DNA from: Yuukianura sp. NJ FZ-2021
Lineage: Eukaryota
Assembly (NCBI GenBank): GCA_046563655.1
Contig: CM102290.1
Coordinates: 12,338,001-12,402,000 of the forward strand
Length of the DNA: 64,000 nt
Direction: 5' to 3'
Numbering within the stretch: position 1 is the first letter of the stretch; each line of letters opens with the position of its first letter. Under the pieces are notes generated by a model, which saw nothing but the letters and a program-made list of their open reading frames with translations, had not been told where the DNA came from and did not search any database. The translations under genes and the position numbers were made by a program. Shown here in pieces: positions 1 to 64,000 of the stretch.

Positions 1-963
1 AAAAAGTAGTAATAGTAAGGAAAAAAATAGGGCGCTGACAGCGTTTGAAATCAAAACAGCCTTGTCTTGCGTTGTTACCAACTCCATTACCCACGTTGAC
101 GTGCTCCATGTCAACTTGTAGCTCGATATTTTGAGTTTTTGACCCAGCTCCAAATACCTGGCGTACTCCTGCAGATACGACATTTTGGAAAAACTAGTGT
201 GTCAACCTCAAATTTATCCTCAATATGGATCGAAAGCTTTTATTTGAACTAGTTATTTATGTAAGCTTTTATTTGAGTTGCAAAATCCGTTCCAGAATTC
301 ATATCCGTTCCAAATGCCAAGTCAGTTCCAATTGTCAATTCAGGTCCAGAAATCAGTCCAACTCCAGGGGTCAATTCAGTTGAAGGGTTCAACTCTGAAG
401 AATGTAATGAGTAATAAAAGTTGCCAAAAAAAAATACCATATCATTTTGTTTCATACCATTTTGTTGAGTTTTCCGGTTTTTAATAAGTCCAGACGCATT
501 CCTCAGAGCCGCAAAACATCTTCCGCAAATACGGCGAGACTTCATGTCAACATAGTGCGGACGAGTGTTGGAAGCATTCCAGCGAGAACAGCCGCATTTA
601 CAGTCGCACTGCCACTTTCCCATTTTTCAACTTTAACGTTAAAACGCTGAACTAATTAGATTGCTGAATAAAACTATTGTAGAACTGAAACGTAATTAAT
701 GCTATGGAAAACTCTTAAACCAATTTAAATGAACAAATCGAAAGTATGATTGAAAATCTCGAGTATTCACAATGAACGGTAATACGAAATCTTTGATTTC
801 AGTACAATAATTGAATAATTCATAATTGTTCTTATTTATTTCAACATAAACATACAAAGCGACAACTGTTGCTAAGGCATTTCTTCAGGATTGTTAGAGA
901 AAGTTGAAGCTTTTTAGAAAAAAGTGCCAAAAATGAACGTTTCTATCGAGCAATTTCAAATGC

Positions 964-1058
964 AAGGACTCCTGACAGCATCACGAAATTTTGGCCCTTA
1001 CTTGGTGAGCCTATGATTAATCAACTGTGAAAATTTTGTTATGCTGTCAGTAGTCCTT
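964..1058. repeat. Short inverted repeat, possibly a MITE remnant (~28-bp arms)
   Basis: AAGGACTCCTGACAGCATCACGAAATTT (from 964) pairs with AAATTTTGTTATGCTGTCAGTAGTCCTT (ending 1058) with 3 mismatches. No convincing TSD. Confidence 0.55.
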
Positions 1059-1639
1059 CTCCAGATTTTTATGGGCCCAATTTACCCCAATAATCGAAAA
1101 CGTCCTTTATTTGAAATTTCGGAACACATCCTAATGTTTCCGTATCTCATATAATCTCTCCCACATTCATATCCACAACTTTTGTATTTTGGTATGGTTA
1201 GTTCCTTGCTCTTCTTTACTTTTTATTTATTATTTACGAGACTCATCATCACAACCAGATCAAATCTTCGTGGTCTTCTTCCTTCCTCATTTTTTGGTTT
1301 AGAAAAAAATGCACGACTTTTGCGGTGGTTGTGTGGGGTAAACTACACCTATTAAGAGATTGACGTTTTTGTACTAATTTTGAGTCAATTACCTTGATGC
1401 ATTGTAATTTACAATTTGGAACAAGGGAGGAAGAGCTGTGCAAAAACTTAACAACGTTCCAACAAGAGAAAAACGGAATTCCCAAACTGAACTGAATTTT
1501 AATTTGAAAACTTTGAAAAATATTTCCATTTTGCCAAATAGTAGGAGGACAGAAATGAAATTTAATTAATGAGTACAGTAATGTATTGAGGCAATGCCCT
1601 ACAAATGATTTACCATAACCAAAAATTTAGTATACGTTC

Positions 1640-1730
1640 AACATAACATGAACAACATTAACATAACAACATCACATTAACATAAAACATAATCAAGAAC
1701 AACATTACAAAAAAAGCATAACATAAATAT
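1640..1730. repeat. Degenerate AACAT-type low-complexity repeat
   Basis: The stretch reads acataacatgaacaacattaacataacaacatcacattaacataaaacataa. Confidence 0.5.
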
Positions 1731-2042
1731 TAGTTTAACACAAAATCATTTCATTCACAAATTAATGAACAGTTACATTTTGTCTAAAAAAAAATTACTA
1801 AAGCGAAGTTTTTTCGAAACACGCCAATGCTTCTGAAATGAATTTGTTTTCAAGTAGAATTCTTTCTGAAACAAGGTGTTTCTAGATTATAGAGTTTTTT
1901 TTCGAAACTTTTACTTTAGGAACAATTTTTTTCGAACCAATGGCATAAAATCCTAAACTATATTGCATTTGGTAGTTAAAATTCTGCTACTGCCATAATA
2001 ACTTCAAAAAAAAATTCTTTTTTTTTATTTTTTGGTTTTTAG

Positions 2043-5000
2043 GGCTGAGGAAATTGAAGAGCGTCTGATCAAGAACAAATCGCTGCTGAATGTTGTAGAG
2101 CCAACGATTGGAAATCACTGCTTGGACATTCTGTTGGGCATTCTGCAGCGTCGAATCGACTGCGACAAAGACGCTCTCTTCCACTTTACACAACTCCGCA
2201 AAGAACTTGGCGACATCAGTTCAGAAACACTCGTCGCACCGTTTCTCATGCGCTATTCAAGAGCATCCAAGAAGGTAAACAAATGACACTTTTATTAAAA
2301 ATCTACTCAATTGTTTTCCCGTAAAACTTAGGTTTGTATAAAAAATCTGCGTTTTTCATTGTTCTCAAAACACTCGATTGTCTGATTCTTTTGAAATCTG
2401 TTGTCCCTGAGGTATGTTTTGTAACAAATTGTAACTTTTTGGGACATGTCTGTCTCAAAAGTCCAACAACGGTACTTTCAAAATGGACATCTCATCCATC
2501 ACCACCGTGTGAATTCTTAACAAAACTGAAGGCGTCAACTTTAGGACAACATTGACGTTTGAATTTCCCGCAAGTTCTGCTTGGTCAGGTTTCCTTCTTC
2601 ATACTTTAGCATAGGACGGAGTGTCTGATGACTTAATCCCAATTTAATTATGTTATTTAATTATAACTTGGCGCAGACTTTCCTAGTTCTTAATCTCAGT
2701 TTAAGGTTAGGCCGTGCGTACGACGTTAATTTTCTCACAATCTATCTTAATTTTTGATTGATGAAAGTTCTTTGTGTTGAGAGAGAAACAGATCCGATTG
2801 TCCAAAGTCACCGAACCATCATCATCCTCCGTTTGCATAGAAATTGAATCTCCATCTTCCCACTGTTAAGTTTTTTTAGTCTTTGAAATGATGAAGGTGC
2901 ACAAATTTCTTTGACGTTTGTAAACAATTTCCAAGGATAGAATTGGAAACGGCGGATTTTGAAGTCAAGGTTTCCCCACTGCGTCCAAATTCCACGGTGC
3001 TAAACACCGTGTTTTGCATTGGGAATGGACACAAGGGGTGCTGTTTGGACGAAGTTTCCCTGTAGAGGACTATGTAACAGGAACATGGATTAAAAAGTAG
3101 TGATGAAGTAGGTCAGGAACGCGGGATTAGGCGACACTTTGGTGAGTCTTAGCATGGACACGCCCAATCGCACAAGATGAGATGCACATGAGCACAGTCA
3201 TCTTGGATCTAGAATCTTCCGAGATTTTAATCTTAATCCTACTCATCTTCTGCTTAAAACAACAAAGGCATGTGCACATGTCTATTCACTTGAGGTTTTT
3301 CAAACGGAGTCGTTTCAGGATTATTCCAACTAAAAAACGCCCAAGTTCGATAGATTTTCATTGCAAGTTAACAGTTTCAAAGAAATTTTTTGTCCACTTT
3401 CCATAATTTGTGTTATTCGTAGTCGAAGATTGCAAAAAAAAATAGCGATTTGGAGGTTGCAGTTAGTATCTAAGAAAATAATTCAATTACAATCAAAAAC
3501 TTTTTGATGAAATGAATTGTTAAATTTCATTTTTTTTATTTACATTTCAACATTTTTGTTGCAACATTTCTGGAATTGGCAAAACTTGAAAAAAAAGAGA
3601 GCAAAATTTGAACTTCGACCTCATTTTTAACCAAATTCGAAATAGATTTTAACCAAAAAATTCATTTTCTTATTGTCATGTTTTTTGTGAACGTAGGTCC
3701 TTGATCTAATGAAGGAGGTGGCAGAAGAGGGCGACGAGCGACTCAGTTGCCATGAAGATGACTCCAGTGACCTCTCCGGGTATCATTCAGACTCCGATTC
3801 CGCCATCATGACCTCTGGCAACTCTCCCTTCATCTCTCCAAGGGCCAGATTCAACTTCCTCAGTCGTTCAGGTAAGTTCGTGACAAAGGTTCGGTTTTTG
3901 CCGACTTCCGACTTTTAGATTAAGGTGGTTACCTAACATGTACAGTTTCTGCTTTAGTCAAAAACCGGAAAAGAAGAATACCGGCAGTTGTCGTGCGTAT
4001 GTATTTGAAAAGTTCATTCTACAATAATTGTAAATTGGCCGTACTCCCCTCTTTGTTTCGGTGGGAGTGAAACTGTAAAACGAGTTATTGGAAGATTAGT
4101 TTCAAAGTCAAGGATACGAAGTCGTAAATAAAAGTGAAAATTAAGGTGGGGAATTAATTGGGGGGAAGGGGGCGGGGAATAAGACATGAAACAGGAATGG
4201 AAATAATCAGGCAAACAACAATCCAGCATCACCACAACCAAAACTTCCCTTTCCCAAGAAGGCAATAATCATCAGCCCAAAAGTTCACACGCTTCCACGA
4301 GTGTCTTGACCCCGCTCACAACGCTTCCGCCTTTTCAAAACACGCCAAAAACAAATTACTCCTCAAAATATTTTCGAATTTTTGTTCAAAATTCAAAAAA
4401 AAGAAGTCTCTCAACAATTACTGTTTTCTAACTGAAAAAAAATGTAACTCAGCATCAGGCTATACCGCGATACTTCCGATTTTTGAACCAAAAAATGTTG
4501 AAAATAGATGATCTGACCTGCGTATTTGTATCGAACCAAACAGATTGCATTGGAAATTGAAAAATATAAAAAATTTTGGTTTTTTGAAATTTGCAGTTCG
4601 GTGTAAGACGATGATGCGACCGTCGTTGACGCTTGGTTCGTCTTGTGGCTCTTCCGGTTTTGGAAGCGCTGACTATTCAAGACCATCGTCTGGATCCACT
4701 TCCAGCCCAAGCGATTTCAGCCACTCAACGTCCAATCCCACACGCCCTCGCACCGTCAAGCATCGCAATCACCTCCACAAAAACAATTCGCTGGGTAAAT
4801 CTTACTTTTCTTTCTATTTTAGTATTTCTATCTCAGCATAGTACGCCTCTACGCAGTGCGCATTATACACATGCGGTTTCTCTTTAGCTTGATTCAAAAT
4901 TTTGAAAAACGATCATAGCAGTTTAACAAAGTGAGAAAGAGAAAGCACCCAATGCTACTAACGTAAGTTTCTGCAGGAGGTGCGAACTAATTAAGTGGCT

Positions 5001-7973
5001 ATTGTTCACACCTTCAGGCACCTCCATTCACCCCAATGTAAACATATTGAATTTTTAAAATTTGAACCGCAGGGAGTACCTTCTGGTGTGAATTTTATTC
5101 AATTGGCGGCTCCGTCAAAAGCATCAACATCACCTTCCTTACAAACAAAAATTTAACTTTCTGTTACCTCCGTTCATATTGTTCGAAATGCCTCAAATGA
5201 AATTTTGAAAAAAGTGAAAGTTAGGTTCGTGATGAAAATGTTATTTTCAGAGTCAAAAATTTTTTTCGCACTAGGACAATGCATTAGAAGATCTTAAAAA
5301 TGATCCACAGTGAAAATTGAAACTGTGCGTGCTTCCTTACATTGAAACAGACACGTTTCAAAAAAGGATTCTCAAATTTTGAAAGTTTTCAATCATAAAT
5401 AGCGTAACTCGTAATTTTGAAATTTCAAGATTTCTATAATGCCCAAATGACTTTCAACTTTTTAGTGTAACCCAGTCAATGCCGGACGTGAGTTTTGTGT
5501 TGAATGAATTTAGACTTCCTGTTCTTGATACTAAATTACAATTATCAAACCCAAAATTAACTTAATTGTAAATTAAAATTGTACCTGCACCGCCTCCAAT
5601 TTTACAAAATGGAGCTGTGCACATGCGCATTGGCCTGATGAATATTTCACATCAGGCTCTGTGGCATACGGCCTATGGCCAAAATTTCTCTTGGTGAATA
5701 ACGTAACTTCGGATTGGGAATTTCGCAAAATGAATAAACAATAATAACAATTTTGAAGGGAGTAACTGTAGTATAGAATTGATTCTGGACATGCGCAAAG
5801 GGAGGGGAAAAGGCATTGATCGAACAAGAAAATTGGTCAGACAGACAACATGATGTTTTGTGAAAATTGTTTTTTTGAAACACGATTTCCGTGATTCAAT
5901 ACTAAGTGCATCTCATAATCCTTGAAACTCAAATTTACCGTTTTATGATGCGATAACTTGACTGAAGTGAAAAGGAAAGTAAATGGAGATAAATTATTTC
6001 AAATCAATCTTCAGTTTCATTTAAGAAAAAACTTACGACAAAAAAAAAACTGTTTCATTGTTATCTCGTTTTCACTCTTTCCGTTTTTTCAAAAAATCGG
6101 AAGTGGAATCACAGATTTTTTATTTAAAAAAAGTGAATTTTTTTGAGAAACCTCAACAATTTTAAAAATGGGAAAAATATTTGGCTAGTAATGCGTCTAA
6201 AATTTGTAAAAGTGTGTGCAATATTTTTTTCATGTGTATCTAAAATTTTGGAGTGTTTCGAAATAATTTTGTCCCAATTAATTTTTTTTTACATTGTGGT
6301 TTTTGCAGTGTCCAATTCTTCCGGTGAAAGTGAATCCAGTGGCGAACGGAGTTTGCGCAGTAGTGATGAGTTTCCATCGCTGATCCAAGGTGGACTGGAA
6401 TACGTTACGGTAGTTACCGTTCCAGAAAATCAAGTGATTTCGCAAGGGCCCAATTGGAAATCACCTACAGAATCCAAGCAGAGTCAAATCACTGACAATC
6501 GGATCACAGAACTCAAGAATGAAATTAATCAGTTGAAACAAAGTCTTCTAAGTGCCAATGTTCGAATTCAACAGTTTCAGGAAAAGGAAAAACGGTATTC
6601 CAAGTTTTAAACCAACATAAAAATACTAAATATTATATAATTTTTTTTTCAGAATTTGATTTTTGAACTTTCTAATCAAGTTCAGTTGCGTCTTTTAGGT
6701 TAGATGAATCGTCGTTTCTGAAATTGAAGGGGATGGAAGACAGAAGGGCTGTCTGTATTCGCCAGTACGGAGCTCTCTATGCGCAGGTAACGTGTGCAAT
6801 GAGTCCAATTGCGCAACAGCATATTAACCTCAATTGGCTAAAAGTAGAAACTAATTTTGCCAAAAATATATTAACACAAAATTATACTCCAATTTCAGAC
6901 TCGTGTTGAGACAATGGATGCGTTGGATTCCATTCCGGAGCTCAGTTCTGCCGATGAACTGAAATCCAAACTGTTGTTTTCGGTGGTGGTGGTACGAGGG
7001 TGTAAACATTTTTCCAAATTTTTGTTTTTCAGTTTGAAGTGTTTCAACTTTTTGTTTTTGTTTTTTTACAGCTTTCGTTTCGTTCAGTGGAGTCCAGTGT
7101 TGGTGAAGTTTTAAGGCGTGTAGAAGCAATGTTGGAAATGGAAAACGGATCGGAGCATCGTGGCAGACGATACCTCGGCAAAACGACAATGTCGCCGCCT
7201 GTTTGTGTCCAGGAAGAGACTAGGGAGGGTCAACGGAAAGTACTGGAAGCTGTTGGTGAATACTTGGGCAGTACTTGCCCCAAGGCTCATGTGTCCAAAG
7301 CAATCGAGGTTTGTGTCTAAGTTTGTGTCTTTGTGTCTAATTCCTGGAATTTTCCACTTTTCACAATCATTTTAAAAATTTCAATTTCTTTTTCTTCAAA
7401 AATTCTTGTTCACTTTTTACAGCAAGTCGCCACTCAGTTATGGAATACGCTGTATGACTACCCTTGTCTCAAAGCATGTCCAGGACTGCTCAAATACATT
7501 CGCGCATGCGTCACTCTCGCATGGAGTTTGTCAACTTTGGTAATACTTGACATTACAATGAAAATCCTCAAATTATTTTACCTTAGTTGACCTCAAGGTT
7601 ACTACAGCAACGAGATAGTTTTCCCTTTAACAAGTTAATAAGGCAATAAGGCCTGTTTTCGAAAAATCTTGAGTTAAACAATTTGGAAAAACTTTAAACA
7701 TTATAAAAAATTTCAAAACAAAACTCTAGTTATTGCCTAACCTGTTAAAGAAAACGTATTTCTTTGTTTACGCACCTTGGTTGGCCTAAACTAACATTCT
7801 ATTTGTTCTAGACACCTCCATGTCGGCTTGAATACGAAACGCGGGTATTCCGAAGGGAAATGCACGTTCGGTTCCACTCGGCTGACCCGACTAGTGACCA
7901 AATCAAGTCCTATCTCTGGCCTGTCCTTGTCCAGGGCTCAACGTCACTCCACAAGGGAATCGTCATCACCTAA
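2043..7973 (+). CDS. Multi-exon gene with a C-terminal mitochondria-eating protein (MIEAP/SPATA18-like) domain; start codon not located
   Basis: GT-AG exons at about 2043-2274, 3697-3871, 4597-4794, 6309-6593, 6699-6786, 6899-6990, 7071-7308, 7422-7539 and 7812-7973 join into one reading. The C-terminal part reads IRQYGALYAQ/TRVETMDALD...LKSKLLFSVVVLSF...LKYIRACVTLAWSL/TPPCRLEY...FRREMHVRFHSAD...IKSYLWPVL...KGIVIT*, a pattern I recall from MIEAP-domain proteins. A coiled-coil (RITELKNEINQLKQSL) precedes it. Confidence 0.65.
7594..7779. mobile_element. Non-autonomous hAT-like MITE, copy 1 (last intron of the MIEAP-domain gene)
   Basis: Termini CAAGG...CCTTG with ~50-bp imperfect TIRs. Flanks GTTGACCT and GTTGGCCT form a 7/8 TSD. 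Both ends are homologous to 8002-8237. Confidence 0.75.
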
Positions 7974-8001
7974 GAATCAAAATATACTTGGCAGTTTCAC
8001 C

Positions 8002-8237
8002 CAAGGTTCCTATAGCAACGAAATAGTTTTCCTTTAACAGGTTTGGCAATAAGTCCTGTTTACGAAAAATCCCGCCCCGAACAATTTTTTCCGCCAATCC
8101 CATTTGATTACATATAAATCATTGCCAGAGGAAGGCACGGCGAAGCAAGTTTTGCTAATTTTTTAACAAAATTTAAAAAGTTCTAGTTATTGCCTAACCT
8201 GTTGAAGAAAAAACTATTTTCTTGTTTACGAACCTTG
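8002..8237. mobile_element. Non-autonomous hAT-like MITE, copy 2 (just 3' of the MIEAP-domain stop)
   Basis: Termini CAAGGTTC...GAACCTTG with ~50-bp imperfect TIRs. Perfect 8-bp TSD GTTTCACC at 7994-8001 and 8238-8245. Confidence 0.85.
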
Positions 8238-8890
8238 GTTTCACCTCCATCCCGAAGTGTTCTTTACATTTCAATCATCATTCCCATATTTATTCGTTTC
8301 ATATAAGTTCTCTTCTTATTTTATACTTTGTACATAAATATAATAACTTTGTGTCCTATGACTTAAGAATAGTGTAACAACAATTTTTAACAGTACAGTA
8401 GAAGGATGCGTCGTACGTATGACTAGCGATGAATTATCGATTTAAGCCGAATGATTGCTGTAGTTAAATGTATTGCGTTTCCTGGTTAGAATTTTGGGTT
8501 TCACTAGTACATGCAGCGACAAGTTAAGTCTTTGAACTTACATAGGAATTTGAATGGCTTTTTCCGGAATTACAAACTTACGAGTCTAAATGTTCGAATT
8601 TATCTCAATTATCAAAATTAAGTCCGAGTTATTCAAGTAAATTGCAATTTGAGTTGCCATTGAATGTGAAGTTGCAGCGACCTAATGGCGCAAACTATCT
8701 TCTAAGTCACCGTAACACAGCACTGCTCAGCACCCACGATAAACCTCAGTAGCTCAAACAAAGACCAGCAGTGAACGGCATTGAGCCGAAAAGTCTCATC
8801 GCTCAGCCGAATTTGGAAGATGTTGGTTAGGAAGAACTCTGTTTAGCAAAGGCTGACGATTCGTCCAATCGCTGTTTCGCTGCTAACTAA

Positions 8891-11800
8891 TTACACCATG
8901 GAAAATACTTCTCTCAGTAGCGGTTCGACTTCACGGGGATTCACTTCCAGAAAGACTCGGAGATGTGTGGAGTTGAGGATTCGTAGCTCTGCAATTTTGC
9001 GTATGAGTAGCAGATATGTTGATCTAGCTTCACAACCGTTGAGCATGGACTCCAAGTATCGCTTGAGAAGGTAGTAGTACGAATCTTGTTCTAGCTTAAC
9101 CACGTCTTTGTGAATCACATTCGGTCGTTCAGCTGTGAATAGCGTAATGGCACAAAGCAGAATCATGATTCTCTCGTCGGTTCTCCACTCTGGCTTGAAA
9201 GACTTAACAAATCGTTGGTGCTCCTCGTACAAATTCCCTCGCGCTTCTTTCAATACCCCTAGTTTGATATTGTATCCATAACTATGAGGAATCTGTATTG
9301 AAGAGACAAAAAAAAAGGATGTCAAACTCAAAATTTCGAAGTTCCAACGGTAAACCTCATTGTGGTTTAGAAGCACTTACGTTCCATGAATCCCTGTCAG
9401 GATCATATGTGACAACTGTGAAAACAAAAACAAATAAAAATTTAGATTTCACAATTCATAATTTGTGCATAAAATGTCTAATTTCAAAACTATTTGATGG
9501 GGCAAAGTGAGATCCATTAACTCACCGCTTCGGAGAATCATCATTTCCGTGCAACTTCCTTTGAGCAACGCAATCTGATCCTCCTGGCACATATTTTTGA
9601 ACCCCGAAATCTTCTTGGACATTTTGATGAGTCGTCTAATCGCAATATCCGTCAAATTAATGACGTTGATTAGCGTCGGATCAGAGTGCTTCTGGAAACA
9701 ATCCAAACATAACATGAAGGTTATACTGTTTCAAGTGGAAATTGGGGCATACAGAATACAAGTGATGATGAAAAACACGTAACCTAACCTATTCCATCAT
9801 AGTATAGAAATTACCGAAAGTTTCAATGGCCCTTCTTGGTCAACAGGATCACCCAGTGCTTCACATGCCATAAGAAGTTCTTGCAATTTAGCTAGCTCGG
9901 CTCCATTCAATTCTTTGGTACTAAACGGCTCCTTGGATTTACACATCATTCCAAAGGAATTAAATTCGGCTCGTATAGCTACGCTGACTATGGAATCCAT
10001 CGTGTTGAGAGGAAGCGGAGAACTACTAGTTTCATCTTCTCCGGTCACAGCATCGTAAGCACTCGAACCGGCAGCATAGCTTTGGTGTCCCTTTAAATCT
10101 TGGCGCCCGTTCCCATCGCAACTGTTTGGGGATTCGTGATTCAGGTCTTGCTGTGAGTGTCCAAATCCCATACCTCCGTAGCCATGACTTCTTTCAAACT
10201 GGTTTCCGATTACTCCGGCAACATTGGATTCTAGAATACATCAAGCACTCAATTAGCAACTCAAGTCAACAAAAAGATTTCGCATATGATTACTTTATAA
10301 CTTGAGTTCTACAAAGTTCTAACCTGGAGGAGACTCAGATTCACCGGGACGAATCAGCGACGTCAACAATGGCGACTGGTAAGATTCATGTGGTGGCTGC
10401 AAATATTGCTGCGATGTTTTGGATTTGGATTGTTGACGCGGCTGTAGTTGTGCTACCAAATCTGTAATTCACAAAATTAGATACTCCTGTTAGTTTTAGT
10501 TACAGCATTTTACCATAAACCTAAGTTTTTAACACGTCCATTCATACGTTTACTACCAATTTTCAACACTGCAATATGTTCTTCGTATATGTTAGGAAAC
10601 ATTTAGTACAAGAAGAGTGGGGTAACATTGAGCTTCTATTATACAAAACACATTAGAAGTCTCACAATACCCCAATCTGTTCTCTTCTCATCGCAACTAG
10701 TAGCAATTCACTTTCGTGTACATAACATTATTGATCTAAAACAAAACGTTAAGATAACTACTCTATAACTCACAGTCAGTTTGAATAATGGTGCTTTTGG
10801 TCTGTTGACCTCCGGTATGTGCTTGATTAGGTGAAAGGTCAGCTGGAACTGAATGTGGAAGGATATATGCTGGTGAGACTATGTATGGCCGCTCAGTCTG
10901 CCCATTTCCATCATTCGTCCAATGGAACCCTTGGAATTCTGCAGGAATCAGTCGCGTATTCATTCCAGTAACGTTGCTCTGCTGCGGAAACGTGGAAGGC
11001 ATTATTGTTACTTGTCCAGCGTGATTAGAGCAGGATGGACTTGCAACAGACTGTGTGCCCAAGAATTGTGACATGGCCATAGGACTCATTGTGGTGTAAC
11101 CAAGGTCGGAGGAAGAATTAGAACTGGAATTGGAGCCAGGAGAGCACGTAACATCCGAACTTTGAACAGTTGAAATCTGATCATCAGAGGCGGAGTCAAA
11201 GGTCGTTGTGCTATCAGCTCCAGAGGCGGCATTTGCCAGTTGAACGAGTCCCAATGTTTGAAAGGCTTGTGGTTCATTAGTGAGTGGAGAGTGTCTAGTG
11301 GTATTAGCTACAGCGTCTGCCCGAGTTTCGGGAGAACCCAAGCACTGTGTTTTGACTGGAGGGGCTTCCTGAGTATCCGAACCTTGTCGTTTCACCTTGT
11401 TTTGTTCAATTTTACGCTTCTTTAGTTTCTTCTCTTCATCTGTCATAATCCACTCCTTCTTCATTCCAATCTCAAAACATTTCTTCAACCGACATTTTTG
11501 ACAGAAGCGACGCGTCACTGGATCGACTTTACAGTTGTCATTGAATGGACACACGAAACTCTACAAATCGGAACGGATCTGTACACAATTTTACTTGATT
11601 TTTTTTGCATGTACAGCATAAGTCATACCTTTTGCTTCAAAGCGTTACGACGGAAGAAAGCTTTGCACGACTCGCAGGTTACAGCATTGAAATTGTTCCC
11701 GAGCGCTTTGTCACCACATACGCCACAAATTTTTAAGTCTGGCTTCACATTTTTTGTGGAAGACCTACCAAATCAAGAAGGAAAAAATCAGTAGTTAATT

Positions 11801-12100
11801 TGCAATTACATACTTAATAATAACAAAAATCTGAGTAAGTGTCATACCCATCGCTTGCTTCGTCAACAGGAGAATCAACAGAAATCGGACTGTTGGATTG
11901 GCTGAGATTTGTGAAAGTAGTACCGTTCGGCCCATCTTCCAGAAGATCTTCCACTTCACCATGAAATAGGCGCTGGGGCGGTAAAAATGCAGTTCCAACT
12001 TCCATGTTAAACTTCGCTTGGCAAAACTCCGGCGAGAAAATGCTTCTTGCAACGTAGGTACTGGATATGTTAGTCGTTGGACTTCCTACTGGAGTATTCT
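8891..12100 (-). CDS. Hr96: Nuclear hormone receptor HR96 (NR1J; VDR/PXR/DAF-12-related); start codon uncertain
   Basis: DBD reads [29 protein letters not shown]...[35 protein letters not shown], with the CESCKA P-box of NR1J. LBD reads [45 protein letters not shown]...VEPLLREVF. Introns are GT-AG. Confidence 0.93.
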
Positions 12101-14087
12101 GTAAAAACAGGAACAAAGTTAATTAAACGTTCAGTTTAGTTAACTTTTTGTAGACGTAGTGAAGCAAAACCCTCCTTCACTAAGTGCCAGACTAGAGTCA
12201 CACAGTGAGAGGCTACTTCATCACTCCTCGTCGCCGATTGACAGAGTGACAGTCCGCAATTTTGGACTCAATTGGCTCGATTCAGCCTAACTGAAGTGGC
12301 CTTAGGATTTATCAAAAACAGAAGGACATAACTATACTTAAATTCATCCGCCCAAGATCTTGACCATTGATCATCGTTCATTCAAAGTTACTAATTAATC
12401 AAAAACTAATTAATTAGTATTCGGTTCGATTAAAGCACAGAAATTCATCTTCAACGGTCTTGGTCAATGATAATCAGCTTAGAAATTTCGGAGTCACGTA
12501 AACACCTCTATCTGGCTAAAAATCGCGATTAGCGTCACTAAATTATACGTGACAAGCAGTATCCCTCACTTCCCCCTCAGCAGTATTTAACAACAAGCAG
12601 TATTCATACTTCCAGCACCTGTTCCCATGGGTTAATTGATGTACTGATATGATTAGTGTCCACTGGACACTGTCCAGGATTCTATGACAATGGAATGTAT
12701 GTGTAAAATCCCCTTAACTACAGATTTAGTTTTTGACCAAAGGGAAATTCCCAAAAACCACTTGTAAAATGAGTAATCATTTAGCATTACGTTGGTTGGT
12801 GGCATCGGTCAGTGCTAAATTAACGAAATAATTAGTTAATCGCTATGATTAGCATCAATGCTTATCAATGAAACAACCTGCCCTAAGTTTTCCAATTTGA
12901 AATGCAATAATAACGTAATGGTTCTCATACAAGGCGACTCAAATGTAAGATGGGGTGTAACATAAAAGGATGCTGTTACATTCAGAGACTCATGACAGAC
13001 GAACTTTGACCCTGATGTTGATTATAATGTGAACAAAAACAAGCTAAATTGAAATAAAATTGATTGTAATTGCACTTCGCAGACGGAAGATGGAGGCGGA
13101 ACGGATATTGGCTATTTGCTGATGAACTTGACAGTTGTCCAGGACAACTTATGTCCTGAAAGCAAACCCAATCAGATACTAATGGTGACACAACGAAGGT
13201 TGTGCTGACCTTGTACTGGAACTAGAACTGACCTGGTTAGGTTGGGGACGTTATCTGCTGAAGGACATTGCAAAACGGAAAGTGGTTCCGGTACTAGTAC
13301 TTGAATTGAATCAATGACACCCAATTACATTACAGAAAAACACACCTCGTCTCCTTGTCCTTCCTCGGTCAATTGATGATGACCGGTCACGTGGTTGTTA
13401 GTAGCTAACACACCAATAAATTGCGCGGTCAAAATGTCGCCTATGTTGTTCACCGCTAGTGTCCTGCTGTCACTGCCTCCTCTAACAGCTTTGACCGTCA
13501 TTCATATCGTGTCCAGTGACTCTTCCAGGTCCAAACAGCAACAAAACTTAGCTTATCATTAATCACCTTACGTCAGCTGATCTCCTGGAACCTATCATCA
13601 CCCCTCACACTCTGTCCAGTGTCCACACTCCGTTTTTAACTAAATAACTCCCAATACCACTAAATATTTTGAATTACATGTAGAAAAAACATAAAGATTG
13701 TTACCTGTTACAGAGCAATTAGCAATTGCCTTCTGAACTTTGACCCTTAGTGAACGTCATCTGGAAAGTGAATTAGAAATTGGCTTCAGTCCATGAATGA
13801 TAATGACAGTGATTGATTGCATGGAATTCCAGTGCTTTGTCGTTAATATGAAGTACGACCACGACGATCAGTTGATTGGAATGGACAATTAATTTGTTGT
13901 TTTCCTTGTAGTCTCTTGATTAATCCGTTTCCGTCGAGTTGTTTCCTGGATTGAGCATGAGTTCCAGTAGGAGTACCTCGGTTTACTACGCATTTGTTCC
14001 TGGACATCCACTTGACTTGGGCATCCTTCAGCTATTGGCATTGGCATGGTTGACAACATTATTATTGTTGCTGTGCTGACTGATTAT

Positions 14088-14776
14088 CAGAGGCGCAAAA
14101 CATATGTTGTTAAACCGGTGAAATATGTATGTAAATATGTAGTAAAAATCAGTGAAATATTTACTACAATATTTTTTATTGTGCGATATATTTGGCAATA
14201 TGTTAAAAATTACTACACAACATTAGTTTGTATTGGGTATTACAGAACACCTATTCCGGAAAAAAATTGTGACTATGTTATGAGACTATGTTGTGACTAT
14301 GTTGTGGCTATGTTGTGGCTATGTTGTGGCTATGTTGTCGGTATGTTGTCGGTATGTTGTGGGTATGTTGTCGGTATGTTGTCGGTATGTTGTCGGTATG
14401 TTGTGGCTATGTTGTGGCTATGTTGTGGCTATGTTGTGACTATGTTGTAGCTATGTTGTGGCTATGTTGTGACTATGTTGTGGCTACGTTGTGCCTATAT
14501 TGTGCCTATGTTGTGGCTATATTGGGGCTATGTTGTGACTATGTTGTGGCTATGTTGTGACTATTTCTGAAAATTATATAAAAAAAAAATTATCCCAACA
14601 CTACGCGGACCCTTGATAAACGATTTGTGCATGACACATAGTATCAAATTTGCAAAAATGCCACTTTTTTTTTGGCAAAATCTTAAAATGTTTTGCTAAA
14701 TATTTTTTATATTTTTTTTTCAAGAAATATTTTTTAAAAATATGTAATATGTAAGAAAATATGTTTTGCGCTTCTG
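14088..14776. mobile_element. Non-autonomous hAT-like DNA element (689 bp) carrying an internal minisatellite
   Basis: 18-bp TIRs CAGAGGCGCAAAACATAT and ATATGTTTTGCGCTTCTG (1 mismatch). Perfect 8-bp TSD CTGATTAT at 14080-14087 and 14777-14784. Confidence 0.88.
14268..14565. repeat. 11-bp minisatellite, consensus CTATGTTGTGG, about 27 copies
   Basis: Directly visible tandem units CTATGTTGTGG, CTATGTTGTGA and GTATGTTGTCG inside the hAT-like element. Confidence 0.95.
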
Positions 14777-16189
14777 CTGATTATGGTCACGTCACGTCGA
14801 AATTAATTTCGTGTTATTTTTTATATTATAATTCGTATTTCGTATAGAAGGAGTTTCGGAATTCGCGTCAGCTTCACAATAATTTTCACACTATAAGATG
14901 ATGATGATGTTTTAGCCAAAAAAAATTTTTTTTTTGAAATTTTCAAAGTGGTCCCAAATTTTTTCGGATCCAGAAAAAAACTTCTTTTTTTTTGGACAAC
15001 TTTTTCGAAATTTTTTTCCCCCCGCATTTCACTTTTTTCGACGTTTTAAGGCATTTCCAATCGTTTTCTGCAAAACCCTTGTATTTGACCCTTGAAACCA
15101 TTGACGACACAGTCTAGCAACTTGAACTTCTGGTGAAAGCGTTCCGTAAAAACCGAAAAATCGGAAAGGAAAGCAGAAAGAAGAACGGCATGGGAATGTG
15201 TAAATTCGGCGTAATTTACCATACTTCTGTAAATACAATTCAATAAACATAATTTCATAATAATTTAACGCAAATGTTTCCGTGGTATTGATAGATTAGA
15301 ATTAAGTCTACCCGTGTGGTATTAAATATTTTATAGTTTAGGTTAACAAATGCTAAACTTGAGTAGATTATAAAACAAACAAACGAATAAGGACAATTCT
15401 AAACTTTTAATCGCACAACTACTTGACATGAATTTCTGTTTCCCCGGTGGTATAGTCATGTAAAATTAAATCAAAGTTAAGATTAACTAACTCATTCGTA
15501 CTATGAGTAACCTAATATGAACTGCCTAGCAGTAACACAAGCCTTAATGCCTAACCTAACTTTTAAGCTAAATTAAACTTTATTCAACGTGCAATTTCAA
15601 ATCCATTTTCAAAAATTCGGCACTGGTATAAAACAATAATCAATGGATTAAAATTTTAACCCAATTTAAAGAAAACAAAACACACAATTTGTTTGTAAAA
15701 CTTATTCTTTTCGATTTTTGAATTCATTTTTCGCCAAGAGTTAGACGTTGAAAATTCGAAATTTAAAATTAAACTCCAACTCTATAAATTCAATATTCGA
15801 GTTTAAGATAAGAATTAGGGTTTCAAAATTTTAGTATTCGAACTCCTATTTAGTACTAACTGTAGCTAAACATAGCATTCCTAATTGTAACGAAACAATC
15901 AGTATAAAATATTGTTTTGCAAAAATAAATGCCAATTTTGATATTTAAGTTGACTCTTCATGGTTTCAGATAAAGTGGAATCCGTTTAGATAAACTGCAA
16001 ATCCATTGCAAACTCTTCAACAAGTTGGCATCAAAATTTTCAGTTCATGCAGCTACTGTTCATTTCTTCGCACTGACTCTGTCGTCATTCTTTTTCAAAA
16101 TTGTAGCCCCATTTGTAGCATAAAAGTTTTTCAATTTTGGCAATAAAATTGCCATATTTTCCACTGCATTTGTTTAACATACGTCCATC

Positions 16190-17353
16190 ATGGATGGATT
16201 CGTGAAGCAGATCCAGGGTTTAGCTGCTAGTGTCTACCAAGGCAATGTCCAAGCCGCCGCTGTCATCGTCCTTCCGGCTTTCCGTCTTCACCATCCATTG
16301 ACCGTGGGAATTCTGTGCGTTTTGACGCTACTTGCGACGATGCAACTCGCTGGTAAGGCCATTCAGTGTACTGTTGACCCCGCCATTCCAGAACCTGTCA
16401 TGAACACATACTGCTGGATCCACTCCACCTACACACTTCCAGACCTCCGTGATGGAAAAGTTGGTCTGACTGTGGTCAGTCCTGGAGTAGGGAGCATGCG
16501 CACTGAAAATGAGCCCATTGTGTACCACAAGTACTACCAATGGGTCGTGTTCTTCATGCTGTTCCTAGCCATTCTGTCGTACTTGCCATACTACATCTGG
16601 ACTGTCCTTGAAAATGGACGAATCAAAATGCTGCTCATTGCCGGTGAAAAGACAAAGAAGGAAGACCTTGACCTCAAGGCAGTCATTGCCTTTTTGTCCA
16701 AAAACTTCGCCAACCACAACAACTACTACAGAGTCTACATTGCATGTGAAGTCCTCAACCTCATTGTAGTTCTATTTGAAATGTACTTGATCAATGTCTT
16801 CCTTGGATATGAGTTTACGACATACGGATTCGAAGTGCTCCAGTTCATTGACCAAGACTCGAACAGATCGGATCCAATGGACGCCATTTTCCCGAAAGTG
16901 ACGAAATGCACGTTCAGAAAATTCGGACCGTCCGGAAACATCATCCCCTTTGATGGCCTCTGTGTCCTGTCTATGAACATTTTTCATGAGAAAACGTTCA
17001 TTTTCCTCTGGTTCTGGCTCTGGATTGTCCTAATTCTAACTGCGATTGGAATCATTTGGAACATTGTTTGCCTCTGTTCACACAGTTACAGATCGTATCT
17101 TCTGCGCAAGAAAGTACTCAACTTCGGGCGTCATCCAGACCAACGGAATGACCCGAGATTTGACCCGATCATTCGTCTTCCAACGCCAGGCAACCCCAAG
17201 TTTGAAGCGATTGAAACGATTATGAACAGACTTGATCCGGGAGACTGGTTCGTTTTGTACCAACTGAGCAGAAATATGTGGCCACATCATTTTGCACAAC
17301 TCATCCGAGAGTTGGCACTTGAATTCAAATGGAAAGAACCGAAAAGTGAATGA
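16190..17353 (+). CDS. Innexin (inx2-like gap-junction protein), single-exon CDS, 387 aa
   Basis: MNTYCWIHSTY, the KYYQWV signature, DPMDAIFPKVTKCTFRKFGPSG, DGLCVLSMNIFHEKTFIFLWFW and GDWFVLYQL. Four hydrophobic segments. Confidence 0.96.
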   Translation: MDGFVKQIQGLAASVYQGNVQAAAVIVLPAFRLHHPLTVGILCVLTLLATMQLAGKAIQCTVDPAIPEPVMNTYCWIHSTYTLPDLRDGKVGLTVVSPGVGSMRTENEPIVYHKYYQWVVFFMLFLAILSYLPYYIWTVLENGRIKMLLIAGEKTKKEDLDLKAVIAFLSKNFANHNNYYRVYIACEVLNLIVVLFEMYLINVFLGYEFTTYGFEVLQFIDQDSNRSDPMDAIFPKVTKCTFRKFGPSGNIIPFDGLCVLSMNIFHEKTFIFLWFWLWIVLILTAIGIIWNIVCLCSHSYRSYLLRKKVLNFGRHPDQRNDPRFDPIIRLPTPGNPKFEAIETIMNRLDPGDWFVLYQLSRNMWPHHFAQLIRELALEFKWKEPKSE

Positions 17354-18405
17354 AAAGCTAAAAAAAATACATATGTGTCTAATGATAAATGATTAAAACC
17401 AAACTGTAGGTACTAGAAGTATTAAAGGCCACAACGATTCGGATTTCCAGTTTTTTTTAACCAAAACGACAGCCCCACTTTACAGCTTCTTGATGAGAAA
17501 TAAACTTGGTAGTCAAAATTGTTATATTATTGATCACCGGAAGCTCCTTTATGCATTCCATTTGTCTGTCTGTCTGGCCGGCCGTCAACGGCAATTATCT
17601 TATAAACGGCTCAACATTTCCGGAATCTGTTGTACCATTGCCAGTGTCGCATGATATTCACTTTTTCTGCATTTCGTCAACGGTTGGATATCCAGTGGAA
17701 GAAATGGACGAAATGGATGAATCCAAAGGGGAGGAGCATTGCCCGCGGGGTTTGAATTAATTAAATAGGAAAAGCTTAAACAATTCAAAATGCCGTACTA
17801 AATGAAAGGAATACGTAATTTTAAATTTGATTTTTTTTTTTAGTTTTGCGCTGAATTTTTTGTTTTTTCCATCCACTCAAAGTTGCCATCTTTCGCTACT
17901 TTCGTACACCGCATTACAACCCGATTTAATATTTTCTGAACTTTTAAACAAAAAATGCTTTTTGTTCTTTTCAGGCAAAGTTAGTAATTAGGCTGAAATA
18001 AGCTGAAATAGGAACAAATTAGTTAATCGATTTGTTTGCAACCGTCATATTTCTTAGAATTATGAAAAACGGGAGAAGCTTACTGAATAATTTAAACAGC
18101 GAGGCTCACTTTTTTTAAAGTTCACTTTAACCTTATTTTTTTAATATTCTCCCCTTCCTTCTTAAACTTGCAATTTTTCGAGTTTCATCAAATTTTGCAA
18201 GGAATCCGCCCACCCGCTTCTATTCAATAACCAATCAACTAATAGTATTCAAATGCCAATATTAGTTGAATATCCGTAGTTGAGTTTCCAATGTTGTTCT
18301 TTAACTTATAAAAAAAAATAACAAATTTTTAGACACACTTTTTAGAATTACAATTTCACCCTAACACCTTGCCACATTAGCTGACATTGCTCCTGGCGTG
18401 CAAAA

Positions 18406-19805
18406 ATGTTGTCAGTGGAGTGTCTTAAACCATTCCACAGATTCATTCATTTTGGAAATTTAATTCACATTTTGCCAATTAATTACAACGAGGCAACAGG
18501 AGAAATTTACGTCTGCTCGAATGGACCGAAGTACGTCCGTATTGTCCCATTTTGCTTCATGTTGTTGTCAATTGTAGTACAAACGTGTCTCGTAACTCTG
18601 TTTGCGTGGTGTCTTTGTCGCGATCGACATTCAACGCCTACAGACGTCATAGTAGGATGCAACATTATCATAGCCATAGTTGCAACTTTTCCGACGTATT
18701 ACACTTTTGGAGTAACCTATGACCTGATCCCCGTACATTTTCATGGACTGCTGTTCTTTGACAAACTTGAAAGTAAGTTTCATGTTAAACAAAAAAAAAA
18801 TTTGTTTAATTTTGTCGATTTTTTTTTTCAGGAAGAATATGTGGCAAGCAGTATGAGGAGTCGCCTGATAGGAAATATGAAATTTTCTCCAACATCATCT
18901 TTGGAATTGCGTCTATATTTGTAGTACTTGGATATCCGGCATGGATTGTTGCAATTCACTACAATTTTCCAGGATTCAGATACTTCAATACTGGAAACCT
19001 TTTGGTGACAACTCTCAATTGTACTTGGTTCTTGCCACTGTACACAATGAATGTCGCCTTAGGCTGTATGTTCGCCTACATTGCAATTTTCCATGTACTT
19101 GTCACCATAACATTCCAGAAGACCTGTGCAAATAAGCGGTAATTCGCCCTATGCTGCCAAAATCCCAAATTACACGTGTAATTATTCCTTTACAAAAAAA
19201 TGCCCAAAAGATTTCTACTTTTTTTGAAAAGAAGGAACATATATTGTACAATGTATTTAGTATATAAAAACGAGGAGTGACATTTTTTTTTGTGTTGTAG
19301 TAAACAATTGGATGGCCATGGAGGACAGTACATTGAAGACGGCATGAGTTGGGACCAGTTGAATCAAAAGTGGTATCGTATCATGCAAGTTCACCATACC
19401 ATGTTCATGGACTTCGCAGGGTCCCTGTTACCATGGTATTTGCCAATATGCAGTCTCATTATGATCCTCGCCCTCTTCGCCTTGATTCGCCTAATGCGAT
19501 TCCTAGTGCCCTTGGTCACAATCACTCTCATTGCATCTTTTGTTTTAGCTTTTGGAGTAATTAACATATGTGTCGAAGGTTTTGCAATTGTTAGGAAACT
19601 ATCCAAGACATCAGGCGCTAAGACAGGGCGAACAATTCCAAAGAAATTGCGACTTGCACTGCAACGGTCAAACCGGCCCCTCAAGTTCGCAGTGGGGAAC
19701 TTCTTTTACATCTCCGACGACACGTTCATTGTTCTTGTGAACTCAATTGTAGCCGTTGTTGTGCAGTTACTTGTTGGTATTCCAGCGCCACAACATATGA
19801 AATAA
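18406..19805 (+). CDS. Gustatory-receptor-like multi-pass membrane chemoreceptor, 3 exons, about 390 aa
   Basis: Exons at about 18406-18772, 18832-19138 and 19301-19805 splice GT-AG in frame. Many TM helices. The C-terminus RPLKFAVGNFFYISDDTFIVLVNSIVAVVVQLL resembles the TM7 region of the insect chemoreceptor superfamily. Confidence 0.6.
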
Positions 19806-20367
19806 ACACAATGTAAAGTAGCAAAAGCTACTTCATAATATTATCAGTAATGTCTGTCTGTCTGCCTGTCTGTTTGACTGAAATGGGGCTAGTATTGGGG
19901 GGGGGATTGTAAATCGTCTTTATTTGAGTAAAACTGGCATTAAAAACGTTCGGCGTTGAGTTTGTTTGGAATTCAGTGAATTCGCATAAGTTTAAACAAT
20001 GTTGGCGCGTGCAAATTCTTTGCCTACATTGTTTGCTTTATAGAAAGTTTCAATTACATGTGTATCCTAGAATTGTTCATACCGTTGATGTCAGCAAAAA
20101 ATTCAATTTCTATAGAGATTCGCAACTTTTATTGAAAGAAGAACTGGAGACAAAAATTTTTTGTCTTATATCATCGTAAGCTCAATTAAAAAAATGGCAA
20201 CAATAAGCAGTTTAGTTAAATGCTTCGGCCCAAATCATAAGTAAATAAGTCCGATGTAATAGCAACCTCATTTGGAAAGTAGCGGTGAATACGCGAGCTG
20301 AAATTTTGTTTTTTCGATTGCTGAAATTTTGAAAACAATTTAAAATTATCCGACATACAAGGCCAAC

Positions 20368-21227
20368 ATGAATACATTCAGGAACGGATTCTGTTTGTTA
20401 CTGTCATTGTGTGGCAAGTCAAAAAACTTAATCTTTTCCACTCACTTTGCAAATATACTTGAAAATTTGGGAACTAAAATTTCAAATTAAATGAAGATGT
20501 TTTATATTCCAGCGCTGTTGTCAGCAGCATATGGTGATCGCTGTGACCATCTCTTCCGAAGTGCTGCGGACAAGAAAGCCTACAACAAGCGCGTTGTTCT
20601 TCAGTATTACAAAGAGGCATTCACTAATCCTCAGAACGCTAACGCTGCCGTTGAGAAGTTCGTTGTAGCCGGTTACATTCAGCATGACCCAGACGTGGCC
20701 GATGGAAGAGAGGCAACATATAAAACTATCGGCAATTAACTTTATTTTTCCAAGATTTCAAATTCTAGTTTTTCAAAAATTGTTCAAATATTATTTTAAG
20801 GCTTTGCTGGAGTTTCAAACTGCTCTATTTGGAAATTCCACAACGGATCCGGTTCAGTTCATCGCCCATATCGCTGCTGATGGAGACTTGGTCTGGGTTC
20901 ACGAACTGGACAGTGAGTCATTATCTACAAAATTTCATTTTTTTAACTTTGTAGTTTTACTTGTCGAGGTTTTTATTTTTGAAGGTATTGGTCCAAGCGC
21001 CATGAGCGTACAAGTAAACATATGGAGGTATTACATTATTACATTTATAACACCAACACATTTCCCATAGTGTGAATCTATATTTTTTCCCGCGTTTATT
21101 TAAATTCTCTCCATCTGCGTTTTCGTTTTTTGATAGACTGGATTGCGGTCTCCTCGTGGAACACTGGGATGTCGTACAAGCTGTCGACCCTAACGCCACC
21201 TACGCCAACGATCATCCGTTCTTCTAA
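20368..21227 (+). CDS. Secreted SnoaL-like/NTF2-fold protein, paralog A (5 exons)
   Basis: Signal-peptide-like MNTFRNGFCLLLSLCALLSAAYG is followed by NKRVVLQYYKEAF...YIQHDPDVADGREALLEF...HIAADGDLVWVH...VNIWRLDCGLLVEHWDVVQ...HPFF*. YIQHxP, GDLV and VEHWDV are motifs of microbial SnoaL-like proteins. Exons at about 20368-20413, 20513-20712, 20801-20912, 20985-21027 and 21137-21227. Confidence 0.85.
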
Positions 21228-21730
21228 CATGCGCAATCTGCCATGGACGTTTGCGTTCTTATGATTTTATAAAACGTTTAATTTTTTCAAGAGTTTCAAA
21301 ATGTTGCGCCAAATAAAAAATTTTTATTTCAAAGATACGAATTGAACATAACCTTTGGACGACTAAATCTGATAAGCCACTGGACAACTGGTACTGCTAA
21401 AAATACTACCAGAAGAAGGCGTTAGGTTAAGTTAGTTTCAAAATTTAAAAAAAAATGAGAAAAGTATTATAGAAGAATTGAAAACCAGCGTTCAGAATTA
21501 GATTTTGAGAATTCTCTAGTTTTTGAACTCAGAAAATAGTGAAATTCAAAAAAATAATAATAATAACTTTGTGTCTTTACAAAAATAGATTCAAATTTTA
21601 GGAAATTTCCTTATTTCATACGACAATCCATTCCGTGTACTCCAATTGGCAAAATGCAAAATCCAAGCAAATTTCTTTTCATGGTAATGACAGTGTCATC
21701 CTCCTTTCATCTGTAGCATGTCATTAGCGC

Positions 21731-21855
21731 GAAAACAATAAGCGCGAATTCCACAAGTTGGCAACAGTGAAATTGAACCTTAAGGTGGGTTAGGCTTCAT
21801 TGGTAATGTAAGTTCAGTGTTGCCAACTTGTGGAAAATTCGCGCTTATTGTTTTC
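21731..21855. repeat. Inverted repeat with ~38-bp arms between the two SnoaL-like paralogs
   Basis: GAAAACAATAAGCGCGAATT-CCACAAGTTGGCAACA pairs with TGTTGCCAACTTGTGG-AA-AATTCGCGCTTATTGTTTTC across a ~50-bp spacer. Confidence 0.85.
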
Positions 21856-22145
21856 ACTCTATTCACCAGAAACAGTTTCATCGCAGTTTCTGTTGATTTC
21901 ATTGAAACAAAGCAATTCTTTTAAAATGGTGTCAATGGAAACGTTCAAACAATTTCAAAAATTGCTTCGGTAAGCAGTGCAGTCTTGTCGAATTCCTAAA
22001 ACTAAGTGAGCTTTAAAAACTTGAAGCCCTCTGTCACGTCAATCTCATTTAAGAACTAGTCGTGAAAGTATCTCGCAAAAATTTTCAACTGCTTTTATTC
22101 AATTTTCAAAATTTTGAATCAAAATTTGGTAATTTGTTGATCAAC

Positions 22146-23066
22146 ATGGAATCATCCAGGAAAAGATTCTTTCTGGTCTTGGCCTTGTTCGGTAAACTAA
22201 AAACTCTACTAAAATTGCTACTTTAAAATTCAATTTACTGACTTTAACTGTCTTAATTGGCATCGCAAAAATCAAAATTTTGAAATTATTTTTTCAACAA
22301 GTCAATTTTCAATATTAATTAAGATGTTTGTTTCCGATTCTAGTGCTGTTTTCTGCAGTAGTTGCAGATCGTTGTGACCATCTCTTCCGAAGTACTGAAG
22401 CCAAAGAAGCTTACAACAAGCGAGTTGTTCTTCAGTATTACAAAGAGGCATTCACTAATCCTCAGAATGTTGCAACTGCAGATGAGAAATTTGTCACCCC
22501 CGACGGTTTCATTCAGCATGCTCCAAATGTCGCTGATGGAAGAGAGGCAAAACATGAAGCATTTACTAATCCGCTTGTTCTTGAATTTACTTTCGAAACT
22601 CAAAAGTTGGAAGTGTTTTTTTTTTTGTTTGAAAAATTTTGGACTGTTAATTGCAGGCTCTCATTGCGTTTCAACAGTCCATAACCGGCACCGCCACTAG
22701 AAGTCCGATTGATTTTATTGCTAAAATTGCCGCTGATGGAGACTTGGTCTGGGTTCACGAACTGGACAGTGAGTTTTCAAAAAATAAAAAATTTAGCCCA
22801 AAGTTTAACACGATTTTGCAACTTAACAATGAAGCAAAAATTTTACTGTTCTAGGTAACCCTCTTGACCCAACCCAAAAGACTGTGATCGTTCACATCTA
22901 TAGGTGAGGTCAATCAGCCCGCCTGTTTTTTTTTTTTCAAAATTTCCCTCGATTAAAGTTTTGGAATTTGAATAGACTCGATTGCGGTATATTTGTGGAG
23001 CATTGGGATGTCGTACAACCCGTTGACCCCAACGCTACATACGCCAACGCTCATCCGTTCTTTTAA
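22146..23066 (+). CDS. Secreted SnoaL-like/NTF2-fold protein, paralog B (5 exons)
   Basis: MESSRKRFFLVLALFVLFSAVVADRCDHLFRS...NKRVVLQYYKEAF...FIQHAPNVADGREALIAF...KIAADGDLVWVH...VHIYRLDCGIFVEHWDVVQ...HPFF*. Same four intron positions as paralog A. Confidence 0.85.
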
Positions 23067-23368
23067 CATTCACGGTCTGTCCGAAAATCTCTCTGGTTTG
23101 AAATTTTGAAAATTCTAATAGTTTCCGTTTTGTGACAAATAAATAACACATCTCTAAAGTTGAAGAAATGTTAAGAATTTTATTTTCTTCAAGCATTTGG
23201 AAGGATTTCAGGAGAAGAGTTTCACAGAATTTAGAACAACTTGAAATTTTTTAGAATAGAGTAATTGAAATAAAACTGAAACGAATACTGTACTTTCAGT
23301 TTTTCATTTTAAAGTTGAATTCAGAAATTTCTCGTTTTTCATTTTGAACTTGTAATCAAAAATTTCTT

Positions 23369-26300
23369 TTAGTACAAGTCAAAATGTGTCGTTCCGTGTT
23401 CGGCGTAGGAGTGAGTAGAATCGGGAGACTAAAAAACAACAATTCAAATCAAGATTTTGAATTTCTTATTTTAGTCATTTTATAAATAAATTAATATTAA
23501 ATTAATATAATACAAAATGTATATAAATGTTCATTACCGAGTAAGTTTCTCTTGGAATGCGTGTAACATGCGGAGTTTGATGATAGTACTTTCCAGTTCC
23601 AAGGTCAACCCAGTCACCATTGTTGGCTCCAGACAGCGGAGACACTTGCTGATAACTGCGACTGTCCCTCGTTAAAGCAGGGAGACCAACGATGTCACCC
23701 GCCTTCTTTGCAGTGTCATACTTTGACCTTGGCGTATTCTTGGCCCCCTGAACAACCAGGGGTTGATCCGTCGCAGAACCTTCTGCCACCAAGGTCACTT
23801 CGCGATGAATCACGTTGACCTGGAAGAAAAATTGAGGTACATTCAAAGGTCAACCAAGCGTGACCTTTGACGAATCACCACTAGCGTTAACCTTACCTGG
23901 GTTCCCTTCATGTTCGAATTTGGAATTAGCCAGTCCTCAAGATAGTCCAGTACTTGTCCATTCGCATCCAACCGAGCGACTCGATCAAACGGATAGCCCT
24001 GGAAAAATTTCAGTTAAAATTTTAGTTTTGTTTAAAATTCTGTTTATTTTTAATTTTGTAACTCGAATGTTTTAAAGCTATTTAAAAATGTGTTGACGCA
24101 ACGTAGGCATTTTTGCATACTAGAAGTTCCTTGAGTGTAAGTCATACTAAAAATAGTTGAAAATTTGCAAAGGTGTAACTCCAAAACTGGGTCAAAGATT
24201 TACCATTGGTTTTGTATCCGGAAACAATTCGTTCAAGATCCCTACAAAGTAATCCATGTTTAAATCATTTTTCTGCAACTTTAGAAAAAAAAAAACAAAA
24301 AAAAAAAATTCTACCGCAGAATCCAATTGATGGTTTGCAAACTTGCGCTTCGGCATCGATCGGATTTTTACGTCGGACGCGATCCTGTTCCCAGTTGGAA
24401 ATGACGACTACAACGTCACAGGGTAGTCCATCCGCCTTACCCTTGGGCACAAGCAAATGATGAGGCCAACCTAATTTTAAAAAAAGTTGTGAGTTTACAA
24501 AAATTTTGAAGCTGATTTTTGAAAAAGATTTCAGAGGTCGTGAGGTCAATTTCTATCAGTCGAAGCTCAAGAACTCACCGCATCCGCAGATAGTCTGTTC
24601 TGCATTGAGAACTGCATCCGCTCTTTCAAAATGCTCAAACGACTGTTCCCATGGAATTGTGATGCTGGAGTCCACTGACTTCCGTTCAAAAAGATTTGAG
24701 CCCGGTTTCACTAGAACAAAATATTCCCAAATTTTAAAAATTTTGAAATTGAGTAAAAAGATGTCAACGAACATGACACGGTGAACTTGTCCATTTCGAA
24801 GAATAGACGCATTTGCTGGGCAAGCGTAAGACGAAGTTGGTGTTCGTCAAGAGATGGCGCCATAAAAACTCGAACTGTGCCGACCTGTGGCCTTCCGGTG
24901 GCGTTCGTGACCTAATAAACATGAAAACGAAAAAAATATAATAAAATATATTATTTTTGAAACATGCTGTGCATTACAACGCCATTCGGTTCAGTAACTA
25001 TTATTTACCTCCATTCTGTACGAAAAATCTTCATGCTGAAGGTGAGTAAAGCGGGCTAAAATGGGGCCCAAGTTGTTGAAACTTCCGCGCCCAAAGTCCA
25101 AACCACGTGACAAGTCCACATCACGTTGCTCCCAGTACGTGACCAGCGTATTCGGTGTTCTGTCTTCAGTCGTCACTGTCACGGAGTTCACAGTTACTCC
25201 AGCCCATACCAACTACCAAAATCAACAAAAGTGAACCACGCTTGCCCGTACTTTGGTGGACAAACGGCGGAAACTTTTAAAATACCGTCAATGCTGCAAT
25301 TTTGACAGTTTACGTGCTCCTATAGACGTATCGGACATGTCCAGGCTTTAAAACAAAAAACTACATGTGCTATTGACTTGAAACTTATTTCAAAAGTTCG
25401 AACATTTTTTTTTGAAATTATGGTAGTTAGAGTTAAGTTATGCACAACCACTTTAAGTATTTCAAGAAATAAATGTAATGAATGTTTTTTTTTGGAAAAG
25501 TAATGTCATACGACTGACGTTTTCTGGCTGGTATGGCGGCAATGTCGCCTTGTGTCTCAGGAAAAGATTGTCTGTTAAACAAGAACGCAAATGTAAAACT
25601 TAAAAAAATCTTCTTTTTTTTCGAAATCTAAAAAAAAAGGAAATTTTCGGTTTTCTGTTATCCTCGGATTTGAATTTCAAAAACAAAATTGGTTACCGAT
25701 AGTTTTGTGCCATCTGAAAAATGCAGGATCACGGACAGCAGTTTCAGCTAAAATTTAAAAAAAAGTTTGATTTTAAAAATCTCCGTGAAGGTTAAAGAAA
25801 TTGCAATTCCGTTTTAAATTAATTACTTGCTCCCATCACGCCGACATTTTCCTATAAAGTTAAAATATCAACTTTTGAAATATGAAAAAAAAAAGACATT
25901 TAAACGAATTTCCGTTTTTCTTGTTATCTTGCCTTGAAACGAAAATCTGAAACAAAATGTTGAAAATAATCGTGTATACTCTTTTTAAATGCAGGATTGA
26001 AATAGGATTTTAAAAGTAAGAAGTAGTACCTGGGTCAACCATCATCCCAATTGAACTGTGTCCGTCGTTGTGCAGAGTCCCATAGAATGCTGCGTTTGGT
26101 GACAAGGTAGATGCTGATGTTAATCAAACAATAATTAATTAATTAAGGTAATGTTTCGCATTTATATAATATGTTTGCAAATACTGTAACCACTCTAGCC
26201 TAACCAGTGTTATGAATAACCAAAAAAAACTATACTAAAATCAATAAAGTGAAATTTATTTGAAATTTTGTTTTGATTTGTTACTCACATTCCACCATCG

Positions 26301-28488
26301 CACCTAAGATGTCAATTCCTTTCTCATTGTTCAAACTGATCGTTTGACTCGTTGGCTGATTAAAAATTAAAAGATACTCAATATTCAAAATTTATTTGAC
26401 ATGGAGAAAGTGACAGCAATGTTAAGCGGTTACCGTAATGGCAATGCCCTGGTCAATTGCTTCAGTCAAACGCTGGTACCACGTTTCCATCTGTACCATT
26501 TCAATGATGATTCCTCGATTGTTGGGGTCCATGGCTCGATTTACGTTCTAATTGAGACATTATTACATCATTGCATACTTTATCATATTGAAAATATATT
26601 TATTTGAACAATACATACTTATAGAAATATGTTTTGTAGTTACCTTGAATGTCGTGTTGGGCTGTCGCGTGCCCCAGTTCAAGGCCGAGTTCTCCAGAGT
26701 CAATTTGGGAAAATATCCTTCTTCCAAAATGTCCCGGGGAATGTCAATGGCAACGGTACGTGCCAAACCGTTGGCTAAGCGTTCAGTATCATATCTAAAG
26801 CAAAAGGCTGAATTGTCAATTCAGTTCTTCGTCGAAGCGTATTTGTTTTAACAGTTGTACCTCACAATTTCCCAAAATCAAAAACTTCATTTATTTTGAA
26901 AACGATATTTTGAAAAGTTCACAGTTCAAAGTCTCATTTCAACAAATATGGTAAATCGTCATTTCATGTAATGAAATACTTACCTGGCCACCATATCGTG
27001 GTGCATCTTGAAAAACAGTTCACCTTTTCTGTAATTAATTTCAAGTTTTCAAATGTCAAAGCTGAAAACATTTGTGTATTAGGGACGCACCTATCCCGTT
27101 GTCCAGGCGGAGCGTTACCGGCGTACACAATGTGCCAAATCTGGATTTCAGATCAAGTTTTACAAAGAATGATACAAATAATTTTTTTTTAAACGGGTCA
27201 AATTCTTTTTAAACTGACCGATAGTATGCTTGTAATGTACTTTGTAACAACATTCGATGCTTACCCAGTGGGCAGTATTGAGTGCAAGGTCCTTTAAAAC
27301 AAAACAATTAAAAACTTAGGAAATATTTTGTCTCGAATTTCAAGTTAGCCTTAAAAATTCAAATTTCAAAATTAAAAATTGTAGAGGATAAAATTCACAC
27401 CTACCTCTCTGAAATAGACCACTTTGTTCTCTGGGTTGAGGTCAATTCCACTGAATGACCTATCCGCTACAACTATGGCCTGCGATTTAGGTCAAAGGTC
27501 ATTCACTCCATAATTTCATAGTCTTTGCAAATAATTGTAGTGCACATAAATATTTCCATGGTTTTACCCTGTTAAGTTCAGGAAGTCTGGCTTGGTTTCT
27601 GGCTTCACGCAAAACGTTTCCATTCAAAAAACGATCCGGAGTGATCTCCCACAGCGCTAAAATTCAAATCAAGTACAGCTTAGTTTCAATTTAAAAATTT
27701 CTGAAAATTTTGAATGTTGTATTACCGGGAAGTCGAAATGATTTCATGTCCGGCCGGAGAATGATTGATCGAGCAACGGCATAAATCCAAAGATGAGAAT
27801 TAACTTCATCACGACAGAGGCAGGCAGCGCTGAAGAAGTCATCCAGGGACGTTTGTTCTGAAAAATAAATTTTGTTTTCAAAAATTGAAAAAAAAAAATT
27901 TTAAAGAGTCTTGAGAAATAACGCTTGAAGTATTTTGGAAATCCCTTTTAGTGAAATACCCGAGAAAATTTTGATGAGAGCATCGGCCGCATCCAAGTGA
28001 CTTTTGAAAAATGGAGAGAAAATGGCGTCTCTTGGAATGACCTTGACATGGGCAAGGTCATAAGGCACAGAAGAGTATGACACGTTGATGTTTCGGATTT
28101 TGTCTGCTGGGAGACCTTTGCGCAACTCCACTACAGCTTTGGCTACGTTCGGCGGCTAAGATTGTTCAAAACAACGTCAGGTTGAAAAAATTCAAAAAAT
28201 CTTAATTTTTTGAAAAAAAAAATGAAAAAATTACCAAGCGATCCGTTGGGGTCACGTACAAAACTCGGTTGTCACCATGACCTCTACAGAGTCAAGAATA
28301 CAAAGATTACTTCAAGTTTCAAGTTTTTTTTTTAATTTTTAAAATTTTTTGAATTTTTGTGTAAAATTTTGAAATCTTTGAAATTTGGAGGTCACTGACC
28401 TTGGCCCAAAATAAATTGGTTCACTTATTCGTTCGAATAAGTACATGAACTTCGTCTGCCATCCAACCTCGGTCGGCAGTCGACTCAT
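23369..28488 (-). CDS. PPO: Prophenoloxidase (type-3 copper, hemocyanin superfamily), about 24 short exons, with a C-terminal extension
   Basis: N-terminus MSRLPTEVGWQTKFMYLFERISEP has no signal peptide. CuA: YFREDLALNTAHWIWHIVY...RKGELFFKMHH. CuB: FYGTLHNDGH...TAVRDPAFFRWH. Also DVDLSRGLDF, ARFTHLQH, the CGCGWPHHLLVPKG motif and PMGYPFDR. Stop TAA at 23369-23371. Confidence 0.92.
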
Positions 28489-29466
28489 GATTCAAATTTT
28501 TGCACTACTTGCAAAGTTACACGTTCGAAATTCAAAAAGTTCTCAAAACTTTTGGACAATAATTTCAAAATTCCTAAAAATTTTGATTTATAAGCTACCG
28601 GACCAGGAAAATGGACTCGAGTGAATAACCTCTGAAATGCATCTCCGGAAATGCAGAGACCACAGGAAGCGCATTTTTTCAAAAACTTCATTTTTAAATC
28701 ACTCTTCCAGGAGATGACTGCATTGCTCCCATTATATTTTAAAACGTAATTTTGACTTTTGCAATTTTTTTTTTCAAAATTAAAAATTTTGAACCGCAAA
28801 AAGGAACAAAAATGGAATATGCGCTGCAACACTAGAAATTTTCCTGTTGGATGTAACTTCCTGCCTCATGTGGTGTCGGAATTCCTCTAAAATAAAAACG
28901 ATAAAACGTAGTTTGGTGCAATGACATCTACTGCTCCGCGAACATTTTGCATTCTAAAATTGGTCGCCATGACCGACACGAACTAGATTTCTATAAAAAG
29001 AGACTTCAAATGATCTCCATATTTGACATGTTAGGGAATTTTTAGCCTAATCTTGACCTTTCGCGCAAAAATTCATCTTACAGACAGAGAAATAACCAAC
29101 CTATTTTTTAGTATTATAATAGATAAATTTTATTTCTAATTTATTTCTTGGAATCTCATACCAAAGGTCAAGAAGTAAAATTGAATTTACGCAAAATAGT
29201 TAGTAATTCATTTTTTAAGTTTAAATAAATTTCTAACCACTTTGCATTTCCGCCTCGGATATTTTTTTAAAACAGGACACAGCCTCTGCACCAAGTCACA
29301 AACCTGAACAAAACTCCGTCTCATCTCTATTAGCTGTAAATATTGTGGTGCTCTAGACTCTGATACTCTTAAATCTTGATCATGTGAACATGGGTAGTAA
29401 ACTGTAACCAATAAGAGTAGTGACAATATAAAATTAGTAGTTGATGTGGAATAAATAAAGTCGGAT

Positions 29467-31368
29467 TTAGCGACGCTCGTAAGAACGGGATCGGGAACGG
29501 CTGTAGCTCCGTTTTGGCGATCCTCGCTTATAAGCCCCACCACCACTTCCAACTGGCGAACCGCTGCGGCTAGTTCGGGACCTTGAGCGACGTCCACCCC
29601 CACCTCCAGCACGACCGCTGGAACCGCTGTCTTCTCGAACGGTGATATAAGCACTCTCACCCTATAAAACACAATCAAAATTGTGTAAATGAAGTAACAA
29701 ACAATGATCATGAGTTATAAACTTGAAGCTTACTTCGTGAGACCGAAACTTGGAATCATCCAGTTTCTTGATGGCATACTTCATATCCTCGTAGCGCAGA
29801 AATTCAACGACACCATTTCCATCTTTGTACGTGTCAGCGTAGCACACATCTCCTGCCTCACGCATGTGGTCTTTGAGGTCTTGCCAACTTCCACTGAGCG
29901 GGAGTCCTAAAAAGTCAGTCAATATTCAACATTAGTCAAACCAATAAATTAGTGAATGCTGGAGAGAGGAAACGAGAGGCTGAATCCCGAAAACGTTAAA
30001 GTGAGTTATTAATTGACAAGTAAATAAGGATAATAAGTATCTCACTAATTGTTTGAGTAAACTTGAGAGCAGTCATTCAATCCATTCAGAGCCATTTAAA
30101 ATTCCCAAAACTTACGACGAATTCTCTCCATTTGATTCTCAAATCCAATATCCAAATCCACAGTCAGTCATTCCAAGTGCAGTCCATTTTAAATAGCGGG
30201 ATTTTAGGCCCACCAATCAAAATTCAACTGTATCCCCCCAAAGCTCACTTTCTTTTTTATGAAAATTGAGAATGCTCGAATGCTTGTTTCAATTTTGTGT
30301 CCCCTTGCTTATTTTTTTTAAGAAAGAAATGAGCAGAGTGGCGGTGCACATTGGAATTGAGACGAGTCAGACAGTAATGACGTAATGGTGGAAGGGAGCG
30401 GGGGTGCGGGTGATCCTTCCTGTGTCTTTGAGTGCGGAGTTTGGAGATTTAGCGGGTTCCGGTACCGGTAGGATTGAGAAATTGAAAATTCTCGTGATTT
30501 AACTGATCCAGTTCCTTGTGACCATTTCCCTCAATTCCCAATTTTAGTAATTATCCGCTCACAGGGAAGTAGTTGAGTCCAGAAGGATCCGCCAAGCGTC
30601 CATTCCGACTCAACCGTCTAAATCCCTACACGTCACAGTCACAGCACCAACGACGTAGTGGAACCGCAACTTCCAGGCGTTTAGGATGCTATTCCTGATT
30701 CCAAAACCAAGTTCCACAGTCATAAGGTAACGGGCACAAAGATTCCGACTTGTGGGTCAAGGCAAACACCTCTTCCTGGCGATCCAATTCCCACGCTGGA
30801 CAGATTCCCTTTCATCCATCCTCCTCTAATTAATTTTCCTGTCCAATTCCCCTCTTAAACGTGGTTGGAGATGAAAACATTGGTCCAAGATGACTTTTAG
30901 TTGGCAACAGTACGAAATGAAGCATACCAGAAATGAGGACACGATATTGTGATCGACGGGTTGTTTGTTGACGACCTCCGCCTGAACGTCCGTCCCTTCC
31001 AAATCCACGTCCTCCACCACGGCGATCGAAGTGGTCACTCCGACCACCACCCTTTGGAAACTCCACTCGAAGTTTGTATCCGTCGTAATCATATCCATCT
31101 CGCTTCAGCACCGCATCTTCGGCATCACTAGGTGAAGAAAAGAGTCAAAGTTAAACACCCACAAACTTGTTATTTAAAACTCAAAACGTTCGGCTTACCG
31201 GTGATCTTCGAACTCAATAAAGGCAAAAGGTGGACCACGTTTATTCTTCAGGTCTACTCTGCTGATCTTTCCAAAACGATAGAAGAGATCTTCAATGTCC
31301 TTGGTCCGAATGTCTGGTGGAAGATTTCCTACGTAGACTCGGCAATCACTACCACCTCGACTTCCCAT
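29467..31368 (-). CDS. SRSF1: Serine/arginine-rich splicing factor 1 (SF2/ASF), 4 coding exons
   Basis: RRM1 [24 protein letters not shown]...[11 protein letters not shown]...[15 protein letters not shown]. Pseudo-RRM2 [19 protein letters not shown]...[12 protein letters not shown]-terminal RS repeats. Confidence 0.96.
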
Positions 31369-31779
31369 GATTTGACCTGCAATTATTTAGAGATGCAAAA
31401 CACAATTAGATCTAGACTTATACACTTTGACAGCCAAATTACAATATAATTGGAGTAAAATAATAAACCAGCTGTTTACCTGATAAGTAACAGTAAAAAG
31501 GAGCACACAAATCAAACAGATCCTGAAGCAGAAGCCTCTAAGAAGTGCTAAATAATTGGATCCGACGTTAATTGGATTAGTCAACGCAAAGGTAATCCGA
31601 CACTCAATTAACGTTGGCGAATAATGACGACGACAACAAAACCGAAAGTAAAGGCGATTTATACAGATAGACAATAGAGAGGAAGTGGAAAAAAAGGAAA
31701 CAAATACCGCAACACATGAAACACGTCCACGATACACAGATACTAAAGCATAGTTGCCACATCTCGTTTGACAGTTATT

Positions 31780-32150
31780 TACAAAAAGTAATCGTATACA
31801 AATACGTTGTGCAAATGCATAGGATATTTTTATAGTAATTATTACTATTATTATTTTCAATGTCATGTAATATTTGCGTCTTTGCTGAGAAAAACGTATG
31901 TTGTGCTTTCGAGTGCAATATTTTGTATTACTAATTACTCTTCTATTAACAGAAGGTTCCAGTGCTTAACGTTCAAGGACAAACTTATTAATACTCAATT
32001 GTTTAATCAAAAAAGCAATGTTTTTACATTTCTTTTTTTTTCTAGTTTTTATTACTTCTGTCTCTTTTCGTAAGCTATTTCAACAATTTGGTCGTTATAA
32101 ACGCTTTATATCGGTTACGGAAGGCACACAAGTGGCAACGCCACAGTCTG
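31780..32150. promoter_or_regulatory. Probable bidirectional promoter region between SRSF1 (-) and TAO (+)
   Basis: The genes are divergently arranged. Non-coding leader exons are suggested by splice sites near 31378 and 31480 on the minus strand and a GTAAGT donor at 32380 on the plus strand. The TSS cannot be determined. Confidence 0.4.
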
Positions 32151-33552
32151 TGTATTCAACCAGCTAATTTCAGCTCTACAATTCAAATTTGTCGATTTGT
32201 CAATTTTTTTTCAGTGTAAGTTTTTCCACTGCCCGCGATGTTTTGAAATAAGTTCCACCTGCTTCACACATGGAGTGATGGAGTTCAATTTCAATTTATT
32301 CGACGACGACGCTTACAGAAAGTAGTAAACAGCAAAAAGCATTACAAAAGTGTAAAATTAGAACAACGGTGTAATTTCCGTAAGTTTAATTCTTTTTCAT
32401 CGTGTGGTACAGCGTTGCGTTGGTGGTTGAATTTCAGTTGCAAGCGACGTCAAATTCATGAAGCATTTTGTGCCGTGACTGAGAGTAATACACACTATGC
32501 ATCACATGGCTGCAAAATGTAATCTACTGGTAGCACGTCTATTCAGAAGATATGTTGGATTAAAAGAGAATTTTAAGTTTTAAATTTAAAGTTCGATGGT
32601 TCAGCACGTTTAAAAGTATTACATTAGATTAACATTGACGTGTAAAGCTTTGAAGGCATTGCATCAATAGCAGTAACACAGTACATCAGGTCATTCAGCA
32701 TAGTCTCTCTGTACACCGTGACGACCACTGATACCATCGCATATGGCTGCATTATCGGTCCAGAATTTGGATTTGGAACTGAAATTGGATTTGGATTGTA
32801 CTAATGTCAAACATTACATTACAAATCGCTGCTGCTGTTTGATAAACTTGTTGTTTACAGTAAACAAAAGTGGACAGCAGTCAAGTAACAGGACTCTCAA
32901 ATCTAATCAAAGTTATTAGTGATCAGTCCTTGACCTTTAACGTCCACTCCCCAATGCTGCTGATAATAGCATCTCAATCGCTGTCGTTCCTCCAGCGCCT
33001 AGTCATCAAGCGTCGTCAATGCAAAAACTAAAAAGATTCAGCAGTATCGTAGAGCGCGCGTTTCTGAATTTGGTAGCCACGTGAGTAAGAAATAAATTTT
33101 GATTTGTGCTGTTCTTATGTTATGTGTGTAGTGTAGGTATGTGATTCCTGTATCTTCTTGGATAGTCATAGTAATCATAGTGAGTGGCTGACACAGAAGT
33201 CCTGTATTCAATTCATCCTCTTTTACCATACCCATTCAGATCCAAGTCAACGGGATACTCAAATGTACGCAAACAACCAAGTCGCTTCTATATTAATTAC
33301 CAATTACTAATTCACTCGTACATGATATCCTACACAACTCATCACTTTCATCATCTCTGTAGTTCTCCAGACGTACAGCAACACCAAGGCTACCGAATCA
33401 GTTGACCCGTAAGCCTCCGCTCCGCTGGAGTCAAGGACCTCACAAGGGACACAGTGAGGGGAAATAAGGGCAGGTGACCGCGTGACCCTGCCCACCCTCG
33501 CCAGTCACTCCTGTCCCAAGGTCCTCTCCAAGGCAACCAAGTAGCTGAAGCA

Positions 33553-38417
<4,865 letters not shown>

Positions 38418-39559
38418 ACTAATGGGCAATATGGACGTGACTAATTGTGGGGGAGGGGCTCAAGACTGTTCACCCCTCCTCCGTTGTTTATTTAGATAAG
38501 GCGAGACATGAGGCTCTGCTACACATTAATCGTCTCTCTTTTGGAGTCAAGTCCCACGTCAACACAAGTCAACAGTCCTTGGCGCTGAAATTATGCTTCA
38601 ATCCCATTTTAAACAGACCGTCCTCCATTTTTAATTTGCTTCTCCTCCGTTCCAACCACACAGAAATCAGAGCGTCCAGCATTACCTCTTAACGTCTACT
38701 TTTTAAGAGACTTTGCTCTTCTCGAATCATGTGACAACGCAATTTCAATTTTACAGTCAGCTGAAGTAACCGGCCGGAGATTTCCGAGTGACTAGGCCGA
38801 AGACCTGTTCTAGTTGTAATTAAACAGAACAGACGTGACGAGAGGTGACAAGCCTCCATTTTAAAAGCCTTTAGCAGCCTGCAGCCACTACTTTGATGCT
38901 GACAGTCCAATTGTTTTTATTTGAACTTACTACACCACGTTTAATCAGCTTTTAACAACAGTTTTCCCTCCTCCAGGACATGTTTAATTTCTTGTTTTAA
39001 TTTTAAGCATCAGCAGAAGATCAAAACTCCTATTTATATCCCCATCCAGCCTCTGACTACCTCCCCCTCTCTTTTTCTCTTTTATCAGAAATGACCTGCA
39101 AATTATTACTACGTTTTAAAAAAAAAAGCATGAAATATACAATTTAATAAAAGCGCCATCACCGCCCTTTCTACGACAAAGTATCGCTGGAATTGATTCC
39201 TCGCCAATTTTCCTTCTTAGAAATTTTTGGAGTACAGTAAACCCCCTCATTGCGTAACACTTTCATCTGATGGCGGGATACCGTAAAACTCGAATAAATA
39301 GTCCTCATTAGTATCATTTATAAAAACAATGGTCGTAAAGTTGTAGTTGTAGTATTTCCACATCAAAATACACACACGTACGTTATCCCTACGCAAAAAT
39401 CTAAAATTTTCCTAGAACATCGACAACCAACGATCTAAATAAAGTGCAAACAAGTGCGCGTCCATTAAATTGAAATTCTAGTGTGAGTCAGAATCGTAAA
39501 CAATGCTAAATAACCGTACAACAATGTGAAACTTCCGACATTGATGTCTCAATTTCTAC

Positions 39560-40620
39560 TCGGGTTGGTGTCATGCCTTCCCAGTGCGTGTCGATAAATG
39601 GAATTATCTCTCCCTCCTTTGAAAAACGTTGTCGATTTGAACCGTCCTTTACACTAGCTTGTTGCAGATTTGCAATGGCAGTGACACACATCTGGACGAA
39701 AGCTAATGAAGAAACAAAAATCACTTAATGGATCAATGAATAAACAAATTCATTGGAAAGGTTGACTTACTCACGTACCGGGCTTCGTTTGAAAGACTCC
39801 AGCCCAGTGGCGCAGAGCAGTTTTTGCAAATGAAGATGTAATTCATCATAAAGGGAACCAATTTGCAAGTTGGTAGCCAATACAGGACTCGTAATATACC
39901 ACCGATGACAGGAGGCGCAGAGAAGCTCTGCAATTGTGCAATTGTTCAGATTCTGGTGTTGTCCGCTGAAATCAATTGAAAAGTATTCAAGTTCATTTAA
40001 CGAACGGAAATTTAAGGATTAAATTGGAGTTGGACATACCAGTAGATTCCTTCATGGGAAAGTCTTCGTCTTGTTATCGCCATTACTGTCTCAGTTTTGA
40101 CTTCTTCAGCAAAATCAGATTGGTGTGAACCCTGGCCTCCATTTTCCTTGTCTTCATCCTCCACCTCGTCAAAGGCAGCAGGTTCCTGCAAGCCCAGTTC
40201 ATCAGTTGGTGCAGTATGACATCTTCACGTCCAACGTCTGGTGGAAGATGAAAACCTTCTTCTAACTGCTAGCAGTACTTCCAGCATCCAGTATTCCCCC
40301 GGGTTCGACTTGCGATGATAATGGATCCATCTCTTCGGAAATCTCAACTAATTCGCCATCTTCGGTTTCCTCTGCCGTTAGGAATGCTTCGTTGCTATCA
40401 ACACCTTCTAGCAACACTTACTATCTCCCGAGAATGGCTACGATCTCTTTGTTTTCCATGGTATCGATGCCTTGTGTCTAAGTTCTCAGACTCGAGCATT
40501 GTAAACTGTAAAGTTGACACTGAAATCTTGTTCCTTTGAGATTTGTGATACCAATCTTCATAACCCAGAAAATGGAACTGAACATTCAATTCGTCTGGCC
40601 GCTGGAGCAGAAGAATCTGA
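39560..40620 (-). pseudogene. ash2: Truncated, frameshifted 5' fragment of ash2/ASH2L (COMPASS subunit; PHD-winged-helix region)
   Basis: Across shifting frames: IAELLCASCHRWY..ESCIGYQL.KLVPFMMNYIFICKNCS.TGLESFKRS, an intron, then FVQMCVTAIANLQQASVKDGSNRQRFSKEGEIIPFIDTHWEGMT. This matches my recall of the Ash2 N-terminus. An acidic region lies upstream. Introns are retained, and similarity stops near 39560 with no SPRY domain. Confidence 0.8.
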
Positions 40621-41295
40621 AACAGTCAAAACTTTATTAGGAAATAGGTCAGAGGTTCGGATATCAAGCAAGGCCAAACTGAACACGATAATTTGTCATG
40701 TCTTGGTGTCAAATTTATCAAAGGACTCACTTCAGAGAGTGTACTGTTAAGTCGAAATGTCAACCGAAATTTTGCCAATGGTATGCTGCTTTATCAAATT
40801 TCAAAATTTTTGCGGTGTGTAGATTGGGTATGAATGTAGTAATTTCGTTTTTTTCCCGCTATTTTTAGAACAAATGAATGGAACTATACATAACTGTTTA
40901 CTTCATACAAAAGTACTAATACTTGGACAACAATGGATGAGCATTGCTATACTGTCCAGAGGCAGGTCACCCCTTCCCCCCCCCTCCCCCCTCCGAACTT
41001 TCTGGAAGGTTCCACTATATCGAAAAGCGATCATAGCCAGCAACAGTCTCCATTGTTTTCCATATAGCAGTCACTGCTTAGAAGCAGAAGAAGTTCACTG
41101 TCTTTCTAGAACCTTCTAGAAGGTTCTCGTTGTGATGTCGTCGGTCGCCATTTTGAAATCCCGCAGTGATTCTTAGAAACCCGGCCTGGGTAGACGTACT
41201 TTACGTTCCTCGCAAAAAACCGCAAAAGTTTCTCTTTTTTTTGCAACACCGTGCAAATTTTGTTTGTGCGGAACAATTTGTGAGCGACCAGTGTC

Positions 41296-41958
41296 AATGG
41301 ACAAGGACGACGGATGACATGGACATACTCACGGTGGACAAACTGTAAAGTTCAACGGCCCTCACTGTTACCTGGATATTTCCGAAGACTTCAACACCCG
41401 ACGTCGGTAAGTTGCCAATTTTTTTTTTGTTTAGCTTATCCTTTCCTATCGCAATGTTTGACTTCAACTTTTGCGAAGTCAATCTCTGCTTGACCAATCT
41501 TCAATGGACAAGGAAGGACGACCTGGGATGCCCTAACAGTAACAGTACTCACCGTGGACATACTACAGAGCTCAAGTGCCAGGACTGGAATGTTGATATT
41601 TGCGAAAACCACCACACGGCGGCAAGTTTTTGGCAACTTCATTTCAGCTTCTCTTTTCCTATCACAATCGCAATGTTGGACTTCTTTTTGCGAAGTCAAT
41701 CTCTGCTTGACCAATCTTCAATGGATAAGGAAGGATGACCTAGGACACCTTAAGTACTAACTGTGGACAACCTACAGAGCTCAAGTGCTAGGACTGGAAT
41801 GTGGATATTTGCGAAAAGCACCAGACGGCGGCAAGTTTTTGGCAACTTCATTTCAGCTTCTTTTTTCCTATGACAATCGCAATGTTTGACTTCTTTTTGC
41901 GAAGTCAATCTCTGCTTGACCAATCTTCAATGGACAAGGAAGGATGACCTAGGACACC
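41296..41958 (+). repeat. Degenerate tandem repeat, ~210-220-bp unit, about 3 copies plus a partial copy
   Basis: TGCGAAGTCAATCTCTGCTTGACCAATCTTCAATGGA(C/T)AAGGAAGGA recurs near 41472, 41689 and 41898. A more diverged first unit begins CAATGGACAAGGAC at about 41295. Confidence 0.85.
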
Positions 41959-41959
41959 A

Positions 41960-42650
41960 AAGGCTCTTTTGATAAGTTTTTCGCTCTGTTTCCTCTTACG
42001 TTTCACATCTCCCACGGTAGATTCAAAATTTCACGCCAAGTTTTCTGCCATTGTTACCGACTCCTGCAAAAATTTGAGGCGATGTTCACTCCAAGTCTGT
42101 CGCTTAGTTCAAGGCCTCTGGACTCTGCCAAATCCGCTACTTTGTTCAACAGTTCTTTATCGACTCGGCGCAGAGAATCCAAGTGGAAGTTGACAACAGT
42201 CGAGAGACATTTGATTGCAAGTTCAGCGTAAAGGGGAGAGTGGACAAGTACTTGCTCCCAGTGCTGGAATCATTTGATGAACGTAGGGAACCGGAAGTAG
42301 CATAATGCTTTGTTCCAACTCTACTGCCTTGATAGTACTTAAACTTAGCACTTTGGTCATGAAATCATTCAGTGTCTCAGCACCGTAGGCTTGCAGGAGA
42401 GGGTGTTCGTCGGCACTATCTTTGAATACATCAAGGAGCTTCGATGAGTTTGTCAGCCTGTTCAGACCAAATTCGAAATTTTCAAAAAAAAAAATCTTTT
42501 CTAAAAGTTGCAAATTTTGGAATTAGTTTTTGGAAATTACCATTTTTTCAGTATCAGCTGTTTGTAGACTTGGTAGATTTGGATTTTTAGTGATGGCTTC
42601 TTTCTCCATGTCATCTTCCCTCTCTCGTTCTCGTTCATCTTTTTGCAAAC
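41960..42650 (-). pseudogene. WDR3: Frameshifted 3' fragment of WDR3/Utp12(Dip2)-like gene (SSU processome)
   Basis: DEREREREDDMEKE...QTADTEKM, an intron, ADKLIEA(fs)LDVFK...HPLLQAYGAETLNDFMTKVL...IKAVELEQSIMLLPVPYVHQMI...ELSDRLGVNIA(fs)LKFLQES...*...KRKRKQSEKLIKRA. This resembles the Utp12 C-terminal domain. It has frameshifts and an internal stop, and no WD40 part is nearby. Confidence 0.68.
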
Positions 42651-43017
42651 ACGAATTAACTGTTAAGGTGTGATTTGTGTTTCCGATGCACGAATATGAA
42701 TAATAACAATTTGAAAGTACATAAACATGATAAGCACATGGAGCAACCAATCGGGTATGTCTATTCCTCCGAAAACCAGATATTTCAGACTGTGCCGATT
42801 CGCAGGTTTTTACGAGTGTTATATTATAGGCATTATGTTACGACTACGAGTGTGGATAATATTTTTATCCGGTTTTATCCATAGGGACGGTTTTAGAAAT
42901 CATGGGAAAAAAACTTGAAAAAATAAGGAATTTGAAATAGCGAATAGTCACGTCAATTTGCAATTGTGTAACAGGTCAACCAGGCATTTCTTTTCTCAGA
43001 TTTTCAAAATTTGGGAT

Positions 43018-46000
43018 TAATTCCGAATTTAGTTTTTGGCAACTCGAATCTCAAAACTTAAAAAATTTACTTAACGTATCCGAAATTTCTTAAAACGCAA
43101 AGAGGGAAAACAACTCCTTTCTAAATAATATTTCTAAATTTTTGACTAAACCTTCTCTGCACCATCACTTAGGAACACATACTAAATCCCACAACCGAAA
43201 CCTACGGAATCACTTCTTGGCGAATGTGTCCAGGCACAGATCGTTTCAAAGTCTCAATCCGCATTGGTTCGGGGATGTGGTAAAAAACTTAGTCCCTGTG
43301 TCTCTTGCTTGAATGCGCAGCAGAAGTGTTATTATTAGAGTTAACGAGACTTGACTTGACATTTAACGTGACTTTCGGTTTTTTTCCTATACGCTAGAAC
43401 ATACGGCATTGTAGTAGATTGGGCGCGAGGACGGATCGAGGCTTGCAAGTAGCTGTTCAGGTGACACAGGGCAGGGAGGGGTGTGAATCTCTCTCGGTAA
43501 GTCCGGAGTGTGCCAGTTCGAGTGAACTGGGGCCGGAATCTCGAGCGTAGTCATTGACTAGTCCTCTGTCGTATGTATCTTCGTGTAGACTAATTCCGAA
43601 TTTCGTTTTTCACAACTCGAATCTCAACTTAAAAAATTTACTTAACGTATCCGAAATTTCTTAAAACGCAAAAAGGGAAAACAACTCCTTTCTAAATAAT
43701 ATTTCCAAATTTTTGACTAAACCTTCTCTGTACCATCACTTAGGAACACATACTAAATCCCACAACCGAAACCTACGGAATCACTTCTTGGCGAATGTGT
43801 CCATGCACAGATCGTTTCAAAGTCTCAATCCGCATTGGTTCGGGGATGTGGTAAAACTTAGTCCCTGTGTCTCTTGCTTGAATGTGCAGCAGAAGTGTTA
43901 TTATTAGAGTTAATGAGACTTGACTTGACATTTAACGTGACTTTCGGTTTTTTTCCTATACGCTAGAACATACGGCATTGTAGTAGACTGGGCGCGAGGA
44001 CGGATCGAGGCTTGCAAGTAGCTGTTCAGGTGACACAGGGCAGGGAGGGGTGTGAATCTCTCTCGGTGAGTCCGGAGTGTGCCAGTTCGAGTGAACCGGG
44101 GCCGGAATCTCGAGCGTAGTCATTGACTAGTCCTCTGTCGTATGGATCTTCGTGTAGACTAATTCCGAATTTAGTTTTTGACAAGTCGAATCTCAACTTA
44201 AAAAATTTACTTAACGTATCCGAAATTTCTTAAAACGCAAAAAGGGAAAACAACTCCTTTCTAAATAATATTTCTAAATTTTTGACTAAACCTTCTCTGT
44301 ACCATCACTTAGGAACACATACTAAATCCCACAACCGAAACCTACGGAATCACTTCTTGGCGAATGTGTCCATGCACAGATCGTTTCAAAGTCTCAATCC
44401 GCATTGGTTCGGGGATGTGGTAAAAAACTTAGTCCCTGTGTCTCTTGCTTGAATGTGCAGCAGAAGTGTTATTATTAGAGTTAATGAGACTTGACTTGAC
44501 ATTTAACGTGACTTTCGGTTTTTTTCTATACGCTAGAGCATACGGCATTGTAGTAGACTGGGCGCGAGGACGGATCGAGGCTTGCAAGTAGCTGTTCAGG
44601 TGACACAGGGCAGGGAGGGGTGTGAATCTCTCTCGGTGAGTCCGGAGTGTGCCAGTTCGAGTGAACCGGGGCCGGAATCTCGAGCGTAGTCATTGACTAG
44701 TCCTCTGTCGTATGGATCTTCGTGTAGACTAATTCCGAATTTAGTTTTTGACAAGTCGAATCTCAACTTAAAAAATTTACTTAACGTATCCGAAATTTCT
44801 TAAAACGCAAAAAGGGAAAACAACTCCTTTCTAAATAATATTTCTAAATTTTTGACTAAACCTTCTCTGTACCATCACTTAGGAACACATACTAAATCCC
44901 ACAACCGAAACCTACGGAATCACTTCTTGGCGAATGTGTCCAGGCACAGATCGTTTCAAAGTCTCAATCCGCATTGGTTCGGGGATGTGGTAAAACTTAG
45001 TCCCTGTGTCTCTTGCTTGAATGTGCAGCAGAAGTGTTATTATTAGAGTTAATGAGACTTGACTTGACATTTAACGTGACTTTCGGTTTTTTTCCTATAC
45101 GCTAGAACATACGGCATTGTAGTAGATTGGGCGCGAGGACGGATCGAGGCTTGCAAGTAGCTGTTCAGGTGACACAGGGCAGGGAGGGGTGTGAATCTCT
45201 CTCGGTAAGTCCGGAGTGTGCCAGTTCGAGTGAACTGGGGCCGGAATCTCGAGCGTAGTCATTGACTAGTCCTCTGTCGTATGGATCTTCGTGTAGACTA
45301 ATTCCGAATTTAGTTTTTGACAAGTCGAATCTCAACTTAAAAAATTTACTTAACGTATCCGAAATTTCTTAAAACGCAAAAAGGGAAAACAACTCCTTTC
45401 TAAATAATATTTCCAAATTTTTGACTAAACCTTCTCTGTACCATCACTTAGGAACACATACTAAATCCCACAACCGAAACCTACGGAATCACTTCTTGGC
45501 GAATGTGTCCATGCACAGATCGTTTCAAAGTCTCAATCCGCATTGGTTCGGGGATGTGGTACAGAAAGTTAGTCCCTGTGTTTCTTGCTTGAATGCGCAT
45601 CAGAAGTGTTATTATTAGAGTTAACGAGACTTGACTTGACATTTAACGTGACTTTCGGTTTTTTTCTATACGCTAGAACATACGGCATTGTAGTAGACTG
45701 GGCGCGAGGACGGATCGAGGCTTGCAAGTAGCTGTTCAGGTGACACAGGGCAGGGAGGGGTGTGAATCTCTCTCGGTGAGTCCGGAGTGTGCCAGTTCGA
45801 GTGAACCGGGGCCGGAATCTCGAGCGTAGTCATTGACTAGTCCTCTGTCGTATGGATCTTCGTGTAGACTAATTCCGAATTTAGTTTTTGACAAGTCGAA
45901 TCTCAACTTAAAAAATTTACTTAACGTATCCGAAATTTCTTAAAACGCAAAAAGGGAAAACAACTCCTTTCTAAATAATATTTCTAAATTTTTGACTAAA

Positions 46001-49000
46001 CCTTCTCTGTACCATCACTTAGGAACACATACTAAATCCCACAACCGAAACCTACGGAATCACTTCTTGGCGAATGTGTCCATGCACAGATCGTTTCAAA
46101 GTCTCAATCCGCATTGGTTCGGGGATGTGGTAAAAGTTAGTCCCTGTGTTTCTTGCTTGAATGTGCAGCAGAAGTGTTATTATTAGAGTTAATGAGACTT
46201 GACTTGACATTTAACGTGACTTTCGGTTTTTTCCTATACGCTAGAGCATACGGCATTGTAGTAGACTGGGCGCGAGGACGGATCGAGGCTTGCAAGTAGC
46301 TGTTCAGGTGACACAGGGCAGGGAGGGGTGTGAATCTCTCTCGGTGAGTCCGGAGTGTGCCAGTTCGAGTGAACCGGGGCCGGAATCTCGAGCGTAGTCA
46401 TTGACTAGTCCTCTGTCGTATGGATCTTCGTGTAGACTAATTCCGAATTTAGTTTTTGACAAGTCGAATCTCAACTTAAAAAATTTACTTAACGTATCCG
46501 AAATTTCTTAAAACGCAAAAAGGGAAAACAACTCCTTTCTAAATAATATTTCTAAATTTTTGACTAAACCTTCTCTGTACCATCACTTAGGAACACATAC
46601 TAAATCCCACAACCGAAACCTACGGAATCACTTCTTGGCGAATGTGTCCAGGCACAGATCGTTTCAAAGTCTCAATCCGCATTGGTTCGGGGATGCTTAG
46701 TCCCTGTGTCTCTTGCTTGAATGTGCAGCAGAAGTGTTATTATTAGAGTTAATGAGACTTGACTTGACATTTAACGTGACTTTCGGTTTTTTTCCTATAC
46801 GCTAGAACATACGGCATTGTAGTAGACTGGGCGCGAGGACGGATCGAGGCTTGCAAGTAGCTGTTCAGGTGACACAGGGCAGGGAGGGGTGTGAATCTCT
46901 CTCGGTGAGTCCGGAGTGTGCCAGTTCGAGTGAACCGGGGCCGGAATCTCGAGCGTAGTCATTGACTAGTCCTCTGTCGTATGGATCTTCGTGTAGACTA
47001 ATTCCGAATTTAGTTTTTGACAAGTCGAATCTCAACTTAAAAAATTTACTTAACGTATCCGAAATTTCTTAAAACGCAAAAAGGGAAAACAACTCCTTTC
47101 TAAATAATATTTCTAAATTTTTGACTAAACCTTCTCTGTACCATCACTTAGGAACACATACTAAATCCCACAACCGAAACCTACGGAATCACTTCTTGGC
47201 GAATGTGTCCATGCACAGATCGTTTCAAAGTCTCAATCCGCATTGGTTCGGGGATGTGGTAAAAAAACTTAGTCCCTGTGTCTCTTGCTTGAATGTGCAG
47301 CAGAAGTGTTATTATTAGAGTTAATGAGACTTGACTTGACATTTAACGTGACTTTCGGTTTTTTCCTATACGCTAGAGCATACGGCATTGTAGTAGACTG
47401 GGCGCGAGGACGGATCGAGGCTTGCAAGTAGCTGTTCAGGTGACACAGGGCAGGGAGGGGTGTGAATCTCTCTCGGTGAGTCCGGAGTGTGCCAGTTCGA
47501 GTGAACCGGGGCCGGAATCTCGAGCGTAGTCATTGACTAGTCCTCTGTCGTATGGATCTTCGTGTAGACTAATTCCGAATTTAGTTTTTGACAAGTCGAA
47601 TCTCAACTTAAAAAATTTACTTAACGTATCCGAAATTTCTTAAAACGCAAAAAGGGAAAACAACTCCTTTCTAAATAATATTTCTAAATTTTTGACTAAA
47701 CCTTCTCTGTACCATCACTTAGGAACACATACTAAATCCCACAACCGAAACCTACGGAATCACTTCTTGGCGAATGTGTCCAGGCACAGATCGTTTCAAA
47801 GTCTCAATCCGCATTGGTTCGGGGATGTGGTAAAAAACTTAGTCCCTGTGTCTCTTGCTTGAATGTGCAGCAGAAGTGTTATTATTAGAGTTAATGAGAC
47901 TTGACTTGACATTTAACGTGACTTTCGGTTTTTTTCCTATACGCTAGAACATACGGCATTGTAGTAGACTGGGCGCGAGGACGGATCGAGGCTTGCAAGT
48001 AGCTGTTCAGGTGACACAGGGCAGGGAGGGGTGTGAATCTCTCTCGGTGAGTCCGGAGTGTGCCAGTTCGAGTGAACCGGGGCCGGAATCTCGAGCGTAG
48101 TCATTGACTAGTCCTCTGTCGTATGGATCTTCGTGTAGACTAATTCCGAATTTAGTTTTTGACAAGTCGAATCTCAACTTAAAAAATTTACTTAACGTAT
48201 CCGAAATTTCTTAAAACGCAAAAAGGGAAAACAACTCCTTTCTAAATAATATTTCTAAATTTTTGACTAAACCTTCTCTGTACCATCACTTAGGAACACA
48301 TACTAAATCCCACAACCGAAACCTACGGAATCACTTCTTGGCGAATGTGTCCATGCACAGATCGTTTCAAAGTCTCAATCCGCATTGGTTCGGGGATGTG
48401 GTAAAAAAACTTAGTCCCTGTGTCTCTTGCTTGAATGTGCAGCAGAAGTGTTATTATTAGAGTTAATGAGACTTGACTTGACATTTAACGTGACTTTCGG
48501 TTTTCCTATACGCTAGAACATACGGCATTGTAGTAGACTGGGCGCGAGGACGGATCGAGGCTTGCAAGTAGCTGTTCAGGTGACACAGGGCAGGGAGGGG
48601 TGTGAATCTCTCTCGGTGAGTCCGGAGTGTGCCAGTTCGAGTGAACCGGGGCCGGAATCTCGAGCGTAGTCATTGACTAGTCCTCTGTCGTATGGATCTT
48701 CGTGTAGACTAATTCCGAATTTAGTTTTTGACAAGTCGAATCTCAACTTAAAAAATTTACTTAACGTATCCGAAATTTCTTAAAACGCAAAAAGGGAAAA
48801 CAACTCCTTTCTAAATAATATTTCTAAATTTTTGACTAAACCTTCTCTGTACCATCACTTAGGAACACATACTAAATCCCACAACCGAAACCTACGGAAT
48901 CACTTCTTGGCGAATGTGTCCATGCACAGATCGTTTCAAAGTCTCAATCCGCATTGGTTCGGGGATGTGGTAAAAAAACTTAGTCCCTGTGTCTCTTGCT

Positions 49001-52000
49001 TGAATGTGCAGCAGAAGTGTTATTATTAGAGTTAATGAGACTTGACTTGACATTTAACGTGACTTTCGGTTTTTTTCCTATACGCTAGAGCATACGGCAT
49101 TGTAGTAGACTGGGCGCGAGGACGGATCGAGGCTTGCAAGTAGCTGTTCAGGTGACACAGGGCAGGGAGGGGTGTGAATCTCTCTCGGTGAGTCCGGAGT
49201 GTGCCAGTTCGAGTGAACCGGGGCCGGAATCTCGAGCGTAGTCATTGACTAGTCCTCTGTCGTATGGATCTTCGTGTAGACTAATTCCGAATTTAGTTTT
49301 TGACAAGTCGAATCTCAACTTAAAAAATTTACTTAACGTATCCGAAATTTCTTAAAACGCAAAAAGGGAAAACAACTCCTTTCTAAATAATATTTCTAAA
49401 TTTTTGACTAAACCTTCTCTGTACCATCACTTAGGAACACATACTAAATCCCACAACCGAAACCTACGGAATCACTTCTTGGCGAATGTGTCCAGGCACA
49501 GATCGTTTCAAAGTCTCAATCCGCATTGGTTCGGGGATGTGGTAAAAAAACTTAGTCCCTGTGTCTCTTGCTTGAATGTGCAGCAGAAGTGTTATTATTA
49601 GAGTTAATGAGACTTGACTTGACATTTAACGTGACTTTCGGTTTTTTTCCTATACGCTAGAACATACGGCATTGTAGTAGACTGGGCGCGAGGACGGATC
49701 GAGGCTTGCAAGTAGCTGTTCAGGTGACACAGGGCAGGGAGGGGTGTGAATCTCTCTCGGTGAGTCCGGAGTGTGCCAGTTCGAGTGAACCGGGGCCGGA
49801 ATCTCGAGCGTAGTCATTGACTAGTCCTCTGTCGTATGGATCTTCGTGTAGACTAATTCCGAATTTAGTTTTTGACAAGTCGAATCTCAACTTAAAAAAT
49901 TTACCTATACGCTAGAACATACGGCATTGTAGTAGACTGGGCGCGAGGACGGATCGAGGCTTGCAAGTAGCTGTTCAGGTGACACAGGGCAGGGAGGGGT
50001 GTGAATCTCTCTCGGTGAGTCCGGAGTGTGCCAGTTCGAGTGAACCGGGGCCGGAATCTCGAGCGTAGTCATTGACTAGTCCTCTGTCGTATGGATCTTC
50101 GTGTAGACTAATTCCGAATTTAGTTTTTGACAAGTCGAATCTCAACTTAAAAAATTTACTTAACGTATCCGAAATTTCTTAAAACGCAAAAAGGGAAAAC
50201 AACTCCTTTCTAAATAATATTTCTAAATTTTTGACTAAACCTTCTCTGTACCATCACTTAGGAACACATACTAAATCCCACAACCGAAACCTACGGAATC
50301 ACTTCTTGGCGAATGTGTCCATGCACAGATCGTTTCAAAGTCTCAATCCGCATTGGTTCGGGGATGTGGTAAAAAAACTTAGTCCCTGTGTCTCTTGCTT
50401 GAATGTGCAGCAGAAGTGTTATTATTAGAGTTAATGAGACTTGACTTGACATTTAACGTGACTTTCGGTTTTTTTCCTATACGCTAGAACATACGGCATT
50501 GTAGTAGACTGGGCGCGAGGACGGATCGAGGCTTGCAAGTAGCTGTTCAGGTGACACAGGGCAGGGAGGGGTGTGAATCTCTCTCGGTGAGTCCGGAGTG
50601 TGCCAGTTCGAGTGAACCGGGGCCGGAATCTCGAGCGTAGTCATTGACTAGTCCTCTGTCGTATGGATCTTCGTGTAGACTAATTCCGAATTTAGTTTTT
50701 GACAAGTCGAATCTCAACTTAAAAAATTTACTTAACGTATCCGAAATTTCTTAAAACGCAAAAAGGGAAAACAACTCCTTTCTAAATAATATTTCTAAAT
50801 TTTTGACTAAACCTTCTCTGTACCATCACTTAGGAACACATACTAAATCCCACAACCGAAACCTACGGAATCACTTCTTGGCGAATGTGTCCAGGCACAG
50901 ATCGTTTCAAAGTCTCAATCCGCATTGGTTCGGGGATGTGGTAAAAAACTTAGTCCCTGTGTCTCTTGCTTGAATGTGCAGCAGAAGTGTTATTATTAGA
51001 GTTAATGAGACTTGACTTGACATTTAACGTGACTTTCGGTTTTTTTCCTATACGCTAGAACATACGGCATTGTAGTAGACTGGGCGCGAGGACGGATCGA
51101 GGCTTGCAAGTAGCTGTTCAGGTGACACAGGGCAGGGAGGGGTGTGAATCTCTCTCGGTGAGTCCGGAGTGTGCCAGTTCGAGTGAACCGGGGCCGGAAT
51201 CTCGAGCGTAGTCATTGACTAGTCCTCTGTCGTATGGATCTTCGTGTAGACTAATTCCGAATTTAGTTTTTGACAAGTCGAATCTCAACTTAAAAAATTT
51301 ACTTAACGTATCCGAAATTTCTTAAAACGCAAAAAGGGAAAACAACTCCTTTCTAAATAATATTTCTAAATTTTTGACTAAACCTTCTCTGTACCATCAC
51401 TTAGGAACACATACTAAATCCCACAACCGAAACCTACGGAATCACTTCTTGGCGAATGTGTCCATGCACAGATCGTTTCAAAGTCTCAATCCGCATTGGT
51501 TCGGGGATGTGGTAAAAAAACTTAGTCCCTGTGTCTCTTGCTTGAATGTGCAGCAGAAGTGTTATTATTAGAGTTAATGAGACTTGACTTGACATTTAAC
51601 GTGACTTTCGGTTTTTTTCCTATACGCTAGAACATACGGCATTGTAGTAGACTGGGCGCGAGGACGGATCGAGGCTTGCAAGTAGCTGTTCAGGTGACAC
51701 AGGGCAGGGAGGGGTGTGAATCTCTCTCGGTGAGTCCGGAGTGTGCCAGTTCGAGTGAACCGGGGCCGGAATCTCGAGCGTAGTCATTGACTAGTCCTCT
51801 GTCGTATGGATCTTCGTGTAGACTAATTCCGAATTTAGTTTTTGACAAGTCGAATCTCAACTTAAAAAATTTACTTAACGTATCCGAAATTTCTTAAAAC
51901 GCAAAAAGGGAAAACAACTCCTTTCTAAATAATATTTCTAAATTTTTGACTAAACCTTCTCTGTACCATCACTTAGGAACACATACTAAATCCCACAACC

Positions 52001-53410
52001 GAAACCTACGGAATCACTTCTTGGCGAATGTGTCCAGGCACAGATCGTTTCAAAGTCTCAATCCGCATTGGTTCGGGGATGTGGTAAAAAAACTTAGTCC
52101 CTGTGTCTCTTGCTTGAATGTGCAGCAGAAGTGTTATTATTAGAGTTAATGAGACTTGACTTGACATTTAACGTGACTTTCGGTTTTTTTCCTATACGCA
52201 GCAGAAGTGTTATTATTAGAGTTAATGAGACTTGACTTGACATTTAACGTGACTTTCGGTTTTTTTCCTATACGCTAGAACATACGGCATTGTAGTAGAC
52301 TGGGCGCGAGGACGGATCGAGGCTTGCAAGTAGCTGTTCAGGTGACACAGGGCAGGGAGGGGTGTGAATCTCTCTCGGTGAGTCCGGAGTGTGCCAGTTC
52401 GAGTGAACCGGGGCCGGAATCTCGAGCGTAGTCATTGACTAGTCCTCTGTCGTATGGATCTTCGTGTAGACTAATTCCGAATTTAGTTTTTTCGAATCTC
52501 AACTTAAAAAATTGTAAAATAATATTTCTAAATTTTTGACTAAACCTTCTCTGTACCATCACTTAGGAACACATACTAAATCCCACAACCGAAACCTACG
52601 GAATCACTTCTTGGCGAATGTGTCCATGCACAGATCGTTTCAAAGTCTCAATCCGCATTGGTTCGGGGATGTGGTAAAAAACTTAGTCCCTGTGTCTCTT
52701 GCTTGAATGTGCAGCAGAAGTGTTATTATTAGAGTTAATGAGACTTGACTTGACATTTAACGTGACTTTCGGTTTTTTTCATATCGCAGCAGAAGTGTTA
52801 TTATTAAAGTTAACGAGACTTGACTTGACATTTAACGTGACTTTCGGTTTTTTTCATATACACTGGAACATACGGCATTGTAGTAGATTGGGCGCGACGA
52901 CGGATCGAGGCTTGCAAGTAGCTGTTCAGGTGACACAGGGCAGGGAGGGGTGTGAATCTCTCTCGGTGAGTCCGGAGTGTGCCAGTTCGAGTGAACCGGG
53001 GCCGGAATCTCGAGCGTAGTCATTGACTAGTCCTCTGTCGTATGGATCTTCGTGTAGACTAATTCCGAATTTAGTTTTTGACAAGTCGAATCTCAACTTA
53101 AAAAATTTACAAAAAGGGAAAACAACTCCTTTCTAAATAATATTTCTAAATTTTTGACTAAACCTTCTCTGTACCATCACTTAGGAACACATACTAAATC
53201 CCACAACCGAAACCTACGGAATCACTTCTTGGCGAATGTGTCCATGCACAGATCGTTTCAAAGTCTCAATCCGCATTGGTTCGGGGATGTGGTAAAAAAC
53301 TTAGTCCCTGTGTCTCTTGCTTGAATGTGCAGCAGAAGTGTTATTATTAGAGTTAATGAGACTTGACTTGACATTTAACGTGACTTTCGGTTTTTTTCTT
53401 ATACGCTGGA
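43018..53410. repeat. Tandem array (macrosatellite) of ~571-bp monomers, about 18 units, nearly identical
   Basis: The anchor TAATTCCGAATTT recurs about every 570 bp (43018, 43591, 44160, 44730, 45299 and on). There is one deleted unit at about 49853-50108, and ~71-bp internal duplications near 52198 and 52785. Confidence 0.98.
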
Positions 53411-54477
53411 CGATGTTTCTCTTCCAGAAACACTGCGATCCTCCTGGAAATTCATCACGGTAACGATTAACCTGTGCTGTGATTGTTCCGGTACTTCATA
53501 AAATTGCTGACGAACTTGGTCATCTTGGTATAGGTAAACCATGTGCCCTGGAAAAAAAAAATTCAGGGTTTTAAAATCAAAAACTTTGAAAGACGAAAAC
53601 TTGATGTTCGATTTTGGAGTTTTCAATATTTCCAAAAATTCTTCATGTTTATTGAAAGTTTTTGGCGAAGAGATTAGCTTTCAAAATTTCAGCTTTCAAA
53701 AACTTTCAAAATTCATAACTTGGGAACGAAGATATGAATTCGATTTTGGGCTTTTCAATATTTGTTATTGCCAATTTGGACAGAAATCATCCTCCATTTG
53801 GCAAACTTTTTATTGAGCAACAACTTAATTTCCCTTTCACTAGGGAAGTGAACTGAATTAGAAAAAAAAGCTGAAGTTTTACAAGAATTTTTTTTTTGTT
53901 CAAAAACTGTGCATTTGATACAGTCTAGTAAGTTCCTAGATTTACAACAGTGTTCTGAAGTAGAGAATTACAACATAATGAGCAAGTCTTAACAATTGTC
54001 AAAAGTAGTCGAACGAGGGTTGACCTTTGCCCTGCCAACACCCACTACAACATCGGTGGAGATTGAGATTACTCTTTCCGGATTATTGAGAGATCCAAGT
54101 GGGGGAGGAGGCACTTCAGGAGCCTACAAAAGCCACTACACTTCCATACACTAAAGTAGCAGGGCCTTTTAAAATAGTATGCCTCTGCTCTTAATATCTA
54201 TAAATAAGTTTTGAATACTGATTTACTTATGTTGTTCAACTCCAAGTCGGTCCATGCTGCCACTGTTTCATAGTAAGCTGCTTCGTGACAAGGTTTTACG
54301 ACGACTTCGCGGAATTGAAGTAATCCTGTAGAGTAACATGGACTGCACATAGCAGTGATCTTGTTTACGTCCTCTTGAGGTCAAGCTCGTAGTCCTTTGG
54401 GGAGTCCTTGACGTTACAATAAGGTACCATTGTTGTGAGATTTGTCTTCAGTTTTCTGCCATTTTCTTCAGTTCTGG

Positions 54478-56793
54478 TTAGACGAAGCTGTAGGTATTCT
54501 CTACGGCTCGACTCATTCCACCCGCGCTTTGCTGTTCTCGATGCAGTCTTTCCATTGACTCGCTCCGAGTCCGTACTGATCCATTGTGTGTCATTATCTA
54601 CAACCACAATTAATCGATTTGTTACTACCAGTATCTGGGTTATTCATAAATGCTTAGAATACTTTTGGAATTGATGTAATATGGCTTACAGTTTGCAAGT
54701 CCGGAACTTGCGTTCTCGAGCGTTCAGACCCAGTCAAAGACAGTCCTCGTAAAGACGGAAGAGAAACGACAAATTCGGTTAAGGTGACGTCTGACGTACC
54801 ACCGCCTGACTCGAGTGGGATCGGCTGCAACCGAAAGTGCTCCAGCATGTCGAACACTGACTGGAACCAGAGGTGCTGCACTCGACATTGGCCTTCTGGA
54901 CTTAGCGTCATGCGTAGATGCTGTCAAAACGAATTTAATGTGTTTTAAAAAGGTAAACGATTCTTGAGAGATTGAAATCGTCTAACTGATGTACTAACTC
55001 ACCTTGGCCTTCCCTTGAAAATTAAACGTAAGGACAAATTCTCCGCTACGAGTCTCGCTCTGTCGGACCAAAAACGTTCCGTGACCGTCGAGACCATCTT
55101 GCAGTACCAGGCGAGCTGCTTCCGAGCGTGACAAAGTCCCGTGGAACCAAGGGTACTCCTGCAAGGACGAGTAAACATCACGAACTCCCGGGCTGGTTTC
55201 AGTCAATAGTGGCAGCGGTACAGTTGCAATGACCCCTGCTGCCCCGCTGACCAGTACACTCGACCTTAAGTCAGCCACTGGGGTTCCTTCCAGACCTAGA
55301 AACAAATCCACATATTATATGCTTGTCAAGTTAACAAATAGATTGTGTAGTTTTGTTATTGTAGGATCTAATTGGTTAGTGAACTTACTGGCAGCACTTG
55401 TAGAGCGAGGAGGATGGTCAGCCTCGGTGGAGTTCCGTGGTGTTACACCGGTAGCTTGGGGAAGACGGGGAGGAAGTTGCGGTGGGTTGGTAATGGATAT
55501 GGCTGGAGTCGTGGACGAACCACTGTTACTTGGATCTTCCGATGGAATCCCATTGTCAGTAGCATGGCCATCTACTCTGCTCTCGGGTAAATTATAGTTG
55601 TTGACAGCAGATGACCTGTCCATGGACCCTCCACTGGACCCGCCCATTGAAAACTTGATAAGCGAAAGCCACGAATTCATTTCCTGTACATCCGGAGCTT
55701 CAATGACATATTCAATGCCATTCTCAGCCTTAAGGACGAACGTATTTTCACGATCAGGCATTTCCAAGGCCGTCGTCTCTCGTACTTCACTGATTAGGAA
55801 ACAGAAGACTCCACTACGTGGTTTCATTGACTAAAACAAATAAATAGTTGCATTTCAAAGTAAACCCTTCAGAGTTAATTAGTAATTACTAATTATAAGC
55901 GTATTATTTTTACCTTTGGAGGAGAGTAGAATTCGAGCATGTAGCCACCAGCAGTTTTGACCAGCAGTAGCCTACATTTGTCCCATTGCTGAATTCCATC
56001 TCCATCCAGGCTCTCCCCACTCAAGTAATGCACAATACCCTCCTTTGGACATTCTACAACAATTTTGGCCAGTTTCGACTTGGAATGCTTCTCCCTCTTG
56101 GATTTCCCGTCTATATGCATGTCATCAAAAACTTCTCTGTGGAAAAGGCGTCCCTTCCGAAAGCCCTTAAACGATAACCTGAAAAACAAAAATGCAATTT
56201 ATTCAGTTAACGATAAAAGAGGCGGTATTTTGCTACTAACCTGCGATAAAAGGGCTTCTTGACTTGTGTAACTTGAGTACTTGGTCGGGAAGAGCATTGT
56301 GGTGGCCCATTCTCCCTGGTCACAAATTCAGCTTGGTCAGGACTTCTGAGAGACTTGTGTTGCTGGTGACGAAGACCTTGACCATTGATTATACCATTTG
56401 GCTGTCCACCGGCGGAATAAGTCGGATCTTCGTATATGTCCCTCTGACCAAGGTTCAGTTCCCTTTCAAGGTGACGTGTAAAGACATTCATGAACTCCGT
56501 GACGAGATCATTGATAAGACTCGGTTGATTAGGCAATGAATGCTCTGTTGGAACAGAGTTTGTAATTGTGCTAATTTCTTCGCTTAACAAAGATGCCACT
56601 TCAGTTGCACTAGAGTTTGCAATGGATCCAAGGCGCATTACCAAGCTGAAACGTAAGGAAAATTTATTCAATCCTTTAAAGAATACGTCTTATCTTCTAG
56701 GCTTTTGAACGTGTACCTCGCGTTCGGGTTATCCTGAAACCAAGTTGCCAGGTTGAACAGATTGTCGACGGAAGTGTTACTGCCTTCGGCCAT
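54478..56793 (-). CDS. Lnk: SH2B adaptor protein (Lnk/SH2B family): PH plus SH2 domain
   Basis: [26 protein letters not shown]...[22 protein letters not shown]2: [14 protein letters not shown]...[32 protein letters not shown]...[18 protein letters not shown]. The last exon ends [10 protein letters not shown], the SH2B C-terminal tyrosine motif. The start at 56793 is inferred. Confidence 0.94.
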
Positions 56794-58733
56794 TTCTTCT
56801 GTCCTGACCTGACTTCAAGGCAATTGTGTCCTGAGATTACTGGAGTCGATATCTTGACAGCTTTTCCTTATGTCCCATACGCAAGGTCGTAAGTAGGGTT
56901 ATCTTTAGTCCGCATTTCAAACGTCTTCGTCATTTCCGGAAACGTTCTCAGTTGTGTATTCCAAAGTGTTTTACCAAGATATTCTTACGAGTCTACTAAC
57001 GAAAACGATGTCCATCCGCAAGTTTTGTTCTGGGTGTGAAACATGATTTGCTTTCCTGCAATATAAAAAAAAACCCAATCAGTGATTAGACGACAGAGCT
57101 TGCTCTTTAGCTAAATACAATCAATCAAGAGTTCAATTGTCCAGCCGTTTACGCATACAGTGACTGCCGCTGGACGACGAACCGTCTGAAGCCGTGTCAG
57201 CATAAGAAGACACTGAATTGACAATTGCAGAATCAGAAGATAAACTTAACTTACCGATAAACCTTAATTGAATCAAGTCCACGTCCGTCGGTTTCCGCTT
57301 TTACATCCTTTCCCTTTGAAATTCACTTCAAAATTTCAGATCCAATGAATTGATTCCAATAAATCAATTTTCTTAGTTCCTTTGACCTCGTTACAAAGTT
57401 GTTTAAATTTAATTTTTGATAACAAAATTAAAAGTTGACTTTTTGGAGCTTTCTTTTTGAAGTTGGGAGCTTTCTCAAAAGCATCGGTTTTCCTCAAGGA
57501 CATCTCCAAATAACAATCAAATTTACCGACAATAAGCGAAAGTACAACCAACCACGAACAATCACTTTAACTGTAATGGTAAATAACTTAGGGTTAACTG
57601 TTAACCTAAATTAGTTCAGTGGAATCAAGCATATTTTTAAATTTAGTCATGCTCCTACAGTAAGGAAGCAATTGAAACATACCGTAACTGGATCCGTGTA
57701 GTCCTATCCATTTCTAAAAGTTATGCAGCAACCCAAATTAAAAAATTAAGTTAATTAACTCAACTAATCTGCAGAGTGTTCAAAATTATGCCAGAAAAAT
57801 CTAAGAATTAACTTTTTAATACAATAAAACCTGAACATTTCTTACGTTCGAAAAGCGGAAATCAGGTTGTTAGACATTTAAAATTATTAGAATGTCTAGT
57901 CTACATTCATCATGTATTCCTCCCAAGTTAACGATAGAGGATAATTAACTATTAATTAAGTAAATTTTGAACGATAATTAGAGTAGTACGGTACGACTAC
58001 CGGTGTGAATGCTGATCGAAACCTAACTAGAGAGTGACGCTGTAAACTCTCCAAGTCTCGTGTCAACGAAAATTTTGAGACAAACTTTATGAACGAGAGT
58101 GTTCTATTTTAATATTTTGATACAGTTGACAATTAGTTTTTAAGTTGGCATTTCATTGACACAAAAGACAAACTTCAAGTAGGGTCAGTCGGTTTGTTCG
58201 GAGTTGGAACAGAATCAGCAATGTTTTAAATGAAAATCCGTATTTGTGGCCTCCTCTAGAACCAACAAGGTGTATCTCAAAAAAACGGTGATTCATTTCA
58301 TTTTCACAACACAGAAAGAGTCCTCGAATTTCAAACCCAATTTGAACTTCGATTTTACTTTTTTTTCAAAAAAAAAAAGTTAACACTTCAAAACAGTGTG
58401 AAGTGACAAGTGTTTACTCGAATTACAAGAAGAGTTAATCCGAATTCGGTACTCCGAGTCAGGTGAAAGGTCGTTTAGGTAAGACACAGTATTTGGAATC
58501 AAAGACTTTGTATTCTTTTGTTATTGACCGGGAACAGAACAGAGACTAACCTTGTTAATTATTTACGTTATCACGTGCAGGAAAATTCATCAGAGTCACG
58601 GGTCAGACCACGGGCACGGCATTAAACCACACGGAAGTATCAAACCGAGTATCTAGAGCGAGACAAACGTCCACTTTCCAATCAATTTCCGAACGTCATT
58701 CTGTCCTTTTATCAATTGATTCATAGTGCGAAA

Positions 58734-61529
58734 ATGCTGTCTGAACAAATAGTGAAGGCGACTTATCCGCTCCACTACGCAATTTGGGTTGATGATGAGG
58801 CTGAAGTGGAAATGCTTCTAAAAAATCCGGAAGTCCGGAAGGTTAGTCAAGTTAAAAGGGGACAATGATTCGGGCTTCTCTAATTCTACCCGGTTTCGGC
58901 CAAATTTAGCCAAACATAAGTAGTATCTGTAATCTGTGTTACTGAGAATCAATGTCAACGAGTTCCAATATCACAGTGTTAAATTTTATGGCCGGGTCTG
59001 AGTGTTTCTATTCTAAACTTGATCGTTTTTGATATATAGTGTCATCTGGAGAAATTGGATCCTCGTGGACGGACCCCACTTGTTTTGGCAGTTTTGAAAG
59101 GCAGAGTATCCGTGGTTGACCGCCTACTGAATAAGTACAATGCTGATGCCACCTTTACGCAAGAAAGTGGCTGGAACGGTACCTTAACCTATGACAGTAT
59201 TCGACATTCTGTGAGGATTTTCAGTGTGTATGCAGTACTTCAAAGTTTCTTTGTTTTTTCATCCATAGTAATCCATGAGGCTGTTAGTATTCGACACAAG
59301 GGCATCTTGAGAATGGTGCTGGCTAGACGTGATTTGCAAAGGTGTCAGAAACAGGAGCAACTTATTCCAGAACTCCTGCAAGAGCTCAAGAACGTAAGTA
59401 TGGCATGTGAACTTGCAAGATTGATTGAATCGCTACAATGACTAACCATTTACTATCTGTTGCACAGGCTCCTGATTTTTATGTGGAAATGCGGTGGGTG
59501 TTCTCAACATGGGGTAAATTGCACATTCTTGCTTCAGATACACTTGCAAATAGAAGTAACGTTTTTACTACGTAATTTATCCAGTTCCTTACATGAATCG
59601 AATGCTGCCACCGGGCCAATCATATCGTGTTTATAAGAAGGGTTCCTCTCTGCGTGTAGACTGTGTGTCGGCCGACTCCAGTGACGACTGGAACACCGGC
59701 ATTTCGCTGATATTTAAGGAAGAAGGTCAGTACCTATGGAAATGGAAACGCACTGTCTCAGTTATACGTTGCAACGTTCAGATTGAGTTGCAATATCAAA
59801 ATATTGCAACGGTTAATTTGTTTTTGTTTCAGGAAATGATATTTTTGTCTTCGAAATTGATCACAATTCAAAGCGAATCCTCAAACAAATCATTTGTGCG
59901 AGCGAGGCCGTTTTGAATGGAAGAGCGAATGCTGCCAATGGGAGGACGTATGATGAGATCATTGCCACTCGCCTTATGAATCCCTCCGTAGTCTCCATTA
60001 CTGATTGGAAGTCTGTATCGTTCAAAAGGTAACGACTTGGAGCATTTTTAGTTTGGATTTGCATTTGGATTTGATTATATGTCATGATTTCTGTTACATT
60101 TTTTCACAGGAGGCAGCACACCGTGGCGGCCTATGCCAGTATGATCGGGCTCGGAGAGTTGACTGAGCAAGTAGACGGGTACAAATGTAAACTGTTCGAT
60201 TCAACAGGGTTTGGAATTCAGACCAAATTTAGAACAGAGCATTTGAGTGAGCAAGAAAAGTCCAAGTTCATGGCCGAAGAGACGCCTGGAATGCTCAAGA
60301 AAATTCTTTCATACTTGTCCAAGTACGATGCTGATGAGCGGGATGGTGATGAAGCTGTAAGTCAATTTATTTGAAACTGTTGGTCATCAAGTGTAAATCT
60401 ACTGATTTCGTGTTTTAGGGAGCCAAAGCAGCGTCATACTCCGATGAACCCACTTTGGAGGAATACTTTGATCCGAATTTGAACTTGGGGAATAGAGATA
60501 TCGGTCCTCCGCGAGAAATTAAATCTAAGAGGGTCAAGTTCGATGTAAGATTTTTGGTTGTCTATATCCTGCTACTGTCATTGTCAGTAATCGCTGGATT
60601 ACTAACTACGTAACTAACCTTCACATTTATTGCAGGCGACTGTTTGGATTTGTGAGAATTACCCACTTGACCTCAAAGAGCAGCTCGTTCCAATCATAAA
60701 CTTGATGTCTCTTACCAACTCCCGATTCAAAACACTAAAAGACTTCATCGAACTGCAAATGCCTGGAGGGTTTCCAGTGAGATTACGTAAGAAATTCCAA
60801 ACGAACAACTTTTTTACTTTCCATCATTCCATGTCAACTGAATGTCAATTTTTTAGAGGTCCCGATTTACCCTATGGTGAATGGTCAAATCTCCTTTCAC
60901 AACATTTTTGGCTCTCAACATTTTGTGGACGGTGTCACAACTACTGAGGACTTTAGCACTGGAAAGCAAATCTGCAAGCTGGACGACGCTCATTTCACGC
61001 CACCCAATTACGAAATGAAAACTGCTGTTTGTTTTGGCCCAGACTTGGCCAGTGAAGATGACGATTTCTTTGGAATCTTTCGTGATGGCGATCCGAATGA
61101 GCCAGAAATGGACATTTATGAAGCCCTCAACGCTCCAAGGACCCTCCGAGACAGTACACCAGACGACGCAGAGGAGCAAATGCTGCAAAGGTGACTTAAA
61201 TTTTATCCTCAAGGACCCCTAAAGTTATTGAAACCGTGGAAACTTATTGTTACTGTTTCCATAGAGCTATTGAAGAGAGTTTGCTAATGGAACGACTGAG
61301 GTCAAACCCTGGACGACTGCCAGGAGAAGAACCTTTAGACGGAGCTGCAGCAATTTCAGCTGCTGCCTTTGGTGGAATGCAGTCAGACTTTGAAAGGACT
61401 CCAAGCTTCGATGATTTGGAAAAGGCCATAGAGCTGTCAAGGGCTGAATGCGAAGCAATGGACAGAAGTCTGCGGGAAGAGGAAGAAATGCTGCGTCGTG
61501 TTCTGGAAATGTCGCTTCAAGAATTCTGA
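58734..61529 (+). CDS. ANKRD13: Ankyrin repeat domain-containing protein 13 (ANKRD13-like) with C-terminal UIMs
   Basis: YPLHYAIW, DPRGRTPLVLAV, IHEAVS, PDFYVEMRWVFSTWVP, TKFRTEHLS, ATVWICENYPLDLKEQLVPIINLM and PGGFPVR. UIM-like motifs EEQMLQRAIEESL, DDLEKAIELS and EEEMLRRVLEMSL. Confidence 0.9.
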
Positions 61530-63621
61530 GAGAAACAAAGATTGAGTGTATCGTGTCCGGGCCCTTGGAAAATCCTGATGTTATCTTCTATTGACAAGTT
61601 ATAGAAGAAAAGTGAAGTAATTGCTAATAGGAATCGAAATTTCACTTTTAGTTTAGCTTTTTTTCCAGTTTGCCATCTTACACCTTGCTTTGCATGTTGT
61701 CCAGAATCTCATTTCAAACTTCTACTTACAGATCTTTTGAAGTATTTTACAAATCTACTGCCTTCGTTTCACTGCTTTGCACTTTTTTAAAAATTATTTT
61801 AACCATAACCTCGCTTATTTGCTTTCCATGTCAACTGGTTTCATGTTGCGTGAGCATGCGCGGTTTGAACGCTTACTTGATTCTCTCTCTGGTCATGAAA
61901 ATGTTATTATTTATATAGTAATTTAGTTAATTTAAGTAAGAATTTAACTAGGTCAATAGAATTCGTGATACTGACGAAAGGAAGAAGCTTCGAGAGTTTC
62001 GGTTTAACGCGCGTGCTAAACGAAGGTGATACTAAAACTGACAGGTTACGTTAATCATTAATCAATTAATACAAAATGTTAGCTAAACCAGATTTTAGTT
62101 GTAACTGACTTGGCTTAACGCTGCTGGTTCCAGTTCCCTTGTAGTTTCTAAGTTTTCAAAATCCCTGGAAAAATTTAAACTGCATTGCGAGATTAGAACA
62201 TCGCGTGATTGGAGTCTAGTATTTATGCAGCTGATGCTGAGCATATCTATTAACTTTACTCCGATTATTAATCATGTTGTACCGTATTGTGTTTTAGTTG
62301 TTCAAACCTGTTATTCAAAACAAATAACGCTGAAAGCGGAAATGCTTTCTATTAGTAACGGGAGATACTTTACCCTCAGTCGTTCACTTACGCTTTTACA
62401 TGTCACCCTCTTAAGTGCTTATGTTAGGGCAGTTTCCGAAATCACTCGAATTTTAACCATTTTAAATACGTTACGGACGTTACTACTTACTGTATTAACT
62501 GCAATTTGCAAAATAAACGAAATTATTTAACAGAGAACGCACGACATTTATCCTGATTTTAGCGGATTTCCTTATTCAGTCGACTTTGTCAGAATTTTTT
62601 AGTTGAGCCGCACATGTTTTCAGTGAAAATTTTGAGAAATACTCAGCGATGCAAAATTCAAAAAATAAAATTTTGAACTAAAAGTAGCATAAGAATGTTC
62701 AGTTGAAATAAATTTCGTAAAACGACGTTCTCCGACTAACACTTTCATTTTTCTTGAACAAAGTTACATTTTTTCGTATAAGAATCGTAGTAAAATTAGT
62801 CCAGCATAATGGATTTCCTTACAAAAGGAATCCTTATAGGAAACAGAAGGAACGCTAGCATAGAAATTAATAACTTTAACAAAATCAACTCTTCGCTTGT
62901 ACATTTTTAAACATCAACATTTACAACGTCAAAGGTCACCAGCTAATAAAACTCAAAAAGAAAAACAGTTTCAAAGGACTGACATGGGGCCGTTCCTTGT
63001 CAATTCTAAAACTAGAAATAAAGGAATCAATTGCATTCATCTAAACTGCTCATTGAAACGTTAAAATTGGAGAGGCATCAGAAGGACGCTGCTAATCCTA
63101 AACTGGGCTTCCGGTTATCATGAATTGACTCTCGGTAAGCGCTCAACTCCCAAGGGATTACATGGGGATTATACTTTTTAAATGGACGCTGACCTAATAT
63201 CCTGACACAGCCTCAACGCTGTAAACTCTGTGGTCTGTCTTACACAGTGTACCACTTTTTGAACAACAAAGCTTGTCTCACTATTAATCGCAGTGTTTGC
63301 CTAGATGACACAAGAGTCATTCAGCTCAAACTCAAGCCAGATCAAAAGAAAGGAGCACAAGCTTTTAAAAATCAAAATAGTCATGTCTTCCTACTCTTCG
63401 TCCAAGTTCCAAAGTCCACGTCGCAGTCCGTGTGCTGTTGAAATGTGGCCTTTGTCGTATGTCCTAAAAGCTAAAAACTCTCTTGCAGTTTTATGCCTCA
63501 TCTAAACAATTAAGTTCTAGCTTTGTTCACTTCTGAATCAAAACTCAGTCCATTCTCTATTAGAAGGGTATGGAGCCCTTAAGGGCCCTCCCTCAATACT
63601 GGAACTTCTTGTCTCCTAGGT

Positions 63622-64000
63622 TCAGAACTCAAAGGTGGAGCGAGAGAAGTGGATGGGATGAGAAGGAGAGCGAGCTAGGCGCTTCTTTGGAATCTTCTCT
63701 AGGCTCTTCACGAGGCGACCAAAGTCTGGACGATCTTCGGGTTTAGATGACCAACAAACCATCATGATCTCCTACAAAATCAATCAAAATAGGTTAGATG
63801 CAAATCAAACAGTTTGATTTTAGAGAAGTTAAGTTAGGTCGGAAATTGTCGTCTCACCTTTGCGTCCCTGGAAAAGAGTGTGGGCAGCGGCTGTCGTATG
63901 CCACTTCCGACTTGCCAAATGACAGCTTCAGGCGGAAGTTCTTTGTAGGGCCACTCTCCGCACAGAAGTTCGTACCATACAGTCCCAAAGGCATAAATAT
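63622..64000 (-). CDS. ksr: 3' end of kinase suppressor of Ras (last two coding exons; runs off the window)
   Basis: [33 protein letters not shown]...SRDAK, an intron (63773-63857), then [17 protein letters not shown]...[21 protein letters not shown]. This matches the KSR C-terminus. Confidence 0.9.

Follow-up and report, generated by a model that had tools for sequence, protein, structure and literature searches.

The window, by which we mean the whole 64-kb stretch of arthropod DNA that was analyzed, carries on its plus strand a tandem pair of genes, g1 (20368-21227) and g2 (22146-23066), each predicted from the sequence to be intact and to consist of five exons. We think it likely that g1 and g2 are functional paralogs, that their progenitor was acquired from bacteria by a eukaryotic ancestor of the arthropod lineage, and that the product binds its ligand within a cone-shaped fold. 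The SnoaL-like family is otherwise almost entirely bacterial, which gives the pair the look of an old foreign-gene acquisition. Foreign genes that arthropods have retained, spliced and duplicated are often behind detoxification, digestion and defence. The pair is a new example of a known phenomenon, the domestication of a microbial gene in an arthropod, and as far as the literature searched goes it adds a protein family new to arthropod transfers.

The gene models agree closely with what the initial annotation had read at this locus. The interval it gave, 20368..23066, has its ends exactly at the start codon of g1 and the stop codon of g2, and its two paralogs of ~160 residues are predicted proteins of 163 (g1) and 166 (g2) amino acids, identical at 110 of 166 aligned residues. 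No third copy was found within the 64-kb window. Both genes start at an ATG in a CAACATG context and are followed by an AATAAA polyadenylation-type signal, at 21312-21317 (85 nt past the g1 stop) and at 23138-23143 (72 nt past the g2 stop), all on the plus strand. In g1, exon 1 (20368-20413) encodes the first 15 1/3 codons of a hydrophobic leader; exon 2 (20513-20712) encodes the leader end, the DRCDH cysteine and the helices bearing NKRVVLQYYKEAF and YIQHDPDVADGRE; exon 3 (20801-20912) begins with ALLEFQ and includes an NST sequon and IAADGDLVWVHELD; the 43-nt exon 4 (20985-21027) encodes a variable loop and a strand with NIWR at its end; and exon 5 (21137-21227) supplies the LDCG cysteine, VEHWDVVQ, an NAT sequon, ANDHPFF and the stop. 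The g2 exons are built alike: exon 1 (22146-22191) starts the leader, exon 2 (22344-22546) holds the leader end, DRCDH, NKRVVLQYYKEAF and FIQHAPNVADGRE, exon 3 (22657-22768) begins with ALIAFQ and includes IAADGDLVWVHELD, exon 4 (22855-22903) is 49 nt long and closes with HIYR, and exon 5 (22976-23066) encodes LDCG, VEHWDVVQ, an NAT sequon, ANAHPFF and the stop. The motifs that had been quoted, NKRVVLQYYKEAF, (Y/F)IQHxPxVADGRE, IAADGDLVWVH, VEHWDVVQ, DRCDH and RLDCG, are all found. One of them had been read as 'ADGREA'; ADGRE stands, and the final A comes from the codon that opens exon 3 and is not read-through.

The four predicted introns lie at the same positions in g1 and g2, as had been claimed, and their phases (1, 0, 1 and 2) are equal too. 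They are 72-152 nt long, with a G+C content of 22-35% against 46-49% in the exons. Intron 1 (phase 1) occupies 20414-20512 in g1, where it is 99 nt long, has 26% G+C and uses a GC donor (G/GCAAGT), and 22192-22343 in g2, where the donor is GT. Intron 2 (phase 0) occupies 20713-20800 in g1 (88 nt) and 22547-22656 in g2, with GC donors in both (GAG/GCAACA and GAG/GCAAAA). Intron 3 (phase 1) lies at 20913-20984 in g1, with a GT donor, and at 22769-22854 in g2, and intron 4 (phase 2) at 21028-21136 in g1, again with a GT donor, and at 22904-22975 in g2. The models thus need a GC instead of a GT donor in three of the eight introns. The intron-2 GC donor is supported by the junction it creates, which is colinear without gaps with intron-less homologues, and by the 18 nt upstream of it, in which the differences between g1 and g2 are all synonymous. 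For the same intron an in-frame GT donor 18 nt farther upstream was considered and rejected; its use would remove VADGRE, a motif that almost every homologue retains.

Do the spliced proteins belong to the family to which the initial annotation had assigned them? We built a local profile, A6, from 13 relatives, mostly bacterial-type, and it matches the whole domain in both proteins, scoring 134.7 bits for g1 (residues 31-163) and 121.8 bits for g2 (residues 30-166). At E<=1000 the profile matched none of 42 control sequences made by reversal or shuffling, so that the match is not due to chance. Against single bacterial-type proteins the spliced products score 85-93 bits, and A6 also matches PDB 3g0k (111.6 bits) and, more weakly, LEH 5jpp (25 bits). 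In a Pfam scan of 12 relatives, the eight outside the close group pass the SnoaL_2 (PF12680) cut-off and seven of these also pass that of SnoaL (PF07366); among the close relatives, P0001 and P0002 match SnoaL_2 at 18 bits, under the 27-bit cut-off, and P0003 and P0009 gave no SnoaL_2 match. Short queries were uninformative: neither SnoaL nor SnoaL_2 was found by Pfam in six single-exon translations at E<=1, and exon 2 alone gave no match to longer proteins in a word-indexed search. A MarR-type PDB match to exon 2 by phmmer (E 1.5) was discarded as chance. The named relatives are bacterial and are labelled 'ester cyclase', 'nuclear transport factor 2 family protein' or 'predicted SnoaL-like aldol condensation-catalyzing enzyme'. 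By sequence comparison, then, g1 and g2 are members of the SnoaL-like/NTF2-like superfamily, in its COG4922-type branch, and the claim of a SnoaL-like/NTF2-fold family is upheld.

The fold was approached through the AlphaFold model of L003, the closest full-length relative, which has a mean pLDDT of 84.8 and consists of three helices (40-60, 65-70 and 87-97) and four long strands between residues 107 and 149; its N-terminal 39 residues have pLDDT values of 48-65. When PDB entries are ranked against this model, 3g0k comes first (TM 0.76, by the target's length); next come SnoaL-like cyclases, limonene epoxide hydrolase and ketosteroid isomerase. With L003 as proxy, the fold predicted for g1 and g2 is an alpha+beta cone, in support of the proposed NTF2/SnoaL fold.

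How widely is the family distributed? An exhaustive HMMER search with exon 2 as query, run over 1.84 billion cluster representatives, gave 25 matches at E<=1e-3, four of them close (P0001, P0002, P0003 and P0009), all metagenome singletons. A set of 5.8 billion proteins was also searched with two profiles, and the best 120 rows of each search were taken. With the subfamily profile the four close relatives score 182-189 bits and the next match is a bacterial-type protein at 81 bits; the wider profile finds 4135 matches at E<=1e-5, and all names in its best 120 rows are bacterial. Neither the exon-2 search nor the best 120 rows of the two profile searches contained a named animal orthologue, in keeping with the statement that the motif set is absent from standard animal gene sets.

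The close relatives also give the introns relative ages. Introns 2 and 3 are missing from the nearest relatives, intron 2 being absent in P0001, P0002, P0003, P0009 and L001, so that both introns appear to have been gained in the window's lineage; this agrees with the proposal that introns were gained after transfer. L001, a metagenome relative, has a 108-nt phase-1 intron within one codon of intron 1 of g1 and g2. P0002, P0003 and P0009 terminate at ..NI[FVY]R, which is the intron-4 site, and P0001 extends eight residues further; these ends are the pattern expected of read-through at a phase-2 AG/GT junction. On this comparison introns 1 and 4 are older than introns 2 and 3. The GC-donor intron is, judging by the two gene models, older than the tandem duplication.

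A careful search of 65 rows and 133 columns produced an unrooted tree in which g1 and g2 group together (support 99/96). They fall in a seven-member intron-bearing clade with P0001, P0002, P0003, P0009 and L001 (100/97), to which L003 and P0012 are sister (97/89). Of the 21 labelled non-Bacteroidota rows, 20 fall in a separate 100/97 clade, with the Bacteroidota row L041 grouped next to it; the intron-bearing clade, L003 and P0012 all lie outside that clade, and the intron-bearing clade joins the family tree on its Bacteroidota side. Because the tree is unrooted and has 133 columns, a Bacteroidota donor depends on the root lying elsewhere. The old horizontal transfer put forward in the initial annotation fits this attachment among Bacteroidota-type sequences, together with the want of named animal relatives in the searches made.

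By what route might the gene have reached the arthropod lineage? A eukaryotic intermediary, for example a fungus or protist, might have taken the gene from bacteria and later passed it on, in which case the leader and both cysteines, and perhaps introns 1 and 4 as well, would already have been present on arrival. We consider this rather unlikely. The gene for L003 is intron-less, lies on a eukaryote-like contig, and encodes a leader of eukaryotic type, a Gly-rich linker and both cysteines; an AATAAA follows its stop, and upstream of it lies a His/Pro-rich ORF of low complexity. These features, and the sister position of L003 and P0012, are what an intermediary might leave, but both sequences could come from the same animal lineage. 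A second eukaryote-like group (P0007/P0026 and P0018/P0027) stops at 'FR' and continues with V-initial read-through, ends that would fit a phase-0 intron one base from intron 4 of g1 and g2. Protein-atlas look-ups name Ascomycota 'SnoaL-like' clusters first (score 0.92, 152-171 shared features), but such scores are leads only, according to the atlas tool itself, and there is no fungal or other named eukaryotic protein among the 25 exon-2 matches or the best 120 rows per profile search. Could there have been no transfer at all, the pair being the remnant of an ancient eukaryotic or metazoan family, vertically inherited and lost in most lineages? Relatives with shared introns occur in at least five other eukaryote-like sequences, and a topology that unites both eukaryote-like groups in one clade is not rejected by the AU test (p = 0.119), so that one old eukaryotic family is conceivable. 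This history is nevertheless improbable. Many independent losses would be required. The eukaryote-like sequences are nested by short internal branches among Bacteroidota-type ones and do not fall outside the bacteria as a whole, and even their C-terminal ANxHP(M/F)F tail is common to Bacteroidota proteins; no named animal protein, as already mentioned, turned up within the scope of the exon-2 and profile searches.

One might ask further whether the pair is foreign DNA that is no longer transcribed or is decaying, or an artefact of assembly or contamination, and this we think very improbable indeed. Both frames are intact over five exons, the start context and AATAAA signals are conserved, and the introns are AT-rich and resemble host non-coding DNA. 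The dN/dS ratio between the paralogs is 0.27-0.35 overall and 0.22-0.24 in the mature part, at a dS of 0.64-0.81 (about 0.7); g1 and g2 are under purifying selection. Animal genes lie within a few kb on both sides. An innexin gene (16178-17353) is found 3 kb upstream of g1, Hemocyanin_N/M/C exons on the minus strand (24268-28155) start 1.2 kb downstream of g2, and the same 64-kb window has nuclear-receptor zf-C4, kinase, SH2/PH (SH2B-like) and ANKRD13 matches, so the placement of the pair among arthropod genes holds, with the innexin, hemocyanin-family and nuclear-receptor genes flanking it. The downstream neighbour had been called PPO; it is confirmed as a hemocyanin-family gene, possibly a prophenoloxidase. 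The locus can be recognized in DNA contigs of two runs from two differently coded organisms, in organism A and, piecewise and with few differences, in organism B.

If the gene was acquired from bacteria, as we favor, what steps would account for its present form? The source would most likely have been a Bacteroidota-type exported SnoaL-like protein. After transfer the gene would have gained a eukaryotic signal peptide with a phase-1 intron inside it, a phase-2 intron close to where the final strands of the fold are encoded, and a new cysteine pair, probably disulfide-forming. Later, in the window's lineage, two further introns would have been added, one with a GC donor, and a tandem duplication would then have given rise to g1 and g2. 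Such a history is unusually readable: two of the four introns are old and two more recent, one GC-donor intron was in place before the duplication, the cysteine pair is newly evolved, and a near-invariant aspartate has been replaced.

The leader and cysteines that had been noted are present in both paralogs. The hydrophobic leader is split by intron 1 in each gene, and its hydropathy peaks at 2.5 in g1 and 2.9 in g2 (11-residue window), falling afterwards. The two mature-chain cysteines also occur in both proteins: the DRCDH-column cysteine is found in six of the seven members of the intron-bearing clade, and the LDCG-column cysteine in four of four clade members with data and in none of the 96 other alignment rows. 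One cysteine lies near the mature N-terminus and the other just before the EHWD strand; the two, Cys26 and Cys137 in g1, probably form a disulfide. N-x-S/T sequons are present as NST in g1 exon 3 and NAT in exon 5 of both genes, and the mature products (~140 aa) are possibly N-glycosylated. The proteins are probably secreted. The annotation had left it open whether they 'became or stayed' so; leader, cysteine pair and N-x-T sequon fit secretion, and 'stayed' is the better wording, because a crude scan finds an export leader in 74 of 80 bacterial homologues (a lipobox in 24 and another hydrophobic leader in 50).

What might the products do? The invariant residues of the family are the N of NK, Y-x-Q-H-N-P, D-G, V-x-x-H, D-I-F-R, E-H-W-D, Q, N and F. 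At the 25 positions conserved in at least 90% of the 96 other rows, g1 retains 20 residues and g2 retains 18. The polar residues kept are the Q-H of YIQH, the D-G of ADG, the H of WVH, the R of I-x-R and E-H-W-D; among those not kept are N74, which is D in g1 and A in g2, and D131, which is N in g1 and H in g2. Since most of the invariant polar residues of the family are kept, the proteins are expected to hold a small hydrophobic ligand in their cone, and this ligand would most likely be transformed by cofactor-free acid/base chemistry of the isomerase, cyclase or hydrolase type. The site of action would be extracellular, in the gut lumen, haemolymph or cuticle. The Asp of the DIFR motif, present in 92 of 96 other rows, is Asn or His in all six members of the intron-bearing clade with data, and the replacement of this near-invariant residue means that the ancestral chemistry may be altered or lost in the clade.

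The nearest known counterparts are COG4922-type bacterial proteins of Mucilaginibacter, Flavobacterium, Ohtaekwangia and Empedobacter, whose homology with g1 and g2 is end to end (85-135 bits). The two groups have in common the motifs NK..V..FY, YIQHNP.VADG, ADGDLV.(V/I/L)H, (D)IFR, EHWDV.Q and AN.HP(M/F)F and a single domain of ~125-130 aa, and they are mostly exported, as a prediction in the case of g1 and g2. In contrast to these bacterial proteins, g1 and g2 reside in an animal genome, are interrupted by four spliceosomal introns, and carry a eukaryotic leader in place of a lipobox or bacterial leader, a cysteine pair whose second member is absent from all 96 other rows, Asn or His for the DIFR Asp, and N-x-S/T sequons. 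The bacterial structure 3g0k, of Saro_2880, has the NTF2/SnoaL fold and is annotated 'unknown function'. The animal genes offer a handle on a large exported bacterial family, the 4135 matches of the wider profile, that has a crystal structure and no assigned function, and a substrate identified on either side, bacterial or animal, would shed light on the other.

More distant likenesses are those of fold. SnoaL is a nogalonic acid methyl ester cyclase (PDB 1sjw), and IdmH, TsrD and ChaU are related polyketide cyclases. Against the L003 model SnoaL has a Foldseek E of 7.5e-6 and TM scores of 0.52 (query's length) and 0.58 (target's), and SnoaL and the related cyclases show 14-21% identity in structural alignments; the likeness of these cyclases to g1 and g2 lies in the fold and in the Pfam matches of the bacterial relatives. 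Limonene-1,2-epoxide hydrolase and ketosteroid isomerase are NTF2-fold enzymes with cofactor-free acid/base chemistry, and they model how such a cone may catalyse without a cofactor. The L003 model falls in their fold class (Foldseek E about 1e-6 to 1e-5), and the likeness of g1 and g2 to these enzymes is one of fold, with no significant sequence-family membership. Reported examples of bacterial or fungal genes domesticated in arthropods are the beta-cyanoalanine synthase of mites and Lepidoptera (PMC4011162) and, in insects, the cdtB/aip56 toxins (PMC10120054), events of the same kind, host-embedded, with introns and a secretion signal gained and with duplication, in other protein families. 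No SnoaL-like transfer into arthropods is reported in the literature searched, in which 12 of the 15 supplementary files of PMC13389597 were included.

The gene neighbourhoods were also considered. Polyketide genes were found neither in the window nor in the 35 bacterial loci examined, and the 70 flanking ORFs of those loci include no conserved partner gene. In the window, the hemocyanin-family gene and g2 are arranged tail to tail, and on that account a functional link between them is weakly supported. It is conceivable, as a long shot, that g1 and g2 are secreted tautomerases acting on quinones or quinone methides made by phenoloxidase. A 2016 review describes the genes behind these activities as then unidentified (PMC5085778). 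The NTF2 cone of the ketosteroid-isomerase kind, the predicted extracellular location, the clade-specific replacement of the near-invariant Asp and the nearby hemocyanin-family gene, possibly a prophenoloxidase, would suit such a role. Its tail-to-tail orientation speaks against the role, as does a distribution that seems far too narrow for a general insect enzyme. The bacterial relatives are tied to quinone chemistry only by occasional neighbours of the NmrA, short-chain dehydrogenase and glyoxalase types, the scattered genes recorded being NAD(P)H-binding/NmrA at four loci and SDR, zinc-ADH and glyoxalase at two each.

The tandem genes g1 and g2 (20368-23066, + strand) are an intact, constrained, intron-bearing pair encoding NTF2-fold proteins of bacterial ancestry. 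Gene models were built by reading 19800-23600 together with all stop-to-stop frames, and then locating the junctions. Each gene has five exons on the + strand, at 20368-20413, 20513-20712, 20801-20912, 20985-21027 and 21137-21227 in g1 (492 nt, 163 aa), and at 22146-22191, 22344-22546, 22657-22768, 22855-22903 and 22976-23066 in g2 (501 nt, 166 aa); the proteins are identical at 110 of 166 aligned positions. Both genes have the start context CAACATG and an AATAAA 72-85 nt past the stop codon, and no third copy was found within the 64-kb window. The motifs listed in the initial annotation are all found in the two proteins, and the four introns per gene that it described do lie at identical positions, with matching phases (1, 0, 1, 2). 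Intron length is 72-152 nt and intron G+C 22-35%, compared with 46-49% in the coding sequence and 39.5% across the whole window. As read from the junctions, GC-AG splicing is apparent in three of the eight introns, where GC replaces GT as donor: at 20414 (g1 intron 1), and at 20713 and 22547 (intron 2 of g1 and g2). In intron 2, no junction other than that at the GC donor both retains VADGRE and joins it without a gap to A-L-(L/I), as in intron-less homologues. Because it is present in both paralogs, this GC donor is older than the duplication; in the last 18 nt 5' of it g1 and g2 differ only synonymously. Contigs of the DNA read set X1 differ by a T>C at 20412, synonymous (Cys) at the third position of the final complete codon in g1 exon 1, and by a 6-nt insertion in g1 intron 1 after 20426. 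These differences suggest allelic variation, or else a second haplotype that is nearly identical.

To what family do these proteins belong? Single exons were too short as queries for recognition. A profile of both exon-2 translations, in an exhaustive HMMER search of 1.84 billion cluster representatives, gave 25 matches at E<=1e-3, one from a cluster named at source 'predicted SnoaL-like aldol condensation-catalyzing enzyme'. When 12 of the matches were scanned with Pfam, all eight outside the close group passed the SnoaL_2 cut-off, and seven of these also that of SnoaL. Alignments of the spliced proteins to single bacterial-type proteins score 85-93 bits, starting near residue 31 and running to the C-terminal end. 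A profile of 13 relatives, mostly of bacterial type, scored g1 at 134.7 bits and g2 at 121.8 bits, gave no score to any of the 42 reversed or shuffled controls, and matched PDB 3g0k, a structural-genomics protein of unknown function, at 111.6 bits. The predicted model of L003, the closest full-length relative, has three helices and four long strands (mean pLDDT 84.8); its best structural match is again 3g0k, ahead of putative polyketide cyclases, TsrD, limonene epoxide hydrolase, IdmH, ketosteroid isomerase and SnoaL. The SnoaL-like/NTF2-fold assignment, already made in the initial annotation, is sound on these scores, controls and model, the fold being predicted with L003 as proxy. Of 6624 candidate proteins, 4135 matched a profile with bacterial members included at E<=1e-5; every name among the best 120 is bacterial, and the names include Pseudomonas, Empedobacter, Flavobacterium, Flavisolibacter, Ohtaekwangia, Chitinophagaceae and Vibrio.

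Might the pair then belong to a contaminant contig? Upstream of g1 lies an innexin gene (16178-17353, 317.6 bits), and hemocyanin-family exons on the - strand (24268-28155; Hemocyanin_C 58.7, 44.0 and 36.6 bits, Hemocyanin_M 29.8, Hemocyanin_N 28.0) form a gene convergent with g2. Other matches in the window are to nuclear-receptor zf-C4, protein kinase, SH2/PH and ANKRD13. Because of these genes the locus is arthropod DNA, as had been supposed from the sequence, and no contaminant. The neighbour first called PPO is confirmed at the level of the hemocyanin family; by its domains it would be an arthropod prophenoloxidase, hexamerin or hemocyanin. Directly upstream of g1 are three + strand ORFs of membrane-protein-like composition (18385-19805), the last of which (19281-19805) has a weak match to 7tm_6, the insect odorant receptor family (E 0.0021; 17.6 bits, below the cut-off of 25.8).

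Microbial gene transfers into arthropods are well documented, and this SnoaL-like pair is an added example of this known phenomenon. In the literature searched, which took in 12 of 15 PMC13389597 supplements but not the largest insect survey, we found no report of SnoaL-like transfer into arthropods. Where did the genes come from? From 80 organism-labelled bacterial loci, together with unlabelled hits, we built a rapid tree with 105 rows and a careful one of 65 rows and 133 columns, for which 40 near-duplicate or long-branch rows were removed and two added. The two agree. In the careful tree g1 and g2 group at 99/96, the seven intron-bearing sequences at 100/97, and these seven with the relatives L003 and P0012 at 97/89. 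A single branch (100/97) separates labelled Bacteroidota from the other labelled phyla; all eukaryote-like rows, the g1/g2 clade included, are on the Bacteroidota side, outside a 20-row 100/97 clade containing Pseudomonadota, Actinomycetota, Bacillota, Bdellovibrionota and Nitrospirota sequences. The phylogeny suggested as a check is unrooted, so that a Bacteroidota-type donor is the best reading rather than a demonstrated one. P0007/P0026, P0018/P0027 and perhaps P0067 make up another eukaryote-like group, placed apart among Bacteroidota-type rows. Since an AU test did not reject the union of both groups (p = 0.119), one transfer into eukaryotes and several are both compatible with the data.

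A profile limited to the window's subfamily found four proteins at 182-189 bits (P0001, P0002, P0003 and P0009, each a singleton, from metagenome contigs 636-8572 bp long), the next match being a bacterial-type protein at 81 bits. Three of the four end at ..NI(F/V/Y)R, the exact site of the phase-2 intron 4, and P0001 has eight residues beyond it, the pattern expected from read-through of an AG|GT junction. All four are uninterrupted across the sites of introns 2 and 3. L001, from a metagenome scan, has a phase-1 leader intron (108 nt, 26% G+C) at most one codon from intron 1, and lacks intron 2. From these shared and absent sites, introns 1 and 4 would predate the window's lineage, and introns 2 and 3 would be later gains that preceded the duplication. 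L003, from the same scan, is intron-less; its leader is of eukaryotic type, and it has a Gly-rich linker, both cysteines, an AATAAA 3' of the stop, and a His/Pro-rich low-complexity ORF upstream. Other members of the wider family that look eukaryotic are P0007/P0026, P0018/P0027, P0067 and P0014. The two pairs end in 'FR' followed by V-initial read-through, consistent with a phase-0 intron one base from intron 4; one member has a Ser/Thr/Pro/His-rich linker after its leader, and one two-domain protein a poly-Gln run. Such features suggest that entry into, or spread among, eukaryotes may be broader than the g1/g2 clade.

Between g1 and g2, dN/dS is 0.27-0.35 overall and 0.22-0.24 in the mature part, versus 0.76-1.7 in the 23-codon leader (dS 0.64-0.81). 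Outside the nine-row clade of intron-bearing sequences, L003 and P0012, the alignment has 96 rows, in which 25 positions reach 90% conservation or more; g1 retains 20 of these positions and g2 18. The predicted hydrophobic leader and Cys pair are present in both proteins. Both leaders begin charged, continue with a 14-16-residue hydrophobic core whose hydropathy peaks at 2.5-2.9, and carry small residues ahead of DRCDH. Several changes are specific to the clade. The LDCG-position cysteine occurs in all four clade rows with data versus none of the 96 others, and the DRCDH-position cysteine in six of seven intron-bearing rows; both proteins also have a NAT sequon near the C-terminus. Because bacterial homologues also carry leaders (74 of 80 in a crude scan, 24 with a lipobox and 50 with another hydrophobic leader), the protein was probably extracytoplasmic both before and after transfer.

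What might these proteins do? SnoaL, ketosteroid isomerase, limonene epoxide hydrolase and scytalone dehydratase are cofactor-free, each working with a hydrophobic cone that holds a small number of acid/base residues. Given this chemistry in fold relatives, we propose that the g1 and g2 products would be secreted and disulfide-stabilised, and would bind a small hydrophobic molecule and probably transform it. The chances that they are enzymes seem about even. The main alternative is a binder or carrier that would have arisen after Asp loss: the DIFR Asp, found in 92 of the 96 other rows, is Asn or His in all six intron-bearing rows with data. Bacterial gene neighbourhoods gave no clear substrate clue, and we found no published function for any member of this SnoaL-like branch. 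The boldest proposal would tie the pair to the quinone/quinone-methide tautomerase steps downstream of phenoloxidase, whose genes are described as still unidentified in a 2016 review (PMC5085778); we consider such a link highly improbable.

Two repeats were also noted. A tandem array at ~43055-53366 has ~18 copies of a ~570-bp unit. Compared over 300 nt of reference sequence, most copies show 97-100% identity, those at 49645, 52263 and 52851 being more diverged or rearranged; two of the array's ORFs had no Pfam match. The array may be a satellite, or a tandem amplification of recent origin. The spacer separating g1 from g2 contains a nested palindrome (21711-21875; 40-nt arms 80% and 26-nt arms 92% complementary) that coincides with a spike in X1 contig depth (~16,000 and ~6,800 versus ~200-400 in most other bins), and many loose contig ends fall at 21713-21771. 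The palindrome resembles an inserted MITE-type element of high copy number.
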